From an uncultured Nitrososphaerales archaeon (GTDB lineage: Archaea; Thermoproteota; Nitrososphaeria; Nitrososphaerales; Nitrososphaeraceae), in NCBI GenBank assembly GCA_963709405.1, contig CAVPXM010000055.1, positions 320,001 to 384,000 on the forward strand: a DNA stretch of 64,000 nucleotides, read 5' to 3'. A program made the translations under genes and the position numbers. The notes beneath the pieces were generated by a model. That model searched no databases, was not told where the DNA came from, and saw only the letters and a list, made by a program, of their open reading frames with translations. Positions 1 to 64,000 of this stretch are shown here, one piece after another. Each line of letters starts with the position of its first letter. Within the stretch, counting starts at the first letter, position 1.

Positions 1-284
1 TGAGTATATTTGTGATACAACAAGAGAGTTTCTTATCTTTAATACAAATGACTTCTTTGCCGACATGAAGGCATTACAGAAAATAAAGAAAATTACGGGC
101 ATGATACTGGTGCAGATGAGTACTCACAATTGTCACACACAGCTCTGGTTCGCCAGGGGCCGCGGTCGAACCTAATTTGATTAGGCTCAGATTTTTCTGG
201 CTCAACAAGAAAGGTATGCTTAAGGTGATAGGTCTTGATAACGTAGCCGATAATATGGTTCGGTATAACTAATATAAAAATACC

Positions 285-569
285 TTAGTGCCAAATATTA
301 ATTTTTTCTTTCTGAAGACTAAAATGTTTTTCTACTTCATTTAGTCTTTCTAGAAATCCGTCAACCTCTCTTATATCCGAATACGATGCATGACTTCGCA
401 GCTTATTTAAGAGAGATAGTACTTGCTCATGAGTAACCCCGTGTTTCATATCATAATCAATCTGACGGCAACAATTTGCCACGGTACCGTACCGCTTATG
501 TTGCCTCTTCTCCCATAAAGATGCATTTGCCGACAAACCTCGAACAAACTTTACAACTGTCTTTTCCAT
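285..569 (-). CDS. Small hypothetical protein
   Basis: ORF 285..713; the plausible protein starts at MEKTVVKFVRG (569) and the upstream extension looks non-coding. Confidence 0.6.
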   Translation of the reverse strand: MEKTVVKFVRGLSANASLWEKRQHKRYGTVANCCRQIDYDMKHGVTHEQVLSLLNKLRSHASYSDIREVDGFLERLNEVEKHFSLQKEKINIWH

Positions 570-926
570 ATGTAAAACGTGCCATTCCTTCATGGGAAAG
601 CTATTCTGAACCAAAAAGATCATTATAAAATCTGCATACTGACATATAAGCCAACCTGATGAGGTGGAAAATAGCGCAATGAATTTCAATATTGATGGAG
701 AGCGATTGTGCAACTATTAGATTAATTTGAAATCCTTATAATAACATGAATTAGCTTTTTAAGCAATAAGCTAACCCCGTAATATCTGGAGAATGTGAAC
801 CGTCTGCTGGACTATGTAACACAATAAGGTGAAGACCAAAGCTTCACAACCTAAGGTATGTACATCTGGGCGCTGATTCTGGGCTGCCAAAATGGTGTTT
901 GATACTCTCCTAAAGAACAAGAGTAT

Positions 927-2255
927 CTACAATTGTTTTTCAGGTGTACTGGGTTCTATCTCTTTTCTTTGCTGAGGCAGCATGATATAAACACATGCAG
1001 ACCCACACATTGTGCAAGGAACGTTATTTCCTTCGTGCTGCCCTTGTCTCGTGTGGATTCTCTCAGCCTCTTCAGGATTGATAGACAAGGATATCTGCTT
1101 TTCCCAATTTAGTGTACGTCTTGCCTCAGTGATTGCTCTATCCCATTTGATTGCTTTTTCTCTCATCTTTACCAGGTCCCCAGCATGCCCGGCAATGCGA
1201 TAAGCAATTAAACCTTGCTTGACCTCCTCCGCGGTTGGTAATGCTAGATGCTCAGATGGTGTCAAGTAGCAAAGCAGATCAACGCCCTCAGCAGCAGAAA
1301 TGGCTGCACCTATTGCACTGGCGATGTGGTCGTACCCTGCAGCTATGTCTGTTACTAAGGGACCTAACACATAGTAGGGGACATTACCAAGTAAAGATTT
1401 TGCAAGCCTCACATTTGCAGCAACTTCATTTAACGGTACGTGGCCGGGACCTTCGATCATAACCTGAACATCTTTTTCATGCGCCCTCTTCGCTAACCTT
1501 GCTACATTTATCATTTCGGCAATCTGCAACTCATCATGAGCATCTAGTATGGAGCCAGGCCTAAGAGCGTCGCCCAGGCTGAAAGTAACATCATTTTGCC
1601 TTGCAATTTCACACATGTAATCGAAGTGTTCAAAATATGGGTTCTCCTTATCGTATTTTAGCATCCAAGCTGCTGTTATAGTTCCACCCTTTGAAACAAT
1701 ACCCCCATACCTTCTTACCTTAAGAACACGCTGAGCTAGCTCTTTCGTTATACCAGAATGAATGGTTGTATAATCCACTCCGTCCTTTACATGTTTCTCA
1801 AACGACCGTAAGAAGTCTTCTGAACTTATGTTAAGTGGATTTTTATATTTTTCTACTCCATGGGCGTACGCCTGGTATACTGGAACGGTTCCGAAGGTAA
1901 TAGGTGCCGCTTCGAGTAATTTTTCTCTAATGAAGTCAAGGTTTCCTCCGTCTGACAAATCCATTATCGTGTCTCCGCCATATTTTACTGCCACTATTGC
2001 TTTAGAGACTTCTTCATCCAAATTTTGGTACAAGGTCGATGTGCCGATATTAACATTAATTTTCGTTCGCAAACCATGACCTATTCCAGCGTACTTAACG
2101 TCTTTTTGTTTTCTATTGGTATTATTTGGAATAATAATTGATCCATTAGCCACACAATCTTTGATAAAATTTAAGCTAACATCTTCGTATTTAGCAAGTT
2201 GGATCATTTCTGGAGTCACGACTCCTCTCCTGGCAGACGTAACTTGAGTAGCCAT
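927..2255 (-). CDS. thiC: Phosphomethylpyrimidine synthase ThiC
   Basis: TKINVNIGTS, DTIMDLS, EGPGHVP, CYLTPSEHL motifs and C-terminal CTMCGSAC Fe-S motif. Confidence 0.97.
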   Translation of the reverse strand: MATQVTSARRGVVTPEMIQLAKYEDVSLNFIKDCVANGSIIIPNNTNRKQKDVKYAGIGHGLRTKINVNIGTSTLYQNLDEEVSKAIVAVKYGGDTIMDLSDGGNLDFIREKLLEAAPITFGTVPVYQAYAHGVEKYKNPLNISSEDFLRSFEKHVKDGVDYTTIHSGITKELAQRVLKVRRYGGIVSKGGTITAAWMLKYDKENPYFEHFDYMCEIARQNDVTFSLGDALRPGSILDAHDELQIAEMINVARLAKRAHEKDVQVMIEGPGHVPLNEVAANVRLAKSLLGNVPYYVLGPLVTDIAAGYDHIASAIGAAISAAEGVDLLCYLTPSEHLALPTAEEVKQGLIAYRIAGHAGDLVKMREKAIKWDRAITEARRTLNWEKQISLSINPEEAERIHTRQGQHEGNNVPCTMCGSACVYIMLPQQRKEIEPSTPEKQL

Positions 2256-2650
2256 ATTTCAGTAAATGCAATATGAAAGATGAGTATAAAAAAGTACGTC
2301 TTGACTTTATGTTGGGTATTATAATCGAACCGAGTATGAAAGAATTAACCATTACTTCAGCTGAAGCAGTAATAACATCATGGCTTTTTCGAATCTAGCA
2401 ATCAAATATGCTATCAAATGATTATCTGAATCGAGTCTTTTACTATTTTAACATTCTTATCACAACGAGCTGGGCATTACACAAAATTACATTTAATCAG
2501 CTCCATCAGACCATCCGGAAACTCCACCAGTCCATCAGCTGTTTAACTTAGCCGTTTACCTTAGATCACTTGGCTCGATCGCACTTTAGTTATGTACGAC
2601 TTTAGGATATAATCTAACAGTTAGCGTCAGAATAAAGTGTTTGTTCTACG

Positions 2651-3265
2651 TCATTCTTCTATATACATTGCATAATTATTCGAGTAGGTATATTTCAGCC
2701 ATCTGTTGACCATGATAAGCTCTGCCAGATGAGACCTTAAGTAGCTGGCACGCTTAGCTTCCAAATATTTTTCATACATTGCAACGACTTGTTCTTGCGT
2801 CTCCGACTGAATTGAGCCCGGTCGAAGTTGTCGTATTTTCTTGATTGCCTGATATGAAGTCAAACTAGGATTTTCTCTGAGAAGATACGATGCCAAGATA
2901 GTGCCTGTTCTGCCTCTACCCGCTGCACAATGTACCATTACCGATTTTCCAGACTTAATCTGGCCATGAATATAATCCTCAGTTGAATCTAATTCATCTA
3001 ACGTAGGAGCACCGTAGTCTTTCACCTTCAAATGCAAATAATTAACCGAATTGGTTTTGAGATACTCTAACCATTTCGACGGCAAAGGCACCTCCCTGAC
3101 TGTGACTATCACATTTATCCCATTCTCTACGACCCATTGTAGCTGGGATTTGCTCATTGGGATCCCGCTCCCGGCTAATTTTGAATCTATTATCCAACTA
3201 AAGTTGGTTGGTCTAGTAGCGAATTTACCATGAAACCATCTGTAAGTATTACCAATTACGGTCAT
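2651..3265 (-). CDS. Dual-specificity/protein-tyrosine phosphatase
   Basis: VHCAAGRGRTG (CX5R), DYGAP acid loop, IRQLRPGSIQ; probable start MTVIGN. Confidence 0.9.
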   Translation of the reverse strand: MTVIGNTYRWFHGKFATRPTNFSWIIDSKLAGSGIPMSKSQLQWVVENGINVIVTVREVPLPSKWLEYLKTNSVNYLHLKVKDYGAPTLDELDSTEDYIHGQIKSGKSVMVHCAAGRGRTGTILASYLLRENPSLTSYQAIKKIRQLRPGSIQSETQEQVVAMYEKYLEAKRASYLRSHLAELIMVNRWLKYTYSNNYAMYIEE

Positions 3266-3851
3266 ATTAACACGCCCAAGTATAAATATGAAATGACTCG
3301 ATATAATAGTAGTGGGCGCTAGCATTCCTCTCAATTTAATCGAAATAAAGGATGTAACGTACGGGCATTAACTTTGAGGCATAATCAGTTCCTGTTATAT
3401 AAGAGGTGGCAGTACTGGATAGAATTGATGGTTGGTCGAAAGTGTCATCGTTGATTCAAGGTATTGGATGTTGCACTACAGTAACATTCTCAATTTGATC
3501 TAAGTAATGACGGCAATAAAATACTTTTAGCATAACGAGATACGTCGTAGGCCTAACCTTTAATTCTAATAGTTCGAACAGCTCTTAAAACTCGTTCTAA
3601 ATTGGGAATTACCATTTGATGATCAATATAAAGACTACCCAAGTTCTATGTTCAAGCAGCCTGATAACATTCGGAATGCTCATGACGGTATAATCACTTT
3701 TTCGAATTAGATATACCCAATTAGATTCTTTTCTAATTTGTAAACCTGAATAACCGTAAAGACTTTAGCAACTATAACAATTCACTATAAGATAACGAAT
3801 GAGAAAGGAATCGAATCATATAAAATCCTACCCTACCAAAGTATTTGCAAA

Positions 3852-4040
3852 TTGCCACGGCCCGTAATTATTACTCGAGATAATATGACACATAGAATAA
3901 GTTCTATCATCAATAGCAGACAAAATGGGCTTTGTTATTTTTGTGGGGTAAAAATTAATGGCACAGACGTTATTGTGAGCACAGGGATTCCTCGAAGCTA
4001 TTATCATATTGAATGCGCCAAGCGGCTTCACATTATTTAA
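3852..4040 (+). CDS. Small putative zinc-finger protein
   Basis: 62 aa with CYFC...YHIEC pattern; TTG start. Confidence 0.55.
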   Translation: MPRPVIITRDNMTHRISSIINSRQNGLCYFCGVKINGTDVIVSTGIPRSYYHIECAKRLHII

Positions 4041-4337
4041 CTTAATGAATTCATAAATTCTAGCTGAATCAAATATACTTAATCTAGATTTATACTAGAA
4101 AAGTTGATTTATAAGCTGAAGGTGTTTTCTAGTGATTTTACTACCGTAGTCTTTTGCTGGAATGGGAATATTAGCTTCCTGATGCATCAATTCAAATTAA
4201 TGCCTAAAGATGTTCATTATAGAAATTATAGACAGTTTTGAGGTTGATTCCTCATATCTTTTCCTGTATCCTTTATCCCTCATTGTTAATTTGTATATTG
4301 GGTGTAGAATTATAGTAAAGGAATAAAAAGTCAGATC

Positions 4338-5552
4338 TTATAACATCTTTTCAAAGAATATGCTCAAGTTGTTACTACTTAAGGTTACGTTAATCATTTT
4401 CATGTTATAAGTGATAATAGGAAGTGGGATCACATTTGCCAGAGTTCCAGTAGGAGTTCTTACTTTTATAATTATATCTCCCCCACTGACACGTTTGATA
4501 TCAAAATCTTTTTGCTCTGTGAATGGGACTTTTACTACCAAATGTAACTTGCTTTGACCTTCCTGTACTATGGAAAATGGTTTGCCCTGATACATTATAT
4601 CCATAGCATTCTCTTCTTCTCCAAATAGCAGGTTAGCATTAAAACGAAGCGAATTTATTCCAGCTAACTCTGTGGAGTGAAGCGGGACTTCTTTGACCGG
4701 AAGAGGATAGAAATTTACTCGCGCTTCCTCTACCTTACTCCGATGAAAATATGACCACTTTGAATAATAGTTCTCAGGGTCATCATCGTGTCCTACTGAT
4801 GGCATGGGCCAAATCTTATTTACTATGGCTAGATCAACATTGATGCCGTATAAGCTCGCAGACATTAAGGCTCTTTTTGCATTTTCTATACTGAAGGAAT
4901 CTGGATTTGCTACTAATCTAATACTTGTTACATTATTGTCTGTAATTATATTCGCTAAACTACTTAGCCTACGAAAAAAATCCTCTTCGAATTGCAAGAT
5001 ATTACTTGGAATAGAAATGCCAGAAAAGAGGTGGAACATTTTTGAAAATCCAGAAAACAAACCAAAAACACCAGTTAGTTTTTTACCAACGGTGCCGACA
5101 AGTTTAGGAAAATACAGATATCTTAATGCCTCGCCTGACGCAGGCATATCAAGAATAACTGCATCAAATGAATCAGCGCGTGCAATTTCTTCAACCTTTA
5201 ATAAAGAAAATAGCTGAGTCATACCGGGCATCATGGCTATTTCATATGAAATACTTTCATCAATCCCTTTTTGGGTAAATACTGATGCCATGTAGGCAAG
5301 TAAGTTATTGTATTTCGTGTTAATTTCGTTTATTGGGTCAACCTGCAACAAACGGAGATTAGGAATAATTTCTTCCGTATCATACTTTTCTGCATTCTCA
5401 TCAGACAGCATAAACGCATCGCCTAATGTATGTGCCGGATCAGAGGAAATTAACAAGGTTTTGTGATTTCTGTCAGCAAGGCTAATAGCGGTCGAAGCCG
5501 ATGTAACAGTTTTGCCTGTTCCGCCTTTTCCGGTGTATATGATTACCCTCAT
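4338..5552 (-). CDS. ArsA/GET3-family ATPase with C-terminal HSP20-like extension
   Basis: GKGGTGKT P-loop, SSDPAHTL, DMPASG; beta-rich C-terminal ~80 aa. Confidence 0.88.
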   Translation of the reverse strand: MRVIIYTGKGGTGKTVTSASTAISLADRNHKTLLISSDPAHTLGDAFMLSDENAEKYDTEEIIPNLRLLQVDPINEINTKYNNLLAYMASVFTQKGIDESISYEIAMMPGMTQLFSLLKVEEIARADSFDAVILDMPASGEALRYLYFPKLVGTVGKKLTGVFGLFSGFSKMFHLFSGISIPSNILQFEEDFFRRLSSLANIITDNNVTSIRLVANPDSFSIENAKRALMSASLYGINVDLAIVNKIWPMPSVGHDDDPENYYSKWSYFHRSKVEEARVNFYPLPVKEVPLHSTELAGINSLRFNANLLFGEEENAMDIMYQGKPFSIVQEGQSKLHLVVKVPFTEQKDFDIKRVSGGDIIIKVRTPTGTLANVIPLPIITYNMKMINVTLSSNNLSIFFEKML

Positions 5553-5592
5553 TTTCGTTTACGACTTACCGATATAAGATTTGAGATCAACA

Positions 5593-6348
5593 CTACGATA
5601 AGTTCGAGGTCACAAAATTGATAAGTCCATAGCTGTGTCGTAGCGTCCTTCTGATTGCCATATTATATCCATATATTGTCACTGCATATTCCTCGAGTAT
5701 TGGAATCATTTGATCCAATGAGTCGCTCAAGTAGAATCCAGGACAATCACCTGTAAACTGAAATGTGGCATGAATTGCAGGTAATTCATTCTCAATATTT
5801 ATCCATGAAGCGAATGGATAAAGCCAGCAAACTCCTGGCTTTTCTGGTTGTAGTCTGCAATTACCTTCATTGCTCAAGAATCTACATCTCACAGGGGTAC
5901 CATCCTCGTTGTCTTTCTCGTCTGTTTTACGCTTCAACGAAAGCATAGTAAATGAAGTACTTATATTTCCTCGTTCATCCTTTTCGTCCCAACTTGATAT
6001 CCGTGTTTCATTCTTCAGAAATTCTGACTCCAACTTGTATCCCATTTTGCGTGTAATTATATGGACATCATCAATTGTCAATGGCAACCTACCTTGCCGG
6101 TTGCAGCAGTTATGACAATCGGGCCATAAACATTTCCACAAGACATACAATTTGTCATTCGCAAGAGTTGGAATATGAAATGTCACCTTTCCTATTCTCA
6201 AAGTAGTATCAATTACGTCAGTTCGGCCACCAACCTGTAGATCATATACCTGTGGTTCAATGGGCCAATCCTTCGCGAGGAGATCTAACGACTCCTTTAC
6301 TGAAGACGATGAAGTTGCCAAATATGACCTAAATAATGATGTATGCAC
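5593..6348 (-). CDS. YkgJ-family cysteine-cluster protein
   Basis: C-x3-C-x2-CC, CRFL...CRL, KPGVCWLYPF, CPG. Confidence 0.8.
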   Translation of the reverse strand: MHTSLFRSYLATSSSSVKESLDLLAKDWPIEPQVYDLQVGGRTDVIDTTLRIGKVTFHIPTLANDKLYVLWKCLWPDCHNCCNRQGRLPLTIDDVHIITRKMGYKLESEFLKNETRISSWDEKDERGNISTSFTMLSLKRKTDEKDNEDGTPVRCRFLSNEGNCRLQPEKPGVCWLYPFASWINIENELPAIHATFQFTGDCPGFYLSDSLDQMIPILEEYAVTIYGYNMAIRRTLRHSYGLINFVTSNLS

Positions 6349-6824
6349 CTTTAAATGTGCCTAAAATGTGTGCTTCCTCCTACTTAGACTATGTCCTAGA
6401 CCCTGATTTATGCTAATTCCTAATAAAATCTATACTTTTTCTATATTGGTTTATTCGCTTTGTCCATCAGTATTTGAAAAAATAACAAAATAGTTCAGTG
6501 TCATGATGGAAATTCAAAAAAAATGAAATGTGGGGGGGCTCCCATACGCATTACCAAACTATTCAGGATTACGCATCAACCTTGACATCTAATTCATCCA
6601 TTCTAGAATAACTGCCAAGTGAAGAGTTTCTTTTACCTCGCAAAACATTAGGCAGATCGAAATCCAATCTTCTTTCAGATTATGCAGATTTAAAGACAAA
6701 ACAGAGATCCATTCCAAAGCTACAGGTATCTCGAAAGCAAATATGGTAGGTATCAAACAGCGTCTACTGTAACAATAGACAATAGGAGAAGCAGCCGGGT
6801 TGTGTTTTGGTTGGATTCCCGATT

Positions 6825-8577
6825 CTATTGGTGCGCAGATGGCGAGACATTGAGGGCGGATTGCGGGCTTTGAGGCAAAACTTGAACACCAACTATCTTA
6901 TCTGCAGTTTTTTTGTTTCCATATGCATCGTTATACGTTATGTGAATTGTTAATACCTCTAGCGGTACCTGCAACAGCAATACTGGGAAAGATGGCTGTA
7001 TCCACTTTTTTGAGCTGATTTGCCTGGACAGATCCGATGTTAAATGTACTGCTTCCTAAAATTATGAGAGGGATTATATTATTTTGTTGTACGACGTTAG
7101 TTGATACTGATAGATTCCGAACTGATGGAGTAACGATGTTGTTAGCAGTGGCAGCTTGGATTCTTGCCAAGACGTCAGCTATTACACCATTGGCTGTCGC
7201 AGAACCCTCGTTTCTAATTATTAGAGCTACTCTAGTTGCGGAGCCTGGATTTGCAGACAACACACTTAACTGACTTGCCGATACCAATGATGATTGGATT
7301 CTATTCCCAGTTAATACTTGTGATTCTGGGAGGGCGATTGCATCCAATATAACTTTGCCGCTTATCCTGAATGGAATATCAATCGTTCTAGAAGTAGACT
7401 CAAATGGCGTGATTCGATTTGTGATCTGACGGTTTGATTTGTCCCTTGCATCTAGTTTATCCAGTGATTTTAATATCTGAATCGATGCGGAGGCATTTAT
7501 TCGCCGGGAGAGATCAAATGCCTTTGCTTTATCTGCTGTGTTAAACTCTGATTTTATTTTCCTCTCCTGTTCAAGTGTAAAGAAATGTAGTTTTAGTGAG
7601 CCGTGATATAACTTTCCAACCTGAGCAGAAGGACCGACATAAACTGGAAAATATAATACGAAAGTCTGTCCAGCCTTTACTAGTCCGTTATAACTTGCTA
7701 TCGCGGTATCGCTATCATTATTATTGCTTATACTATTGCTGCTATTGCCTGTCAAACTCGAATTAAGTATACTTGAATTAGCAGCAGGAATGATGGGTGA
7801 TGCATTGGTGGGCGCGACGGTTGAATTATTCGCAGGATCACTGGTATCGGGTGAAACGATTGCTTGAAATCCGGCTGGCAATTGTAAAGACCCACGAATA
7901 CTTGTTACATCTACAAAACCTCTATTTATTAACACCACTGCAAGTATTGAATTTCCTTCTCCTGGACCAACCTCTTGCCTAAGTACTGGTGGTAACGCCT
8001 GTGCCGGAGTTCTATCAGATGACGATCCGGCATCAATACCACCTGGGGCTGTATTATCAGTCCAATACGAATTTACAAATTGAAATCTGACCGGACCTTC
8101 AGTTATGTTCTTAATAGTAGCACTAGATGTAGATTTACTTTTATTTATTGAAAGGTTTTTACTTATCTGTAAAAATCTTGAAGTTGGGGTAAATGAGGAA
8201 TTAGAGGTTGGCTTTCCAAATTGTATGTTATTACCACATACAAAAGTATTGTTTTGCTGGGTTTGTGCAGGTGCAATCTGTACGTTACCACACATAATAC
8301 TCGAATTGTGTGGAGATTGTGATAATGCGTTAGAGAAATTGGAAGAAAAAAAGACTGACGGTGAGCTCGATGTCGAAATAGCCTGAGCCCTTGGTAACAT
8401 CTTAGCAATAATATCCAACTTGGCTAATTGCATTGCAATAGTGATCGTACTTGATAATAAAAGTAAGATGAAAGTAAATGCGACTAAATAATAAGGTCGA
8501 ATATAATAATAAATTTTGATGCGTCCTCTATCCTTTGTTTCACTACTAGTATCCTTTTTATGATTTCGTAGACGCAT
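6825..8577 (-). CDS. Secreted/membrane COG1361-like S-layer-domain protein (frameshift near 6960)
   Basis: N-terminal TM; QEVGPGEGNSILAVVL module shared with the 9506 gene; reading continues in another frame (LEVLTIHITYNDAYGN...) to TAG at 6825. Confidence 0.7.
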
Positions 8578-8659
8578 AGTCCTTAGGTATTTTGCGAGCT
8601 TCAGATTTATGGATGATGGAGATTTTATTTTAATCTGTACCTGTATGAACTTTATCCGA

Positions 8660-8730
8660 ACATTCTATAGATGGAATGTAAAAAGTTCCAACATGGTACA
8701 TTCGACGAATGTATCGAATGATTTTTATAA
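8660..8730. promoter_or_regulatory. Divergent promoter with palindromic operator-like sites
   Basis: ACATTC-N8-GAATGT (8660-8679), TACATTCG-A-CGAATGTA (8697-8713), TATA-like TTTTTATAA (8722-8730). Confidence 0.45.
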
Positions 8731-8781
8731 CTATAACAAGTAGATATTTTGATAGCGTAATATATCTAGTAATAGTATCGT

Positions 8782-9525
8782 TTGGGAAAGGTTAAAGTGA
8801 TTATGAATGCCAATTACAGGCGGGGGTATGAGGTAGAGACACTGAAGGTTGAAAATCTCACTAAGATTTACAATTCCTCGATGGGTAAGGTCGTACCGTT
8901 AAAAAATGTGTCCTTTTCAGTAAACAAGGGTGAATTTGTATCAATAGTAGGTCCTTCAGGAAGCGGTAAATCAACCCTAATGAATATGCTAGGAGCATTG
9001 GACAGGCCAACTTCTGGAAAAGTCTTTATTAACGGGATTGACATCTTTACATTGAACGACTCACAGCTTTCGACTCTAAGAAATAATACAATAGGCTTTA
9101 TCTTTCAATCTTATAATTTAATCAACAGGACGACGGTTTTAAAAAATGTAGAATTTCCGGGCATTACAGGTGGAATGAGCGACAAAGATAGAAGGCGTCG
9201 TGCAGAAAAGATTCTAGGGTTCCTCGGTATTCGCGATAAGGCCAAGTTTAAGCCGACGAATTTAAGCGGAGGTCAACAACAACGAGTTGCAATCGCAAGA
9301 GCATTAATGAATAATCCAAAAATAATTCTGGCTGACGAACCGACAGGCAATCTGGATACGAAGACCGGAGAAGATGTATTTGCACTGCTTACTATGCTCT
9401 CTAATAAATTTTTAAGAACCATAATCATGGTTACTCACAATCCTGATCTTGCTGCCAGAACTGATAGAGCAATCCACATTCGAGATGGCGCGATAGAAAG
9501 AGAAGTTGTTAATATTGAAAATTAG
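8782..9525 (+). CDS. ABC transporter ATP-binding protein (LolD/MacB-type)
   Basis: [30 protein letters not shown]. Confidence 0.95.
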
Positions 9526-12500
9526 AATTGTTAATCTTCCGATGTTGAAGAGCTTCGTAACAATAACGTGCTTGGTACTACTCCTTTTAGGTGGGTCTAT
9601 CTCGAATTTAAGTGAGCTATCTTTAGCATTACCATCAAATGTGTCTGCTCCCGCATTGCATTCAGTACCGTTAAAGGGAACGCAAGATCAGTCGTTCATC
9701 CATATCACCGCAGGAAAGGTTCAAGATTTTAACTTTAGTATTAGTGGAAGCTCTAACACTCCTAAGACTAGTATAAACCCACTCCTAACCTCACAAGAAC
9801 AACCATTGCCAAGGATATCCGATTTGTCAGTCTCGTTGGCTTCACAATCTGGCTCGGTAAGAATTCTGGGCAACACCCATTGGAATTTGCAGAGTATCCA
9901 ACCGGGCTCCAACGTTGTGCTTTCTACACAAGTTTACGCTTCATCTGCATTAATAGGATCCCCAGTCTTTTTTACAGTAGCAATACAATATATTCAAAAT
10001 GGCCAGCAGGTAAAAACAGAGTCATTTGATATAGGAGCGATTGTAGTTGGTGACATTAAATTACAAATAAATAATATTGGTATTAGATATATAGGTAGCA
10101 CTCCGAATCTTGTTGGCAATTTACTAAACGAAGGTAATACTCCTGCACTTTTTACTAACGTCGAAATGCTTCAACAGAAACAACAGTCTAAAGTCAATAA
10201 TTCGCTCGGATCTCAAACGTCAGATAAAGGTATTGTAATCTTACCGTTATCCTCAGATTATCTAGGCAGTATTCCTGCTAATACACCTGTGCCTTTTAAT
10301 ATCCCATTAAAAATAACTCAACAGCCCATCAGGATAAATGAACAGCAAAACAATATCAATGCTCGGATTAACCAGATAGGAGCTGAGTCTACTTCCGAGA
10401 ATGTTGTTCAGGATTCAAGTGTAATTCCTAAGAAATTACCAGATCCGAATCTGCAATCCGAGAATCGACCAATTTTATACCCTGTTGCATTAAATATCAC
10501 TTATAGTGATGATCTAAAAAATGACCATCAACTTATCGTAAACAAAACCTTAGGCTATAATTTCGAGTTAGGACAAGTGCAAAATGCTCAGAACAAATTG
10601 GAATACAGTACTTCAGATCAAAACCAAAACTTCCCGAGTCAGGGTGGTAGTTTTTTTACTAATGGCTTCATAGACGCGTATTGGGCGACTAATACATCAG
10701 TTTGTTCAGCAAACAGCAATTCATCTACACTATCTGTATGTTCATCCACGTCTTCAGCGCTTCCTGTTCCCCCTCAACAAGAAGTTGGTCCAGGAGAAGG
10801 GCAATCTATATTTGCAGTTGTATTGAGTAACACAGAATTTACAGATATTAATGGTATTATTGGTTACCTAACCTTACCCCCAGGTTTTACTTCGGCGACG
10901 AGTGCTGGAGCTGGCCTGATCAATAATAATGGACTTAATGAAAAAAATGCTAACCCCCCAAATGTAGCACAAAGCAAAATTTCCGGTATACTATCACCTA
11001 GTTTGCAGCAACCACAAACAGCAATTGCTAGCTTCACGAATTTAGTCAAATCGGGCCAGACATATACACTCTATTTCAAAGTAAATATTGGCAAGGGAGT
11101 AAAGGTCGGAGATTATTTGGCCTCCCTTAGGATATTCTACTTTAAAGTGCCGGCACTGGAACCAGGGCTATATAATTCTCAGTCTTTCAGGATACCCTTT
11201 TTCCTTCCTGGCAAGGTTATTTTAGATGCGAGTTCGAAAACAACTACTCTGAAACCTGGATTATCCAATACCGCAAGTATAGAAATTAGGAATAAAGGGA
11301 CTGCAAATGCGAACAGTGTTCTTGTCTCTATTACAGGGATAAGCGGTAACACCATTGCGAATAATGTTGTCATTAATCAACCCGGCACGATAAGCAGTAG
11401 TAATACTACAACTAGTCCCTCAAATCCTAGCGGTCAGATAACGACTACATCTCCTACATCAAGTATTCCTACTGTAAATTTAGGGGCTAGGACCTTCAAT
11501 ATTGGGACAATTCCCGTTAATGGAACAGCAGAAATCAATCCGATCATATATCCATCAGAATCAGCTGGCGGAACATTGCAGAACTTGAATCTTCAAATTT
11601 CGTACACAGCTGCAAATGGCAATGCAAAAAGCTCAAACTTCTCAGTAGGACTGCTTGTTTTACCGACTCCTCCTGAGGCTGGTATAAGTGTCGGATCATC
11701 GATAACCCCCTCTATCAACAGTAGTAGGATCTCAAATAACAATCAAAATAATAACACGAATAGGATTACTTCTTCAGGTATAACTGCAAGTGCATCCTCG
11801 TTTGAATTAAACAACCAAGAAAAGCAAGGAATTACAATCACACCCTATTAAATACTACAGTGCTGATGCTCACGATCCCAAATACTTTACAGATTTTAAA
11901 AACAGCACCAATAAAGATTACACTCAAGTTCCGCACTTAAACAATATAGCCTACCGTGATCCCGGGAATAATGCTAATGCAAATGTTATGGGAATTACCC
12001 CCTTCCATGGCAATTTGAATAGTTCTTCGCTGATCCTGACGGCTGGCAAAGTGCAAGATATGAAATTCACTATTGCCAATAACAATGATTTTCCCATTAC
12101 GAATGCGGTTGCATCCATAGCATCTGAATCTAACGATCTAGAGATTGTTGGAAATTCACTCTGGAGTATTCCAAGTTTTGCACCACACTCCAAGCATGTG
12201 TTCACAACTAAAATCTACGCTTCTACATCTTTAATAGCTGCACCTGTATCATTTTTAGTAACGCTTCAATATATTTCCGGTGGGCAGTCAAAAATTGGAT
12301 CCTTTGTTTTGGGCGGAAATGTCGTTGGTGATATAAGAGCCACCGTTACAGACTTGGCTGTAAATTATGTGGCCGGTACGCCAAACCTAGTAGGGAATCT
12401 TTTAAACCAAGGAAATACAATAGGCCTCTACACTACTGTGCAATTAGTAAACCAGCCATTTTCAAGCGGCTCAGAGTCTCAGATAGGTAATAACCAGCCC

Positions 12501-13044
12501 CATCCTCAAAAAGGGGCTCAGGATCAGGCCAGAGAAAGCAAACCCCAGTCGATAGGATCCTCTGCCGCATCATATTTTCTTCCTCCTGCTCAATACCTAG
12601 GCGATCTTCAACCTGACTCTCCATTGCCTTTTAGTATTCCACTGACAAATGTCGATAACTCTACCCTTTTAGGCGAGCCACCCAGTTTCTCTTAAGATAA
12701 CTTACAGTGACGATCTAAAAAATAGTCATGATGTAACAATAAACCAAACTCTACTAGTCAAACCGCAGATATCGCACAACCGAGGAGATCGTCACGGACA
12801 AAATACCATATTTGGTATCCCTTTTCCAATTGTAATAATAGCAATTATTGCCATCATCGCTCTCATACTGATAAGAATTATTAGAAAAAGAAGGAAAGCT
12901 AGAGCAGAAGCGCTTCTTAGTTCTGATATCAACCAACAAGGAATCGATGAGGACGATATCGAAAAATTGCTCGACTCTTCCGAATCTCCAGATAACGGCA
13001 GTCATAGTATTGAGGACCGGAAATCCAGCATTAGAAAAAAATGA
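9506..13044 (+). CDS. Large COG1361-like S-layer-domain protein with C-terminal TM anchor (split by frameshifts near 11850 and 12690)
   Basis: Repeated PNLVGNLLN.GN and ITYSDDLKN modules across ORFs 9506-11851, 11988-12695 and a third frame ending in a TM plus RKRRK, stop TGA at 13044. Confidence 0.72.
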
Positions 13045-14301
13045 AATTGTTACAGATCATACCGCGTGCCGAGACTCGGAAGGGATTGGAGTTGGATTTG
13101 GCGTGCAATTGTATTACTAATACCCTTCAGCCGTAAGAAACGATAGTACGGCTTATATGTTATCAGGGCTATTATCGCGTGCTGACCGTCCCAAGAAAAG
13201 GCATGCATAGGATAAATGCATTATAGAGCCTTAACGGGCCAGGCCAGCCGCAGCACTCCCATTAATCGGGGAAACGACACGACTGCGGGCACTGAGTCCA
13301 TCGTGGATTCCGGAAGAGCAAAAATAGCAGCTTTTCCACGGCAGCAACCAGCCCAGGGGACATAACCAGCCATATTTTTAACTGCTTGCTTTACTTGCTT
13401 GCTAGGTGATGGAGATTAGCAAGGGGGGTGGTTTGGGTTAATTACCAGTCATTATTAAGTAATGGCGGACCTTTTCGATAATATTGGGCAATTGCTCAAA
13501 CAGCATTAAAGTCTCAAATAGACATCCTAAAGGATATCGTTATTCAACTTTCAGATGTCAAAAATAATGAAAAGATCGAAAGTAGTTTAGATGGTATGTT
13601 CAAACAATATGATTCCTCGTTCTAGATAATTCCCCGGTGACTATATTTCCCGGTTCGTCGTGGTGCGGAAAAGATAGATTTAGCACAAACTATGAGATTG
13701 AAGCCATGTATGCATGTCTTCGGCTAAGTCAAAAGGATTTTACGAGATCGGAGTTGGATTCACTTCAGGCTCGTTATGTTTTTTGGTAATTCTACAGCAG
13801 TATGGTTAGTAATTATTGATTGGTATGTAATTTTGACTGTAGTCAATGAGTCCATTTTATATCCTCATTAGATAACATGTAAGACAACATTTGTTGATGT
13901 AAATTCAGTACTTTGTGGTAACATGATACGTGCTGTCTTGATAATTAGAATTGATGTGATTATCTTTATGCCTTTCCAATAGTTTACACTCCTGCTACCA
14001 CTGTTACCATTACAATACCATTTCCATTACGAGAAGGAAAAGGATTAACCTATCAAGTCTCAGATAGCTTATCAATCGATTCGTCTAGATTCAATCTTCT
14101 CTAATCTCTCTTTCGATGATCTCACATTCATATGGATGCTGCATTTTCGAATAAACCGGCCTTAAATTCGTTGCATTCTCTTATTACTTTTAATGCAAAC
14201 AGCATGTCTCTTGGTGATAAGTTACTATATTTTGTTATCGTGATTATTGAACATTGCACATCTTCAGGACTGAAGTGGAAAATTAGCAAACGGCATGATC
14301 G

Positions 14302-14973
14302 CTATATGAAATGCTGATCTTCTTTGTTTGCTTTTTCCCTTACGTGAACATCTGCTGATGGCACAACTTCTGAATCCGGATATGTCTCTGTTGATGGTTG
14401 CAATAATTTTGGTGAATCTGTATTGTCATTAATCATGCTATCAAGAAACGCTTCTGTTAAATCTTCTACTCTCTGACTGAACAGTTGTTCTGCCTTGTCT
14501 AGTAAAAAATTCTCGTATACATAGTCATTGTTAGTGTAATTGCAACGCGACTGTTCGTCTGAATATAACCCATTAGTATATGAACCGCTTTCTCTTGATG
14601 GTAATGAAGGTAATTCTGTTGTTTTAGTGACAATTGGCAAGTTATGGTACAGAATATTAAATTTGCTGGGATCACTTCTACAAGAATCTATAACGGATAT
14701 AAAAGCTGTTCTCAACAGACCTCGATAATTCATGAGCGTGTCCTGAACTCTCTGTTTAACTTTCTCCCTAACCTTCAGATAGTCTTCATTATTATTCCGA
14801 AATTGCTTAACAATAGACTCTCGTCTTACTTTCTCTATTCGCAATCTAGTCAGAGCAAGATGCTCCTCTGTACATAAATCACGATAATGGTTCAATAATC
14901 TGTGTTCCTCAGATATGTCATTACCCAGCTGTTCAAAGGTTTTAGATGCGTGTAAGTTATTGGCCGTTAGCAA
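14302..14973 (-). pseudogene. C-terminal part of an HTH/coiled-coil protein family (same family as 54026..54514)
   Basis: LTANNL...FRNNNEDYLKV...ISVIDSCRSDP; begins where the 54026 ORF ends (LEIANNDL). Confidence 0.5.
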
Positions 14974-15305
14974 TGCCTCTTCTCTTCTAAGATCTTCACA
15001 TGTTCTTTCAATTGATGATCGCCTTCTTCTCCTCTCTGGCGAATCCTATAAGAGAACTATATCGTTGCGGGTTCGGTGGTTCTCGCACTAATGGCAGTTC
15101 TAAAAAGAAACTCAATAATACTAACATAAACCTAGCTATTAAGTTTTCTGTCGAACGAATAGAGTTGCCTTACTAAGGACAACCTGTGATAGGGTCATAA
15201 CAGGATTTACAAATGTAGAGCCAGGCTTTAGAACGAATCTATACCTTCAAATTATAATATCCGAAAAATATAAAGCTAAATTAGTCGAAATACTATTAAC
15301 AAGAA

Positions 15306-15659
15306 ATGGGTAATTCATTCATGCCACCTGCTACACCAAAAGTTATTGGGACTAATAATATCAAAGAAGATCACGAAGAAGTTATTTCAATAACTGAAAA
15401 AATAAATCTTACCAAGAAGCAATATCAAGTCTTGAATATTATTTGTAATACATATGAGGAATCTATTTCGCAATATCTAGAAGAGGCACTAGTCGAAGCA
15501 ATGAGATTTGATATAGAAGAAGGTAACTTCTGTGATGCTTTGCTGGAAAAGATAGGCGAAGATAACAGTAAAAAGGATACCTCTACTTCACCCTCTACCA
15601 CTCTTGCTGCCAACCTGATAAACAGTGATTTAAATTTGCTTAAGAAGCTGCAGACATAG
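15306..15659 (+). CDS. Hypothetical protein (RHH-like small DNA-binding candidate)
   Basis: 117 aa ATG ORF; KINLTKKQY...SISQYLEEAL pattern. Confidence 0.55.
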   Translation: MGNSFMPPATPKVIGTNNIKEDHEEVISITEKINLTKKQYQVLNIICNTYEESISQYLEEALVEAMRFDIEEGNFCDALLEKIGEDNSKKDTSTSPSTTLAANLINSDLNLLKKLQT

Positions 15660-15789
15660 ATACCGTAGTTACATAAGATTCTATAAAAATGGCACCAAAT
15701 CTTATGTAACTGGACATATACACAGTTTTGAATTAGCAAGCTCTTACTGTCTGCTAACAATATTACCATTCTGCAGCATATACACTTAC

Positions 15790-16266
15790 CTACAATATCT
15801 GATTGTTATTATTGCAATCGTTATTCAATTCTTCATTATTTGGCATATGATCGCCAATGTATTTTTTCTTCAACTTCTTGCTTTCAGGATCTTTCCAGTA
15901 TGCGTAGTAGTAAGGCCCATGCTTTTGTTCACACATCTCTTTTCCGCACTTGATGTATTCCTTTCTTATTGTTGCATTCTCAGGTATTGATTTGACTCTA
16001 TTAGCACAAGCAAGCTGTTTTGATTTCATTTTATTTATGAACTTATTTGATTTCTCAATTGTCTTGTTAGCGTTTTCAAGTACTTTTTGCAATGAGGCGT
16101 GCCTATTTCCAAAAAGAGGTTTACTCCAATCAAATGATAGCTTCCTGCTGTTGTATTTATACAGAGATCCTAATTCGTTGAAATGTGACTGCGATCTAGA
16201 GTTGTTATCATTACTGTTGTTGCTGGGGACATTATGATATCTGCCTAAGCGTTTTGTATTAGTCAA
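15790..16266 (-). CDS. Mobile-element-associated protein (DUF6788-like)
   Basis: CGK..C..KHGPYYYAYW...KKKYIG motif. Confidence 0.6.
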   Translation of the reverse strand: MTNTKRLGRYHNVPSNNSNDNNSRSQSHFNELGSLYKYNSRKLSFDWSKPLFGNRHASLQKVLENANKTIEKSNKFINKMKSKQLACANRVKSIPENATIRKEYIKCGKEMCEQKHGPYYYAYWKDPESKKLKKKYIGDHMPNNEELNNDCNNNNQIL

Positions 16267-16470
16267 ATGATCTTATTATTATCATATAATATTTTCCTAA
16301 TACTAAATTTTTTCTTGTATTTTAGAGCGAGTATGCATAGCGCACGATATTCTTTATTATTATAGGTAAATAAAAACATGTTCCAGAGTTTTCAATCACA
16401 TCATGCTTACTATCCTTACGATCCTTACTTATAGATAGATGTTAATTCGTGATAAAATATCCGGTGAGTT

Positions 16471-16541
16471 TGATATTTAGTAATGATGGTAAGGGTGATA
16501 AGCATCATATAGTGCAAAGTTTCTGGATTCATTAGGTAATT
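16471..16541 (+). repeat. 71-bp imperfect direct repeat, left copy
   Basis: Aligns ungapped with 33324-33394, about 10 mismatches by manual count. Confidence 0.85.
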
Positions 16542-16758
16542 ATCCGTTATCATGATAATTCGTCATATTAAAGAGTAAAATGATACTGTAATTCCTTTAT
16601 TTACTACCGCTGTCTATTTCATTTTATTATCAGTACAGGAGATGTAGCATAGTGATTACTGTGGAAGCAACTTGCTTTTTTGACCGTTCCTTAGTAGGAA
16701 ATACAATTAGATGGTTAAAACAGGTGTGCCTTGCAGTTTTTCAAATAGCTATTTTGTT

Positions 16759-16935
16759 GTTATTTTGTCTGCAACGATAGAACAAATCAACAAAATTACA
16801 ATGTAATGAATTGTACCCTTTGTAAATAAATAGCAGAGTTGACCCGTGTTTAAAAATGGATCAAATTAATTCTGGAGAAAGGGTGAGAGGGAAATGACGA
16901 GTACCAGCAAGAAACAGAATGGGACAATTACAGGA
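16759..16935 (+). repeat. Promoter/RBS/start cassette, copy 1 (177 bp)
   Basis: Near-identical to 31158-31334 and in part to 21502-21620; contains ATTACA-A-TGTAAT, TTTAAAAA, GGGTGAGAGGG, ATG at 16894. Confidence 0.93.
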
Positions 16936-17076
16936 GAGACGACGGGCCAGTCATCAATGGAGTCGCTTGGCGGAGCCAAGAAACTTGACAAAAACGACCC
17001 CAAATTTCAAGTTGGTATGCTAGCAATGAAAACCGAAGCAGGCAGGACAACAAATCACGCCGCTTCATCAACGTAG
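16894..17076 (+). pseudogene. Mosaic 60-aa leader ORF, probable deletion remnant of a paralog of the 21607 gene
   Basis: Starts at the cassette ATG; cttgacaaaaacgacccc (LDKNDP) at 16984-17001 is identical to 21973-21990. Confidence 0.6.
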
Positions 17077-17090
17077 AAAGAGAAGACAGT

Positions 17091-18919
17091 ATGTTCTACA
17101 GTAACGGTAACTACGAAGCATTCATTCGTCCCCGCAAGCCGCAGGGCGTGGACGAGAAGTCTGCCTATCTCATCGGCGGTGGCATCGCCTCGCTCGCGGC
17201 GGCGGGCTTTTTGATCCGCGACGGGCAGATGGATGGCAAACGCATCACCATCTACGAGGCGAGCAATATCGCCGGCGGCTGCCTGGACGGCATCAAGGAC
17301 CCAAAGGAGGGCTACCTCTTCCGCGGCGAGCGCGAGATGGAGGACCACTACGAGTGCCTGTGGGATCTGATGCGCTCGATCCCGTCGCTCGATGTCGAGG
17401 ACGCCTCGGTCCTTGAAGACTTTTACCAGGTCAACAAGGACCACCCCAACTACTCCCTGTGCCGGACCACTCACAAGCGCGGGCAGCCCTTCCCGACCGA
17501 CGGCAAGATGCTCCTGACCCCCAAGGCGCAGGGCGAGCTGATGAAGCTCTTCTACACCCGCAGAAGAGAGCTATTCGACAGGCGGTTCGAGGAATTCGTG
17601 AGCGAGGAGTTCTTCACCAGCAACTTCTGGGTGTATTGGCTGTCGATGTTCGCTATCGGGCCCTGGCACGGCGCCCTGGAGATGAAGCTCTACATGAACC
17701 GCTTCGTCCAGCACTTCGGTGGGATGACGGATCTCAGCACTATCAAGTTCACTCGCCTCAACCAGTTCGACTCGCTGGTCCTCCCGCTAGTCAAGTGGCT
17801 CGAGCAGCAAGGCGTCACGATTGTGTACGACACGAAGGTCACCAACGTCGTGTTCGACATCACCCCGGAACGCAAGGTCGCTCGCCGGATCGAGTGGATT
17901 CAAGGCGGAAAGCGCGGAGGACGCGACGTCACTAAGAACGACCTCGTCCTCATTACCAACGGCTCTGCGGTCGAAAACACCTCGTGGGGGGACCACCACA
18001 CCCCGGCCAAGTGGATCAGGGACATCCAGGAGGGCAGCATCTGGGCGATGTGGCGCAACATCGCCGCCCAGGACGCCGCCTTCGGTCAGCCCGACAAGTT
18101 CTGTACCCACACCGACAAGAGCAGCTATGAGTCGGCATGCATCATCACCCTCGACGACAAGATTCCGCCCTACATCGAGCGGATCTGCCAGCGCGACCCG
18201 TACAGTTTCGACTCGAGCCCCATCACCGGTGGCTTGGTGACCGTGCGCGATTCCAATTGGATCCTGTCGTGGAACGTCGAGCGCAACCCGCACTTCAGGA
18301 ACGCGCCGAAGGACCAGCTGATGATCCACGCCTACGGCACGTACAGCCTCGACCGGCCCGGCAACTACGTCACGAAGGCGATGCGTGAGTGCACCGGCGA
18401 GGAGATCGCCCGGGAATGGCTCTACCACCTGGGGGTGCCGGACGATCAGATCAACCAGCTGGCGGCCAAGTCGGTGAACGTGCATCCGTGCATGATGCCC
18501 TACATCACGGCCTTCTTCTTGCCCCGGCGTGACGGCGACCGTCCCAAGGTGGTGCCCGAGGGAGCGGTCAACTTCGGGTTCCTGGGGCAGCTCGCCGAGA
18601 GCCACCCGCGGGACGTCATCTTCACCGTCGAATACTCGGTGCGGACGGCGATGGAGGCGGTCTACACCCTGCTGGACATCGAGCGGGGCGTGCCGGAGCC
18701 GTGGGGCTCGCAGTACGACATTCGTGCGCTGCTCAACTCGGCGATCGTGCTGCGGGATGGCGAGAAGCTAAAGCTGCCCCCCATGCTCGAGGCTACGTGT
18801 TGAACACCGAAATCGGCGAGCTGTTGAGGGACTACGGGTTAATCGGCGAACTCGGCGACAACGAGCTCACGGTCGCGATACACAAGAACCCTCCGCGGGT
18901 GACTCGCACGGTCCTTTAG
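17091..18919 (+). CDS. Oleate hydratase (myosin-cross-reactive antigen family); frameshift near 18790
   Basis: MFYSNGNYEAF, GGGIAS FAD motif, RGEREMEDH, FTVEYSVRTAMEAVY; family-type C-terminus (TEIGELLRDYGLI) in ORF ending 18919; GC-rich. Confidence 0.93.
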
Positions 18920-19193
18920 AGACTAGTGGAGAGACGGAATGGACAGGGAACTTCTATGTTTACAAGATCGGGCTGGTTCGGCTCTTAGCGGAGGACCGGG
19001 AGCGGGTTTACGCGCGTGCTCCAGTCCTCCTTTGCCTTCAGCGGACGGCGCACCTTGGAAAGAGTTCGAGTCCAATTGGTCGCCTCCCCAACGCCAAAGT
19101 TCCGTTTCTCTTCTGACGAAGTATCGCCCGCAATCGTTCGAGACTAGCCCGGATCGATGGGATGTGAAAAGAGCGGATATCGGAACGCTGGGC

Positions 19194-19280
19194 TATAGCG
19201 TTTTCGAGCGAAGTGGGTACCCGGTTCCCGTGACGAGATAGAGAACGCGTCAAAGCAAATGCATAGAGCCTCGGCTCTAG
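19194..19280 (+). repeat. Rhizobiales-type intergenic palindromic repeat element
   Basis: TATAGCGTTTTCGAGCGAAGTGGGTACCCGGTTCCCGT...AACGCGTCAAAGCAAATGCATAGAGC resembles Bradyrhizobium/Brucella-type repeats as recalled; ends in a TAGAGCC-TC-GGCTCTA hairpin. Confidence 0.65.
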
Positions 19281-19293
19281 GGAAAACGGAGGA

Positions 19294-19545
19294 ATGCGAT
19301 TGAACGAGAGGTTGACAAAGTGGGCGGCAGCCGCTGTGCTGTCGATTGTCGCCGCTGCGCCGGCGCTTGGCGGCTCCGTCACGCGTCAGGGTGACACAGC
19401 TGGCCTTGCGGTGGGAATGCCGCTCCCTCCAGGCTTCTATTTGCAGAATCAACTGACCGAGGATTACGTGGTCACAAGCCCGCATGACACGTCTGTCCTA
19501 GACGATGTCCCCGTCTTGGTTTGGTCGACCCCCTGGACGATTTAG
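19294..19545 (+). pseudogene. 5' fragment of an SphA/phenol-MetA-type outer-membrane protein
   Basis: GGAGGA SD, signal peptide, GDTAGLAVGMPLPPGFY motif; truncated where GC-rich DNA ends. Confidence 0.6.
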
Positions 19546-19686
19546 CTGAGCGAGCGCGCTTTGCACTAGCAAAATATGCATTAGATACTAAGCCCTCTTT
19601 GTCTACCCAGTCTCCTACTACATAGAATTGTCTGTCCCCCCTGACCCCCCCCACAGGTTTTAATATTAAATATTTTCGTATATATT

Positions 19687-20628
19687 ATGAAAGCCGGAAT
19701 ATTCTTACCGCAATCTGGAGACTCTGCGACAAGAGATAACGTTCTCTATATTGCAAATGAGGCTGAAAGGGAAGGCTTTAAATCTGTTTGGGTAATGGAG
19801 CGACTTTTGTGGCCAATGAAGCCCCAGTCACCATATCCTGGAACACCTGATGGTTCTCTTCCGGTTGAATACCAAAATGTACTTGACCCACTGGAGACGC
19901 TTACCTACTTGGCAGGCAATACCAATCAAATTTCTTTAGGAACTTGTATAATTGATATGCTGTTTCATAATCCATTAGTATTAGCAAGGCGATTTGCAAC
20001 ACTCGACATCCTGTCGCAGGGAAGGGCTATTGCAGGTCTAGGAATCGGATGGTCAAAAGATGAGTATGAAGCTTCAGGTATACCTTACAAATACAGAGGA
20101 GAAAGGGCAAATGAATATTTGCAAGTGCTAAAACGAATTTGGACCGATGAGGTAGTCGAATTTAAAGGTCACTTCTACTCGATACCAGCTTCAAAAATTG
20201 GGCCTAAGCCTGTGCAGAAGCCTCATCCCCCAATACTGCTAGGTGGATTCAGTCCAAAGACATTCTTACGAATAGTAAACTATGCGGATGGTTGGATATC
20301 TGTTGCCGGATTTGGACCATTGAAACAGCTTGAACAGGCTATAAACGGCTTAAGAGAAGGCGCAAGAAAAGCCGACAAAGACCCTTCAAAGATTCGTGTA
20401 GTTATGTTGACGTATCCGAATGTGCTAGACTCCTCCTCCTCAAATTCCTCCTCAGAGCCACAGAGATTGCCCATGACTGGTACCATTGACCAAATTGGAA
20501 CTGACATTGATCAAATCAAAGCGATGGGCGTAGAGCATATAATATTCGGCCATTTCTTATCTCCAACAGGCAAGGATATGAAGAAGATGATCGAGATAAC
20601 GAAACAGCTTGCTAAATTTGCTAAATAA
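19687..20628 (+). CDS. LLM-class (probably F420-dependent) oxidoreductase
   Basis: DPLETLTYLA, LARRFATLDILSQGR, GPKPVQKPHPPILLGG, YADGW; host-like AT content. Confidence 0.9.
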   Translation: MKAGIFLPQSGDSATRDNVLYIANEAEREGFKSVWVMERLLWPMKPQSPYPGTPDGSLPVEYQNVLDPLETLTYLAGNTNQISLGTCIIDMLFHNPLVLARRFATLDILSQGRAIAGLGIGWSKDEYEASGIPYKYRGERANEYLQVLKRIWTDEVVEFKGHFYSIPASKIGPKPVQKPHPPILLGGFSPKTFLRIVNYADGWISVAGFGPLKQLEQAINGLREGARKADKDPSKIRVVMLTYPNVLDSSSSNSSSEPQRLPMTGTIDQIGTDIDQIKAMGVEHIIFGHFLSPTGKDMKKMIEITKQLAKFAK

Positions 20629-20843
20629 AAATGGAGGCTACTATAGTAAATTTATGAGAGGCTCTCGTGATTGCTACGTCATCGGTTTTTGTGAAACTAT
20701 ATCTGTTTTTTGAGATCTCCATTTTCCAATGTTATCGTATTTATCGTATTGCATTTCTCACACTTGGCACAAGAGTCAGTTATATTCCAAAAAGCGTAGG
20801 GAGTAAGAGAATTTAATTCACCGTATTTCTTACACGAATTATA

Positions 20844-21074
20844 CTACTTCCAATGCAATTCTCTGAGTACAAAATTTCCACTCTCTTCTTTCTCACCCTT
20901 ATATATACCCAGCATATTATTCAAAAAAGATAGTTTCCCAGTAGAATTTATGCTATATGCTGATGCCCCTTGATAGTCTGTAAAATTTCTTACATCTATG
21001 GAACTATAGTTTGCCGTCTCACTCCCATCCTTGGTCGTTATTACTCCATCCTTGGTCGTGCTTAGATGGAGCAT
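20844..21074 (-). pseudogene. Fragment of a small secreted beta-protein
   Basis: TTKDGVITTKDGSETANY with a short tandem duplication; no intact N-terminus. Confidence 0.4.
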
Positions 21075-21501
21075 GCCATTTGGTTTTGTTATCTACCTGT
21101 CTCCAGTATTCAAGTATTCTGTGATCCATATTGTAGTAATAGTTGGTAGCTGCCGATAGGTCCTCGTGTGAATCTGAAACTATTCTTGTTTTTTAAGTTC
21201 TCCGTTCTTGAGGGCTATCGTAGTTGTCCGGTCTTATAGCATGTAGTTATTTCTAATATATGAGTGCTTAAGAATATTCGACCACATTATATAGATATGA
21301 AAACAATCGCATGGGCACGATTCTGTATATCTATACAGATTCAAAACATAACAATCCTCTCTGTAGGGTGACACCTATAGAGAACCTAGAATCTCTTCCC
21401 CAATACGATAAGGGAAAATATAAAGAAATGATACTTGATGCTACTACAACAGTTTACAATTTTTTTGGCTTTGATAGGACCATTTATAGCAATTTCAAGA
21501 G

Positions 21502-21620
21502 AACAAAATTACAATGTAATGAATTGTACCCTTTGTAAATAAATAGCAGAGTTGACCCGTGTTCAAAAATGAATCAAATTAATTCTGGAGAAAGGGTGAG
21601 AGGGAAATGACGAGTTCCAG
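21502..21620 (+). repeat. Promoter/RBS/start cassette, copy 2 (~119 bp)
   Basis: Near-identical to 16789-16907; its ATG (21607) is the start of the 204-aa gene. Confidence 0.93.
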
Positions 21621-22221
21621 TAACGTTACCAAAAAGTCAGGTAAGGGCAACAACCACGGCTTTGTCTCGGAGGTGAGCGCATACATGACCGTCAAGCCGG
21701 GTCACGAGGAGGAGGCGCGAGCGGCTTGTCGCCGCTTCGGCGACATGCTGCGTAACTCCGACCCGAAGGCTGTACAGAAGACTGGTCTGCGCGACGCGCG
21801 GTTGGTGGTCTTCGATGACGGTCGACGACTTATGTTCGCCTCTGGCTTCGAGACCGAATGGGACCCATACGTCGACGATGCCATTCTGATCGTTGGCATC
21901 GAACACTTTCTGGACTGGATGCAGCATACCGTAGAGGCAGAAGAACTTGTGGCATCGGTGAAGTCGCTTAACCTTGACAAAAACGACCCCGATTTGGATG
22001 AGAAAGTGAAGCCGGCCGGCGCCAAACTCAAGGCGGTCATCCAGTCGATTCAGACCCCAGCGACCGCCTACTTCAATGCACTGAGCGATCTTACGGTGCC
22101 ACAGATAAAGAAGGCCCAGCGCCTCCAACAGGCCTTCCAGCAGGTGCTCGACGACCCAGCCGCCCAGGATGCACTCAAACACCCGGCCCTGAAGCCGCTG
22201 CTAGAGCAGGCGGCCGACTGA
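21607..22221 (+). CDS. Hypothetical protein, first gene of DyP operon (possible dimeric alpha/beta barrel)
   Basis: 204 aa, GC-rich codons, VKPGHEE...ARLVVFDDGRRLMFASGFETEWDPYVDD. Confidence 0.75.
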   Translation: MTSSSNVTKKSGKGNNHGFVSEVSAYMTVKPGHEEEARAACRRFGDMLRNSDPKAVQKTGLRDARLVVFDDGRRLMFASGFETEWDPYVDDAILIVGIEHFLDWMQHTVEAEELVASVKSLNLDKNDPDLDEKVKPAGAKLKAVIQSIQTPATAYFNALSDLTVPQIKKAQRLQQAFQQVLDDPAAQDALKHPALKPLLEQAAD

Positions 22222-22252
22222 CCTGGGTACCCGTAGGTAGTAAGATAGAACC

Positions 22253-23433
22253 ATGTCAGACCATTTCTCTGGACCCCGGGCGATAGCGGGTCCGGCCGGC
22301 GACATCACTGATCTCTATGTGTTCCCCAGCCCTGAGCGCCCGGGCCATCTTGTGCTCGTGCTGGACGTGCAGCCAGACGCCCCCCATGACTCGTACTTTT
22401 CAGATGCGATCGTCTATCGCTTCCGGCTGCGGCCACTCACCATTTCGGGCGTAGGGGCAGCCGCAGCCTTTCCCTTCGCCGGCGAGGACAAAGAGATAGT
22501 CTTCAGCTGCCACTTCGAGGCTCCGCGGCAAGGCGGAGCTGGAGTGGCGCCTGTGCAGGAAGGTTGGTGTGAGACGCCGTCGGGTGAGACGACACGCTTC
22601 CGCGTTCACGAGGAGAGGGGCGCGAGCAGCGATGGCCTGCGCGTCTTTGCCGGCCTCAGAGCGGAACCATTCTTCTTCGATGTGCAGGCCCTCATAGAGT
22701 CGCAAAAGACTGGGCGGCTTGCCTTCAAGGAGGTCGGGACCAATGCCGCGATCGGCTTCAACGTTCTGAGCATCGTCGTCGAGGCTGACTGTCGGCCGTG
22801 GCTGCGCAGCGGCAGCGGGCCACTGCTAGCGGTGGTCGGCGAGACGGTGGTCGCCGGCAAGCTCCCGATCCGGATCGAGCGAATAGGCCGCCCAGAGATC
22901 AAGAACGTGATCTTGCAGTTGAAGCAGTTTGACCAGGTCAATCGCGACATGGAGCTGCGCGATCTCTACAACCTCGAAGACGCCTTCCACATGAGCAAGG
23001 ACTATGGTGGCGCCTACCGTGCCGGTTGAACGCCAACCTGGCCTTCAACGATCGCCTTGACGGTAAGACGGACTGGCAGCTCGGCCCGGATGGCGCCCAC
23101 CCCCTGACCGAGCTGCTACTCGCCGACTATCTAGTCGTCGACGTCTCACGGCCGTACGCCGCCGACAGCTTCTTTGAGATCGAGCAGGCGACTCTCGATG
23201 GGCACGCCCACCAAACGTGTGGTGGCCGGTCGCTGAACGACGACGTGATGGACAAGCTGCTCACACTGCTCGTTAACGGCGGCAAAGGACCGCGCGTGAG
23301 TGACGGCGTGGACCGGCCGGCAACCCCGGTCTCGGACGTCTTCCCCTACCTAGGCGCCGCCAACTCATCAGCCGCGGGCCAAGCAAGGACTGGGCCTTGC
23401 AATCGGCCAAGCAAGCAAGTAAGGAGACTATGA
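22253..23433 (+). CDS. DUF4331-like protein (frameshift near 23020)
   Basis: MSDHFSGP..DITDLYVF, FAGLRAEPFFFD, ERIGRP, GGRSLNDDVMD, FPYLG across two ORFs. Confidence 0.75.
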
Positions 23434-24759
23434 CCGCTAAGTCGACCGTCGCGCTGGAGCTTGACGACATCCAGGCCGGCGCCCTAGAGCCGCGGCCGGT
23501 TCCTTACGCGGGTATATACCAGATCCTGCGTCTTGACGACCGGCATGCAGGGCGTGAGCTGCTGCGGCGGCTAATCCCGTATCTCGACTCGGTTGCCTCC
23601 TTCGATCCCAAAACGCCGGTGTCGCTCGCCGTGGCACTCAGCTTCCAGGGTCTCAAAGCCCTCGGGGTACCGGAGGAGTCACTTGCCAGCTTCCCACCCG
23701 AGTTCCAGCAGGGAATGGCCGCACGAGCGGCCGAGCTTGGGGACGTGGGGGAGAACGCTCCCGAGCACTGGGAGAAACCGCTGGGTTCGCAGGACGGCCA
23801 TCTCGTGGTGGTCGGGCTCGCGCCCGACACTGCCCGCCTGGAGGCCGCTTTCCGCTACGCCCGCGACGCCCTACGCGATCTGTCCGGCGTCGTGCCCATC
23901 TGGCAACAGGACGTACACGCCGCGGCTGACCTGCGCAACATGTTCGGTTTCGCGGACGGCATCGCCCATCCGGCCGTCGAGGGTACTGGCATTCCCGGCA
24001 CCAATCCGTACGAAGTGCCGCTCAAGGCGGGCGAGTTCGTCCTGGGGTACGAGGATGAGACCCACAACCTCCCCCCCGTACCGCAGCCCGAGGTGCTGGG
24101 CCGCAACGGCACCTACGCGGTCTTCCGCAAGCTGCACACGCGCGTAGCCGCCTTCCGCCAGTACCTGCGCCAGCACGCCAAGGACCGCGCCGAGGAGGAG
24201 TGGCTGGCCGCCAAGATCGTCGGGCGCTGGCCGCAGCGGCGCGCCGCTGGCACTGACTCCGGACAAGGACGATCCCGAACTTGGGGCCGACCCGAAACGC
24301 AACAACGCCTTCATGTTCGGCGACGACCCGCATGGCCTCAAGTCCCCGATCGGCGCGCATGTCCGACGGATGAACCCCCGCGACTCGGTCGTCATTGGCG
24401 AAGTGCGCTTGCACCGCATGATCAGGCGCGGCACCAACTATGGCCCGCCGCTGCCCCCGGACGTCCTGGAGGACGACGGCGCCGACCGCGGCCTCATATT
24501 CGCCTTTGTCGGGGCGCACCTTGACCGGCAGTTCGAGTTCATCCAGAGGGAGTGGGTAAACGACGGCAAGTTCATCGGCGCACCGGCCGAAAAGGACCCG
24601 CTGGTGGGCAGTAACGATGGCCGTGAATTCACCATCCCGAAGCAGCCAATCCGCCGCCACCTCAAGGGACTGCCCGCTTTCGTCGTCAATCGCGGCGGCG
24701 AATACTGCTTCATGCCCGGCCTGCGGGCGCTGCGCTGGCTCGCCGATCTCGACACTTGA
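23430..24759 (+). CDS. Dyp-type peroxidase (frameshift near 24235)
   Basis: LDDIQ, FGFADGIAHP (GxxDG), NGTYAVFRKL, GAHVRRMNPR, IRRGTNYG, QFEFIQ, GGEYCFMP; ATGA overlap with the upstream gene. Confidence 0.9.
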
Positions 24760-25044
24760 GCCAGGGCGCAGGAGGAATGGCACCTGATATGACAGCCGAG
24801 CTATGCGTCTGGGAATCTTAATTTTAGGAATCTTAGAAATGTTGGGATAACAGTGTAGTTCTTTCTCACGAGCAATATAGCGGATCCCGCTTCGGCTTCG
24901 GTCGCCAAGAAGGGTAAAAGCGTTTCTAGTTTTATTTTTGTGGTTATTCCTGCAAGCCTTGCAACTTTATATTCTCACGAGAAGGTAAGAGGTAGGGATA
25001 CTAGGCGACTTGATAGAACCAGCAGAAGCCGAGGATGTCTTTGG

Positions 25045-25590
25045 AACCTTAAGCCAGTAAACCTGAAAATTCATAGCTCGATCTAGAGATTATGAAATGT
25101 TTTTGATATCGAATCCCAGAATGCTAGTTGGGATACATTGCAAAAGAAACTTTACTATCCAAAAAACTGTGGCAAGACTAGAAAAGATGATGATAGAAAA
25201 CAATATTTTGCAATTTACTATTTTTACAGACCCATCTTCTACGAATTAACAGGGTTTATCAAATTCGGAGTGTATTAAGTTGATGCACTTTATCATCAAA
25301 ATATAGTTCAGAGAATATAGAATGAAATGCAAGAATATATACTGCATCCAGTTGATGATGTAGAATAATACCAAATCAACTGTTTAATTGTCTATCCAAA
25401 GGAACTTGTTATTGCATCTTTCTGTTGTGCAAACATATCTACAGTCAACTTAATATTGAGAAGACTAGAATCATATGAAGGGGTTAACAAAAGTCGAATC
25501 AATAACAGTAACTAGCGAAACCAGAATTTATCGGGACTGGTTAAGGAGTGATATTGACAGAAGGTTAACATCTAGTCAAAAGCATTTATG
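25045..25590 (+). pseudogene. Decayed paralog of the Lrp/AsnC regulator at 27330
   Basis: Nucleotide similarity to 27770-28250 (gagattatgaaatgttt, tagaaaagatga, tatgaagg, gactggttaagga) with stops and indels. Confidence 0.7.
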
Positions 25591-25904
25591 ATCGTTAATA
25601 TCATTAATATCCTGAGCACCGCTGTCTTTTCGAAGAGTTAGTTTACTTGTTACCTGACTCAGTAGGCTGACTAGCCATGCGAAAAGCCATTATTGCCTAC
25701 ATTAGCAGGCAACATTAACAGGGTTTATCGAACTGACTGCAGAGCTCAAAACTACCACTTGGCTTAAGATATATACTATATTGTCTTTTTTGGACTACTG
25801 TTTTTTAACTCAACGCATTAAAAATCGGACAGATACTACAAAAAGTATACCAAAATTACTGGTTGACTTGCACCAAGCCTAAATCAATACTGGAGTATTG
25901 ATAT

Positions 25905-26174
25905 ATGGACTATTCGTATATGGCATTACTTAACCATAGCAGGTATTCACTACCAAAGTCACTCAATTGGCTGAGGGCAGTACAAATAGGCTTTGGAGCT
26001 TTAACTATTGTTACATCTATATTCGCTCTAGCGTTTCCAGGCTCCACCTACATTTCGGTAGTTTGGGTACTTGCTCTAGTACTGTTCTTCGTTGGAATAG
26101 AAGAAATCATCGTCGGAATTTTTTCACGTAGAGAGCCAGTCAGAGGAAGATATGCAGAAACTCCTGGCCTCTGA
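25905..26174 (+). pseudogene. N-terminal fragment of DUF308/HdeD-like membrane protein
   Basis: WLRAVQIGFG...FPG...VGIEEII, two TMs, then abrupt end. Confidence 0.55.
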
Positions 26175-26338
26175 TCTTCAATATTCCGTAATTGGTGCAA
26201 TCTTTGCTAATGAATCACAAAGAAAATAAACATGAACCAAGCAAACAACCATCCGAGGATTATCATGCTGGAGACAATTGTCATTTACACAATGAGGTGA
26301 TATATTGCAAATAAAACCAGCACAAGGAGTGTGTAAAA

Positions 26339-26869
26339 GTGAAAGTGCTACTTTTAGATTTGACTTCTGAAACTATGAAAAGTTTACGACAGGAAGCCAA
26401 GCAAAAAGATATCAGCACTAATACCTTGTTAAACCAAATAGTAAAAGAACATTTAAGATGGCATGCTAACGCATCTAATGCCGGTTTTATCGCAGTCAAT
26501 AGACTCTTTATTACAAGCTTGATAAGTCATTTATCAGAGCAAGATATTATTTCTATAACAGAACATGTAGCCAAGAACACAACCAAAGACACAATATTGC
26601 TTTTAGAAAATGAATATACAATGAAATCAGCGCTAGACTTTATAGAAAACTGGATAAAAATATCTGGTTATAAATATAAACATCATGAAATTAATGATGG
26701 CCAAAATAGGCATATGTATGTAATACAACATGACATGGGAATTAAATGGTCTATTTATTTGGCTAATATATACCAATTCTTATTTGATGAGGTAAAGGAA
26801 GACAATAAAAGAAGAGCAAAATTTGAAAAAACCGAAAATACATTAGCATTTACAGTTGATGTCGACTAA
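26339..26869 (+). CDS. Conserved hypothetical protein with RHH-like N-terminus
   Basis: LRQEAKQKDISTNTLLNQIV; IQHDMGIKWS motif. Confidence 0.7.
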   Translation: MKVLLLDLTSETMKSLRQEAKQKDISTNTLLNQIVKEHLRWHANASNAGFIAVNRLFITSLISHLSEQDIISITEHVAKNTTKDTILLLENEYTMKSALDFIENWIKISGYKYKHHEINDGQNRHMYVIQHDMGIKWSIYLANIYQFLFDEVKEDNKRRAKFEKTENTLAFTVDVD

Positions 26870-27268
26870 TACGTTAGAGTAGTGTAAGTTTCGACACTAG
26901 TCCATCATCGTTTTGTGTTGTAGCCATAATTATTAGCCTAAATTTAGTATTTAGAGTCTAGTCATTTAGGAAAGTCGGGGCAACAATCTTCAAATGCATA
27001 GACAAAAAGAATATTGTAGATATAGGCCAACACTGATTCATTCTGGAGGATCCGTGCATGATTATATTCACATTAGAATTGTTCTTATCGAATTACTTCT
27101 GCACAAGGGACACCTAGAACACATTTTATTATTAATCAGATGTAGACCTGGAGCAAGATAACGAGAAAGCACACCCGAAGTACGCTCACATATTTAAAAA
27201 TGCTTTTGTTTGTTATGGATATTTTCGTAGCTATAGATATTAAAACAAATAAAAAAATCATGTAGCGG

Positions 27269-27303
27269 GGATAATTTTCGCAAAATTATCCGAAAAGTAT
27301 ATG
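27269..27303 (+). promoter_or_regulatory. Operator palindrome next to BRE/TATA of the Lrp gene
   Basis: GGATAATTTT-CGC-AAAATTATCC (27269-27291) followed by GAAAAGTATATG. Confidence 0.6.
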
Positions 27304-27329
27304 ACGACCGCAAATATTACTAATATTTA

Positions 27330-28302
27330 TTGCAACAAGCGATAGTAGATGATATTGATTTACAAATTATAAGGTTACTTGTTAGTGACTGTAGAACAGG
27401 TTACACTGATATTGCTTCTGCAGTTGGAATATCTACAAATGCTGCAAAAGTAAGGACTAACAAAATGATTTCAAATGGCGTGATACAAGGTTTTAGAGTA
27501 CTTGTAAATCCAGCAACATTTGGATATGAGAAATTATTATTTTTAATAGCTAATAATATTGATAAAACAATTAAAGAACAAGACCTATTCAAAAAGATAC
27601 GTCTTTTAGGGGAGGTTTTTGCATATGCCAGGCACTTTGAAAGCGCTAGTATTTTTGTACTATTTGCTAAGGATATATCGCAGGACAAAATAGATATATT
27701 GGGTGATTTACTAAAGCCAGCAACAGTAGAGTCTATCTTTGGCAACTATAGACCACCAACCATGACTGTTAATGATTCTGATTTGGAGATTATGAAATGT
27801 TTATTGTCAGATCCTAGAATGTCGGGTAAAGATCTAGCCCAGCAAACTTCACTTTCACATAAGACGGTAGCAAGAAGATTAGAAAAGATGAGAGAAAACA
27901 ATGTTTTACAATTCTTTACAATTAAAGCAAACCTGGCTTCTCTTAGATTAGTAGGTTACATTGAATTTCCAGCATTAATTTATGTCAGGGAGCCAAGTTA
28001 CCAAAGCATAGTTGAAAGAATATACCAGGAATTACAAGAATATTTATTCTTGCTATCTAGTACCTCGATATTGGGATCAAAAGAGATTCATTTTTGCAGT
28101 ATTCTTTGCTTCGAACATTTCCATCGTCAACTTGGTATTAGGAAGGTTGCGATCCTATGAAGGAATTACCAAAGTTGAATCATTTATAACAACTAATGTG
28201 TCATATCATCTAGACTGGTTAAGGATCGAGATGGACAAAAGGTTAGCAGCTGGTAAGAAGTATTTATTATCATCAACATATGCTGCAGCTAAAGATTCGT
28301 GA
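27330..28302 (+). CDS. Lrp/AsnC-family regulator with two HTH modules (frameshift near 28060)
   Basis: DDIDLQII...YTDIASAVGIS and DLEIMKCLLSDPRMSGKDLAQ..VARRLEKM; C-terminus in ORF 28012-28302. Confidence 0.8.
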
Positions 28303-29269
28303 TTATTCGTTCCAATTCAATAGCACATCAAGGCCTATGTCATTTATCGTATATCCTTGATTTTGCCCAATTTAAGAAATTAGTCAATTAAATAAAACAA
28401 ATATTTCTTTTAGTAGGTCAGGCGACGATAAAGGCATTACTCGCATTATATCATCAAGTATAGATCTTCTAGTACATAATAACAAAACTATTGCTACTGT
28501 CTTCATTGCTACTTTGTGAACTAGAACAAGCATTGAATAGGATATGACAAACAAAAAAAGTTGGCACAGTATGCGAGAAGACGGATAGAAAACTATGATA
28601 AACTATTAAGAGAAGAAGAAGTTGATTCACAAAATAACTGCCAAAGTGTTTTGAGAATCTACTACTCTCCAATTCTTCTTTCCAACAACCTTATGTATTT
28701 GCTCTGTGCTATAATTACTTTAAACAATACGTCACCTGACTGTTTAATCCATCGATCAGTTTCTATTTGGTTAAGAGCCACATTAACAATGTTTTCGTTA
28801 CTTGATCTTTCCTTTATTTGGCGTGACCAAGCTTCCAACTCTGGAAACTGTGTCATCAAAAATTCTACCTTATGTCTTTTCTTATCTAATTCCTCGTCTG
28901 AACGCAGCCAGCGTGTCGAGGCTAAGATAACGAGAGAATGATCCTACAGCAGTAGTTGCGGTTGAGACATGGAGTCAACTGCACTTTGTTCTATAATAAT
29001 AGAATGATGTGGCACATTAATCTTCACCAATGAAGTAAATAGAGCTACATGGCTGATGGTATTTCGACGGGATTTATTTGAACGAAAGCTGATAGTATAG
29101 ATTTTCCGTAGGAAGAGATCTATGATATACGACTAGAACTATCAAGGCAAAGCATGCAAATTGATAAGTGGACGTTGTAAACCAGGTCGGAACTACCTGA
29201 CCTTCCTGCATATAAGAAGCCATATCTGAAGGTACGTCATTGTGGAGTTTGATGAAATTCCACAGGATC

Positions 29270-30710
29270 TCATTTCTGTTCAGATTCAAAGGTTTGGAGA
29301 CTGCCGCCGGTGGCGGCCAAACGTTTGAAGCCATCAAATGCAGCATATTTGTAGGCCATAGTATAGGTAGGTGTAGCAACTGTCAGGTTGTTAAACACGT
29401 CAATCGCGTCTGAATTGTAAAGCGTGGCCTGTCCAAGGGCGATGAGTTCTGACGCAATGTCGCCGAGGATATGGATTCCGAGTAAGCGGCGGTCTTGACG
29501 GCGGAATACCAGTTTCAGGATGCCATCCGTATCCCCAGAGATGAGTCCGCGGGGGATTTCTCCAAAACTGCAACGCCCGACTTCGTAATCGATCCCTTGC
29601 TCTTTGGCTTTATCTTCAGTTAATCCGACTCCCGCCAATTCCGGAACTGAATAAACTGCTGAGACAGATAATGGGTCTAACTTCACCTTGAATCCAAGGC
29701 CCAAGGCATGACAAGCCGCTACCCGGCCTTGCTCCGTCGAAACTGAGGCTAGCGAAGGACCAATTACATCGCCAGCAGCGTAAATCCCCTCAATACTAGT
29801 TTGAAAATGGTTGTCCACTTCAACCACTCCTCGAGGATTCAATTTTACCCCAGCTGCGTCAAAACATAGGCCTTCAGTGTCAACCAAGCGGCCGGTCGCA
29901 AACAGCGCCATGTCCGGTCCCAGCACTTCGCCGGTTTTCAAAGTGACCTGTAGCTCGCCATTGATCCGGCCGGCGGTGTGCACTCCTGTACCGAGCACAA
30001 TCCTCATCCCCTGTTTCTCAAAGGCCCTACGCAACAAATCCGACAGCTCACTATCCATGGTGCCTAACAGATGTTCTCCAGAGTGGACCACAGTCACGGG
30101 AATCCCATAGGCATTAAAAATTGAAGCAAACTCACATCCTATCGCCCCACCGCCAACGACCAGGGCGCTCTTAGGAACACGCTTAATCTTTGGCAGCTCT
30201 TCTGAATCGAAAATGTCGGGATCATCAAACGGGATGTTTGCTGGATGAAATGGGCGCGACCCTGTCGCAATCAGAATTTTTTCTGCCGTAAAGACGCGTT
30301 CCGTTTCTGAAACCTCGCGGGGGGTGACTATAACGGTGCGATTTGGGCCCAAACGCGCTGACCCATAGACGACATCTACTCCTAACTTGTCTACAAAAAA
30401 AGAGTGAGTAAAGTTCTGCATCGCAGAAGAAACTTCTTCTGTTCTTGCGCGCGAGCGCTTTACTGCCATAACTATATCAGGTTGCTCAGTAATTCCATAA
30501 AGGGCCCGATAACGAAAACCAGTAAGATGTAAGGTCTGCCTCACGGAGCGTCTTGGTTGGCCCTCCGCCCGTTGTGACCACAAGGCCGCCAAGGACTTCG
30601 CGCTCGATAACCAATGTGCGTCGCCCGGCGAATGCGGCAAACTCAGCCGCACCTTGTCCCGCTGGGCCACCACCAATGATAATTAGGTCGTAGTGCTGGA
30701 TGCCTGTCAT
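29270..30710 (-). CDS. Soluble pyridine-nucleotide transhydrogenase-like flavoprotein (frameshift near 30550)
   Basis: YDLIIIGGGPAG, ATGSRP, VGGGAIGCEFA, IYAAGDVIG; no redox CxxxxC; intermediate GC. Confidence 0.8.
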
Positions 30711-31157
30711 GGTTTCGTCTCTGTCACCAACTGCTTCTTGCACCATTTAGCATAAGGAATAGTCGCGAGATTAGTTATAATAAGATAAATCACAATCACA
30801 TCCGACACCACCTTGTACAGGTACTTTGATAGCCGCTCTAAGGATATGGTTCAGTCAGAGCCTCACTCTTGATTGAGTATGTTCACTTTGAACCTAGCCA
30901 ACATGCAGAATATGCTAGTGCTAGAAGATTTTCATATCGTCAGGGCCATAGAATGTATCGGATTATTTTATAGTTGTGATATTAGCTTGACCTTGACCTG
31001 TACTACTTTTTATTATATACTTCTTTGATGATGTAGACTACCACGTATAGAACTACAGTCTTTGGGGGAATAGTCATTAACCTGTATGACATAAGCGATC
31101 AAGTTAGGGAATATGGACTAGAGGCTATAGAAGGTATCAAGCGACAAAGTTAGCCTA

Positions 31158-31334
31158 GTTATTCTCTCTGCAGCGATAGAACAAATCAACAAAATTACAA
31201 TGTAATGAATTGTACCCTTTGTAAATAAATAGCAGAGTTGACGTGTGTTTAAAAATGAATCAAATTAATTCTAAAGAAAGAGTGAGAGGGAAATGACGAG
31301 TACCAGCAAGAAACAGAATGGGACAATTACAGGA
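31158..31334 (+). repeat. Promoter/RBS/start cassette, copy 3 (177 bp)
   Basis: Near-identical to 16759-16935; ATG at 31293. Confidence 0.93.
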
Positions 31335-31346
31335 CAGAAACTATGA
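31293..31346 (+). CDS. 17-aa leader peptide MTSTSKKQNGTITGQKL overlapping the oleate hydratase start
   Basis: Cassette ATG; TGA 31344-31346 overlaps ATG 31343 (ATGA). Confidence 0.5.
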   Translation: MTSTSKKQNGTITGQKL

Positions 31347-33058
31347 GAAACTATTACTGTGTCAACACCCTGCCGCCTGCGGGTATCGACAAGAAGAACG
31401 CCCACATCGTGGGTGGCGGGATCGCCGGCCTGGCCGTGGCGGTCTTCCTGGTCGACGATGCACACATGCCCGGGGACAGGATCACCGTCTACGAGCAGCT
31501 CCCCGTCACCGGTGGAGCGTTAGACGGCGCCGGTGACCATCAAACCGGCTACACCGCCCGGGGAGATCGTGAGCAACATGAATCGATGGACTGCCTGTGG
31601 TATTTGTGCGCCAAGATTCCCTCGGTAGCGAGCCCCGGCATGACGATCCTCGACGAGACCTACGAGTCGAACGTGCAAGAGCCCATCAACGCCAAGTTCA
31701 GATTGATGGCAAACCGGGGTCAGCAGTATTCCGCGGGCGAAGAGCTTATGTCGGATGAGGACCGACGCAGGATGATCAAGTTGTGGCTCACGCCAGAGGA
31801 GAAGCTGGAGAACCAAACCCTGGCCGACTGGTTTACCCCTGAGTTCTTCAGCAAATCTGCATTTTGGCACTACTGGTCTAGCATGTACGCGTTTTGGCCG
31901 GATCACGCGCTGATCGAGGGCCGGCGCTACCTGCTGCGCTACTCCGAGATCAACCCTGCGAACCTACACGGGATCCTGCACTACAAATACAATCAGTACG
32001 ACTCGGTGGCCAAGCCGATACACGTCTGGCTGGAGCGCCATGGCGTGCGATTCCGCACCGGGACGACCGTCACCGACATCGAGACCGCAGACAAGGACGG
32101 AGAGACCCTCGCCACGGGTCTGAAGTTCCGCGACGCCGACGGCGAGCACCATCTCAGACTCGCCCGTGATGATCTGGTGTTCTTCACCAACGGTTCCTTG
32201 GTGCAGAACTCCACTCACGGCGACACCAAGACCGTGACCAAGTTTGACCGCAACACCGCCGACCGGGGCTGCTTCACAGTGTGGGAGAAAATGGCGGCGC
32301 GCAATCCGAAGTTCGGCAAACCCGACGTGTTCCTCTCCAACGTGGATAGAAGCGGGTGGATTTCGTACTACGTGACGATCAAGGGCGACGCCACGTTCTT
32401 CGACTACATGGAGGCCAAGACCGGCAACGCACCCAACACTGGTGGTCTGACCGCGATCGTCGACTCCTCGTGGAGGCTGAACTTCGCCCTTTTCAGCAAG
32501 ACCTTCCTCGATCAACCCGACGCCGTGCAAACGCTTCAGGGCTACGCCCAGATCATGACCAAACCCGGATCCTACATCAAAAAGCTGATGCCGGAATGCA
32601 CCGGCGCGGAGATCTTCGCTGAGTTGCTCTACCACTGCGGGCTAAAGGATGATCAGATCAAAAGCATCGTGTCGCACAGCATCGTGCATACCTTTGCCAT
32701 GCCGTATATCGTCGCCGAGTTCATGCCCCGGCGGGTCAGCGACCGTCCCAAGGTGATTCCGGACGGGTGCGTGAACCTGGCGTTCCTCGGCCAGTTCGCC
32801 GAAGTGCCCGGCGAGGTTGTGTTCACCACCGAATGCTCGGTGCGCAGCGCGATGATGGCGGTGTACGGTCTGACCGGCCTGAAGAAACCAATGATCCCGT
32901 TGCCCGAGCCCTACTTCGACGTCCGGGTGTTGGCCTTAAATCTCAAGATCATGGGCGGCAAGGAAAAGCTCACCCCTGAAGACCTGAGGGCCCTGCCGTT
33001 TACCGATGAAATCGTCTCGTTGATCAGCCAGGTCTTGAATTCCGCCGAGTTGCCCTAG
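31343..33058 (+). CDS. Oleate hydratase (MCRA family), divergent second copy
   Basis: GGGIAG, RGDREQ, KYNQYDS, NLAFLGQF, VFTTECSVRSAMMAVY; GC-rich. Confidence 0.9.
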   Translation: MRNYYCVNTLPPAGIDKKNAHIVGGGIAGLAVAVFLVDDAHMPGDRITVYEQLPVTGGALDGAGDHQTGYTARGDREQHESMDCLWYLCAKIPSVASPGMTILDETYESNVQEPINAKFRLMANRGQQYSAGEELMSDEDRRRMIKLWLTPEEKLENQTLADWFTPEFFSKSAFWHYWSSMYAFWPDHALIEGRRYLLRYSEINPANLHGILHYKYNQYDSVAKPIHVWLERHGVRFRTGTTVTDIETADKDGETLATGLKFRDADGEHHLRLARDDLVFFTNGSLVQNSTHGDTKTVTKFDRNTADRGCFTVWEKMAARNPKFGKPDVFLSNVDRSGWISYYVTIKGDATFFDYMEAKTGNAPNTGGLTAIVDSSWRLNFALFSKTFLDQPDAVQTLQGYAQIMTKPGSYIKKLMPECTGAEIFAELLYHCGLKDDQIKSIVSHSIVHTFAMPYIVAEFMPRRVSDRPKVIPDGCVNLAFLGQFAEVPGEVVFTTECSVRSAMMAVYGLTGLKKPMIPLPEPYFDVRVLALNLKIMGGKEKLTPEDLRALPFTDEIVSLISQVLNSAELP

Positions 33059-33323
33059 GTGCAGTTGTCGCTACACCAAGCTCCTTAATCGCTCCGACAG
33101 TCAGGCCAACCAAACACGCTAGACTCACTGACTTTTTGAATTCTTGAATTAAAATATAATATAACACTTAGTATTGTGGCATATATACATATGACAATAT
33201 CAATTGATAAATCAATTGAGCAAGAAAAGGGGGATACTACAACAATAAGACAATCACCATACAAGATAAACCCGCTAATTCTACTAATGATTCCAAGGTC
33301 TATGACAGGTTGGATGCTGCCTG

Positions 33324-33394
33324 TAATATTTGGTAATGTTGGTAAGGATCATAAGCATGGTGTAGTGCAAGGTTTCTGGATTCATTAGGCAATT
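33324..33394 (+). repeat. 71-bp imperfect direct repeat, right copy
   Basis: Aligns with 16471-16541. Confidence 0.85.
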
Positions 33395-33926
33395 CTCGAT
33401 ATATCTCAATCATACTATTGGTAGAGATATCGCCAAACTATTTCAAAAGCCAGATGTACTCTGGCTAGTTTAAGCCAGCTGTGCTTCTGGATAGACCGAT
33501 AGTATTATTTAGCAAAGATAATGCTTTGCTATGAGTAGTGTTGAATAGCATTATTCCATAAAAAAACCCAGTGATTATCGATAACTCTTCCTAGGTCGGA
33601 AGATATCCAAGTGATTTTTTGGCCATCGTTAGTCCCAAACGTTCCGTTTCCTCTCGCAAGGAGCAGTTTATCAGACAAGTGAGCAACTAAACAGATTAGA
33701 GAGAAGTTGCAGATATATGATGAACTGGAAGATTTACAGGAAAGAAGTGGAGGCGTTAACGCAGTAATCCTGATAGCATTGGGTACGTTGATTTGGTTAA
33801 TTTCATAGTTTTGATTTTTGGACTGTACAAGATAGCGAGAGGTACTCATGATTCCTTTATTTGGAAGAATATAGGCAAATACGTACCTAATATAAGAACT
33901 CAATAATAGTTTGGCAACCGGACCAT

Positions 33927-34109
33927 ATAGGTGTAGGTGTGTTAAATATTATAATAGCTACATTTGTACTGGTATCGCCCTTATTTCGAGTGATTCTTGG
34001 AGCGATTCTGATAGGAATGGCGTTGCTAATAGTGGGAATACAGATGATTACATCAGGCGTAATGGGAAGGCGACAACAGATTAATTCAAAAACAACTTTT
34101 GGACCATAG
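33927..34109 (+). pseudogene. C-terminal fragment of DUF308/HdeD-like membrane protein
   Basis: Manual translation IGVGVLNIIIATFVLVSPLF...ALLIVGIQMITSGVMGR, stop at 34107-34109, no start. Confidence 0.5.
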
Positions 34110-34491
34110 TTCCAAAACATGGTAATTAGATTGTGGAAATTATTTGGAATCGGTCATTCTTTCTGAACAAGCTTTTTCCCGGATGCCTGGATTATCCTTT
34201 TAGCACGGTGGTATCTCCTCACATCTTTAAGAAAGTTTCAGTGCTAGGAATATGTGTGGATTGATCTAGTCTTTGACCAGTCTGTCGTTGCAGTTTTGGC
34301 ATTTATCATCGAAAAACTAAGACACATTCGCGAATGTAACATACAATGAAGCTTGTTCAGATGTATTTGATTTAGAATACGTAATAATTTTAAATTAAAT
34401 ATAAGAAAATTAACCAAGTGTATATAAGCTAAAAATGAATTGAGGATACAAAGACTTTTAAAATAGATATTTTCCAATAAAAGATGGAAAA

Positions 34492-34851
34492 ATGCACCAT
34501 CGTTACATTTTGGCATTTAGTATACTGATGCTAGCTCTCATTATACTAACTACAAATCAGGTCAAAGCTCAACAAGGTCAGAACTCGCATGGACTAACTC
34601 CAGAACAAGTAAAGCAATTCTGTAGACCAGACAATCCTAGGCTCAGCTTCGTCAATAGTACTGAATCTGAAATTTGTGGATTACCAAAAAGCACTCCGTC
34701 AACCCCTGCATTAAACTCTTCTGGATCATCATCAGGGACGTCATCCCCCTCATCCCCGTTATTCCCGTCATCCCCGTCATCCTCGTCATCAGGGCCATCA
34801 TCCTCGTCATCAGGGCCGTCATCAGGATCAATAACGCCACAAGCTCCCTAA
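34492..34851 (+). CDS. Small secreted protein with Cys pair and Ser/Pro-rich tail
   Basis: Signal peptide (VKA-QQ), FCRP...ICG, low-complexity repeats 34725-34827. Confidence 0.7.
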   Translation: MHHRYILAFSILMLALIILTTNQVKAQQGQNSHGLTPEQVKQFCRPDNPRLSFVNSTESEICGLPKSTPSTPALNSSGSSSGTSSPSSPLFPSSPSSSSSGPSSSSSGPSSGSITPQAP

Positions 34852-35027
34852 TACTAAAATTAAATCCTATTATTTTCGGTTACTATTCTATCAATTGCAT
34901 CTAATACTGATTTATCATTATCAACATCTAATTGAATAGTCTCATTTCAAGTATCTTTGCATAAATTTACTTCCTAATGCACGGCAATTCGTTACCAGAC
35001 CAGAACTAACAACTTCTATAGTAACCA

Positions 35028-35400
35028 CTACTCAGATATAATAGATGAGAATAGGTTAATAATTATTTGAGGCTTGGACAGGATGTGATATCGATAGCGG
35101 AGGAATTGGCTTAGGCTAGTGGTATTGCTCGTGGGTAAATATGGCGGCAAAGGTGGATTCGCAGTAGGCGGCTCTGGATTTGGTAACGGATAATTAGCAA
35201 GTATCCTTGCCTTGATTATACAGGCATTCATCTGTATCAACTTCGTAGACGGTTGGTCTTTCGTACTGTGACATGGACGGCACAATAGCTGCATATTTCT
35301 GACTATTGAATTGCCTGATAATGCCCGCGGGACAATGTGATCTACACTTAGTTCGCTATCAAGAAAGTATTAATGACAATAAGCACATCGAGGACATGCA
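35028..35400 (-). pseudogene. HNH endonuclease remnant
   Basis: Manual translation RCAYCH*YFLDSELSVDHIVPRALSGNSIVRNMQLLCRPCHSTK with in-frame stop. Confidence 0.7.
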
Positions 35401-35612
35401 TCTCGGTTAATTGCTTGCGTTCATTGTAGAACCTGCGTCCTCCCAACTTATGTCTTACTTGGTAAGTGAAAATATAATACCTTTACCACTATAGTGTATA
35501 TAGTTCACCTGGTCATCATTGTTCTCCGGGATGATCTAGAGTACTTATAACAGGAGTACCTACTCTTGAATTTTTTTGTGGCTCTTTGAGTTTTTATATT
35601 AATTGATTCTTT

Positions 35613-36634
35613 AGCTTGTTGCATAAATCATTTTATTCCTTCGTACATTATCTATACCTCTCTACATCATGGTAGCAAACATGTTATACAATGACGCTTT
35701 TAGGATCAATTCCTTGGCCATATTCTGAAACTTTCTTGCAGTTACATACTCGCCAAACGTTCTTTTGATAGACGAGAATACCGTTTCTGCCATCCACCTT
35801 TGTCCATAGCTCACGCTATGTTTCCATCTTTTGAGATTTGTTTGTTGTCTCATTACAGACCTATTCCTTGCTTGACAGTTGCCTGTCTTGACCTTGGAAT
35901 TACTTCTTGTCTTTATACCAGGTTTAATATGGTTCTTGGATAGATATCTAAAATTCTTATTACTGTCATACATACCATCTGCTAACGCACCCTTTACATT
36001 GTTATTTGCAGAAGCATTATCAATCAACTTCTTTAGCATCTTGCCATCGTGTACTTCTTCACTAGTAACCTCCAAAGAAATAATCTTCTTATTCTTGATG
36101 TTTACTGCTACATGTATTTTCAGATAACCTCTTCTTACGTGCCATTTATGTCGTATCCATTCACCTCTATTAGCAACTTTGATTCCTGTACTATCTAATG
36201 CTATAATGATGTCCTCATCATCATTACCTACTTCATGCCGTTCGCTGATTCTGATATCCTGGTTATTAATACGTCTGTTAATTGTACTGTAGTTTGGAAT
36301 AGATGGTATCTTCTTATTACCAGCATGAGCTATGACTATGCCTTCTGCTTGCCGGTATGGCAGATGAAAATATACCCTCATGTAACCTAGTAATTGGATA
36401 AACGAATCAGGATAGTGGTACTGTGCACCCCTCTTTCCATCATTCATTAAGTCCAACTCACTATACCAACTATCTATGACATCAAAATCTAGAATAACTT
36501 CACCTCGCCTAACTAGCGATTTGTTATAAAAAGACCAGTTAATCATGTCCAACAATAATCTCATTACATGTTAGCTAAATCTCAATTGGTCAACAAACTC
36601 ATAGCGATATGATAATGATTTGTGCAACAAAGCA
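35613..36634 (-). mobile_element. IS5-family (IS903-like) insertion sequence
   Basis: TIRs GCTTGTTGCATAAATCATT / AATGATTTGTGCAACAAAGC; 8-bp TSD GATTCTTT at 35605-35612 and 36635-36642. Confidence 0.9.
35662..36564 (-). CDS. IS5-family DDE transposase
   Basis: NWSFYNKSLVRRG, DSTGIK, KIHVAV, ADGMYD, YGQRWMAETVFSSIK. Confidence 0.93.
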   Translation of the reverse strand: MRLLLDMINWSFYNKSLVRRGEVILDFDVIDSWYSELDLMNDGKRGAQYHYPDSFIQLLGYMRVYFHLPYRQAEGIVIAHAGNKKIPSIPNYSTINRRINNQDIRISERHEVGNDDEDIIIALDSTGIKVANRGEWIRHKWHVRRGYLKIHVAVNIKNKKIISLEVTSEEVHDGKMLKKLIDNASANNNVKGALADGMYDSNKNFRYLSKNHIKPGIKTRSNSKVKTGNCQARNRSVMRQQTNLKRWKHSVSYGQRWMAETVFSSIKRTFGEYVTARKFQNMAKELILKASLYNMFATMM

Positions 36635-37090
36635 GATTCTTTCATATCATCATCAGAGGATATATCTAAAAATTCGCTATCTAGTACTCTAGTCATAGTT
36701 ACGCATCCATTTTTGTTGAATAGTAATTTCACCCATCTTACCAGTTTGATAATCTTCTACTGCTTCATGAATCTCTTCTTTAGTATTCATAACAAATGGA
36801 CCATACCTTGCTACTGGTTCATTTAACGGAACTCCACCTATTAGAAGAAAATCTAGAGCGGATTTATTAGTAGTAGTGATAGTGCTGTAAGTACGGATTA
36901 TCGTACTCCTTTGAAAGGAATTAGTTTACCAGGAAGTGGTAGATAGATAATTTCGGTAGATAATTTGAAATCGCCTAACCATGCAAACCTAAAAGGAATG
37001 GTATAAAATAGAGCGTAATAAATCAAAATCATGTGGTCATGGGCTCTAACCTGGGGTTGCATACCAGAACTATCTAGAAATTGCTTGGAT

Positions 37091-37348
37091 ATGACCAACT
37101 CATCTAGTACTTATCTAGGAATCATTGCTAGTGCAATAATTGGTGGAATAGTTAGTTGGTGGATTTTCAATAGACAAAAGAAGACTTCTCATAAGCAGGA
37201 TTACACACTAAGTCGTATTGAACAATTAGAAAATTATAATGAAAAACTACTGGAGAAAATCAAGGTAGTCGAAGAAAATAATGAAAAACTACTGGAGAAA
37301 ATTTTCGACTTGAACAAAAAAATTGATTCTTTACTTGAAGGTCATTAA
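37091..37348 (+). CDS. Small membrane protein with coiled-coil tail
   Basis: One TM then a duplicated NEKLLEKI unit (42-nt period). Confidence 0.55.
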   Translation: MTNSSSTYLGIIASAIIGGIVSWWIFNRQKKTSHKQDYTLSRIEQLENYNEKLLEKIKVVEENNEKLLEKIFDLNKKIDSLLEGH

Positions 37349-38134
37349 AAAAGCACTCGCAATAAAAATATATGAAATCTAGAAAATTTGTGTATTAATA
37401 ATCATGACTATGTATTTCTTGATAAATGTAACAGCCGATTAAACATCTGATGGAGCCTGCTGATGAATTTCTATGCATATTATTTAAGAATTGTCGCAGG
37501 ATTTGTCCTGGGGAATTAGGCCTAATTGCTGCGAGCTCAGTCTGGTTTGGAAACATAGGTTTGTAGAGATGTTATAAGACTCCGTGCTTTATGTACTCGT
37601 CTTCGTAGTTTGTGCTAAAGCCATTGCAATAATAGGAGCTTTTCCACGATAGGCGAAGCGCCCGCGTGGAGTGTTTAATCACGGACACCGCAAGCGTGAC
37701 GCCTGAATGAAAAAGTTAGGCGTATCAGGTTATAATCGGATCATAATGACAAATTTTATCGAATAAAACATGTTCTCCATTGCATCCGTGCCACCATGAG
37801 AAAATAGCTCTCTTCCGATTTCTTCTGCTCGTTTTCGTTTGTTTTCAATATCAGGAACTTTGGGATTTTGGGTACAATAGATAAGCGTATCATACAGTTC
37901 TTCTTCGAGATAAGCATCCAAGCTAGAGATCCCTCTCCGCACCAATATTCTTTCTTCTAATATATAAGAATCTCAGCAGTTTTCCTGTTCAGGAGGAACC
38001 GACAAGATGGGTTGTTAACAATCTGTATTTTAACTCAGAACCTGCGCAACTGCTCTCTGGTGGGTTGCGGTTGCAATTAACTTAGAGCTCCTTATAGATG
38101 AAGGAAATATATGTATTCTAGGTCCTGATCTGTC

Positions 38135-38204
38135 ATTTGACGCATTTGACAAGACTATTTGACGGCGTATTTGGCCTATTTGACTGCTTATCTGACTAGT
38201 CAAA
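38135..38204 (+). repeat. Cluster of six ATTTGAC-like heptamers plus one inverted copy
   Basis: Copies at 38135, 38144, 38157, 38169, 38178, 38190; GTCAAA at 38199. Confidence 0.7.
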
Positions 38205-38253
38205 AAGACATCTTATATATTGTTAGTGTATTTTCTCATGTAGCAGACATTAA

Positions 38254-39553
38254 TTAGACCAGCAGCTATTCCCGAAATAATAAAATCGAAAGTAGTAAGT
38301 CAATGGCTTCAAGGCCTTAAAAGAGACGTCATAGCACAGGAGAATAACATTAGTAAAGGAGCAGTTAGCAACATAACTAACGATTGGAGTATTGCTATTG
38401 GAAAACCTGAAGCGGATGCATTCCGGGAGTTAGCAAAAGTACTCAATATTGCTGGTCTTACTCCAGCTCAGTGTGCAATTGGCTTTCGAACTATGAAATT
38501 GTTAAGCGAGCAGAACATAGATGCAGAGGCGGCCACACAATTTATCGGAGATACGTACAAGAAATGTAAAGAATTTGAAGTTACACCAAATAAATTCGCT
38601 ACGTGTGTAAAAGATCTTATCAAGGTTTCAGAGGATAACCACATTCAACTACATAAAATTGAAGAGTACGTAGACGAAAGGCTGGCAAAAAAGAAGGAAT
38701 TGGAGAATGAACTTGATGATTTAAAGAATGAGATACCGACTCTGAAGAATCAAAAGTCAGAGATAGGAAAGCTGAGGGATTTGGCTTTGCAGCAAAAGAA
38801 AATGGCAGATTTAGAGATCGAGTCATATTCTAATGCAAAGCAAGTATTGGACAGACACAAGATATCTATCAGTGAGGATCTCCCAAAATTTGCCAATACT
38901 TTTAATCGCATTGAAGAATATGGATACGATCCCATCAGAACTTAATGCTATCCAGTATTTAGAAGGCAAAAAACAAGCATTTGAGATAGCTGCAAAAGAA
39001 TTGGAAGAGCGTATTGCCAACCTTAGTCAGCAAGAGTCTTTTTTGCAAGACAAAATCTATTTACATTCGGAAAATCTACCTGTCTATAATGAACTTGCAA
39101 ATAACGGATTTGGTTCAAGCGAGCTGAGAACGTTGCTTGCTAAGATCATAGATATTGCAATCTCAAATGGCATAAACCATTGCCTGGCAGTAAGAAAATT
39201 CATTGAAGACGTGGGGACTCGGTATAATGCTAAACTAGGATTTGAACTCCAGATAGAAGATCTTAAATCGGAAGTTCAGACACTTAATGACGAACGAGGA
39301 AAGGGATTACAGAGACTAAAAGTCCAGCCCTATGTAGGACCAGTCATCACTGGACTATTACAACGAGGTTTAACTGTCATAATGATTTATCAAATAGAAC
39401 CTTTTATTCAGAGGTTCTGAAAAAAGGAATCATAAATACCCTACAGAATATCATAATGGCTTCTATGGTTAATGCAAGTCTGGCTGTGCGTAGTAAAAAA
39501 ACAGCTAGTAATGATAAGTTAACTGAGACTCAGCAAGATATAGCATCATTGTG
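38254..39553 (+). pseudogene. HTH plus long coiled-coil protein, frame-disrupted
   Basis: Open frame from ~38254 (SKVVSQWLQGLKRDVIAQENNISKGAVSNI, HTH-like) into ORFs 38493-38945 and 38833-39420. Confidence 0.6.
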
Positions 39554-39592
39554 AGAATTGGATGGACTGGCTAAATAAAGTTGTTTAAGTAT

Positions 39593-39630
39593 TATTATTA
39601 CTAATAGTATCTATTATTACTAATAGTATC
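39593..39630 (+). repeat. Exact 19-bp tandem duplication
   Basis: TATTATTACTAATAGTATC twice. Confidence 0.8.
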
Positions 39631-40223
39631 AAAATATAACTTCCCACAGTCAATCTTCTATCAACTTTGCAACAAAGATGTAGCAGAGTCGAACACATAG
39701 AATGACCGCAGGATAAATTTTGAAATGAGAGAACTATATTCTAGACAAGAAAAAGTGAAATTCTGGACTAAGAGGTGGATATTGACATTTAGGAAATGTG
39801 TAGTATGTCAGATTTTTTAATATCAGCTATAAAATTTTCGAAAAAAAGTCCAACTAGTAAACTTGGTTTTATATCACACGTTACATAAAGGTATAACAGT
39901 ATGTTTGTTATATGAGAACCATACATCATATGTTATGGCACCGATAGATGCAGCTGAAGGCTCATTCAATCTCCCTAACCTACCTCCAAGATAGAAATTA
40001 TTTCGTACCAAAAATTTGGATTTAAATAGGAATCTTGTCGCTGAAAATATATTTATTGAGAAATAGTCTGCCCCTGGTATGATTAATATTGGCAATCACC
40101 TTATTTTCTTCAATGGTTGAAAATCGAAATCCTTCCGAATTTCAATCAAGCAAAGCCAGAATACATATCGTCGCAGATCAAGCTCAATCGGAGTATTTTA
40201 TTAAGTGAGTAAGCTGATAGTAC

Positions 40224-41228
40224 ATGGTGACTCCTAATAAGAAACTGGCTGATACTTTTGGCAGAGTTGCTAAAAAGTTACGCATCTCGATCACGGACCG
40301 ATGCAACATGCGATGTATATACTGTATGCCTGCTAATAACATGGAGTGGTTTGAACAAAATAATATTCTGAGTTATGATGAGATTATTAGAATTGTGACT
40401 ATTTTGGGCGATCTAGGCGTTGAGAGAATTAGAATCACCGGTGGCGAACCTCTTGTTAGACCTAAAATAATAGTCCTAATTAAGCAACTATCTACGATAG
40501 ATGGAATCAAGTCAATCAGTATGACAACTAATGGCCTTATGCTGCATTCCATGGCAGCTGATCTTAAGGATGCTGGACTTGTAAGCACTAATGTCAGTTT
40601 GGATACATTTAAGGAGAGTCGATTCAAAGCAATTAGCGGCGTACATGGGCTTGAAACCGTCCTAGCTGGTATACAAGCAGCTGCGGCTGCTGGACTTAAA
40701 GTAAAAGTAAATGCAGTGATTATTAGAGGATGGAACGATGATGAAATTGTAGATTTTGCAGAATTTGCTAGAAAGACAGGACATACCGTTCGGTTCATAG
40801 AATTTATGCCGTTAGATGGAACGAGTCTATGGGAACAGGATCTAGTAGTTAGCAAAGGTGAAATAATCCAGAAATTAGCCAGTGGAGTTAATGAGCTCGT
40901 ACCATTACACAATAACATTTCTGAACCAGCAAAACTATTTTCCTTCATCGATGGCAAAGGTATATTAGGATTTATTCCCTCAATAACCGAGCCATTTTGC
41001 AGCAATTGTGACAGGCTGAGATTAACTTCTGACGGTAGATTGCTTACCTGTCTTTATGAAAATCCAGGATACGATCTGAAGATTTTGTTAAGAAGCGGAA
41101 AGTCTAACGATGATATCGAAAAGTATATTTTAGAGTGCATAATGCGGAAGCCAGAGGGTATAATAAGTTTGATTCGTAGTAAGTCATTGCGGCCAACGAT
41201 GAACCTTATGTACAGAATCGGCGGTTAG
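40224..41228 (+). CDS. moaA: GTP 3',8-cyclase MoaA
   Basis: LRISITDRCNMRCIYC, ITGGEP, RFIEFMP, FCSNCDRLRLT, C-terminal IGG. Confidence 0.96.
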   Translation: MVTPNKKLADTFGRVAKKLRISITDRCNMRCIYCMPANNMEWFEQNNILSYDEIIRIVTILGDLGVERIRITGGEPLVRPKIIVLIKQLSTIDGIKSISMTTNGLMLHSMAADLKDAGLVSTNVSLDTFKESRFKAISGVHGLETVLAGIQAAAAAGLKVKVNAVIIRGWNDDEIVDFAEFARKTGHTVRFIEFMPLDGTSLWEQDLVVSKGEIIQKLASGVNELVPLHNNISEPAKLFSFIDGKGILGFIPSITEPFCSNCDRLRLTSDGRLLTCLYENPGYDLKILLRSGKSNDDIEKYILECIMRKPEGIISLIRSKSLRPTMNLMYRIGG

Positions 41229-41879
41229 TAGTAAAGATTTACGAAGGCATCATAAAAGGCTAACGAAGCAGGATTATTTTGTTCCTTTAGGTGTTAATTT
41301 TTTCGCCATCACCAATTTAACGAATGGATGAATTTTTAATAATCTTGCAATTTATCCAGGACATTCATAAAACTGTTAGTAGCATCAGAAATGAAAATTA
41401 AATAATTCCTAATTGTTCCTGCTTTAATCTGCTAGTCGCAGATCAGATTTCGGAGGCATTTCTTATTTAGAGACTAACACATTAATTCTCGCGTCTCTGT
41501 TGGGATGTTTGCATCCCAGTCATGATGAGTGACGCGATGAATATTAATGGGGTAAGAGCAGGTTAATGAATGATGGAACCTTGAGACATGTAAGGTGGAT
41601 CTCAGTCTCACTCCAACCGGTCCCTCCTAGGGATATTGTGTTGTTACCTTCAGGTTTGATAGTTCGAACCCGGCTCAGTGAGTATATGCTAATTTAACGT
41701 TCCTATCATAGGGGATGATTTTCCGACCTATCTTTTCAGTAAGCATTTTAGTAGGAGGCTAGGATAACTATTAGCTTTGGATGATGCTTTTGAACGATAT
41801 GAATTTTACAGTCTTTTGACATATCTAATCGCAAAAAAACTGTTCAGATACTCCGAATCCGAATAACGTGGATTGACTC

Positions 41880-42455
41880 ATGTTAATAACCACTCTTAAA
41901 GGGCGCTTCATCGTACATCTCACGCAGATGAGTATGAATATTGGCACTTACGAATGTATAGTGAGCAAGCTTGACATTAGACAGTTCAAGGATCAGGAGG
42001 TTTCAAACGAGATCCGGCTGAAGATCCTTGAAGCAGGCAGACAAAGTGGGACTGGTCTTAACACGCAGCATTTGCGGTTTGTGTTAGTAGATCATAAAGA
42101 TGTCCTTAAGTTATTGGCAGAAGATAGTACGAGTGGAAGTTGGGTATCGGGAGCCAATTTTGCAATAATTGTTCTTACAAGTCCGAACTTTCGTTTTAGT
42201 ATGATTGATGCCGGTAGAGCTTTACAAAATATGCAATTAGCTGCTTGGAGTGAAGGTATCGGGTCCGGTTTATTTACCGGAGTCAGAGAGGAAAAGATGC
42301 GAAAGGATTTTAATATTCCCGAGAATCTGAATATTGCTGTTATCGTGGGGTTTGGATATCCTTCACGAAGGCTAATCGGAAGAGTGAAGAATCGGATGCC
42401 ACTCGACAAAGTCGTATACTATCAAAGATATGGTAATCCTCAGATCTCTGAATAG
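41880..42455 (+). CDS. Nitroreductase family protein
   Basis: IRQFKD..V, SGTGLNTQ, DAGRALQNMQLAAW, GFGYP; real start probably near 41928. Confidence 0.88.
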   Translation: MLITTLKGRFIVHLTQMSMNIGTYECIVSKLDIRQFKDQEVSNEIRLKILEAGRQSGTGLNTQHLRFVLVDHKDVLKLLAEDSTSGSWVSGANFAIIVLTSPNFRFSMIDAGRALQNMQLAAWSEGIGSGLFTGVREEKMRKDFNIPENLNIAVIVGFGYPSRRLIGRVKNRMPLDKVVYYQRYGNPQISE

Positions 42456-43383
42456 ATTTTTCCTTGAAATCACTTCTTTTCCACCATGAGTTGAATAATT
42501 TTTCGTTATCATATTATCAAGTCCGTTTAATTCTGAATCTTTTATTACAGTATTGTGTCATATCATGCATTTGCCAACTAGTGCCTTTCATAGATTATGA
42601 ATGATAATATCAGTTCCGCCATTTAATTGCCGAAAGTTCTGCTCTAAGTCGTAAAGTGGTCATTCATCGCCCTAAGCTGTTCATTACCTTTGAAATAATG
42701 GTCAACTTGCTACGATGTCCGCCAGGGATGATGGCATTCGTGGTAGGTAAACTAGCTTCGTCCAATTCATTCCATACGAGTATCGGAGATATTTTATGAG
42801 AATTTGTGGTTATGGTCAAGTACTTCATCAAGGGGTTATTTTCAAAAGTTCATTCTCGTCATCTCTCCACTAAAACTCGTTCTGATTAACCTCAACTGAA
42901 TTACCTGCCGAAAATCAATTTCACATTATCCCTAGATCTGGGTTGATACTTAACCATGTCTTGTAGCCATATCCCAAGCAGGATTTTTAGTATTGCAATT
43001 TCAAATCATTGGGTTTGCACCTCTACAATAAAAAATTATGTCAAATCGTGTAGGGTCCTAATTCAAGAGGATCTATTCTTCGACCTGTATCAGTTTTTGT
43101 CCGACTAGAGGGAGTATGTGATAATGTTTATGTAAACACTCGTGGATACAAGATTTATGTACTTATTCGGTTCGCCGGGGTCACCATTGCTCACGGACTA
43201 ACTTAGTTGTGAATTCTGAAAACTGCCCTCAATCTTAGCTCTAGTGCCTCATTTTGATTAAACTTGAAACATCGCTATGACTTCTATGACTTTTAAATTC
43301 TCCTAACATAGCATCGTCATGTGATTTAATAGCCAGAATCGTATGCATTCTCTTGGAAACAATGTGTCTTAAGACCCCAAAGA

Positions 43384-43419
43384 TTTAAATACACTAGATA
43401 GTCTACTATTTATTAGTAG
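43384..43419 (+). promoter_or_regulatory. TATA box plus overlapping palindromes upstream of marR
   Basis: TTTAAATA 43384-43391; ATAGT-CT-ACTAT and CTACTA-TTTAT-TAGTAG. Confidence 0.45.
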
Positions 43420-43422
43420 CTT

Positions 43423-43983
43423 ATGCAATTTTATGATTTTGAGAATAGTATCGGAGTCATTATAAATACCGTAGCAAAGGCATTTGTGAAAGCACTAGAT
43501 TCTGAATTACGTGAGAACGTAGGTGTAACTATAGGCCAATGGAAAGTTATGGTTATGCTTGTAAGACAAAATGGCCTTACTCAAAAGGAGATTGCTGACA
43601 GGTTGAGTCTTGAAGGCCCCACTCTCATACCAGTTATCGACAAGATGGAGAAGGACGGATTGGTTATCAGGAAGGTAGATTTGGCTGACAGACGAAATAA
43701 TAGAATTTACCGTACAGAAAAAGCAGACGCATTATGGGATGAGATGTTCAAGCGTGCAATGAGAGTAAGACAATCTTCTGTAAAAAACATCACAGAGAAT
43801 GAAATTCAAATTACGAAAAGCGCTTTGGAAAAAATGTTACAAAACCTTAGACTTGAGTATGATGTTGAGTATAATCACTCATGCGCTGATGTCGTGGGAG
43901 CTTCAACTAAAACAGGGTCGGTACCCAAGGTGACCATGGCTACCGACACAAGAAGCTCAGCTGGAAAGAACCAAAATAGTTAG
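43423..43983 (+). CDS. MarR-family transcriptional regulator
   Basis: GLTQKEIADRLSL..TL...IDKMEKDGLV.R..DRR. Confidence 0.92.
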   Translation: MQFYDFENSIGVIINTVAKAFVKALDSELRENVGVTIGQWKVMVMLVRQNGLTQKEIADRLSLEGPTLIPVIDKMEKDGLVIRKVDLADRRNNRIYRTEKADALWDEMFKRAMRVRQSSVKNITENEIQITKSALEKMLQNLRLEYDVEYNHSCADVVGASTKTGSVPKVTMATDTRSSAGKNQNS

Positions 43984-43998
43984 GAGCCGTTTCCCAAA

Positions 43999-45702
43999 TT
44001 GGAACCATCATCTTACGATGATAGCAACAAGCATGAAAACGAGAGCAGAAATGATAGCAGATTTGCTGCCACTGGCACCCCTACTGCTCCCTATTCAACC
44101 AATTCTGTAAAAATATCAGCATATGCATGGAAAGTTGTAATCATACTCAGTTGTATTGCTACGATGATAATGTATGCCGAAACAATGTTGATACCAGCTA
44201 TACCAGATCTTATTGAAGACTTTCATGTTTCTTATAGTATGTCATCATGGATTCTTACAGCTTATTTGGTTTCTGGTGCGGTGATGACTCCGATTGCTGG
44301 CAAGTTATCAGATATCTATGGGAGGAAGAAGATCCTATTGATCATAATGATAGTGTACACTATAGGAGTCTCATTAGCAGGTTTTGCATCAAATATATCA
44401 TTTTTGCTAATTGCTCGAGCAATCCAAGGAGTAGGGATGTCAATGTTTCCCATTGCATTTGGTATTGTAAGAGACCAATTTCCGAGGGAAAAGATGTCGA
44501 TAGGTCAGGGTATCATAACTTCTATGTTTGCTTCTGGCGCAGTAGTCGGCTTAACTGTAGGCGGAATCATAGTTCAGAATTATGGATGGAGAACGACATT
44601 CATAACAATAATTCCAATTGCCATTGGACTGTTGTTGATTATTCGATTTTTTATCAACGTAAATGACAAGAAGGACTGGGATGAGAAACCTATGGACCAT
44701 GAGGAGGCGAAGCAAGGACAATCGAAACCCAAATCTCATTACGGACGTAAGGAGAGTTTGAAACCTAAGTCTGCAGCTTCAGGATCTTCTAATCAGGTCG
44801 ACATAAAGGGAGCAATTGCACTAGCTGTCACCATTATATCTTTTTTATTAGTTTTGACATTCCTAGAAACATCAGGAAGCAGTGTTGGGACAACTACTGG
44901 AAATTATTCAACTACTCAGAATCAGAATAGTATTCCATCCAGCGTAAGTTATTCTTCTATTCAGGTATTGCCTTTCCTCTTACTAGGAATAGTTTCATTG
45001 GGTACGTTTATAGTCATTGAAAAACGTTCAGAGTTCCCATTGGTAGATTTTAAACTCATGCTCAACAGAGCAATACTTCCTGCAAATTTGATAATAGTTT
45101 TAGTTGGATTTTCAATGTTTATGGTTTTTCAAACGATACCGATATTAGTAAGAAATCCCGAACCCGTAGGATTCGGTGAAGATGCAATTAGTACCGGCAA
45201 AGTTCAACTTCCATTTGCAATAATTCTACTAATATTTGGACCAACTTCTGGATTTATTGTTTCAAAGCTAGGTTCCCTAAAGCCTATCATACTTGGGACT
45301 ATTATTACCACAGCAAGCTTTATTGGATTACTTATTTTTCATTCAACAGAGTTGTGGGTGTCAGTGAACCTAGCAATCTTATCAACCGGCTTATCACTAA
45401 CAAGCGTCGGGGCAATGAATGTAATTATATTAGCTACGCCGAGACAATTTAGTGGCATATCCCTGGGGATGACCACGCTTTTGAGAATAATTGGTAGTTC
45501 AATTGGTCCTGCTCTTGCGGGGATGTACATGCAAACTCACCAAACCCTAATAAACGTAAATGATACTTTGCGTTATTTTCCATCATCATCGTCATTCAAC
45601 ATGATATTCCTAACAGCTGTAATAGTATCAATTATCTCAGTAGGATTAGCAATAGTTCTAAGGCGAAAAGTGATGAAAATGACAATACCCAATCTGATGT
45701 AA
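43999..45702 (+). CDS. MFS drug/H+ antiporter-type transporter
   Basis: GKLSDIYGRK motif A, ARAIQGVG, multiple TMs. Confidence 0.92.
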   Translation: MEPSSYDDSNKHENESRNDSRFAATGTPTAPYSTNSVKISAYAWKVVIILSCIATMIMYAETMLIPAIPDLIEDFHVSYSMSSWILTAYLVSGAVMTPIAGKLSDIYGRKKILLIIMIVYTIGVSLAGFASNISFLLIARAIQGVGMSMFPIAFGIVRDQFPREKMSIGQGIITSMFASGAVVGLTVGGIIVQNYGWRTTFITIIPIAIGLLLIIRFFINVNDKKDWDEKPMDHEEAKQGQSKPKSHYGRKESLKPKSAASGSSNQVDIKGAIALAVTIISFLLVLTFLETSGSSVGTTTGNYSTTQNQNSIPSSVSYSSIQVLPFLLLGIVSLGTFIVIEKRSEFPLVDFKLMLNRAILPANLIIVLVGFSMFMVFQTIPILVRNPEPVGFGEDAISTGKVQLPFAIILLIFGPTSGFIVSKLGSLKPIILGTIITTASFIGLLIFHSTELWVSVNLAILSTGLSLTSVGAMNVIILATPRQFSGISLGMTTLLRIIGSSIGPALAGMYMQTHQTLINVNDTLRYFPSSSSFNMIFLTAVIVSIISVGLAIVLRRKVMKMTIPNLM

Positions 45703-46499
45703 CTATAATTCAACCTTTCATTTTCCACTAGAAGTACTTTCAACTCGGCCTTGATGGTTGTGAGGAATGAGTTACAAGACGATTGGCATCTAGGGTTTCA
45801 CGTGCGTGCTCTGATTCTCAGTTTGTGCTAGAACGGTATATAATAGTCTTTACGGATGCTACGCCGCTATTGGGCTTCTTTGTTCAAATATTGTAGGTCT
45901 TCCGATGAAGCCGAGGGAGTATGCTCTTGCAGTTACTGCAGTAACTGCGAAGTTACTGCAAGAACGACGTTGCTAACTTTAATGCGATCGTATTCTGATG
46001 ATGTCTACCCGCGTGATCGATATTAAGAAGTATTGATTCTGGTACTATTAGTTTAGACCATATTTGCTGTTAGTCTGACGAATGACAGTTTCGGTACCGG
46101 CTTCATCAAGTGTCACCTATGATTTCTACATTCTCAAGTCACGTTGATTGAATAATGTTCTTCTGCCAATATTATTGGCAAACATGCGACTTGAGTATGG
46201 CTTGATCTACAACCTAAGGAAACAAGAATGCCAGTGATTTCTGCTTAATGATGTTCTGCATACCCCTGTTGTTGCAGTAATGTTATTGGTTAAGCCTCAT
46301 CTGGATAGTTTGATATTGTCTCTATTTATCTTTGTTTTATGAGCGTTTCATTCAGTTACATCTCCCGTAAAGAGACGCTAGTGGAGTCCTAATATTTTTG
46401 AAGAACAAATCTTAATTAAAAATATGCCGCTGAATTCTATTGCAGTGTCTAAACCCGATAAGCCATTTCTTACATCTGTCGAATTTTCGTAGCCATGGT

Positions 46500-46922
46500 T
46501 TATGGAGTGGTAAATGAATAGCTATTTGTAAGGCTGTCTTTACATTCTAAAGAACCATCGTTAAGGATGATGCAGTTTTCAGGTATCGCTTTTATATTTG
46601 TAGCACCACCCTTCATGAACCCCATCGCCTGGGACTGGTTCATAGTGCCCATGTTCTTCATTCCCATCACCGAAAGCTGCATCTGTGCCAAATTCATTTG
46701 TTCTAATGCATTGCTAAAGTTTCCAGTTGACAACGCTTTATCCGCGGTCTTTAAATGCATCCTGACCGACTCCATCATGACTGATGACATACTGCCATTC
46801 TTTATAGCCGTCATATTTTGCTGTGCTAATACAGGTATCGCGAGAATAGTCATCGTGGTAGCTCCAACAATGAGAAGTGTTGCGACAGCACAAACTGTTG
46901 CTTGAGAATATTTTGTTCCCAT
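46500..46922 (-). CDS. Secreted Met-rich hypothetical protein
   Basis: Signal peptide, many Met residues, C-terminal Cys pair. Confidence 0.6.
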   Translation of the reverse strand: MGTKYSQATVCAVATLLIVGATTMTILAIPVLAQQNMTAIKNGSMSSVMMESVRMHLKTADKALSTGNFSNALEQMNLAQMQLSVMGMKNMGTMNQSQAMGFMKGGATNIKAIPENCIILNDGSLECKDSLTNSYSFTTP

Positions 46923-47165
46923 ATTCAGTTACCAAAATTATTATATATAAGATTTTTAGCAAGGAGATGAAGCAAAACGAACTTGTGTAACATCGGACGC
47001 ATCGTGTTCTATTGATACGCATAAATTGTACTGACCACAATTCCTTTGGAATAAATCCACTTAACTGCTGAGTCTGACAAGATAAGGCTATGTCTGGATA
47101 TACGTTGCTTAAATATGAATAATCACCCCTGACTACTAATTTGTCTTGACACATCACAATCCCTA

Positions 47166-47950
47166 TTATGATACATTACGCCCTGCCCGTTCTACAACAA
47201 GCATGCCACATAAATAGAGTGAGAGCATAGGACCAGCTACTAACCACATTGTAATCCCACTGCCATCTGGAGTCACTAGGGCGCCAAATATAGCAAGAAC
47301 GATGATAACATATCGCAAGTTATTCCTCCAAAAATTTGGACGAATAAATCCAGAAATCGTTAGTCCCCACATTAATAAGGGAAGTTGAAAAGAAATGCCA
47401 AACGCAAGAAGGAATTGGAGAACGAACGGCACAAACTGGGATATATCAAGAAAAGTAGTGATGCCGATGAACGCTCCGTACTTGTATAAGAATTCAAGCA
47501 CAATTGGTATTACAACAAGATACGAAAAGGTGCAACCTACGCCGAAGAGTCCTATGGCGACTACGGTTATCTTTTTTACAAATGTACTTTCGTGTCGATA
47601 AAGGCCTGGTCCTACAAAGGAAATTGTTTCTATAATTATAATAGGGATTGTCAGGATGAGTGCCAGGAGTGATGCAACGTAAATCTGTGCGAAAAAAGCC
47701 TGTCCTGGAGATGTTTGAATTAGCGTAACATTATCTGGAAGAAGGCTTTGTCGCATTAACGTCATTGTTTGAATTGCGATGTTGTCAAATAGATCTGGGT
47801 ACAAGATTGGAATTCTGTAGCCATCGTAATCGAACGTCTTAAAACTCAGTGTTGTATTAAGGATCGTTAGTACCGCAAGTACTATTGCAATCCTGATTAC
47901 TCTTTTCCTAAGGTCTTGTAGGTATTGTATGGTATGGCCACTTGTTATAC
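47166..47950 (-). CDS. tatC: Twin-arginine translocase TatC
   Basis: YLQDLRKRVI upstream in frame, SPGQAF, PGLY..E, FGISFQLP, VTPDGSG; start codon uncertain. Confidence 0.85.
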
Positions 47951-48360
47951 AGGTGATACCACCAAAAGACTAACTCGAAGCATCTATATTATGTACGTGA
48001 TTTTCATATGCAAGAAATCTGTCTCGAGTCTTTATCTGAAGACCCCCAACAATTATCTCGCCATGTTAATCTCTTATTTCAAGGCATCAACGAAGATAAA
48101 AGAATTAATGCTACTGATCCGTTAGTGAAAATATACTGCAACTCGTTTCCGCACATATAACTACTTGCAGAGTCAATTACTTTGATATACCAGCCAGAGA
48201 ACATTTATTATTATTTGCAAGAACAACTTTGGCCTCACGGAGTTTAATACTATTGGCGGTGCCACAACCGTTGAATTGGTGACAATTATTGACATGACTT
48301 GTGGCCATCGTGACACTTCCTAGGTTTATAATGCTCAAATTTGCAAAGCGCCGAATACTT

Positions 48361-49452
48361 TCAATGCGAATTTCCTTCTCGGACAACCTGCGGGGATGAT
48401 GCCTTGAATATAGCATATACCATATCGCCATCTTCGATCCCAAGCTCTGATCTGGCCTCGTCGGTAATTTTGGCAACAAGTCGTAACTTTTCTTCTAACA
48501 ACATATGGACTCTAATCATTCCTGTGGCCCCGATCGGTTTAGTCACGTTTACGATCTTTATTCGTAAAAAGTTTCGGGCACTAGTTTTTACTAAATCCTT
48601 TGATATAATTATATCTTCTGGTCTAATCAAAATACCGACATTTGATCCGAGTGGATAATCTCCAAGAATCTGAAGCGTCTGCGTGTGATATTTGAATATT
48701 GTGACCCCACCACTAGAATATGTAACAACTCCTTCAATGTAATTGCCCTCTGCGCTAAAAATCTCAGGTCGAAATGGAAAGGAGTTCGGGTCTTGAAATG
48801 TAAGAGCTGCGTTGAGAGTGTTATCGTAGAGCACGTTTCCGTTGTACAAGATAGATATCCTATCGGCAAGTGCATAAACATCCTGTTCAAAATGTGTCAC
48901 ATAAATTGTCGGTAGGTTTCTCTCTTTTAGCACCTGTCGTAAATCCAATCTCAATTTTTTTTTTGATTGATCGTCTAGATTCGCTAGTGGCTCGTCCATA
49001 AGTATGATTTTTGGCTTAGTAACTAGCATTCTAGCCAAAGAAGCCTTTTGCATCTCGCCACCGCTTAAACCTTGTATCCTTCTGTCAGACAGATGCCCGA
49101 TGCCTAGATCATCAAGTAACTTTCTAATTTCAGTAACGCTGAAAGAGTCATATTTTTTTCGACCGAATATAATATTATCATATACGCTTAAATGAGGAAA
49201 CAAAAGGGGCTTTTGGAATATATATCCAATCTCTCTACATTCGATTGGATGATTCGTTATGTCATTGCCGTCTAAGATAATAGATCCACAATCCGGCTTA
49301 ATCAAACCAGAAATGAGATTAAGAATGGTAGTTTTACCGCTGCCTGTAGGACCTATTATGACTCTTATCTCATTTCCTACCTTCAAACTGACAGGACCAA
49401 TGGTGAATCCAGGGAATTGTTTGATCAGGTTGAGAAGTTCCAAGCCAGCCAT
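48361..49452 (-). CDS. Molybdate/tungstate ABC ATPase with TOBE domain (ModC/WtpC-like)
   Basis: GPTGSGKT, LSGGE, MDEP, SARN...AIFKAS TOBE tail. Confidence 0.88.
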   Translation of the reverse strand: MAGLELLNLIKQFPGFTIGPVSLKVGNEIRVIIGPTGSGKTTILNLISGLIKPDCGSIILDGNDITNHPIECREIGYIFQKPLLFPHLSVYDNIIFGRKKYDSFSVTEIRKLLDDLGIGHLSDRRIQGLSGGEMQKASLARMLVTKPKIILMDEPLANLDDQSKKKLRLDLRQVLKERNLPTIYVTHFEQDVYALADRISILYNGNVLYDNTLNAALTFQDPNSFPFRPEIFSAEGNYIEGVVTYSSGGVTIFKYHTQTLQILGDYPLGSNVGILIRPEDIIISKDLVKTSARNFLRIKIVNVTKPIGATGMIRVHMLLEEKLRLVAKITDEARSELGIEDGDMVYAIFKASSPQVVREGNSH

Positions 49453-49464
49453 GTCCCATATCTC

Positions 49465-50266
49465 TTAATTGAGCTTCAAAAGGCCTCTGTTTTTAGATCT
49501 AGCAGAATATAAGTAGAATGCAGCTAGAGCTATGACCGAGAGTATTATGCTAAAGAAGATATCTGGAATGGCCCTAGACAAACCCCCAATTGCGTTGTCT
49601 TCAAATATCTGAATTGAAATTGTATGTGGGTTATACGCCATCATCATAGTCGCTCCCAGCTCCCCTACAGCCCTCACCCATGACATGATAAATCCAATAA
49701 TTATCCCAGTCTTGGCTAATGGAACGGACACTTGTATGAAGGTCTCAAATCGCGTTTTGCCCAGTACGCGTGACATCAACTCATACGACTCGTCAAATGA
49801 CTCAAATGCCATTTCTGATGCAAGGATCATAAACGGGGAAGCAACATAAAATTGCGCAATTATTATCCCAGCGACCGACTGTGTAAAATCCAGAGTTGGG
49901 AACATCTTCATTATTGGCGAAAGCGGACCAAATGCTCCCAAGAGCGAGCGCTCCACTTGCCAAAGGGGGCAAAACCAAAGGAGCAAAAACAATAATCCTA
50001 AGTACTGACCTTCCGGGAAGATTGTGAAATCTAGCTAGCACATACCCTACAGGTATTCCAAATATGGCGAGGATTACCGTAGAAATTGTTGCCGTGGCCG
50101 CGCTAAGTACAAATGCATTGATCACTTCAGGGCGATCTATAGTATCTGAGATGGCAGAGGGATCAACGAAAATCAAGACCGTGATAAATGGATAGGCTAG
50201 ATACACAATGGTTATTAGACACAAACCCAACATGACAAGACTAAATGTCTGATCTTTTGCGATCAT
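49465..50266 (-). CDS. Molybdate/tungstate ABC permease (ModB/WtpB-like; frameshift near 49960)
   Basis: PLVLPP, AQFYVASPF, WVRAVGELGAT split over two ORFs. Confidence 0.85.
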
Positions 50267-50747
50267 CTGAAATGTAGATGCTCTTTAGTCTGAGTTCAAG
50301 TTATCTTTATCTATTGAAATTCGCCTTCACTTGACGATAGATTCCTGATAGCCATCTGGATAACATAGGATCATGTGTTCGTCGAGTACGTAAATACGAA
50401 ACTCAGCGTTTACTATACCCCTTTCAGAATTGTTAAATCACCGATGCTCCTAGGGATCTGAAATCTTTCGAGCATTTAGCTTGAAAATGGTATGACTTGA
50501 TGATTCTCTCTATATGCTATGATTTAACCGAGGAAGTAGGTAAATAAATAAGGAACATAATCAAAACTGCTACCAATTAGGTAACTAGTTCCTACAACCG
50601 TTGAACAACCCTTGAATCAGAGTGAGAGGTAGCCTCGTGTCCCGCTTTTTTGTACGCTACTCATGTAGGTGCTAGCTACGCTTGGCCGAGCTGCATCTAT
50701 TCCTAATTCTTTTCGATCGGTCTCAAAAAGACGGGCGTTATAATCAG

Positions 50748-52410
50748 CTATGTAGATAATATATAGTACCCAGTTGCTCCACTTGGAAAGGGATCTGTAA
50801 TCTGTGCTGTCTGAATTCTACCCGTCTTATCGGTAGCTCTGACGTATATATTGTAATTCGATTTGCTTCCTAGCAAATCCAATCGAGTGGCCCATAGTAC
50901 CCAAGTATATTGTGATAGTGGATCTTTTAACTGAGTATTTTTCCAAGTTTTGCCACCATCTATACTGACCTCTACTTTTAATATGCCTCGATCTCCAGCG
51001 AAAGCCATTCCACCGAATGGAACTCCTCCTTCCGAGCCCTGGAACGTAGTCTCGGACGATTGCAGATCTTTGAATCTTTTCCGAACTGCTGCAACTCCCG
51101 GAATTACAATGAAAGAATGTGTATTGTATCTTGCAGAGTTTGTCCAACCCTTCCTCTGCCAATAACCCTCATAGACTTTATCCATAAGTTCTATTTCAGT
51201 TATCCATTTAGGGTTCATCATTCCATACAGTCCAGGTATAATGGCTCTAATAGGGAAGCCGTGTTCAGCTGTTAGAGAAGCGCCATTCATATCGTATGCC
51301 AAAATGCTGCCATCTAACAACCCACGATCGATCGGTATGCCAACGTCATATCCGTCTGCGCACCTGAATACCAGAAATTTGACTTCAGGCTTTACACCCG
51401 CCTCCCGAAGTATATCTTTCAGATGGACACCCTTCCATGCGGTGTACTAATGAGATCACCCCCAATCTTGTTACTTACGCATTCGAGGGTAGCGAATTGC
51501 TCGACCGGAGGCATAGATCTGATCTCCCGATAATTCAGAATGAGAGGCTTATCTACCAAACCTTTCACATTCAAAGTCCACGTCTGCGCATTCACTTCGG
51601 GTACCAAGGCATTTTTATCTATTCTGTAAAACATGTCGGTCGGCGTTACTTCTGAATCCAAGAGCGGAGCCAATTTTGCATCTTCAAAGCCCTTTGGTTT
51701 GATATTCTTCAGCGTCTGCTGAAATTGAGATAGCAATAACGACGTTGTCCTCTGAACTGCTCGCTGAGGTGAAAGGAGGGTTTCCAGCCCCAGGTATATA
51801 ATAGGTACAGCAACTGCGGCAGAAATCCCTGCGCGAAGCATTTGTCTCTTACGCTGATCTATTCCCTCTGGGGGACGAGATTTAGGTATCAGAATACTTT
51901 CTCTAGTATCCTGGGTGAGAGGCTTAAGCCTCCGATTGTAGAAAACAGCATAGAGCGTGAAACCGAATCCAAGCTGAGGGAATATTAAATATGTCACTAG
52001 CGACACGATTCCTATGGATTGACCGTGCCCTTCCGTCAACGCCAAGAGGATCATTGCTAAGGACAGGAAAATAAAAAAGGAGACCAATGCACAAAATAAT
52101 GAATTAAGCAGATAGCGCTTTGGGCTATTATTAGACCTCTGAGCAAAAAAAATTGCCAGTAAGCCATAAACTACTAAATTGGCAACAATTGCGCCAATGA
52201 ATGCGGAGTATTTGGCGATTGGACCCAAAGTCCCTACCGCCTGAGACTCTACTGATCCTGGAGTAAGTGAGAACAAGGTCTGAGAGGCAATTTCCGGGAT
52301 AAATGGAGCACTTAATGCTAATCTTAAGACTAAGGCTATGGCTATAGCAACACTCCCCGCACACAGTCCCCCTATTAATGATAATTTAATGGAAATATGT
52401 TTTATTACAC
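50748..52410 (-). CDS. Membrane-bound molybdopterin oxidoreductase, sulfite-oxidase family (frameshift near 51430)
   Basis: N-terminal TMs, TLECVSN, HGFPIRAIIPGLYG, PKWITEIE, GYWQRKGW, VEVSIDGGKTW; start approximate. Confidence 0.87.
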
Positions 52411-52511
52411 AACCACTGAACTACCTTAACCAAGCAAGATTTAAGTTTTTTCCAGGTTCTAGACCTAGTAGATCGGAAAAGGAAAAATAGCTATGAAACC
52501 GTACAGTATCC

Positions 52512-53036
52512 ATGTCGTTATGGACTCGTCAGGCTATCCTGGCTGGTACGACGATTACCTTAATTTCTAGTATTTTTTCTTTTCTTGTCGTTGCACCTGC
52601 TATAGGCTTTTCTTACAGTGGATTCATACAATTGCAAGTGGCGCATAGTATAGTTGGGTACTATAATGATGTAGCGATACGCCCGATCGACATAGATGTA
52701 CGGGTCAACAATAATTCTTCATCTCTCCAATCATCAAAAGGCGTGGATATGGGAATATTAGTAGTTACAGTAAATGTAGCGAATAAAACCGGTCATTTGG
52801 TACCATCCGACTTTAAAGTTTTTGTCCATGGTAACGATCCTATGCCTAGTTCATTTAATGGTAACAAATCTGGTACATTAGTCAAACTTCATATGGGAAT
52901 GTATAGTGTCACGACTCTTGGGCCAGCTGGCTATGCACCAGCATTTTCTGGAGACTGTTCTGGCGGAATGATGTCGATTGAAATCAAGAAATGCATGATT
53001 ACTAACGACATACCAGCTCGCATAACAGGTAAATGA
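52512..53036 (+). CDS. Secreted/membrane hypothetical protein
   Basis: N-terminal TM, Ig-like tail ending FSGDCSG...CMITN. Confidence 0.6.
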   Translation: MSLWTRQAILAGTTITLISSIFSFLVVAPAIGFSYSGFIQLQVAHSIVGYYNDVAIRPIDIDVRVNNNSSSLQSSKGVDMGILVVTVNVANKTGHLVPSDFKVFVHGNDPMPSSFNGNKSGTLVKLHMGMYSVTTLGPAGYAPAFSGDCSGGMMSIEIKKCMITNDIPARITGK

Positions 53037-53482
53037 TAAACTGTATTTTATCTCTCCATTGCCAGTACGATTTATACTTCAAAGCATCTGCTCTATTGGT
53101 CTATTGCGCAATACGTATATCACATCGTGCCAATGCTGTTCTATTAGACTCGACCATACAAAAACAAAGGCAATTTTGAAAATAAGAGACGAAGAAATAT
53201 ACGAATTTATAGTTCAAGTGTCTTCTTCTGGTCACTTCATTGTCGTCGCACCAGGTGAACCTATAGAAGAGATTAATGCAAAGTTTTTATCATTAACAAT
53301 CCAACAGCGTATTCCTAGTTTCATATTTGATTTGATATCAAATGTTTTAGCAGGTTCTTCAGATTTCCATATCTTGTCACAAGATCAAAGGTTTATGCGA
53401 GCTATTAAAAGATATAAGAATGAAATTTGATAAACAATTTAAGATGGTCGTAAAGGAGCAAAGAACTACCCCTTCTACTCTT

Positions 53483-53785
53483 TTATGAATGATTTTTATT
53501 CTTTAATTCCTGTACTTCTGCCATGAGTTTCATAACTTGGTCTGATAAATTAGTCAATGCGTCATCCTTCTCCAGTAGCTTTGCTCTAAGAAGATAATCG
53601 TTATCTTTCGTTTTTTCCGCTAATTCTTGTATCTGCTTTTGAAGCACAAGGTTTTCACCATTAATTGTAAGTAATGGGATTGCTTTCAAATAGTCTTCTA
53701 AAACCTCTCGTTCTGTCGGTTTGTAATAGGAAGCCGAGATTCCAATATCATGACCCATTGTAATTTCTACATTAATGGGTTTCAT
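53483..53785 (-). pseudogene. C-terminal fragment of a tyrosine integrase
   Basis: VEITMGH.IGISASYY (H...Y catalytic region) plus coiled coil; N-terminus missing. Confidence 0.65.
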
Positions 53786-54025
53786 AACTTGCTCTGATCA
53801 TGATATTTCCAGATGATGATATTCCTTTATCTGCTAGTGCATTCTCAACTTCGTTAGTACCTCTTTCTTTATTGTTGATATATTCTTCACTATTATTCTC
53901 GAATTCTCTTGCTTATTCTTTCAGTTCTAGTCTTTCTTGATGCAGAGTGTCTAGTAGAGCTGATTCTTCTCTGTATGATGTACGATATTGAACCAAAGTG
54001 GTATGTAAACCAAATATTTCTTTCT

Positions 54026-54514
54026 CTAGACTCTCCTTCTTAGATTGTAAGAATCTACTTCTCTTCGTAATCCTTCATACTTAGCCTGTACACTAGGCAA
54101 ATCATTATTGGCAATTTCAAGGAGTCTTTTGACATGCTTTAGGTCCATACCTGCAGCTTTGATCAATCTGTAGAGTTCTACGAAGGTCCAAATATCCTCT
54201 TTAACATGTTCATGAACCTGGTAAAGACCATATAGTTGTTGTAGTTTCCAATATTGTTTATAGAATTCATGCACTTCGGGCTCCTTTAGACCTAATTTAA
54301 TAGCGACTTGTATTGGAGTTTTACCTTCTAAAAAAAGTTTGTAGGCCTGAGATGAATCAGACAATGATTGCACTGATCCAGATTTTTTCAGAATTGGTCC
54401 AATATCACGTAGAGATATTCGTACTTCCTTGGCTATTTCAGCGTAAGTCTTTCCTTGGTTATAATAAAGCTCTAAAACTAGATCTTCTTTTTCTTCTCTC
54501 GTCAAACCCATCAT
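54026..54514 (-). pseudogene. HTH/coiled-coil protein, truncated
   Basis: GKTYAEIAKEVRISLRDI HTH; QAYKLFLEGKTPIQVAIKL; frame breaks near 54030. Confidence 0.6.
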
Positions 54515-55935
54515 GTTTCTTATATTTAATATATGTAAGAGTGAATCTTAAAGGTTCTAAGACCTATTACCGTCATATCATCATTATTATCACCTACTTA
54601 CCTCTATTTTCTCTATTACCTCAGTTATTTTAGAATGCTCCGCAAGCAAGCTCTGAATATTTCTGATGCTGATGCATTAAATGGAGATTCCCGACCTTGG
54701 TATTGTGTTGGTTATTAGAGTTGACACTGGTCATTGGTCGTTCCACGTGAGAAACAAAGTACGATTTAGACGAACCTGGTTCATAGGATGCTACATTAGC
54801 GGCTAATACACTTCAAGTTGTTTGTCAGAGACTATGGAACGATCTGTAAGATACTCAACAGATGAATTCAGTATAAAATATTTGCATTCGCCTAAGTTCA
54901 GATGTAGATAAAGCATTAGAGGACTTTTATGAACAAGTATCTCGAGGCATAAAACAGACTGGACGTATCAGAGAATACTATTCGAAATTGGATTGAAGAC
55001 AGATCTAATCACCACTATCGGGACACGACGTATCGTATCAGGATGCCCGGAGACTGAAATTCTAAAAAGGTATTAGATATTTTAGAGAACAAGTATCGTA
55101 TCAGAAAATTATTCCGGTCAGGTGTTCTATGGTTGAATTCACATGATAGACTTAAACCGATTAAAGATTCTATTAGGGAATGGCATTACCGTGAGAAAAA
55201 AGCCAATAGAAAGCCATTTTATAAACATCTGCTTTTTAAGTCTAATTAAGATACTTGTTTTCCATTCCAGTCAACTTTGCTAATCAAGTAGTTTTGATAA
55301 ATGGAGCACCTGGAGTCGGCAAGAACTTCAATATCGCATGTAGTCGTAATCTTTACTGATATTGAAGCACCATTCGAGATTCCCTACATTCTCAGGTTCG
55401 TGTAAAACTATCGAGAAGGGCTAGAATCACCTCTCTGGTTAGTGATGTCTGCAATTCATAACATCTACGGTTTCAGTGAATTAAACGAACTTCTACTAGA
55501 AACAGCGGAAGCGTTCCGAACAATCCTGTTTAGTCTTGGCGATCCAACAAGGCTTGTCTTGAAACAAGGCTGTATATAATGTTTGTTTCATATGTCGAGA
55601 ATAATATTTACATTCGATATGTGGAGGTCTGCCGAAATAAAATATACAATTAAGCCATTTGGGATAGCATGTTCACCATACTGTATCAGACATATTTTAA
55701 AAATGCCCAGGGTACTCATTTCCTCTTTAATGTGTTCGTTCATGGGAAACTCCGACTCTGCCCTACTATTTGCATCTTCGTTGCGGTTTGTTTCAACCAT
55801 TAAACTAAATCCTCCTAAATTTTGAACCGTTATGGAAAAGCTGTCTCTTATTGAAACAGTCCCTAAAACCAAGACCGCTTCTTTGCCCATCTATTTTAGA
55901 CTTGTTCTGGTTTTCTGAATTCACTGATATTCCCT

Positions 55936-56331
55936 CTAGCTGATAGAGCATCTAACCTTGTCTTTTTCTATGCCTACGAATCTTCTTTTTAGCTTTAGTG
56001 CGGCTATTCCATTTGTGCCTACACCCATCATAGGGTCAAGAACAGCCTGATTTTCAACAGTTACACGTGAGATGATTTTTTCAGCTTCGATAAGACTTTG
56101 TTGCCATTTATGTAATATTTTGACAGGAGTTTCCGACTTTATGAGATCCTCTATAAGCTCTATTGTATTTTCTCTTTGTGGCCCTTTATAATACCACAAC
56201 ATGGGTTTCTGCTTTCTAACTATGCCCTTTTCATAATCTCTAGCAAATTTACTCTGTAGTTTGATATGTAAAGTGCAATTTTCTATTAATCCTGCATCAC
56301 CCTCTAGATACTCTACAAACTTACGGCGCAA
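55936..56331 (-). pseudogene. DNA methyltransferase C-terminal fragment
   Basis: VLDPMMGVGT...RRFVGIE SAM-binding motif only. Confidence 0.65.
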
Positions 56332-56576
56332 TACGTATTGCAGTCATACTTGCACTACCGGCATTTAGTACATTGTGCCAATATTGGTAATTCTGCTCAA
56401 CGAAGATCACATTCTGTATACGTTTGAATTTTCGCTTTCGCTTGAACAGTCTGCGAAATTGTCAATATCTCATCAACTATGTGCCGCTACGTTAATCCAA
56501 TAAAGACAGGTCAATCTCGAAGCCAAATCTGCAAATTGTTCACGATTGATCTACTTTTCGTTTACAGACAGATAAC

Positions 56577-57107
56577 CTAAGCTGTTCGCCAGGGGTAGCA
56601 AGTCCTGGCTCCGCCCATTTTTTCGTGATATCTTTGATGGTACTCTTCAGCCTTATAGAAATTAGATGCTGGAAGAACTTCTGTAAATACAATTCTCCCA
56701 TCTCCTTTAAGAGATTCTTGCACTTTCTCTTTAGATTGTATAGCAAGAATTTTTTGTTCTGGAGAATGATACCAGATTGCAGAGCGATATTGTGATCCTA
56801 TGTCTGGACCTTGTCTATTCTTGGTAGTAGGATCGTGGATTGTCCAGAATTTACCAAGTAGGTCCTGGTAAGAGATTTCATTTGAATCAAACTGAATCTC
56901 AACGGCCTCAGCATGACCAGTCTTATCAGTACAGACCTGCTTGTAGGTTGGTTTTTCTAGCCAGCCCCCGGTATAGCCGACCTGTGTGAACTTTACACCT
57001 CGAAGTTCCCTAAATGCCTCTTCAACACCCCAAAAGCATCCTGCTGCAAAAGTAGCCTTCTGTAATCTCACATTCGTAGAAGATGCTTTATCGATTTGTT
57101 CGCTCAT
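56577..57107 (-). CDS. msrA: Peptide methionine sulfoxide reductase A
   Basis: GCFWG, GYTGG, GHAEAV, QGPDIGSQYRS, AEEYHQ. Confidence 0.96.
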   Translation of the reverse strand: MSEQIDKASSTNVRLQKATFAAGCFWGVEEAFRELRGVKFTQVGYTGGWLEKPTYKQVCTDKTGHAEAVEIQFDSNEISYQDLLGKFWTIHDPTTKNRQGPDIGSQYRSAIWYHSPEQKILAIQSKEKVQESLKGDGRIVFTEVLPASNFYKAEEYHQRYHEKMGGARTCYPWRTA

Positions 57108-57416
57108 AATATATTATTTGATTTCGATTCCGCTAATATGCTTTTTTCCAAATCTCACCTAGATTGCCCTCTAATTAACGTTACAAATGGCTATGATAAA
57201 TTGTTCTAGTACAGGCGGAGGGTCATAATATTTGCATAGAATAATTGCGATAGAATCTGCATGTATATATATTGCAGAGGTTGACTGCTAGATTTAAGAC
57301 AATTTCGATTAACTGCACATATATTTCAAAAAATCGACTTGCTGAATACGAACATCTTAATCGTCGTAGAAAATTATCTAACATAATTATTTTTTGCGGA
57401 TGACATTCAACGTTAA

Positions 57417-57890
57417 TTATTTTCTGCAACACTTTCCGAGCGGAATGTCTAAGCCGTGCGGACACCTTCTTGGATGATTCAAGAGGGTGCACAGAGCATC
57501 AGTAAAGATTTTTTTCATATGATGTTCTATACCACATACCATTTCTTCATCAATCTCTATCTTGAGAGCATCTCTCATCATAACCTCAAGCAATCTCGTA
57601 TTTCGAATCATTTGCTTTCCAATCCTTTCACCTTTCGGTGTCATCCCCACCAAGTTTCCCTTATTGTAACTGACAAGATGCGTGTTATCCAATCTATGCA
57701 ACATCTGAACAACTGACGGTTGAGTTACATTAAGAAGCTTCGCGACGGAACTAACCTTTACTTTTTCTCCCTTTTCACGGATATACCAAATAGCCTTCAG
57801 GTACATTTCTATGTGCTCAGATTCAGCCGTTCCGATATACAGTTCTTCAGCCTCATCCTTATTTTCGTCTGTTTTGCTAGGAGTTGTCAT
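57417..57890 (-). CDS. DtxR/MntR-family metal-dependent regulator
   Basis: EMYLKAIW, LNVTQPSVVQML, RLLE, CGIEH, CPHG..IP. Confidence 0.92.
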   Translation of the reverse strand: MTTPSKTDENKDEAEELYIGTAESEHIEMYLKAIWYIREKGEKVKVSSVAKLLNVTQPSVVQMLHRLDNTHLVSYNKGNLVGMTPKGERIGKQMIRNTRLLEVMMRDALKIEIDEEMVCGIEHHMKKIFTDALCTLLNHPRRCPHGLDIPLGKCCRK

Positions 57891-58044
57891 AACCTGTTTG
57901 TGTTATGGTGAGTTACGAATGATGTATTATTAACTTTATTATATTCTCTAGTAATTTATAACATCGTTATATTAACTAGTTGTTGTACTTACTGACATAG
58001 GTGACATTATAGCTTACAGACATGGGTTACACTTCTGTCGGGAA

Positions 58045-58984
58045 GTGAATCCATATAGAAATCAGAATAAGGTTTAATCTAATACACGAAAAAGAATGGA
58101 CTGGTGATACCATATGTAATATTTGTAAGAGATATGGTGTATCCAGAAAGACTTACTACAAGTGGAATAATAGATACAAGCAGAAAGGGATAGAAGGCCT
58201 ATCAGATAACTCCAGAAGGCCTCATAAAATCAACTACAGGAAGGTAACACCAGAAGTAGAAGAGACTATACTTGATCTACGATTAACTAAGAGATTTGGA
58301 TGTAATAGGATCAAATTTCGACTAAAAAGAATCATTGGAATCTCATTAAGCACCCGAACTATATACAAGATACTAAAGACACATTGTCTTAATATCCTCA
58401 TGTGTAAGGCCAAAGCAAGAACTTACAAACGGTTTGTCATGAAGCATCCAAATGATATGGTGCAAGTGGATATCCTTGGCCCTTTCTATCTGAGTAATTC
58501 CAGTCAAAGGAATTACATCATTAGTTGCTTAGATGATTGTTCTAGGAAGGTAGCTAGCAAGTGGTCCGAAAGAAAGAGGTCAGTGGATGTTCTTAATGTA
58601 TTAGAGGACTGGATAATGATTAATGGTAAGCCTAAGATGATGATGCATGATAACGGTAAACAGTTTACATCCAGAATATTCAGACATTTCCTTATACATA
58701 ATCAGATAAAAGATAAGCAAATACCAAAATCATACCCGCAGTTACAGGGAAAAGTAGAAGCATATAACAAGATTGTAAAGAGTGAATTCATAGCATTAGA
58801 AGATATACCAAACATAGACGATGGTAAACAAAGATACGACATGTTTGTTAAAGCATATAACGAAACCAGAGAACATGGAGGCATAAATGGTCTTACTCCA
58901 TCGGAGATGTTCCTACAAAGGTTAATTACATCCAGTACACATACGAGAACTAAACAGAAAAGTGTAACCCATGTAGGTAATTGA
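58045..58984 (+). CDS. IS481-family transposase (start disrupted by an indel)
   Basis: HTH (ICKRYGVSRKTYYKW) in frame with rve core QVDI, LDDCSR, HDNGKQF, GKVE. Confidence 0.85.
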
Positions 58985-60165
58985 GGCTTGGGCATATTCC
59001 AGATCCATATTTTATGTCTATAATGAATTAGAATAAAGCTATCCTTTGAGTGTCTGAATTTGTGATGAAACATAATCAAACATTCCCAAAGGATAGCATA
59101 TGATGGTAGTAAATGTGAATCTATTCTTTTTAGTATTCTGTACTTGATAGGTTCGATACCGTGGTCAGAATCGCAAAAGGGAAGAAGGGGCAGACCATAT
59201 GTCTATTCTCCTACTGTAATTCTGAGATGTTTCATAGTTAGGCTATGGTTTAGACTGGATTCTAACAATGCATTACATGAATTCCTAGAATTGGATTATC
59301 CTTACAATAAGAAGAAGATAATGAAAAGATGTGGTCTTACCCAAATACCAGACAGGCGAACATTTGACAGACGACTTAAGACCATATCCATAGACATCAA
59401 AAAAAGGATTACTATCATGACCTGCATGTTTGTATGCGAAAAGATGATAGATCCATACATTGTTGCAATAGATAGTACTTTACTGAAAGCCAAAGGACAT
59501 GTTTGGCACAAATCATCTATGAACAAAGGTATAGTACCACGTTCTGGCATAGATACTGACGCAAGATGGGGATTCAGCCATGCTAAAGGATGGATATTTG
59601 GTTACAAACTACATATGATATCAAGTACTGGTTCCATCATAGTCCCATTAGGAGCAGATTTTACAACTGCTAATGTACAAGATAATCAAATGTACAATCC
59701 GATGATATCAACATCATCATCATCTCTGTCTCCAGAAACATGTTTCATGATAGGCGATTCTGGGTATGACGACCATAAACTATATGACTTGAGTACTAAA
59801 AGAGGATTTGAACTGGTATGTCCAGTACAAAGATATGAACATACCCCTACTGACAGACTTGAGCTGATACAATTCTATGAATCTGAGTTAGGACAGGCTA
59901 TTTACTCTTGGAGAAGTAAATCGATAGAACCACTAATAGAACATATTAAATCTGTTTTTAGAATAGACCCATTACCAGTAAGAGGCTACCAGAAGGCTGC
60001 TGGAACAGGACTTCTGTCAGTACTACTACTATATCAGATCCTTGTCTACTACAATTATAAAACCAGACGTAGTCAACGACCAAAATCAATCAAACACATG
60101 TTATGTAGTTAATATGTTACTAAATAATATATGAAAAATATAGAATTCAATTATGTCCAAGCCTC
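58983..60165 (+). mobile_element. DDE_Tnp_1-type IS nested inside IS481
   Basis: TIR GAGGCTTGGGCATA / TATGTCCAAGCCTC; 8-bp TSD AGGTAATT at 58975-58982 and 60166-60173. Confidence 0.88.
59144..60112 (+). CDS. DDE transposase (IS4/IS5-superfamily-like)
   Basis: AIDST, GYKLH, GDSGYD, YSWRSKSIEPL. Confidence 0.88.
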   Translation: MIGSIPWSESQKGRRGRPYVYSPTVILRCFIVRLWFRLDSNNALHEFLELDYPYNKKKIMKRCGLTQIPDRRTFDRRLKTISIDIKKRITIMTCMFVCEKMIDPYIVAIDSTLLKAKGHVWHKSSMNKGIVPRSGIDTDARWGFSHAKGWIFGYKLHMISSTGSIIVPLGADFTTANVQDNQMYNPMISTSSSSLSPETCFMIGDSGYDDHKLYDLSTKRGFELVCPVQRYEHTPTDRLELIQFYESELGQAIYSWRSKSIEPLIEHIKSVFRIDPLPVRGYQKAAGTGLLSVLLLYQILVYYNYKTRRSQRPKSIKHMLCS

Positions 60166-60936
60166 AGGTAATTAGAAATGTAACCTATCCGTGCAGGTAC
60201 AACAACTAGTAATGTAGTTCTCAGACTGTCATAGGAGTACTATAATCCCTGAGGCCCTGTTTTTAGACCTTATAGAATCCTGCAAGTATCAGTTCTGGTC
60301 TAGTACGAAGAAATAACATATCATAAGTGAATTGTGATATTCAATGTCAATAAGACGAATGGATTAGGACCTTCGGACGGCGATCTAAGGAACTCACAAG
60401 ACAACTGATTGATAACTGTGATTATTTCAATACTCAGGAATCTGAGCTAATTCTTATTCTTCCCGCTAAATTAAGAAAATCCTGGTATGCTACGAACTTG
60501 AGCATAAAATAATTCAATTCCATCATACATGTTGGTGGATCATGCGAAATGCTTAACTTTAATTGTTTACAAATCATTCATTCTTCATAGGTCATTGTCC
60601 CAACATTGAGCTAACTCGACCTACTTAGGAACAATGAAGTTCTGACTAGCTTGCTTATAACAAGTTTTAGTGACAGGTATCGAATTTTTCTCAATCTTTT
60701 TCAAATATCATTGTTTGAGATTGTATCACTTTTAATAGTTCCAACTCTTTCAGGTAACAAACTAACATTTATGGTAGGGTTAGTACTACGCACTAGAATC
60801 ATCTCACATTAGGTTTGAGTGATGACTATACCATGGATGCGCCTTATGACCAGCCCAATGTATTGATATTAATCCTCTTCCGTTTGAACAGATTGTGTTA
60901 AAAGTAATATGTATCTAGTCACAATAATATTGAGAT

Positions 60937-62004
60937 TTGAGAAGAGACAAGATAACTTACAAAAGTACTGGTATTGACATTAATAAGATACACAGAGTTC
61001 AAAACTCCATCGGAAAAATAGTATCATTATCTCATTCATTCCTAACTTACGGCAAAGTAATATCAGGATTTGGGCATTATGCTGGACTAATAGAATTTGA
61101 TAATAAGATCTTTGCCCTGCATACTGATGGGGTAGGAACAAAAATAATTGTTTCTCAAATGATGGATCGTTTTGACACCGTTGGGATAGATTGTATCGCA
61201 ATGAATGTAAATGATATTATTTGCGTTGGCGCGGTACCTGGTGGATTTGTTGACTATATTGCTGTAAGAATTCCAGACTCCACACTTCTCAGAAACATTA
61301 CTATCGGTCTTGTAAAGGGCGCGAAGGAAGCTAATGTGCCAATCATCGGTGGAGAAACAGCAGTTGTTCCCGATCTTTTAGCAGACAACAATAACGCAAA
61401 AACATTTGATTTAGTTGGTATGGCGTTTGGAGTTGTTCAAAATAAAAATGAGTTGATATTGGGCAATAAAATTAGGAAAGGAGATGCTATCTTGGGTATA
61501 GAAAGCAGCGGGCTTCATTCAAATGGGTATACGCTCGCACGAAAGGTTCTCCTATCAAGACACTCTATCAATCACTTCATGAACGACATGAATCAGACGA
61601 TCGGGGATATGATGCTTACACCTACGAGGATATATGTTCGTGCAATAATTGAATTAATCAAAAAAAATAAAACGCCTGTTCACGGTCTATTACACGTAAC
61701 CGGAGGATCATTTACGAAGTTCTCCAGGCTCAATAAGGCCGTGGATTATAAGCTCGACAACTTACCTGCACCGGCTGGCATATTCGATCTAATTCAGAGA
61801 GAGGGACATATTCAAACTAAGGAAATGTACAGAACCTTTAACATGGGAATCGGATATTGCATCGTACTTCCGCAATCTCATGTTGATAATGCCATTGACA
61901 TAATTGAAAAGCATGGAATGTGGTGCAGTCGTATTGGACACGTAGAGGGGCAAGGTACTGGCCAAGTTCAGGTTAGAGTGTTGGACAGAAATTTCACTCT
62001 ATAG
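60937..62004 (+). CDS. purM: Phosphoribosylformylglycinamidine cyclo-ligase
   Basis: TDGVGTK, AMNVND, GGETA, SSGLHSNGY, HVTGG, TFNMGIG. Confidence 0.96.
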   Translation: MRRDKITYKSTGIDINKIHRVQNSIGKIVSLSHSFLTYGKVISGFGHYAGLIEFDNKIFALHTDGVGTKIIVSQMMDRFDTVGIDCIAMNVNDIICVGAVPGGFVDYIAVRIPDSTLLRNITIGLVKGAKEANVPIIGGETAVVPDLLADNNNAKTFDLVGMAFGVVQNKNELILGNKIRKGDAILGIESSGLHSNGYTLARKVLLSRHSINHFMNDMNQTIGDMMLTPTRIYVRAIIELIKKNKTPVHGLLHVTGGSFTKFSRLNKAVDYKLDNLPAPAGIFDLIQREGHIQTKEMYRTFNMGIGYCIVLPQSHVDNAIDIIEKHGMWCSRIGHVEGQGTGQVQVRVLDRNFTL

Positions 62005-62389
62005 CGTTATGAAATTCGTATCAAGCGCACTGATGAATGACTCTAAACATTAGATGAATAGCTGATTATCTAGTTCGCAAACTATTGTAGAATGCTCCAG
62101 ATACGGCAGCGCAGTACATTACCTGAATATTAGATGCAATTGAGTCCATTTTAGCATCTCTGATAGCTGCAGTTGGTCGCTATCTCATTCTGTCGGCTCC
62201 GAAGTAATTCACAAATGGCCACTATCGTATTAGATGGCATGGAAGGAAAAATGAACGGTAATCAACTGGACATAGTCAGTTATCTGCTAATTCGAGCGCT
62301 CGAATGAACAGATCTAGATCAAAAGATTGATCTACGATTAATTCGACAAACAAAAATTAATATTAATTGTGCCAACCAATTCTGCATAA

Positions 62390-64000
62390 TTGGAAACTAA
62401 AACGCAATCAAAAAACTCTTCAGATCCCAAGCCAGGTCAGTCAATGGCATATGTCCTGGCTTGTAACGAGATTGCCATGAAGATGGTCAAGAAGCCAAAC
62501 ATGACAATGCCTGAAATATTAAAGATATTAAGAGAAACATCATCTTCATATCATTTAAATTCATTACCAAAATATGAAAATATAATTCAATTCCTACCGT
62601 ATGACAGCAAGTATCGAAAAACTCTCATGGTCAGACCCATTAAAAGTGCGTCTGGAGTTGCCGTCATTGCGGTGATGCCAAAACCATATGAATGCCCGCA
62701 TGGACGCTGTATCTACTGTCCTGGTGGTGTCGAGTATAATACACCACTCAGTTACACTGGCTCTGAACCCTCTACTAGAATCGCGCAGAGGTCAAATTAT
62801 GACTCATTCGATCAGGTAGTGCATAAGTCTACATCAGTTAAAATCCCGAGGACATAGTATAAGCAAAATAGAGTTGGTCCTAGTTGGAGGAACGTTTCCG
62901 TTTTTGCCTGATGAATACCAACGCGAGTTTGTCAAAGGATGTTTTGATGCTCTGAATTCCTTTGAAAATAATTGTGATCCTTCAGGTGCTTCAAGTGGAC
63001 TTGACGAAGCAATGAAATCGAACGAAACAAGCGGATCGAGATGTGTAGGACTGACCGTTGAAACAAAGCCGGATTATTGTAAGCATAGGCAGGTCGAATT
63101 ACTTCTCGAACTTGGTGTTACTAGAGTAGAGATCGGGGTTCAGTCGCTGCGAGACAATGTTTACCGTAAGGTTAATCGCGGACACACATTAAAGGATGTA
63201 ATAGAGTCCTTCCAAATTGCAAGAGATGCTGGGTTCAAGATTGTGGCTCATATGATGCCAGGACTACCTTATTCTACTCCAGAAAATGACATTGCTGATT
63301 TCAAGACTCTGTTTTATGATCCCGCATTTAGGCCTGATATGGTCAAGGTTTATCCTACGCTTGTTTTGGAAGGTACTGGGCTATTCAATCTATATCAGTC
63401 TGGTAAATATAAGGCATATACTGACGAGGATATGTTAAAAATTTTGATTCAAGTAAAGAAGATAGTCCCTCCGTGGGTCAGGATTATGCGAATTCAACGA
63501 GAAATTGAGTCGAAAGACATACGAGGTGGGCCTAAAAGTGGAAACCTAAGACAAATTGCATCACAAGAATTAAAGAAGATTGGCTTAAAATGTAAATGCA
63601 TCCGGTGTAGAGAGGTTGGACTTCAAGACGGAAATCGATATTTGTCTAGAGACGAAGCGATTCTCAACAGACTTGATTATTCTGCATCTAATGGTCAAGA
63701 GGTTTTTCTGTCATTTGAAAATCAAGATAGGTCAATCATTCTAGGTTTTTTGCGTTTGCGGCATACTCGTAATCCTCACGTAAAAGCATTGCACACAAAT
63801 AACGATAATGGCGCAGCTGTCGTTAGAGAAATACATGTTTACGGACAGGCCATTGATGTGGGGCAAAAGACTGACTCTGATAAATACCAACATAAAGGGT
63901 TTGGACTCGGTCTGCTATGCGAAGCTGAGAGAATAGCCATGGATGAATTTGGCACCAAGAGATTGTCAGTCATAAGTGCGGTTGGTACAAGGGAATATTA
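62390..64000 (+). CDS. elp3: Elp3 tRNA uridine(34) acetyltransferase (frameshift near 62830; runs off window)
   Basis: SASGVAVIAVM, CPHGRCIYCPGG; then GGTF, ETKPD, VEIGVQ, KVYPTLV, RIQREI, VREIHVYG, QHKGFG in a second frame. Confidence 0.92.

Follow-up and report, generated by a model that had tools for sequence, protein, structure and literature searches.

The putative mobile promoters (PMPs) described by Nijveen, Matus-Garcia and van Passel in 2012 are upstream sequences of 50 nt or more that share at least 80% identity, precede different genes of one genome and are attached to no known mobile element, and they have been proposed to rewire regulation (PMC3575422). Promoters can also be captured by duplication or recombination, with the activation of silent or acquired genes (see also PMC11111574), for which the E. 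coli citrate and Lactococcus ldh cases are cited as examples in the article on PMPs (PMC3575422). The arrangement reported here, which consists of an AT-rich repeat, P, and the head of an operon, would be promoter reuse of a fairly ordinary type, although with a twist. As with PMPs, a highly similar upstream sequence stands before different genes and is unattached to a known mobile element. However, the P unit includes the beginning of a foreign coding sequence, leaving short upstream ORFs, the host is probably archaeal while the cargo is bacterial, and the three cargo genes include a pair of distant paralogues. With regard to the non-paralogy expected of PMP-controlled genes, the main cargo differs, but the head of one gene, ORF204, is common to all three blocks and the two oleate hydratases are 37% identical. 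The likeness to promoter capture is that a local rearrangement would have set an existing promoter, presumably active in the case of P, before another gene; in contrast to the cited cases, which were seen experimentally, the event at P is deduced from sequence and would have occurred at least twice.

Repeat P and its three copies

The window, by which we mean the whole stretch of 64,000 nucleotides, had been described in a sequence-only reading as containing a thrice-repeated AT-rich sequence, and this was borne out by a repeat search and self-BLAST, which gave three copies at AT-to-GC switches (16759-16939, 21502-21623 and 31158-31338; pairwise likeness 93-97%). The features of the three blocks are as follows.

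16759..16893, + strand: P copy 1, AT-rich upstream region, 0.33 G+C
16894..17076, + strand: locus-1 upstream ORF, 60 codons; first 17 nt of an ORF204-type gene, then remnants
17091..18803, + strand: putative oleate hydratase 1 (MCRA family), 570 aa; G+C 0.62, GC3 0.88
18804..19560, + strand: G+C-rich tail of block 1, no family match
21502..21606, + strand: P copy 2, the shortest copy; homology begins at 21502; TTCAAAAA in place of TTTAAAAA
21607..22221, + strand: ORF204, full-length, uncharacterised bacterial family; first gene of the DyP block
22253..23433, + strand: DUF4331 gene, in two frames in the assembly (22253-23029 and 23026-23433)
23430..24759, + strand: DyP-like peroxidase gene, one frame change near 24235
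31158..31292, + strand: P copy 3, 5' boundary as in copy 1; five substitutions private to copy 3
31293..31346, + strand: locus-3 upstream ORF, 17 codons; ORF204 head and deletion junction as in copy 1
31343..33058, + strand: putative oleate hydratase 2, 571 aa, MCRA family; 37% identity with oleate hydratase 1

By both search methods, identity was 94.5% over 181 nt between 16759-16939 and 31158-31338, 96.7% over 122 nt between 16789-16910 and 21502-21623, and 93.4% between 21502-21623 and 31188-31309. Within 122 nt the copies are set apart by 4-8 substitutions. A 49-nt core is invariant across the three copies, for which the chance expectation is nil (no match in 100 shuffles). Over the 105 nt preceding the ATG, copies 1 and 2 agree at 103 positions, and copy 3 agrees with each of them at 99; the upstream identity expected of promoter reuse between two or more genes of one genome, 80% or higher across 50 nt or more, is thus found here. 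Copies 1 and 3 agree at their 5' end, while copy 2 is shorter at both ends, and upstream of 21502 its similarity to the other two was not above that of shuffles. When the 122-nt core was searched against the whole window with nhmmer, no fourth copy was detected (three of the six hits were real and the rest had E > 3).

The P regions have 0.30-0.33 G+C, and each copy marks a switch from ~32% to ~60% G+C. The motifs listed by the sequence-only reading were present, with the small correction that the G-rich SD-like run has G-to-A changes in copy 3. The palindrome ATTACA-A-TGTAAT, with a 6-1-6 layout, starts at 16795 (16795-16807 in copy 1), 21508 and 31194; the TATA-like TTTAAAAA is found in copies 1 and 3 (16849-16856 in copy 1), with TTCAAAAA in copy 2, and the TATA-like box lies 45 nt upstream of the ATG. 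TGTA motifs occur in copy 1 at 16802, 16812 and 16821, a spacing of 10 and 9, and are followed by a G-rich SD-like run at 16881-16891. All three copies carry ATG ACG AGT, the ATG of copy 3 being at 31293. P was not flagged in a scan for sigma-70 promoters, and an Rfam search of the whole window gave nothing at the gathering score. The SAM_alpha model matched the opposite strand of the cassette below its threshold (16.4 vs 36 bits), and this was taken as chance.

The cargo genes and the remnants of ORF204

The downstream cargo was in keeping with what had been claimed for it, namely an oleate hydratase, a block with a DyP-like gene and a second, diverged oleate hydratase. The cargo genes have 0.58-0.68 G+C and a GC3 of 0.71-0.88, compared with a GC3 of 0.25-0.40 in 16 host-like genes. 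Both hydratase reading frames are unbroken (570 and 571 codons), and by family membership both proteins are putative oleate hydratases: they score 776.9 and 572.8 bits over their full length against the NCBIfam cut-off of 567 (NF010584), match Pfam MCRA (PF06100) with E-values of 1e-191 and 4e-158, and match oleate hydratases in the PDB at E = 1e-185 and 1e-123, respectively. In the tail of block 1, an ORF at 19294-19545 has a hydrophobic N-terminus and ends abruptly at the G+C switch, and therefore it is probably a truncated donor gene.

In the DyP block, ORF204 is followed by the DUF4331 gene and the DyP-like gene, with AAGGAG immediately 5' of the ATG of the latter. The DyP-like gene falls below curated cut-offs (34.8 vs 100.5 for TIGR01413; 27.3 vs 27.5 for Pfam DyP_N), its halves match the solved structure 8re3, 'Peroxidase, putative', at 1.6e-65 and 4.8e-34, and it is 71-82% identical to a Streptomyces homologue; as assembled, it is best classed from these matches as a DyP relative and not as a certified family member. 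Frames are broken in the assembly not only in the DUF4331 and DyP-like genes and a nearby Pyr_redox gene but also in the host-like ELP3, which points to indel errors.

By homology, ORF204, which heads the DyP block, has its native start at the ATG ACG AGT of the repeat, because the Streptomyces homologue begins alike: the two proteins align at the N-terminus, with the MT start of ORF204 included and 52% identity from residue 4 on, and the ATG of the homologue falls at the position aligned with the ORF204 start. ORF204 gave no PDB match by sequence below E = 0.97 and no relationship to the DyP family in a profile-profile comparison (probability 1%), and its structure predicted from the single sequence had a pLDDT of 48, which is too low for fold comparison.

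The upstream ORF at locus 1 contains remnants of an ORF204 homologue that is internally deleted and frame-scrambled. The leader of copy 1 is identical to ORF204 at 29 of 31 positions across the start, after which 226 nt are absent, and past this deletion there are homologous blocks (16/21, 15/19 and 19/20, including an exact match of 18 nt). The local alignment of this leader with ORF204 scores 43.5, compared with 17.8 ± 2.0 for shuffles (maximum 26; none of 1000 reached 43.5), and the mismatches in the remnant lean toward A/T (8 vs 2). Over the junction and the remnant, copies 1 and 3 are identical (25/25). Copies 1 and 2 of P agree at 103 of 105 positions, but the adjoining ORF204 remnant at only 60 of 72 (Fisher p = 4.6e-4), and therefore one simple duplication would not be sufficient unless constraint or gene conversion was added. 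Since the start is native to ORF204 and remnants of the same gene are found in copies 1 and 3, the cassette appears to be an AT-rich upstream region joined to a reused operon head. The head is composed of the AT-rich, host-like P (105-135 nt) and the native first 17 nt of ORF204; at locus 2 it is intact and leads ORF204, DUF4331 and DyP, while only a remnant of the ORF204 homologue, with an identical deletion junction, is left at both locus 1 and locus 3, and an oleate hydratase comes next. This argues against the free-standing promoter-RBS-start module that the sequence-only reading had proposed, in that the ATG and first codons are the foreign ORF204's own 5' end and copies 1 and 3 contain decayed internal pieces of an ORF204 homologue.

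At locus 3 the TGA of the upstream ORF overlaps the ATG of oleate hydratase 2 (ATGA, 31343-31346), and at locus 1 the stop (17074-17076) is 14 nt short of the ATG of oleate hydratase 1 (17091); at both loci, therefore, the upstream stop lies on or near the downstream start, as expected of a leader cistron. Engineered 'bicistronic design' cassettes use a leader cistron for translational coupling. The likeness is that a short frame with an established start ends at the gene start (ATGA at locus 3; 14 nt away at locus 1), but the leader here is natural and of accidental origin, a gene remnant, and its coupling is putative, being read from the arrangement of the frames.

Surroundings of the blocks and neighbourhoods on bacterial plasmids

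The earlier observation that neither an integrase nor a transposase adjoins the cassette was confirmed in a survey of 25 main ORFs and 100 stop-to-stop flank frames, which yielded no member of an integrase or recombinase family. IS elements occur within the window, and the nearest mobile gene encodes an IS5-family transposase at 35662-36564, 2.6 kb past block 3. No terminal inverted repeats were found at the ends of the repeat unit, self-BLAST revealed none of the three cargo blocks to end in a repeat on its 3' side, and a tRNA scan found no tRNA gene. The window also contains a 72-nt repeat at 16473 and 33326, an AsnC-like fragment at 24989-25216 and, at 27330-28160, a gene for a double-HTH Lrp/AsnC-type protein. 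ELP3 scored above its model cut-off, TatC-Arch and WtpC were best but sub-threshold models, and one Atlas neighbour, at 0.86, belonged to Nitrososphaerota. These are weak indications of an archaeal host, and the type of promoter in P is therefore tentative as well.

The cargo had been called unrelated, which is contradicted by the repeated co-occurrence of ORF204 homologues, DyP and oleate hydratase on bacterial plasmids. A DyP homologue adjoins the ORF204 homologue at 9 of 10 bacterial plasmid loci, and in one Streptomyces plasmid the ORF204 homologue, DyP and DUF4331 stand in a single row. An oleate hydratase is found within the fetched flanks of 6-8 kb at 4 of the 10 loci, two of which carry identical proteins, so that there are 3 independent cases. 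When three plasmid loci were sampled from the hydratase side, none had an ORF204 or DyP neighbour, and the linkage is therefore recurrent and not universal. In the plasmid neighbourhood, a catalase-family gene, an ORF204 homologue and DyP are found beside TetR, thioesterase, 3-hydroxyacyl-CoA dehydrogenase and oleate hydratase genes. The same gene families are grouped in the window; however, the two plasmid operons are divergent or apart and accompanied by a TetR regulator, whereas the window has no TetR gene, has DUF4331 instead of the catalase-family gene, and has P at every block.

P was absent from the 13 fetched bacterial plasmid loci, and the cassette had no match in plasmid and phage collections searched in distant mode. 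A 21-nt core searched against 185,579 species-representative genomes was found in two stretches, in a Desulfobacula MAG and a Lachnospiraceae isolate, both of which were regarded as chance because there was no similarity past the 21-mer. In the literature we found no account of the plasmid neighbourhood of ORF204, DyP and hydratase, none joining oleate hydratase, DyP-type peroxidase and gene cluster, no mention of DUF4331 and none of oleate hydratase with Nitrososphaer-; oleate hydratase with thaumarchae- gave an unrelated co-mention only.

Probable reuse of an operon head and other explanations

We consider it probable that the repeat represents the head of a single operon of horizontal origin and that this head has been used three times, with shared control and leader frames. 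P would be a putative promoter/operator, with the TATA-like box and, as the site for a regulator, the palindrome and the phased TGTA motifs, and all three blocks would be transcribed under a single control from P, for which unsaturated fatty acids or lipid peroxides would be plausible triggers. The remnants of ORF204 would serve as short leader reading frames, in that ribosomes would start at the ORF204 start, terminate on the hydratase start or 14 nt before it, and re-initiate there. The head may have been duplicated or recombined within the foreign island, and the near-identity of P may have been upheld by recent copying, gene conversion or selection. Of the shared expression that was proposed earlier, the common upstream region before three foreign blocks is present, and it fits the common regulation, which we infer.

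Behind copy 2, two genes out of three have broken frames in the assembly, which would point to decay and not to use, although the breakage of host-like genes such as ELP3 suggests indel errors. Alternatively, the copies could be neutral leftovers, by-products of segmental duplication and deletion in a decaying island, with no role in expression and a cargo that is partly or wholly silent or dead. The broken frames of DUF4331, DyP and Pyr_redox, the scrambled ORF204 remnants and the duplicated scraps nearby (the 72-nt repeat and the AsnC-like fragment) would be expected from this, but we regard it as unlikely, as P is much better kept than the adjoining remnant, both 1.7-kb hydratase ORFs are unbroken, the upstream stop at locus 3 falls exactly on the hydratase start, and the breakage of the host-like ELP3 means that the breaks may be assembly errors.

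It is highly improbable that P is a MITE-like element, or the end of an IS bearing an outward promoter, that jumped before silent foreign genes. Such elements are known to carry promoters (PMC3575422), IS elements are present in the window and three near-identical copies precede different genes; unlike such elements, however, the unit ends without terminal inverted repeats, the boundaries of copy 2 differ from those of the other two copies, the unit continues into ORF204 coding sequence and remnants, no transposase is adjacent, and the window holds no additional copy. An integration site preferred by foreign DNA, comparable to an integron with a promoter, would account for the position of every copy exactly at an AT-to-GC switch, and a recombination or capture site had been suggested earlier; this seems scarcely credible when, unlike in an integron, there is no adjacent recombinase (none among the main ORFs and flank frames), the cargo lacks a repeat on its 3' side, the copy boundaries are unequal, the switch at locus 2 is simply the native start of ORF204, and the cargo is non-arbitrary. 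As judged from its sequence, then, the cassette is neither a generic module nor a capture site. The sharp change in composition at the repeat and the several indel-type frame breaks across the window could also reflect bacterial contigs mis-joined to an AT-rich genome at a common repeat, but 4-8 substitutions separate the copies over 122 nt, the repeat is on the 5' sides only and each 3' junction is unique, P lies directly against the native start of ORF204, and the A/T-leaning mismatches of the locus-1 remnant (8 vs 2) are unexpected for a bacterial genome, all of which makes such an artefact very unlikely.

A bolder extension of the reused operon head, which we put forward as a long shot, is that P and the ORF204-head leader form an actively propagating 'domestication adaptor', with many more genomic copies before bacterial genes and one dedicated regulon. 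Each copy would supply a promoter of the host, an operator serving a single regulator, for which the double-HTH Lrp/AsnC-type protein (27330-28160) would be the candidate, and a leader cistron that solves initiation. If this was the case, there would be a dedicated regulon of acquired lipid-detoxification genes in a probably archaeal lineage. The reuse of the head would in itself be a clean natural example of how newly acquired genes of foreign composition can be wired into a recipient by copying an upstream region and start that were already in place, with the remnant of a first gene turned into a leader reading frame. The linkage of ORF204 and DyP to oleate hydratases suggests that the ORF204 family, DyP-type peroxidases and oleate hydratases may have a common role in dealing with fatty acids that are unsaturated or peroxidised. 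Should the host be an ammonia-oxidising archaeon, the block would amount to a lipid-stress kit of bacterial origin within an archaeon.

The repeated cassette and its cargo

The AT-rich cassette was found in three copies, at the positions claimed for it in the sequence-only reading, with 94.5% identity between copies 1 and 3 over 181 nt; the 122 nt of copy 2 share 96.7% identity with copy 1 and 93.4% with copy 3. A core of 49 nt is common to all three without a mismatch and never occurred in shuffled sequences, and a profile of the 122-nt core detected no fourth copy in the window. The other features claimed were also confirmed: a 6-1-6 palindrome, a TATA-like octamer (with a T-to-C change in copy 2), a G-rich run that is weaker in copy 3, and ATG ACG AGT, to which we add three TGTA motifs spaced by 10 and 9 nt. 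The composition switches at every copy, from a G+C content of 0.30-0.33 in P, the AT-rich region upstream of the cassette ATG, to 0.58-0.68 in the cargo genes, whose GC3 is 0.71-0.88 compared with 0.25-0.40 in 16 host-like genes.

Cassette copies and cargo of the three loci
16759-16939, copy 1
16894-17076, 60-codon ORF of locus 1, followed by oleate hydratase 1
17091-18803, oleate hydratase 1
after oleate hydratase 1 to about 19560, G+C-rich tail of locus 1
21502-21623, copy 2
21607-22221, ORF204, first gene of locus 2, without a Pfam or NCBIfam family
22253-23433, DUF4331, following ORF204
23430-24759, DyP-like gene, following DUF4331
31158-31338, copy 3
31293-31346, 17-codon ORF of locus 3, its TGA overlapping the start codon of oleate hydratase 2
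31343-33058, oleate hydratase 2

Each hydratase exceeds the NCBIfam cut-off and has matches among oleate hydratases of solved structure; identity between the pair is only 37%. Of the DyP-like gene, both halves match a solved protein, "Peroxidase, putative" 8re3 (1.6e-65 and 4.8e-34). An ORF with a hydrophobic N-terminus (19294-19545) ends at the G+C switch that closes block 1, and about 20 nt past the DyP stop G+C-rich sequence continues for only about 40 nt beyond a GGAGG-ATG start (about 24776-24815). Additional donor genes thus seem to be truncated where blocks 1 and 2 end on their 3' sides.

Directly after block 1 lies an F420-dependent LLM-class oxidoreductase of host-like composition (19687-20628; TIGR03619, 224.8 bits against a cut-off of 166.9). 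Small DUF308 membrane-protein ORFs, 30% identical over 61 residues, are located downstream of block 2 (25902-26171) and block 3 (33891-34106). A 72-nt repeat of 86% identity, without a family match, occurs upstream of cassette 1 (16473-16544) and downstream of oleate hydratase 2 (33326-33397); it is open on both strands, with ORFs of 41-42 codons on the minus strand. As had been claimed, no transposase gene adjoins a cassette. An HNH endonuclease fragment and an IS5-family transposase gene are found 2-2.6 kb past block 3, and further out there are transposase genes of the IS481/IS3-like and IS1182/IS5-like types (58400-60112).

35031-35369, minus strand, HNH endonuclease fragment
35662-36564, minus strand, IS5-family transposase

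The ORF204 start and its remnants

Homologues of ORF204 were found on bacterial plasmids in 30 records, the best of which, from Streptomyces, is 52% identical. Since this homologue has the same N-terminus in the alignment (MT...TKK.GKG) and its own ATG at the position aligned with that of ORF204, the start codon and first codons of the cassette are taken to be part of the foreign gene, and host-like DNA to stop at the ATG or just before it. Beyond base 17, copies 1 and 3, together with what remains of the 60-codon ORF, are a broken ORF204 homologue, in which 226 nt are missing and are followed by blocks of 16/21, 15/19 and 19/20 identities, partly in another frame and including an exact 18-nt match. 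The alignment score of this remnant was 43.5, compared with 17.8+-2.0 for shuffles (maximum 26; 0 of 1000 reached it), and no other G+C-rich segment scored above 31. Because copies 1 and 3 are exactly alike at the junction and over the next 25 nt, copy 3 corresponds to a unit of the copy-1 type cut down to its first 177 nt.

With start codons that are ORF204's own and ORF204 remnants in copies 1 and 3, the cassette is P plus an operon head, and not a neutral module for expression. Promoter reuse by putative mobile promoters is a described class (PMC3575422), into which the three-copy cassette would fit, differing in that it extends into a coding start. Misassembly appears unlikely as the source of the repeat, because the copies differ by substitutions, the repeat lies on the 5' sides only and a decayed remnant is present. 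The features that define a MITE-like element are missing, as are those of a capture site, so that the earlier suggestion of a recombination or capture site was not supported.

It is also rather improbable that the blocks are neutral leftovers. Such a reading would account for the broken frames of DUF4331, the DyP-like gene and a Pyr_redox gene; however, the host-like ELP3 gene is broken too, which points to assembly indel errors. In all, four genes of the window are each split by a single frame change, for which the assembly's proneness to indels or a large number of pseudogenes would account. From its Pfam coordinates, a molybdopterin oxidoreductase (50748-52276) looks split as well.

Frame breaks
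near 23010-23030, frame change in DUF4331 (22253-23433)
near 24235, frame change in the DyP-like gene (23430-24759)
near 30540, frame break in a Pyr_redox/transhydrogenase-like gene (29270-30710, minus strand), with the ATG at 30710 out of the main-ORF frame
near 62830, frame change in host-like ELP3 (62390-63998)

Bacterial neighbourhood of the cargo

The cargo had been described as unrelated, which is not what the plasmids indicate. In 10 loci from 9 of the 30 ORF204-homologue records, picked to span genera and not at random, a DyP homologue adjoins the ORF204 homologue in nine (all but a second copy in Streptomyces), and a catalase-family gene is usually beside the pair. Oleate hydratase is present within the fetched 6-8 kb flanks of four (Roseomonas, Brucella anthropi, Novosphingobium and Rhizobium), mostly accompanied by TetR, thioesterase and 3-hydroxyacyl-CoA dehydrogenase; the proteins of the Brucella anthropi and Rhizobium loci are identical, and therefore the independent cases number three. 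Conversely, ORF204/DyP neighbours were found in none of three further oleate hydratase loci. The link is recurrent, not obligatory.

The row of catalase-family protein, ORF204 homologue and DyP-type peroxidase recurs in plasmid loci L003 and L006-L010, often beside the TetR, thioesterase, dehydrogenase and oleate hydratase genes, and no description of it was found in the literature. One Streptomyces plasmid has an ORF204 homologue-DyP-DUF4331 row, in which DyP is 71-82% identical to that of the window and the gene order differs. The plasmid of Streptomyces sp. NBC_01562 carries two ORF204 homologues about 9 kb apart with the same match statistics, and DyP and DUF4331 follow the second only. 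None of the 13 bacterial plasmid loci that were fetched contains P, a limited sample that speaks against the cassette being the donor's native upstream region.

ORF204 homologues on the NBC_01562 plasmid
L004 (plasmid locus), 6001-6621
L015 (plasmid locus), 3110-3730

Possible origin and working of the cassette

The best agreement between the remnant and ORF204 falls in a segment where the family varies, as would be expected of a paralogue from within the genome more than of a separately imported gene. It is identical to ORF204 at 60 of 72 positions, compared with 103 of 105 between P of copies 1 and 2 (p=4.6e-4), and its mismatches lean to A/T (8 vs 2). The remnant may have decayed with P under constraint, or recent copying or conversion of P from one head to another may explain the difference.

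We propose that P supplies the transcription signals. Its TATA-like box begins 45 nt upstream of the ATG (28-39 nt for a comparable box in four host-like genes), and P was not flagged by a sigma-70 scan. The signs that the host is archaeal are weak, namely ELP3, archaeal models as the best-scoring ones for TatC and WtpC, and a single Atlas lead. The palindrome and TGTA motifs, 40-55 nt further upstream than the box, may serve as an operator. With translation starting at the ATG of ORF204, the product in locus 2 would be ORF204 itself; AAGGAG is kept there just upstream of the DyP-like ATG. In loci 1 and 3 the product would be a short peptide, and its reading frame stops 14 nt upstream of the hydratase start in locus 1 and on that start in locus 3, which could permit re-initiation at the hydratase. 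Between loci 2 and 3 lies a gene for a protein of 276 aa that has a pair of AsnC-type HTH domains (27330-28160), and a fragment directly after block 2 (24989-25216) is 38% identical to its residues 120-195. This AsnC-type protein is a candidate regulator acting at the palindrome.

Follow-up and report, generated by a model that had tools for sequence, protein, structure and literature searches.

Two oleate-hydratase genes, Ohy1 and Ohy2, lie within a 17-kb variable region (about 16.4-33.4 kb) of a soil Nitrososphaeraceae genome, together with the features listed in Table 1. The window, by which we mean the whole stretch of DNA that was analysed, is 64 kb long, and its variable region has taken up bacterial DNA of high GC in three or more separate pieces. 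Among the matches listed for the flanking gene ThiC, four carry an organism name; all are labelled 'Nitrososphaeraceae archaeon' and are 84-89% identical. ThiC is the single marker protein by which the host was placed. No amo gene, rRNA or tRNA was found in the 64-kb window, and the label 'ammonia-oxidising' therefore follows from family placement alone. The similarity between the two copies of Repeat X extends over about 16450-16580 and 33303-33433, and an IS5-family transposase gene is found near the right side of the region.

Measured per 300 nt, GC content rises to 0.56-0.66 in Ohy1 and 0.56-0.63 in Ohy2, against 0.28-0.40 in the adjoining DNA. GC3 is 0.88 for Ohy1 and 0.81 for Ohy2, compared with 0.25-0.40 in 17 host-like ORFs (12 in the flanks and 4 within the region, plus the IS5 transposase). 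Little of the DNA between the islands is coding: of 37 ORFs scanned, 34 have no Pfam match at E <= 0.01, and one of the other three is the N-terminal piece of the SthA-like gene.

Table 1. Features of the variable region and its surroundings (positions are those of the window).
Feature	Position	Strand	Remarks
ThiC, flanking gene	927-2255		84-99% identity among the matches listed (at least 120)
Repeat X, copy 1	16473-16544	+	72 nt; direct repeat D4, 86% identical to copy 2
Module, copy 1	16759-16939	+	181 nt, AT-rich; 94.5% identical to 31158-31338
Leader ORF 1	16894-17076	+	60 codons, from module ATG; ends 14 nt before Ohy1 ATG
Island A, contiguous bacterial DNA	17000-19545	+	blastn to L002, L004, L005 and others
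Ohy1, oleate hydratase	17091-18803	+	570 aa as read; ORF and family matches
Bacterial signal-peptide protein (~290 aa), first 83 codons	19294-19545	+	Cut at right edge of Island A
F420-dependent LLM-class oxidoreductase	19687-20628	+	TIGR03619, 224.8 bits (cut-off 166.9)
Module, copy 2	21502-21623	+	Core only; its ATG (21607) starts the 204-aa gene
204-aa protein	21607-22221	+	No Pfam family
DUF4331 protein	22253-23433	+	Two frames, break near 23020-23030; Pfam PF14224 profile split between two ORFs
DyP-type peroxidase	23397-24759	+	Two frames, break near 24235
Decayed copy of Lrp/AsnC regulator gene, 3' half	24989-25600	+	tblastx to 27687-28280; repeats D5, D13
Two-domain Lrp/AsnC-type regulator	27330-28160	+	Pfam HTH_AsnC-type / HTH_24, two stretches
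SthA-like flavoprotein (soluble transhydrogenase type)	29270-30746	-	Two frames, break around 30490-30560
Module, copy 3	31158-31338	+	Upstream of Ohy2
Leader ORF 2	31293-31346	+	17 codons; TGA stop overlaps Ohy2 ATG in ATGA
Ohy2, oleate-hydratase family	31343-33058	+	571 aa, frame intact
Repeat X, copy 2	33326-33397	+	270 nt downstream of Ohy2
IS5-family transposase	35662-36564	-	NF033579, 262.7 bits (cut-off 140); Pfam DDE_Tnp_1

The first-pass annotation of this DNA had recognised two GC-rich MCRA genes, and full-length family matches bear this out alongside the sharp GC contrast. Both proteins match Pfam MCRA (PF06100, cut-off 23 bits) end to end, Ohy1 with E 1.3e-191 (638 bits) and Ohy2 with E 4.5e-158 (528 bits), and both exceed the cut-off of 567 bits for the NCBIfam equivalog 'oleate hydratase' NF010584 (776.9 and 572.8 bits, respectively). 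They are 37% identical to each other (204/554, E 3e-113). As read, Ohy1 has a 1-nt deletion near 18797 which puts its last ~40 codons out of frame; the stop that closes these codons is at 18917-18919.

The best PDB matches are the hydratases of L. acidophilus (LaOhy, 4ia5; E 3e-185 for Ohy1 and 5e-123 for Ohy2) and S. aureus (OhyA, 7kav), and with these and E. meningoseptica OhyA (EmOhy, 4uir) the two proteins share the family over its full length. Residues were aligned to 4uir for Ohy2, and to the PDB matches and Ohy2 for Ohy1. The FAD motif (GxGxxG/S/A) is kept in both, as are a Glu aligned with EmOhy E122 and a Tyr aligned with Y241, residues for which catalytic roles are described in PMC4552966. 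The loop carrying the Glu reads RGEREM in Ohy1 and RGDREQ in Ohy2, in contrast to RGGREM in the bacterial enzymes. EmOhy T436, N438 and H442 bind the fatty-acid carboxylate; Ohy2 has A, F and T at these positions (HMMER alignment to 4uir), and Ohy1 retains only the His, within a 'PHF' motif which the bacterial hydratases also have. The substrates therefore cannot be assumed. Whereas the tail of S. aureus OhyA binds the membrane, according to PMC10847778, that of Ohy1 is out of frame in the assembly.

Ohy1 lies on a ~2.5-kb fragment that derives from a lipid-handling gene cluster of bacteria. Island A aligns by blastn at 84-92% identity over 17000-19171 and 19273-19543, and holds in order ~90 nt from upstream of the donor gene, ohy1 itself, a spacer and the 5' end of the following donor gene, whose translation matches the N-termini of the proteins encoded at L002 11931-12803 and L004 12133-13011. 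In the donor the gene order is ribBA, ohy, signal-peptide protein, Mla-type lipid ABC transporter, and donor-type loci also contain a two-component system, a third hydratase, RibBA and MlaE/F/D. The Ohy1 gene is 95.4% identical at the nucleotide level to that of L005 and 92.0-93.8% identical to nine further bacterial loci, all from soil MAGs that are titled as several phyla; the protein is 86-92% identical to bacterial enzymes sitting in lipid-transport clusters. The transfer is very recent, with ~5% nucleotide divergence from bacterial copies and a composition unadapted to the host.

Ohy1 also occurs in two further archaeal MAGs, L013 and L015 (96.1 and 95.5% nucleotide identity), in DNA of 29-39% GC. 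Its neighbours there are an archaeal DUF2150 gene and an Fe-ADH_2 gene, which we take to be of the G1P-dehydrogenase type. The copies from the three archaeal genomes form one clade (support 0.995), they alone among 16 close copies have a 27-nt deletion, and dN/dS between them is 0.08-0.21. Ohy1 has thus been maintained by purifying selection in three archaeal genomes since the transfer.

A phylogeny, which the first-pass annotation had proposed, places Ohy2 in a different deep clade from Ohy1. Ohy2 groups with two metagenome proteins (92% and 96% identical), and this trio is sister to a Streptomyces/Chloroflexi clade (SH-aLRT 92) with which it shares 59-63% identity; among bacteria that carry a name, no relative was found to exceed 63% amino-acid identity. 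The donor of Ohy2 is different and unsampled, and belongs to another hydratase clade. The annotation had taken both genes to be of bacterial type and had suggested separate acquisitions. Both readings are supported: Ohy1 is 92-95% identical in nucleotide sequence to bacterial MAG genes, and Ohy2 falls in a deep clade apart from that of Ohy1 and shares at most 63% identity with bacterial relatives that have a name.

The LLM enzyme, DyP peroxidase and transhydrogenase-like flavoprotein that the annotation had named together with the hydratases are all present. The LLM gene has a native-like GC3 of 0.38 and falls outside the foreign set. The 204-aa protein has Actinomycetota hypothetical proteins as its nearest Atlas clusters (295 representatives at E <= 1e-3), and its structural model (pLDDT 90) combines an N-domain of ABM-like ferredoxin fold with a helical part, with fold matches at E 2e-3 and a TM to target of about 0.6. 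The DyP peroxidase matches PDB 8re3/8re2 over residues 18-279 of its first ORF (E 2e-65) and 2-146 of its second (E 4e-44). The SthA-like gene, at about 50% GC, is transcribed divergently from Ohy2; its product matches PDB 9n4y (E 1e-62) and scores 350 bits against NF003585, under the cut-off of 465, and the N-terminal FAD motif is found in ORF 30486-30746.

We describe here a shared AT-rich module upstream of three foreign units. Its three copies, of 122-181 nt and 94-97% identical, lie directly upstream of Ohy1, Ohy2 and the 204-aa/DUF4331/DyP block, in the same orientation as the genes behind them, and there are no more in the 64 kb. The 122-nt core of copy 1 (16789-16910) is 96.7% identical to copy 2. 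Copy 1 contains a perfect inverted repeat, TACAAT-N7-ATTGTA (16797-16815; 3 occurrences against 0.36 expected by chance), followed by TTTAAAAA (16849-16856), an SD-like GGTGA (16882-16886) and the ATG at 16894. The module comprises what lies upstream of the 204-aa gene together with the first codons of that gene, and one homologue of the 204-aa protein starts MTSRSKVTKKSGKG, a sequence similar to the leader peptides. Leader ORF 1 is itself chimeric: it joins first codons from the module to a short fragment (16981-17006) resembling the middle of the 204-aa gene, and to donor DNA; the fragment matches 21970-21995 with a score of 35, compared with 17.1 +/- 2.2 in shuffles (0/500 reach 35).

One short upstream sequence before three foreign units may be a shared promoter, and judged from its sequence the module fits common regulation of Ohy1, Ohy2 and the 204-aa/DUF4331/DyP block. 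The co-regulated island postulated in the first-pass annotation is thus consistent with the layout for the hydratases and the block that ends in DyP, but it does not extend to the LLM gene, which has native composition and no module, or to the SthA-like gene, which lacks a module too and is transcribed from the other strand. The AT-rich, native-like Lrp/AsnC-type gene (GC3 0.25) encodes a candidate regulator of the module. The module was looked for in L013 and L015 and is absent, and therefore Ohy1 can persist without it.

Several known systems resemble parts of this arrangement. The soil-bacterial multi-paralogue clusters (L004, L005, L007, L024, L025) likewise hold two or three deeply diverged MCRA paralogues per genome, and clusters of the donor type are the source of Ohy1 and its flanks. 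There, however, the paralogues are adjacent and accompanied by a two-component system, by RibBA and by a lipid transporter of the Mla type, none of which was transferred intact; in the archaeon each hydratase stands alone behind an AT-rich module. Acquired genes can be supplied with promoters by duplicated or mobile sequences, for example the outward promoters of insertion sequences. The likeness is in one short promoter-like sequence repeated before unrelated acquired genes, but the module lacks terminal inverted repeats and a transposase, includes a gene's first codons, and would act, if at all, via leader ORFs and translational coupling. Archaeal integrons are reported as platforms for cross-domain gene capture (PMC9668308, whose main text mentions neither Nitrososphaer- nor Thaumarchaeota), and here too several same-orientation foreign genes, each bounded by a repeat, reflect bacterial genes recruited into an archaeal genome. 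The repeat in the window is upstream and carries an ATG, in contrast to the downstream attC of integrons; module folding is no better than that of shuffled sequence (z 0.36 and -0.06), and no integrase was found among the 79 window ORFs scanned.

Contaminant or chimeric DNA, an alternative that the annotation had itself raised, is poorly supported. The GC steps are sharp, the nearest Ohy1 relatives are on bacterial MAG contigs and the assembly contains indel errors, all as expected if bacterial reads were falsely joined to an archaeal contig as GC-rich stretches. Such a chimera would, however, need at least eight false AT/GC junctions in 17 kb, a leader ORF begun in AT-rich DNA runs into the Ohy2 ATG with its stop, and the right end of Island A falls inside a bacterial gene. 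The same Ohy1, with its archaeal-only deletion, is in the AT-rich archaeal DNA of two more MAGs, in copies that are 4-5% diverged and hence not identical; we consider a chimera extremely improbable. A single acquisition, by which insertions later split a tandem hydratase pair from one donor, is very unlikely. Ktedonobacterales and Chloroflexia loci do have an Ohy2-type gene directly upstream of an Ohy1-type gene (L024 5062-6714 / 6949-8634; L025 8114-9766 / 10001-11683), and one Streptomyces contig carries both types, but the proteins that these pairs encode share 75-78% identity (Ohy1-type) and 59-63% identity (Ohy2-type) with those of the window, while other bacteria reach 86-92% for Ohy1. 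Among the loci with such close Ohy1 relatives, an Ohy2-type neighbour is present in L001 and L006 only, at 50% identity to Ohy2, and L004, L005 and L007 have a third hydratase clade in its place. In the window Ohy1 and Ohy2 are 12.5 kb apart, with a separate module for each.

The region could also be a hot spot for the arrival and decay of bacterial DNA, with hydratases that are unexpressed or useless and a module that is only what duplications of the 204-aa gene's 5' end have left behind. The frame breaks in the Ohy1 tail, DUF4331, DyP and the SthA-like gene would fit this, as would the truncated donor genes, the decayed regulator copy, the low coding density between islands and the IS5 transposase in the vicinity. 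The breaks are, however, isolated 1-nt indels at different sites in each copy; they occur likewise in 2 of 13 close bacterial Ohy1 copies and in native genes (ELP3, 62390-62857 / 62874-63998; a molybdopterin oxidoreductase, 50748-51320 / 51419-52276; an ABC permease), which fits sequencing error, and the breaks of the foreign genes look like assembly indels. If they are real, part of the foreign set is decaying. The Ohy2 frame is intact, each of the near-identical module copies has an ATG used by or coupled to a foreign gene, and the additional AT-rich archaeal MAGs with Ohy1, the shared deletion and the low dN/dS argue against both a chimera and neutral decay; we regard such dead cargo as rather unlikely. 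Unlikely, too, are active hydratases that serve an end other than detoxification of exogenous fatty acids, for example production of hydroxy fatty acids that serve in signalling or antagonism, or hydration of double bonds in isoprenoid lipids or other alkenes. Fatty-acid membrane lipids are not expected in an archaeal host, in which these enzymes differ in setting from their bacterial counterparts, and the EmOhy carboxylate-anchoring residues are missing from Ohy2 in the alignment. Engineered hydratases accept simple alkenes, as PMC6471033 reports. Nevertheless, both proteins pass the oleate-hydratase equivalog score, and the closest bacterial relatives of Ohy1 are ordinary enzymes of lipid-transport clusters. 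We know of no natural MCRA family member that acts on isoprenoids.

The explanation that we favour, at a probability of roughly 60%, is that Ohy1 and Ohy2 are separate bacterial imports behind a shared expression module, and that both act on free unsaturated fatty acids. PMC7948970 describes a detoxifying role for bacterial hydratases, and a 2021 review (PMC8403116) states that the hydratase engineering database holds few archaeal and fungal genes and that these had not been successfully expressed. From sequence we infer fatty-acid detoxification by Ohy1 and Ohy2, both of which would hydrate cis double bonds of free unsaturated fatty acids, membrane-active compounds that would come from plants and bacteria; the two probably differ in substrate or position, like bacterial paralogue sets. 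For transcription the module would provide an archaeal promoter and an operator-like inverted repeat, and for translation a ribosome-binding site and a start codon. The 204-aa gene would use the module ATG itself, Ohy2 would be coupled to it via the short leader whose stop overlaps its own ATG, and Ohy1 would follow the longer leader. In this way genes of bacterial origin that an archaeon would otherwise leave silent may become expressed, and jointly so.

The first-pass annotation had placed two MCRA-family oleate hydratase genes between 17091 and 33058, and both, here Ohy1 and Ohy2, are present as ORFs with exactly those limits that encode complete proteins. The Pfam profile PF06100 (cut-off 23 bits) is matched by Ohy1 at 638.3 bits (E 1.3e-191) over profile positions 2-495 of 495 and by Ohy2 at 527.6 bits (E 4.5e-158) over positions 1-495, and the NCBIfam equivalog NF010584, with a cut-off of 567 bits, is matched at 776.9 bits by Ohy1 and at 572.8 bits by Ohy2, which passes narrowly. 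Both proteins also match NAD_binding_8 of Pfam and carry a GxGxxG/S/A FAD-binding motif near the N-terminus (LIGGGIASLAAAG in Ohy1, IVGGGIAGLAVAV in Ohy2). At 37% identity they are as clearly dissimilar to each other as had been claimed.

When Ohy2 is aligned to OhyA of E. meningoseptica (EmOhy, PDB 4uir), the Glu of RGDREQ falls on E122 and the Tyr of RRYLLRY on Y241, residues whose catalytic roles are described in passages of PMC4552966. The motifs RGEREM and KLYMNRF of Ohy1 align with the motifs of Ohy2 and EmOhy that hold the catalytic Glu and Tyr; according to a section of one review, Met replaces the catalytic Glu in about 30% of hydratase family members (PMC8403116). The carboxylate-binding set compared was Q265, T436, N438 and H442 of EmOhy. 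In the alignment to 4uir, T436, N438 and H442 are replaced in Ohy2 by A, F and T, and by motif comparison Ohy1 (SWNVERNPHF) retains only the His of these three. These residues vary among characterised enzymes too, the L. acidophilus hydratase (4ia5) having SFTIHRQPHF, and the departure from EmOhy is strong in Ohy2.

Background GC in the window is 34-43% (2-kb windows), interrupted by the GC-rich blocks listed in the table. GC3 is 0.88 in Ohy1 and 0.81 in Ohy2, whereas 17 other ORFs with host-like composition range from 0.25 to 0.40. ThiC has 84-99% identity among the matches listed, of which 4 of 120 carry an organism name, 'Nitrososphaeraceae archaeon' in all four, and the remaining flanking genes are housekeeping genes (ArsA-type ATPase, MoaA, TatC, MsrA, ELP3). 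Gene annotation, an Rfam scan and a tRNA scan found no amo gene, rRNA or tRNA within the 64 kb, the latter two scans returning no matches, so that the host is presumed to be an ammonia oxidiser from its family placement, with ThiC as the single marker. A scan of the window for promoters and terminators used bacterial-type consensus sequences only and is therefore uninformative for an archaeon. Genes for transposition occur at 35662-36564 (IS5-family transposase), 58400-58984 and 59144-60112 (an rve integrase-core ORF and a second DDE transposase), and a small ORF at 34492-34851 has a signal-like N-terminus and a repetitive Ser/Pro-rich tail, with 21-nt tandem repeats at 34765-34815.

Coordinates of the hydratase genes, GC-rich blocks, upstream module copies and other features of the window
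Feature	Position	Strand	Remarks
ThiC	927-2255		flanking gene
72-nt direct repeat	16473 and 33326		86% identical; brackets whole region
Module copy	16759-16939	+	upstream of Ohy1 block
GC-rich block A	about 17000-19545		one of four between 16.9 and 33.1 kb
Ohy1	17091-18803	+	oleate hydratase
Module copy	21502-21623	+	96.7% identical over 122 nt
GC-rich block B	about 21620-24850		GC up to 0.70
Block B gene 1			204-aa protein; no family
Block B gene 2			DUF4331 protein
Block B gene 3			DyP peroxidase; closest to PDB 8re2/8re3
Decayed regulator copy	24989-25600		3' half of Lrp/AsnC regulator gene
Lrp/AsnC regulator gene	27330-28160		
GC-rich block C	29270-30750		about 0.50 GC
Block C gene		opposite strand	SthA-like flavoprotein; about 410 nt from Ohy2 module
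Module copy	31158-31338	+	94.5% identical over 181 nt
GC-rich block D	31340-33125		
Ohy2	31343-33058	+	oleate hydratase
Native ABC permease	49465-49992 / 49802-50266		split between frames
Native molybdopterin oxidoreductase	50748-51320 / 51419-52276		split between frames
Native ELP3	62390-62857 / 62874-63998		split between frames

Relatives of Ohy1 were sought in one genome per species; 173 candidate stretches yielded 156 relatives, and 78 loci were kept, 17 of them with a protein identity to Ohy1 of 76-96%. The close bacterial relatives occupy 13 loci, all but one from a single series of long-read soil MAGs, with titles that span Alphaproteobacteria, proteobacterium, Pseudomonadota, Verrucomicrobiae, Acidobacteriota, Rokubacteria and Gemmatimonadaceae; they lie on contigs of up to 4.3 Mb and at 51-71% GC per kb look native there. 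Nucleotide identity to the Ohy1 gene is 95.4% in one of these (L005, titled Rokubacteria), 92.0-93.8% in nine further bacterial loci, 90-91% in both Gemmatimonadaceae loci, 82% in L010 and about 81% in loci from Actinomycetes and Chloroflexi. Similarity to bacterial DNA begins about 90 nt 5' of Ohy1, at 17000 for L002 and 17026 for L004, and 3' of the gene it continues to 19105-19171 and resumes at 19273-19543, where the first 83 codons of a bacterial protein of about 290 aa with a signal-peptide-like N-terminus are truncated at 19545. Block A is thus a single fragment of a bacterial donor cluster. In L004 (titled Acidobacteriota) this cluster runs from a sensor kinase, a LuxR-type response regulator, a third MCRA paralogue, an unknown gene and RibBA to the Ohy1-type gene, a 292-aa protein, MlaE, an ABC ATPase, MlaD and an auxiliary lipoprotein. 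The bacterial character attributed to Ohy1 is thus borne out by 92-95% nucleotide identity to genes of bacterial MAGs and by the retained donor flanks, and Ohy1 is a very recent bacterial import.

Contaminant or chimeric DNA, which the first-pass annotation had raised as an alternative, would account for a GC-rich bacterial gene in an AT-rich contig; against it stand two further loci titled 'Methanosarcinaceae archaeon' (L013 and L015), in which a GC-rich hydratase gene, 96.1% and 95.5% identical in nucleotides to Ohy1, likewise lies within DNA of 29-39% GC. The hydratases of the window, L013 and L015 form one clade (support 0.995) nested in the bacterial group, and a 27-nt deletion in the C-terminal tail is confined to these three among 16 close copies. 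Values of dN/dS among the three archaeal copies are 0.08-0.21, which is evidence of a real, non-chimeric gene under purifying selection in its new host. The window and L005 give a dN/dS of 0.80, which we set aside because L005 is also raised against other bacterial copies (0.36-0.51) and may contain errors. Synteny between L013 and L015 extends over 8.8 kb at 95% identity; the flanks of their hydratase genes include an Fe-ADH_2 gene and a DUF2150 gene ('conserved in archaea'), and the two loci have no sequence in common with the window outside 17090-18949.

In both, a second hydratase gene belongs to a third clade and is oriented convergently with Ohy1 (L013 3449-5038, minus strand; L015 about 11771-13274, minus strand); it is 87-90% identical in nucleotides to bacterial copies in L004, L005 and L007. 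Upstream of the hydratase pair L015 has a tyrosine-recombinase gene with a zinc ribbon (918-1946) and a family-A DNA polymerase gene (4529-6283), 4-8 kb 5' of its Ohy1, and this region may be an integrated element. The window itself has at 15790-16266 (minus strand) an ORF of 158 aa that matches DUF6788 weakly and below threshold (E 0.003), a family that is a frequent companion of archaeal mobile elements; 158-aa ORFs near Ohy1 in the window and in L013 and L015 were compared as possible relatives and are unrelated.

Among the bacteria (L001-L012 and L014) the hydratase gene is 88-96% identical in nucleotides across MAGs titled as at least five phyla. In four of these loci (L008, L009, L012 and L014) the similarity to L004 and L005 breaks off no more than about 15 nt from either end of the gene, which suggests that the gene has been exchanged as a gene-sized piece. 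L004 (1-5740) and L005 (838-7095) are 94-95% identical in nucleotides over more than 5.5 kb of flanking DNA that includes the sensor kinase and response regulator, and either share a large mobile region or have unreliable titles. An additional partial copy, the first 210 nt or so of the gene, lies at 1031-1243 of L012, 2.7 kb 5' of the full gene. Carriage on plasmids was considered and set aside: hydratase genes are frequent there, 70 records of a plasmid collection matching the Ohy1 region and 220 matching Ohy2, but no match is close, identity being 60-80% in nucleotides or less than 60% in amino acids. The records with distant Ohy1-like genes (60-80% nucleotide identity) include the haloarchaea Natribaculum and Haloferax.

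Ohy2 matches two metagenome proteins best, one at 92% identity along the full length and the other at 96% along 66% of it; proteins from Ktedonobacterales and Streptomyces come next, at 63% and 59% respectively. A tree of 65 hand-chosen rows from the relatives of both genes, built by a quick method under LG+G4, has three deep clades; only its shallow groupings are used, because long branches meet at the deep joins. Ohy1 falls in a multi-phylum clade of 17 rows (SH-aLRT 100), and Ohy2 with its two metagenome relatives forms a long branch (100) that is sister (92) to a Streptomyces/Chloroflexi clade. In Chloroflexi and Streptomyces an Ohy2-type gene lies directly 5' of an Ohy1-type gene, so the two types are an established bacterial pair, and the window's genes might be taken for one such pair gained in a single event. 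In the loci with the closest Ohy1, however, the neighbour is an Ohy2-type gene only 50% identical to Ohy2 (L001, L006), a gene of the third clade, or no hydratase within the DNA covered. Together with the different clades this makes the separate acquisitions originally proposed the better reading.

In block B the 204-aa protein has a model (pLDDT 90) with weak ABM-like fold matches in its N-terminal half only (E 2e-3), and its nearest Atlas clusters are from Actinomycetota; a literature search on DUF4331 found nothing. The DyP fold is recovered in two frames, both halves matching 8re3/8re2 (residues 5-267, E 2e-65; 292-441, E 4e-44), and each piece matches TIGR01413 below its cut-off. The larger piece of the SthA-like gene scores 350 bits against NF003585 (cut-off 465) and has 9n4y as its best PDB match (E 1e-62), its N-terminal FAD motif being encoded in a different frame. 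The LLM gene is an F420-type oxidoreductase of native composition and is not counted as foreign. By tblastn the 78 kept loci gave no relatives of the LLM, 204-aa, DUF4331 or DyP proteins and a single weak flavoprotein match.

A single missing base near 18797 cuts Ohy1 short at 570 aa; about 40 codons of its C-terminal tail, a putative membrane-binding region, are still encoded in another frame, and in L013 and L015 they are in frame. The DUF4331, DyP and SthA-like genes have one frame break each, at about 23025, 24235 and 30490-30560 respectively. Isolated 1-nt indels occur at differing positions within the 1707-nt core in L013, L015 and two of the 13 close bacterial copies, and native ELP3, molybdopterin oxidoreductase and ABC permease genes of the window are split likewise; the breaks in the foreign genes are therefore probably assembly indel errors rather than decay.

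A direct-repeat search of the 64 kb revealed a feature absent from the first-pass annotation, an AT-rich module whose three copies (table) each lie directly 5' of a GC-rich block and point the same way as the genes of that block; no other copy was found in the 64 kb or in any of the 78 kept loci. Its core contains the perfect inverted repeat TACAAT-N7-ATTGTA (three in the window against 0.36 expected) and GGTGA 7 nt 5' of an ATG, and its A/T runs could be TATA boxes. In the copy before block B this ATG (21607) serves as the 204-aa gene's own start codon. Before Ohy2 it lies at 31293 and begins a leader of 17 codons, the TGA of which overlaps the Ohy2 start (ATGA), and before Ohy1, at 16894, it begins a 60-codon leader ending 14 nt 5' of the gene. 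The 204-aa protein MTSSSNVTKKSGKG and one homologue MTSRSKVTKKSGKG begin in a similar way to the leader peptides (MTSTSKKQNG...), and 16981-17006 has a match in the central part of the 204-aa gene with a score of 35 (shuffled 17.1 +/- 2.2; 0 of 500 reach 35). On this evidence the module is the upstream region and first codons of a 204-aa-type gene, the hydratase fragments occupying the place of the bodies of further copies, and it may act as promoter and operator.

A repeat beside each of several foreign genes might also be the recombination site of an integron. No Phage_integrase match was found in 79 window ORFs (15 + 27 + 37; ORFs shorter than 150 aa being taken within 12-38.5 kb), and the repeat is unlike attC: folded as single-stranded DNA the module core gave z-scores of 0.36 (plus strand) and -0.06 (minus strand), and the 3' flanks of Ohy1 and Ohy2 gave -1.59 and 0.27, with no attC-type hairpin in either case. 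We rejected this reading, and also that of an insertion sequence or MITE, for which the module has neither an adjoining transposase nor, on reading, terminal inverted repeats. The 72-nt direct repeat brackets the whole region as the ends of a site-specific island might; no tRNA lies in the window and no integrase was found in the scanned ORFs. Directly after DyP and block B, the 3' half of the Lrp/AsnC regulator gene recurs as a decayed copy, and this copy and the 72-nt repeat are signs of segmental duplication.

The module bears on the earlier proposal of a co-regulated island, which is supported in part: it precedes Ohy1, Ohy2 and the DyP block, whereas the LLM gene is native-like and lacks it and the SthA-like gene is on the opposite strand. 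A broader reading, which we hold to be unlikely (probability about 0.2), is that the module serves as a reusable pad for landing and expression that recruits bacterial genes into one regulon, and that the hydratase is part of a very recent sweep through soil. Soil Nitrososphaeraceae would repeatedly place bacterial genes behind one unit of promoter, operator and start codon, and otherwise silent bacterial DNA would become a single regulon answering to one signal, for example membrane-active lipids; the sweep, at 92-96% nucleotide identity, would have carried the hydratase through several bacterial phyla into soil archaea.

As to function, part of PMC7948970 describes inactivation of antimicrobial unsaturated fatty acids by bacterial OhyA, and the donor cluster is lipid-related; for these reasons we favour, at about even odds, detoxification of exogenous unsaturated fatty acids as the predicted role. 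Archaeal members of the family are known at database level, making up 2.2% of InterPro entries in a passage of PMC11669549, and a 2021 review mentions in one section a few archaeal and fungal genes in a hydratase engineering database, none successfully expressed (PMC8403116). Our literature search found no paper linking oleate or fatty acid hydratases with Nitrososphaeria or Thaumarchaeota. The first-pass observation is confirmed and its interpretation supported in part. Ohy1 and Ohy2 add new members to a known family; the host is a new one for it, and the acquisition is very recent.

The locus is an unusually clean example of very recent transfer from a bacterium to an archaeon, with donor flanks attached and evidence of purifying selection. 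Its most interesting part is the shared upstream module of the hydratases, which offers a visible candidate answer to how bacterial genes come by expression signals of archaeal type. Soil Nitrososphaeraceae account for much of the ammonia oxidation there, and free unsaturated fatty acids are reportedly apparent nitrification inhibitors. If the hydratases are active, some soil ammonia oxidisers would hold a ready-made bacterial defence against unsaturated fatty acids, with consequences for the efficacy of plant-derived nitrification inhibitors.
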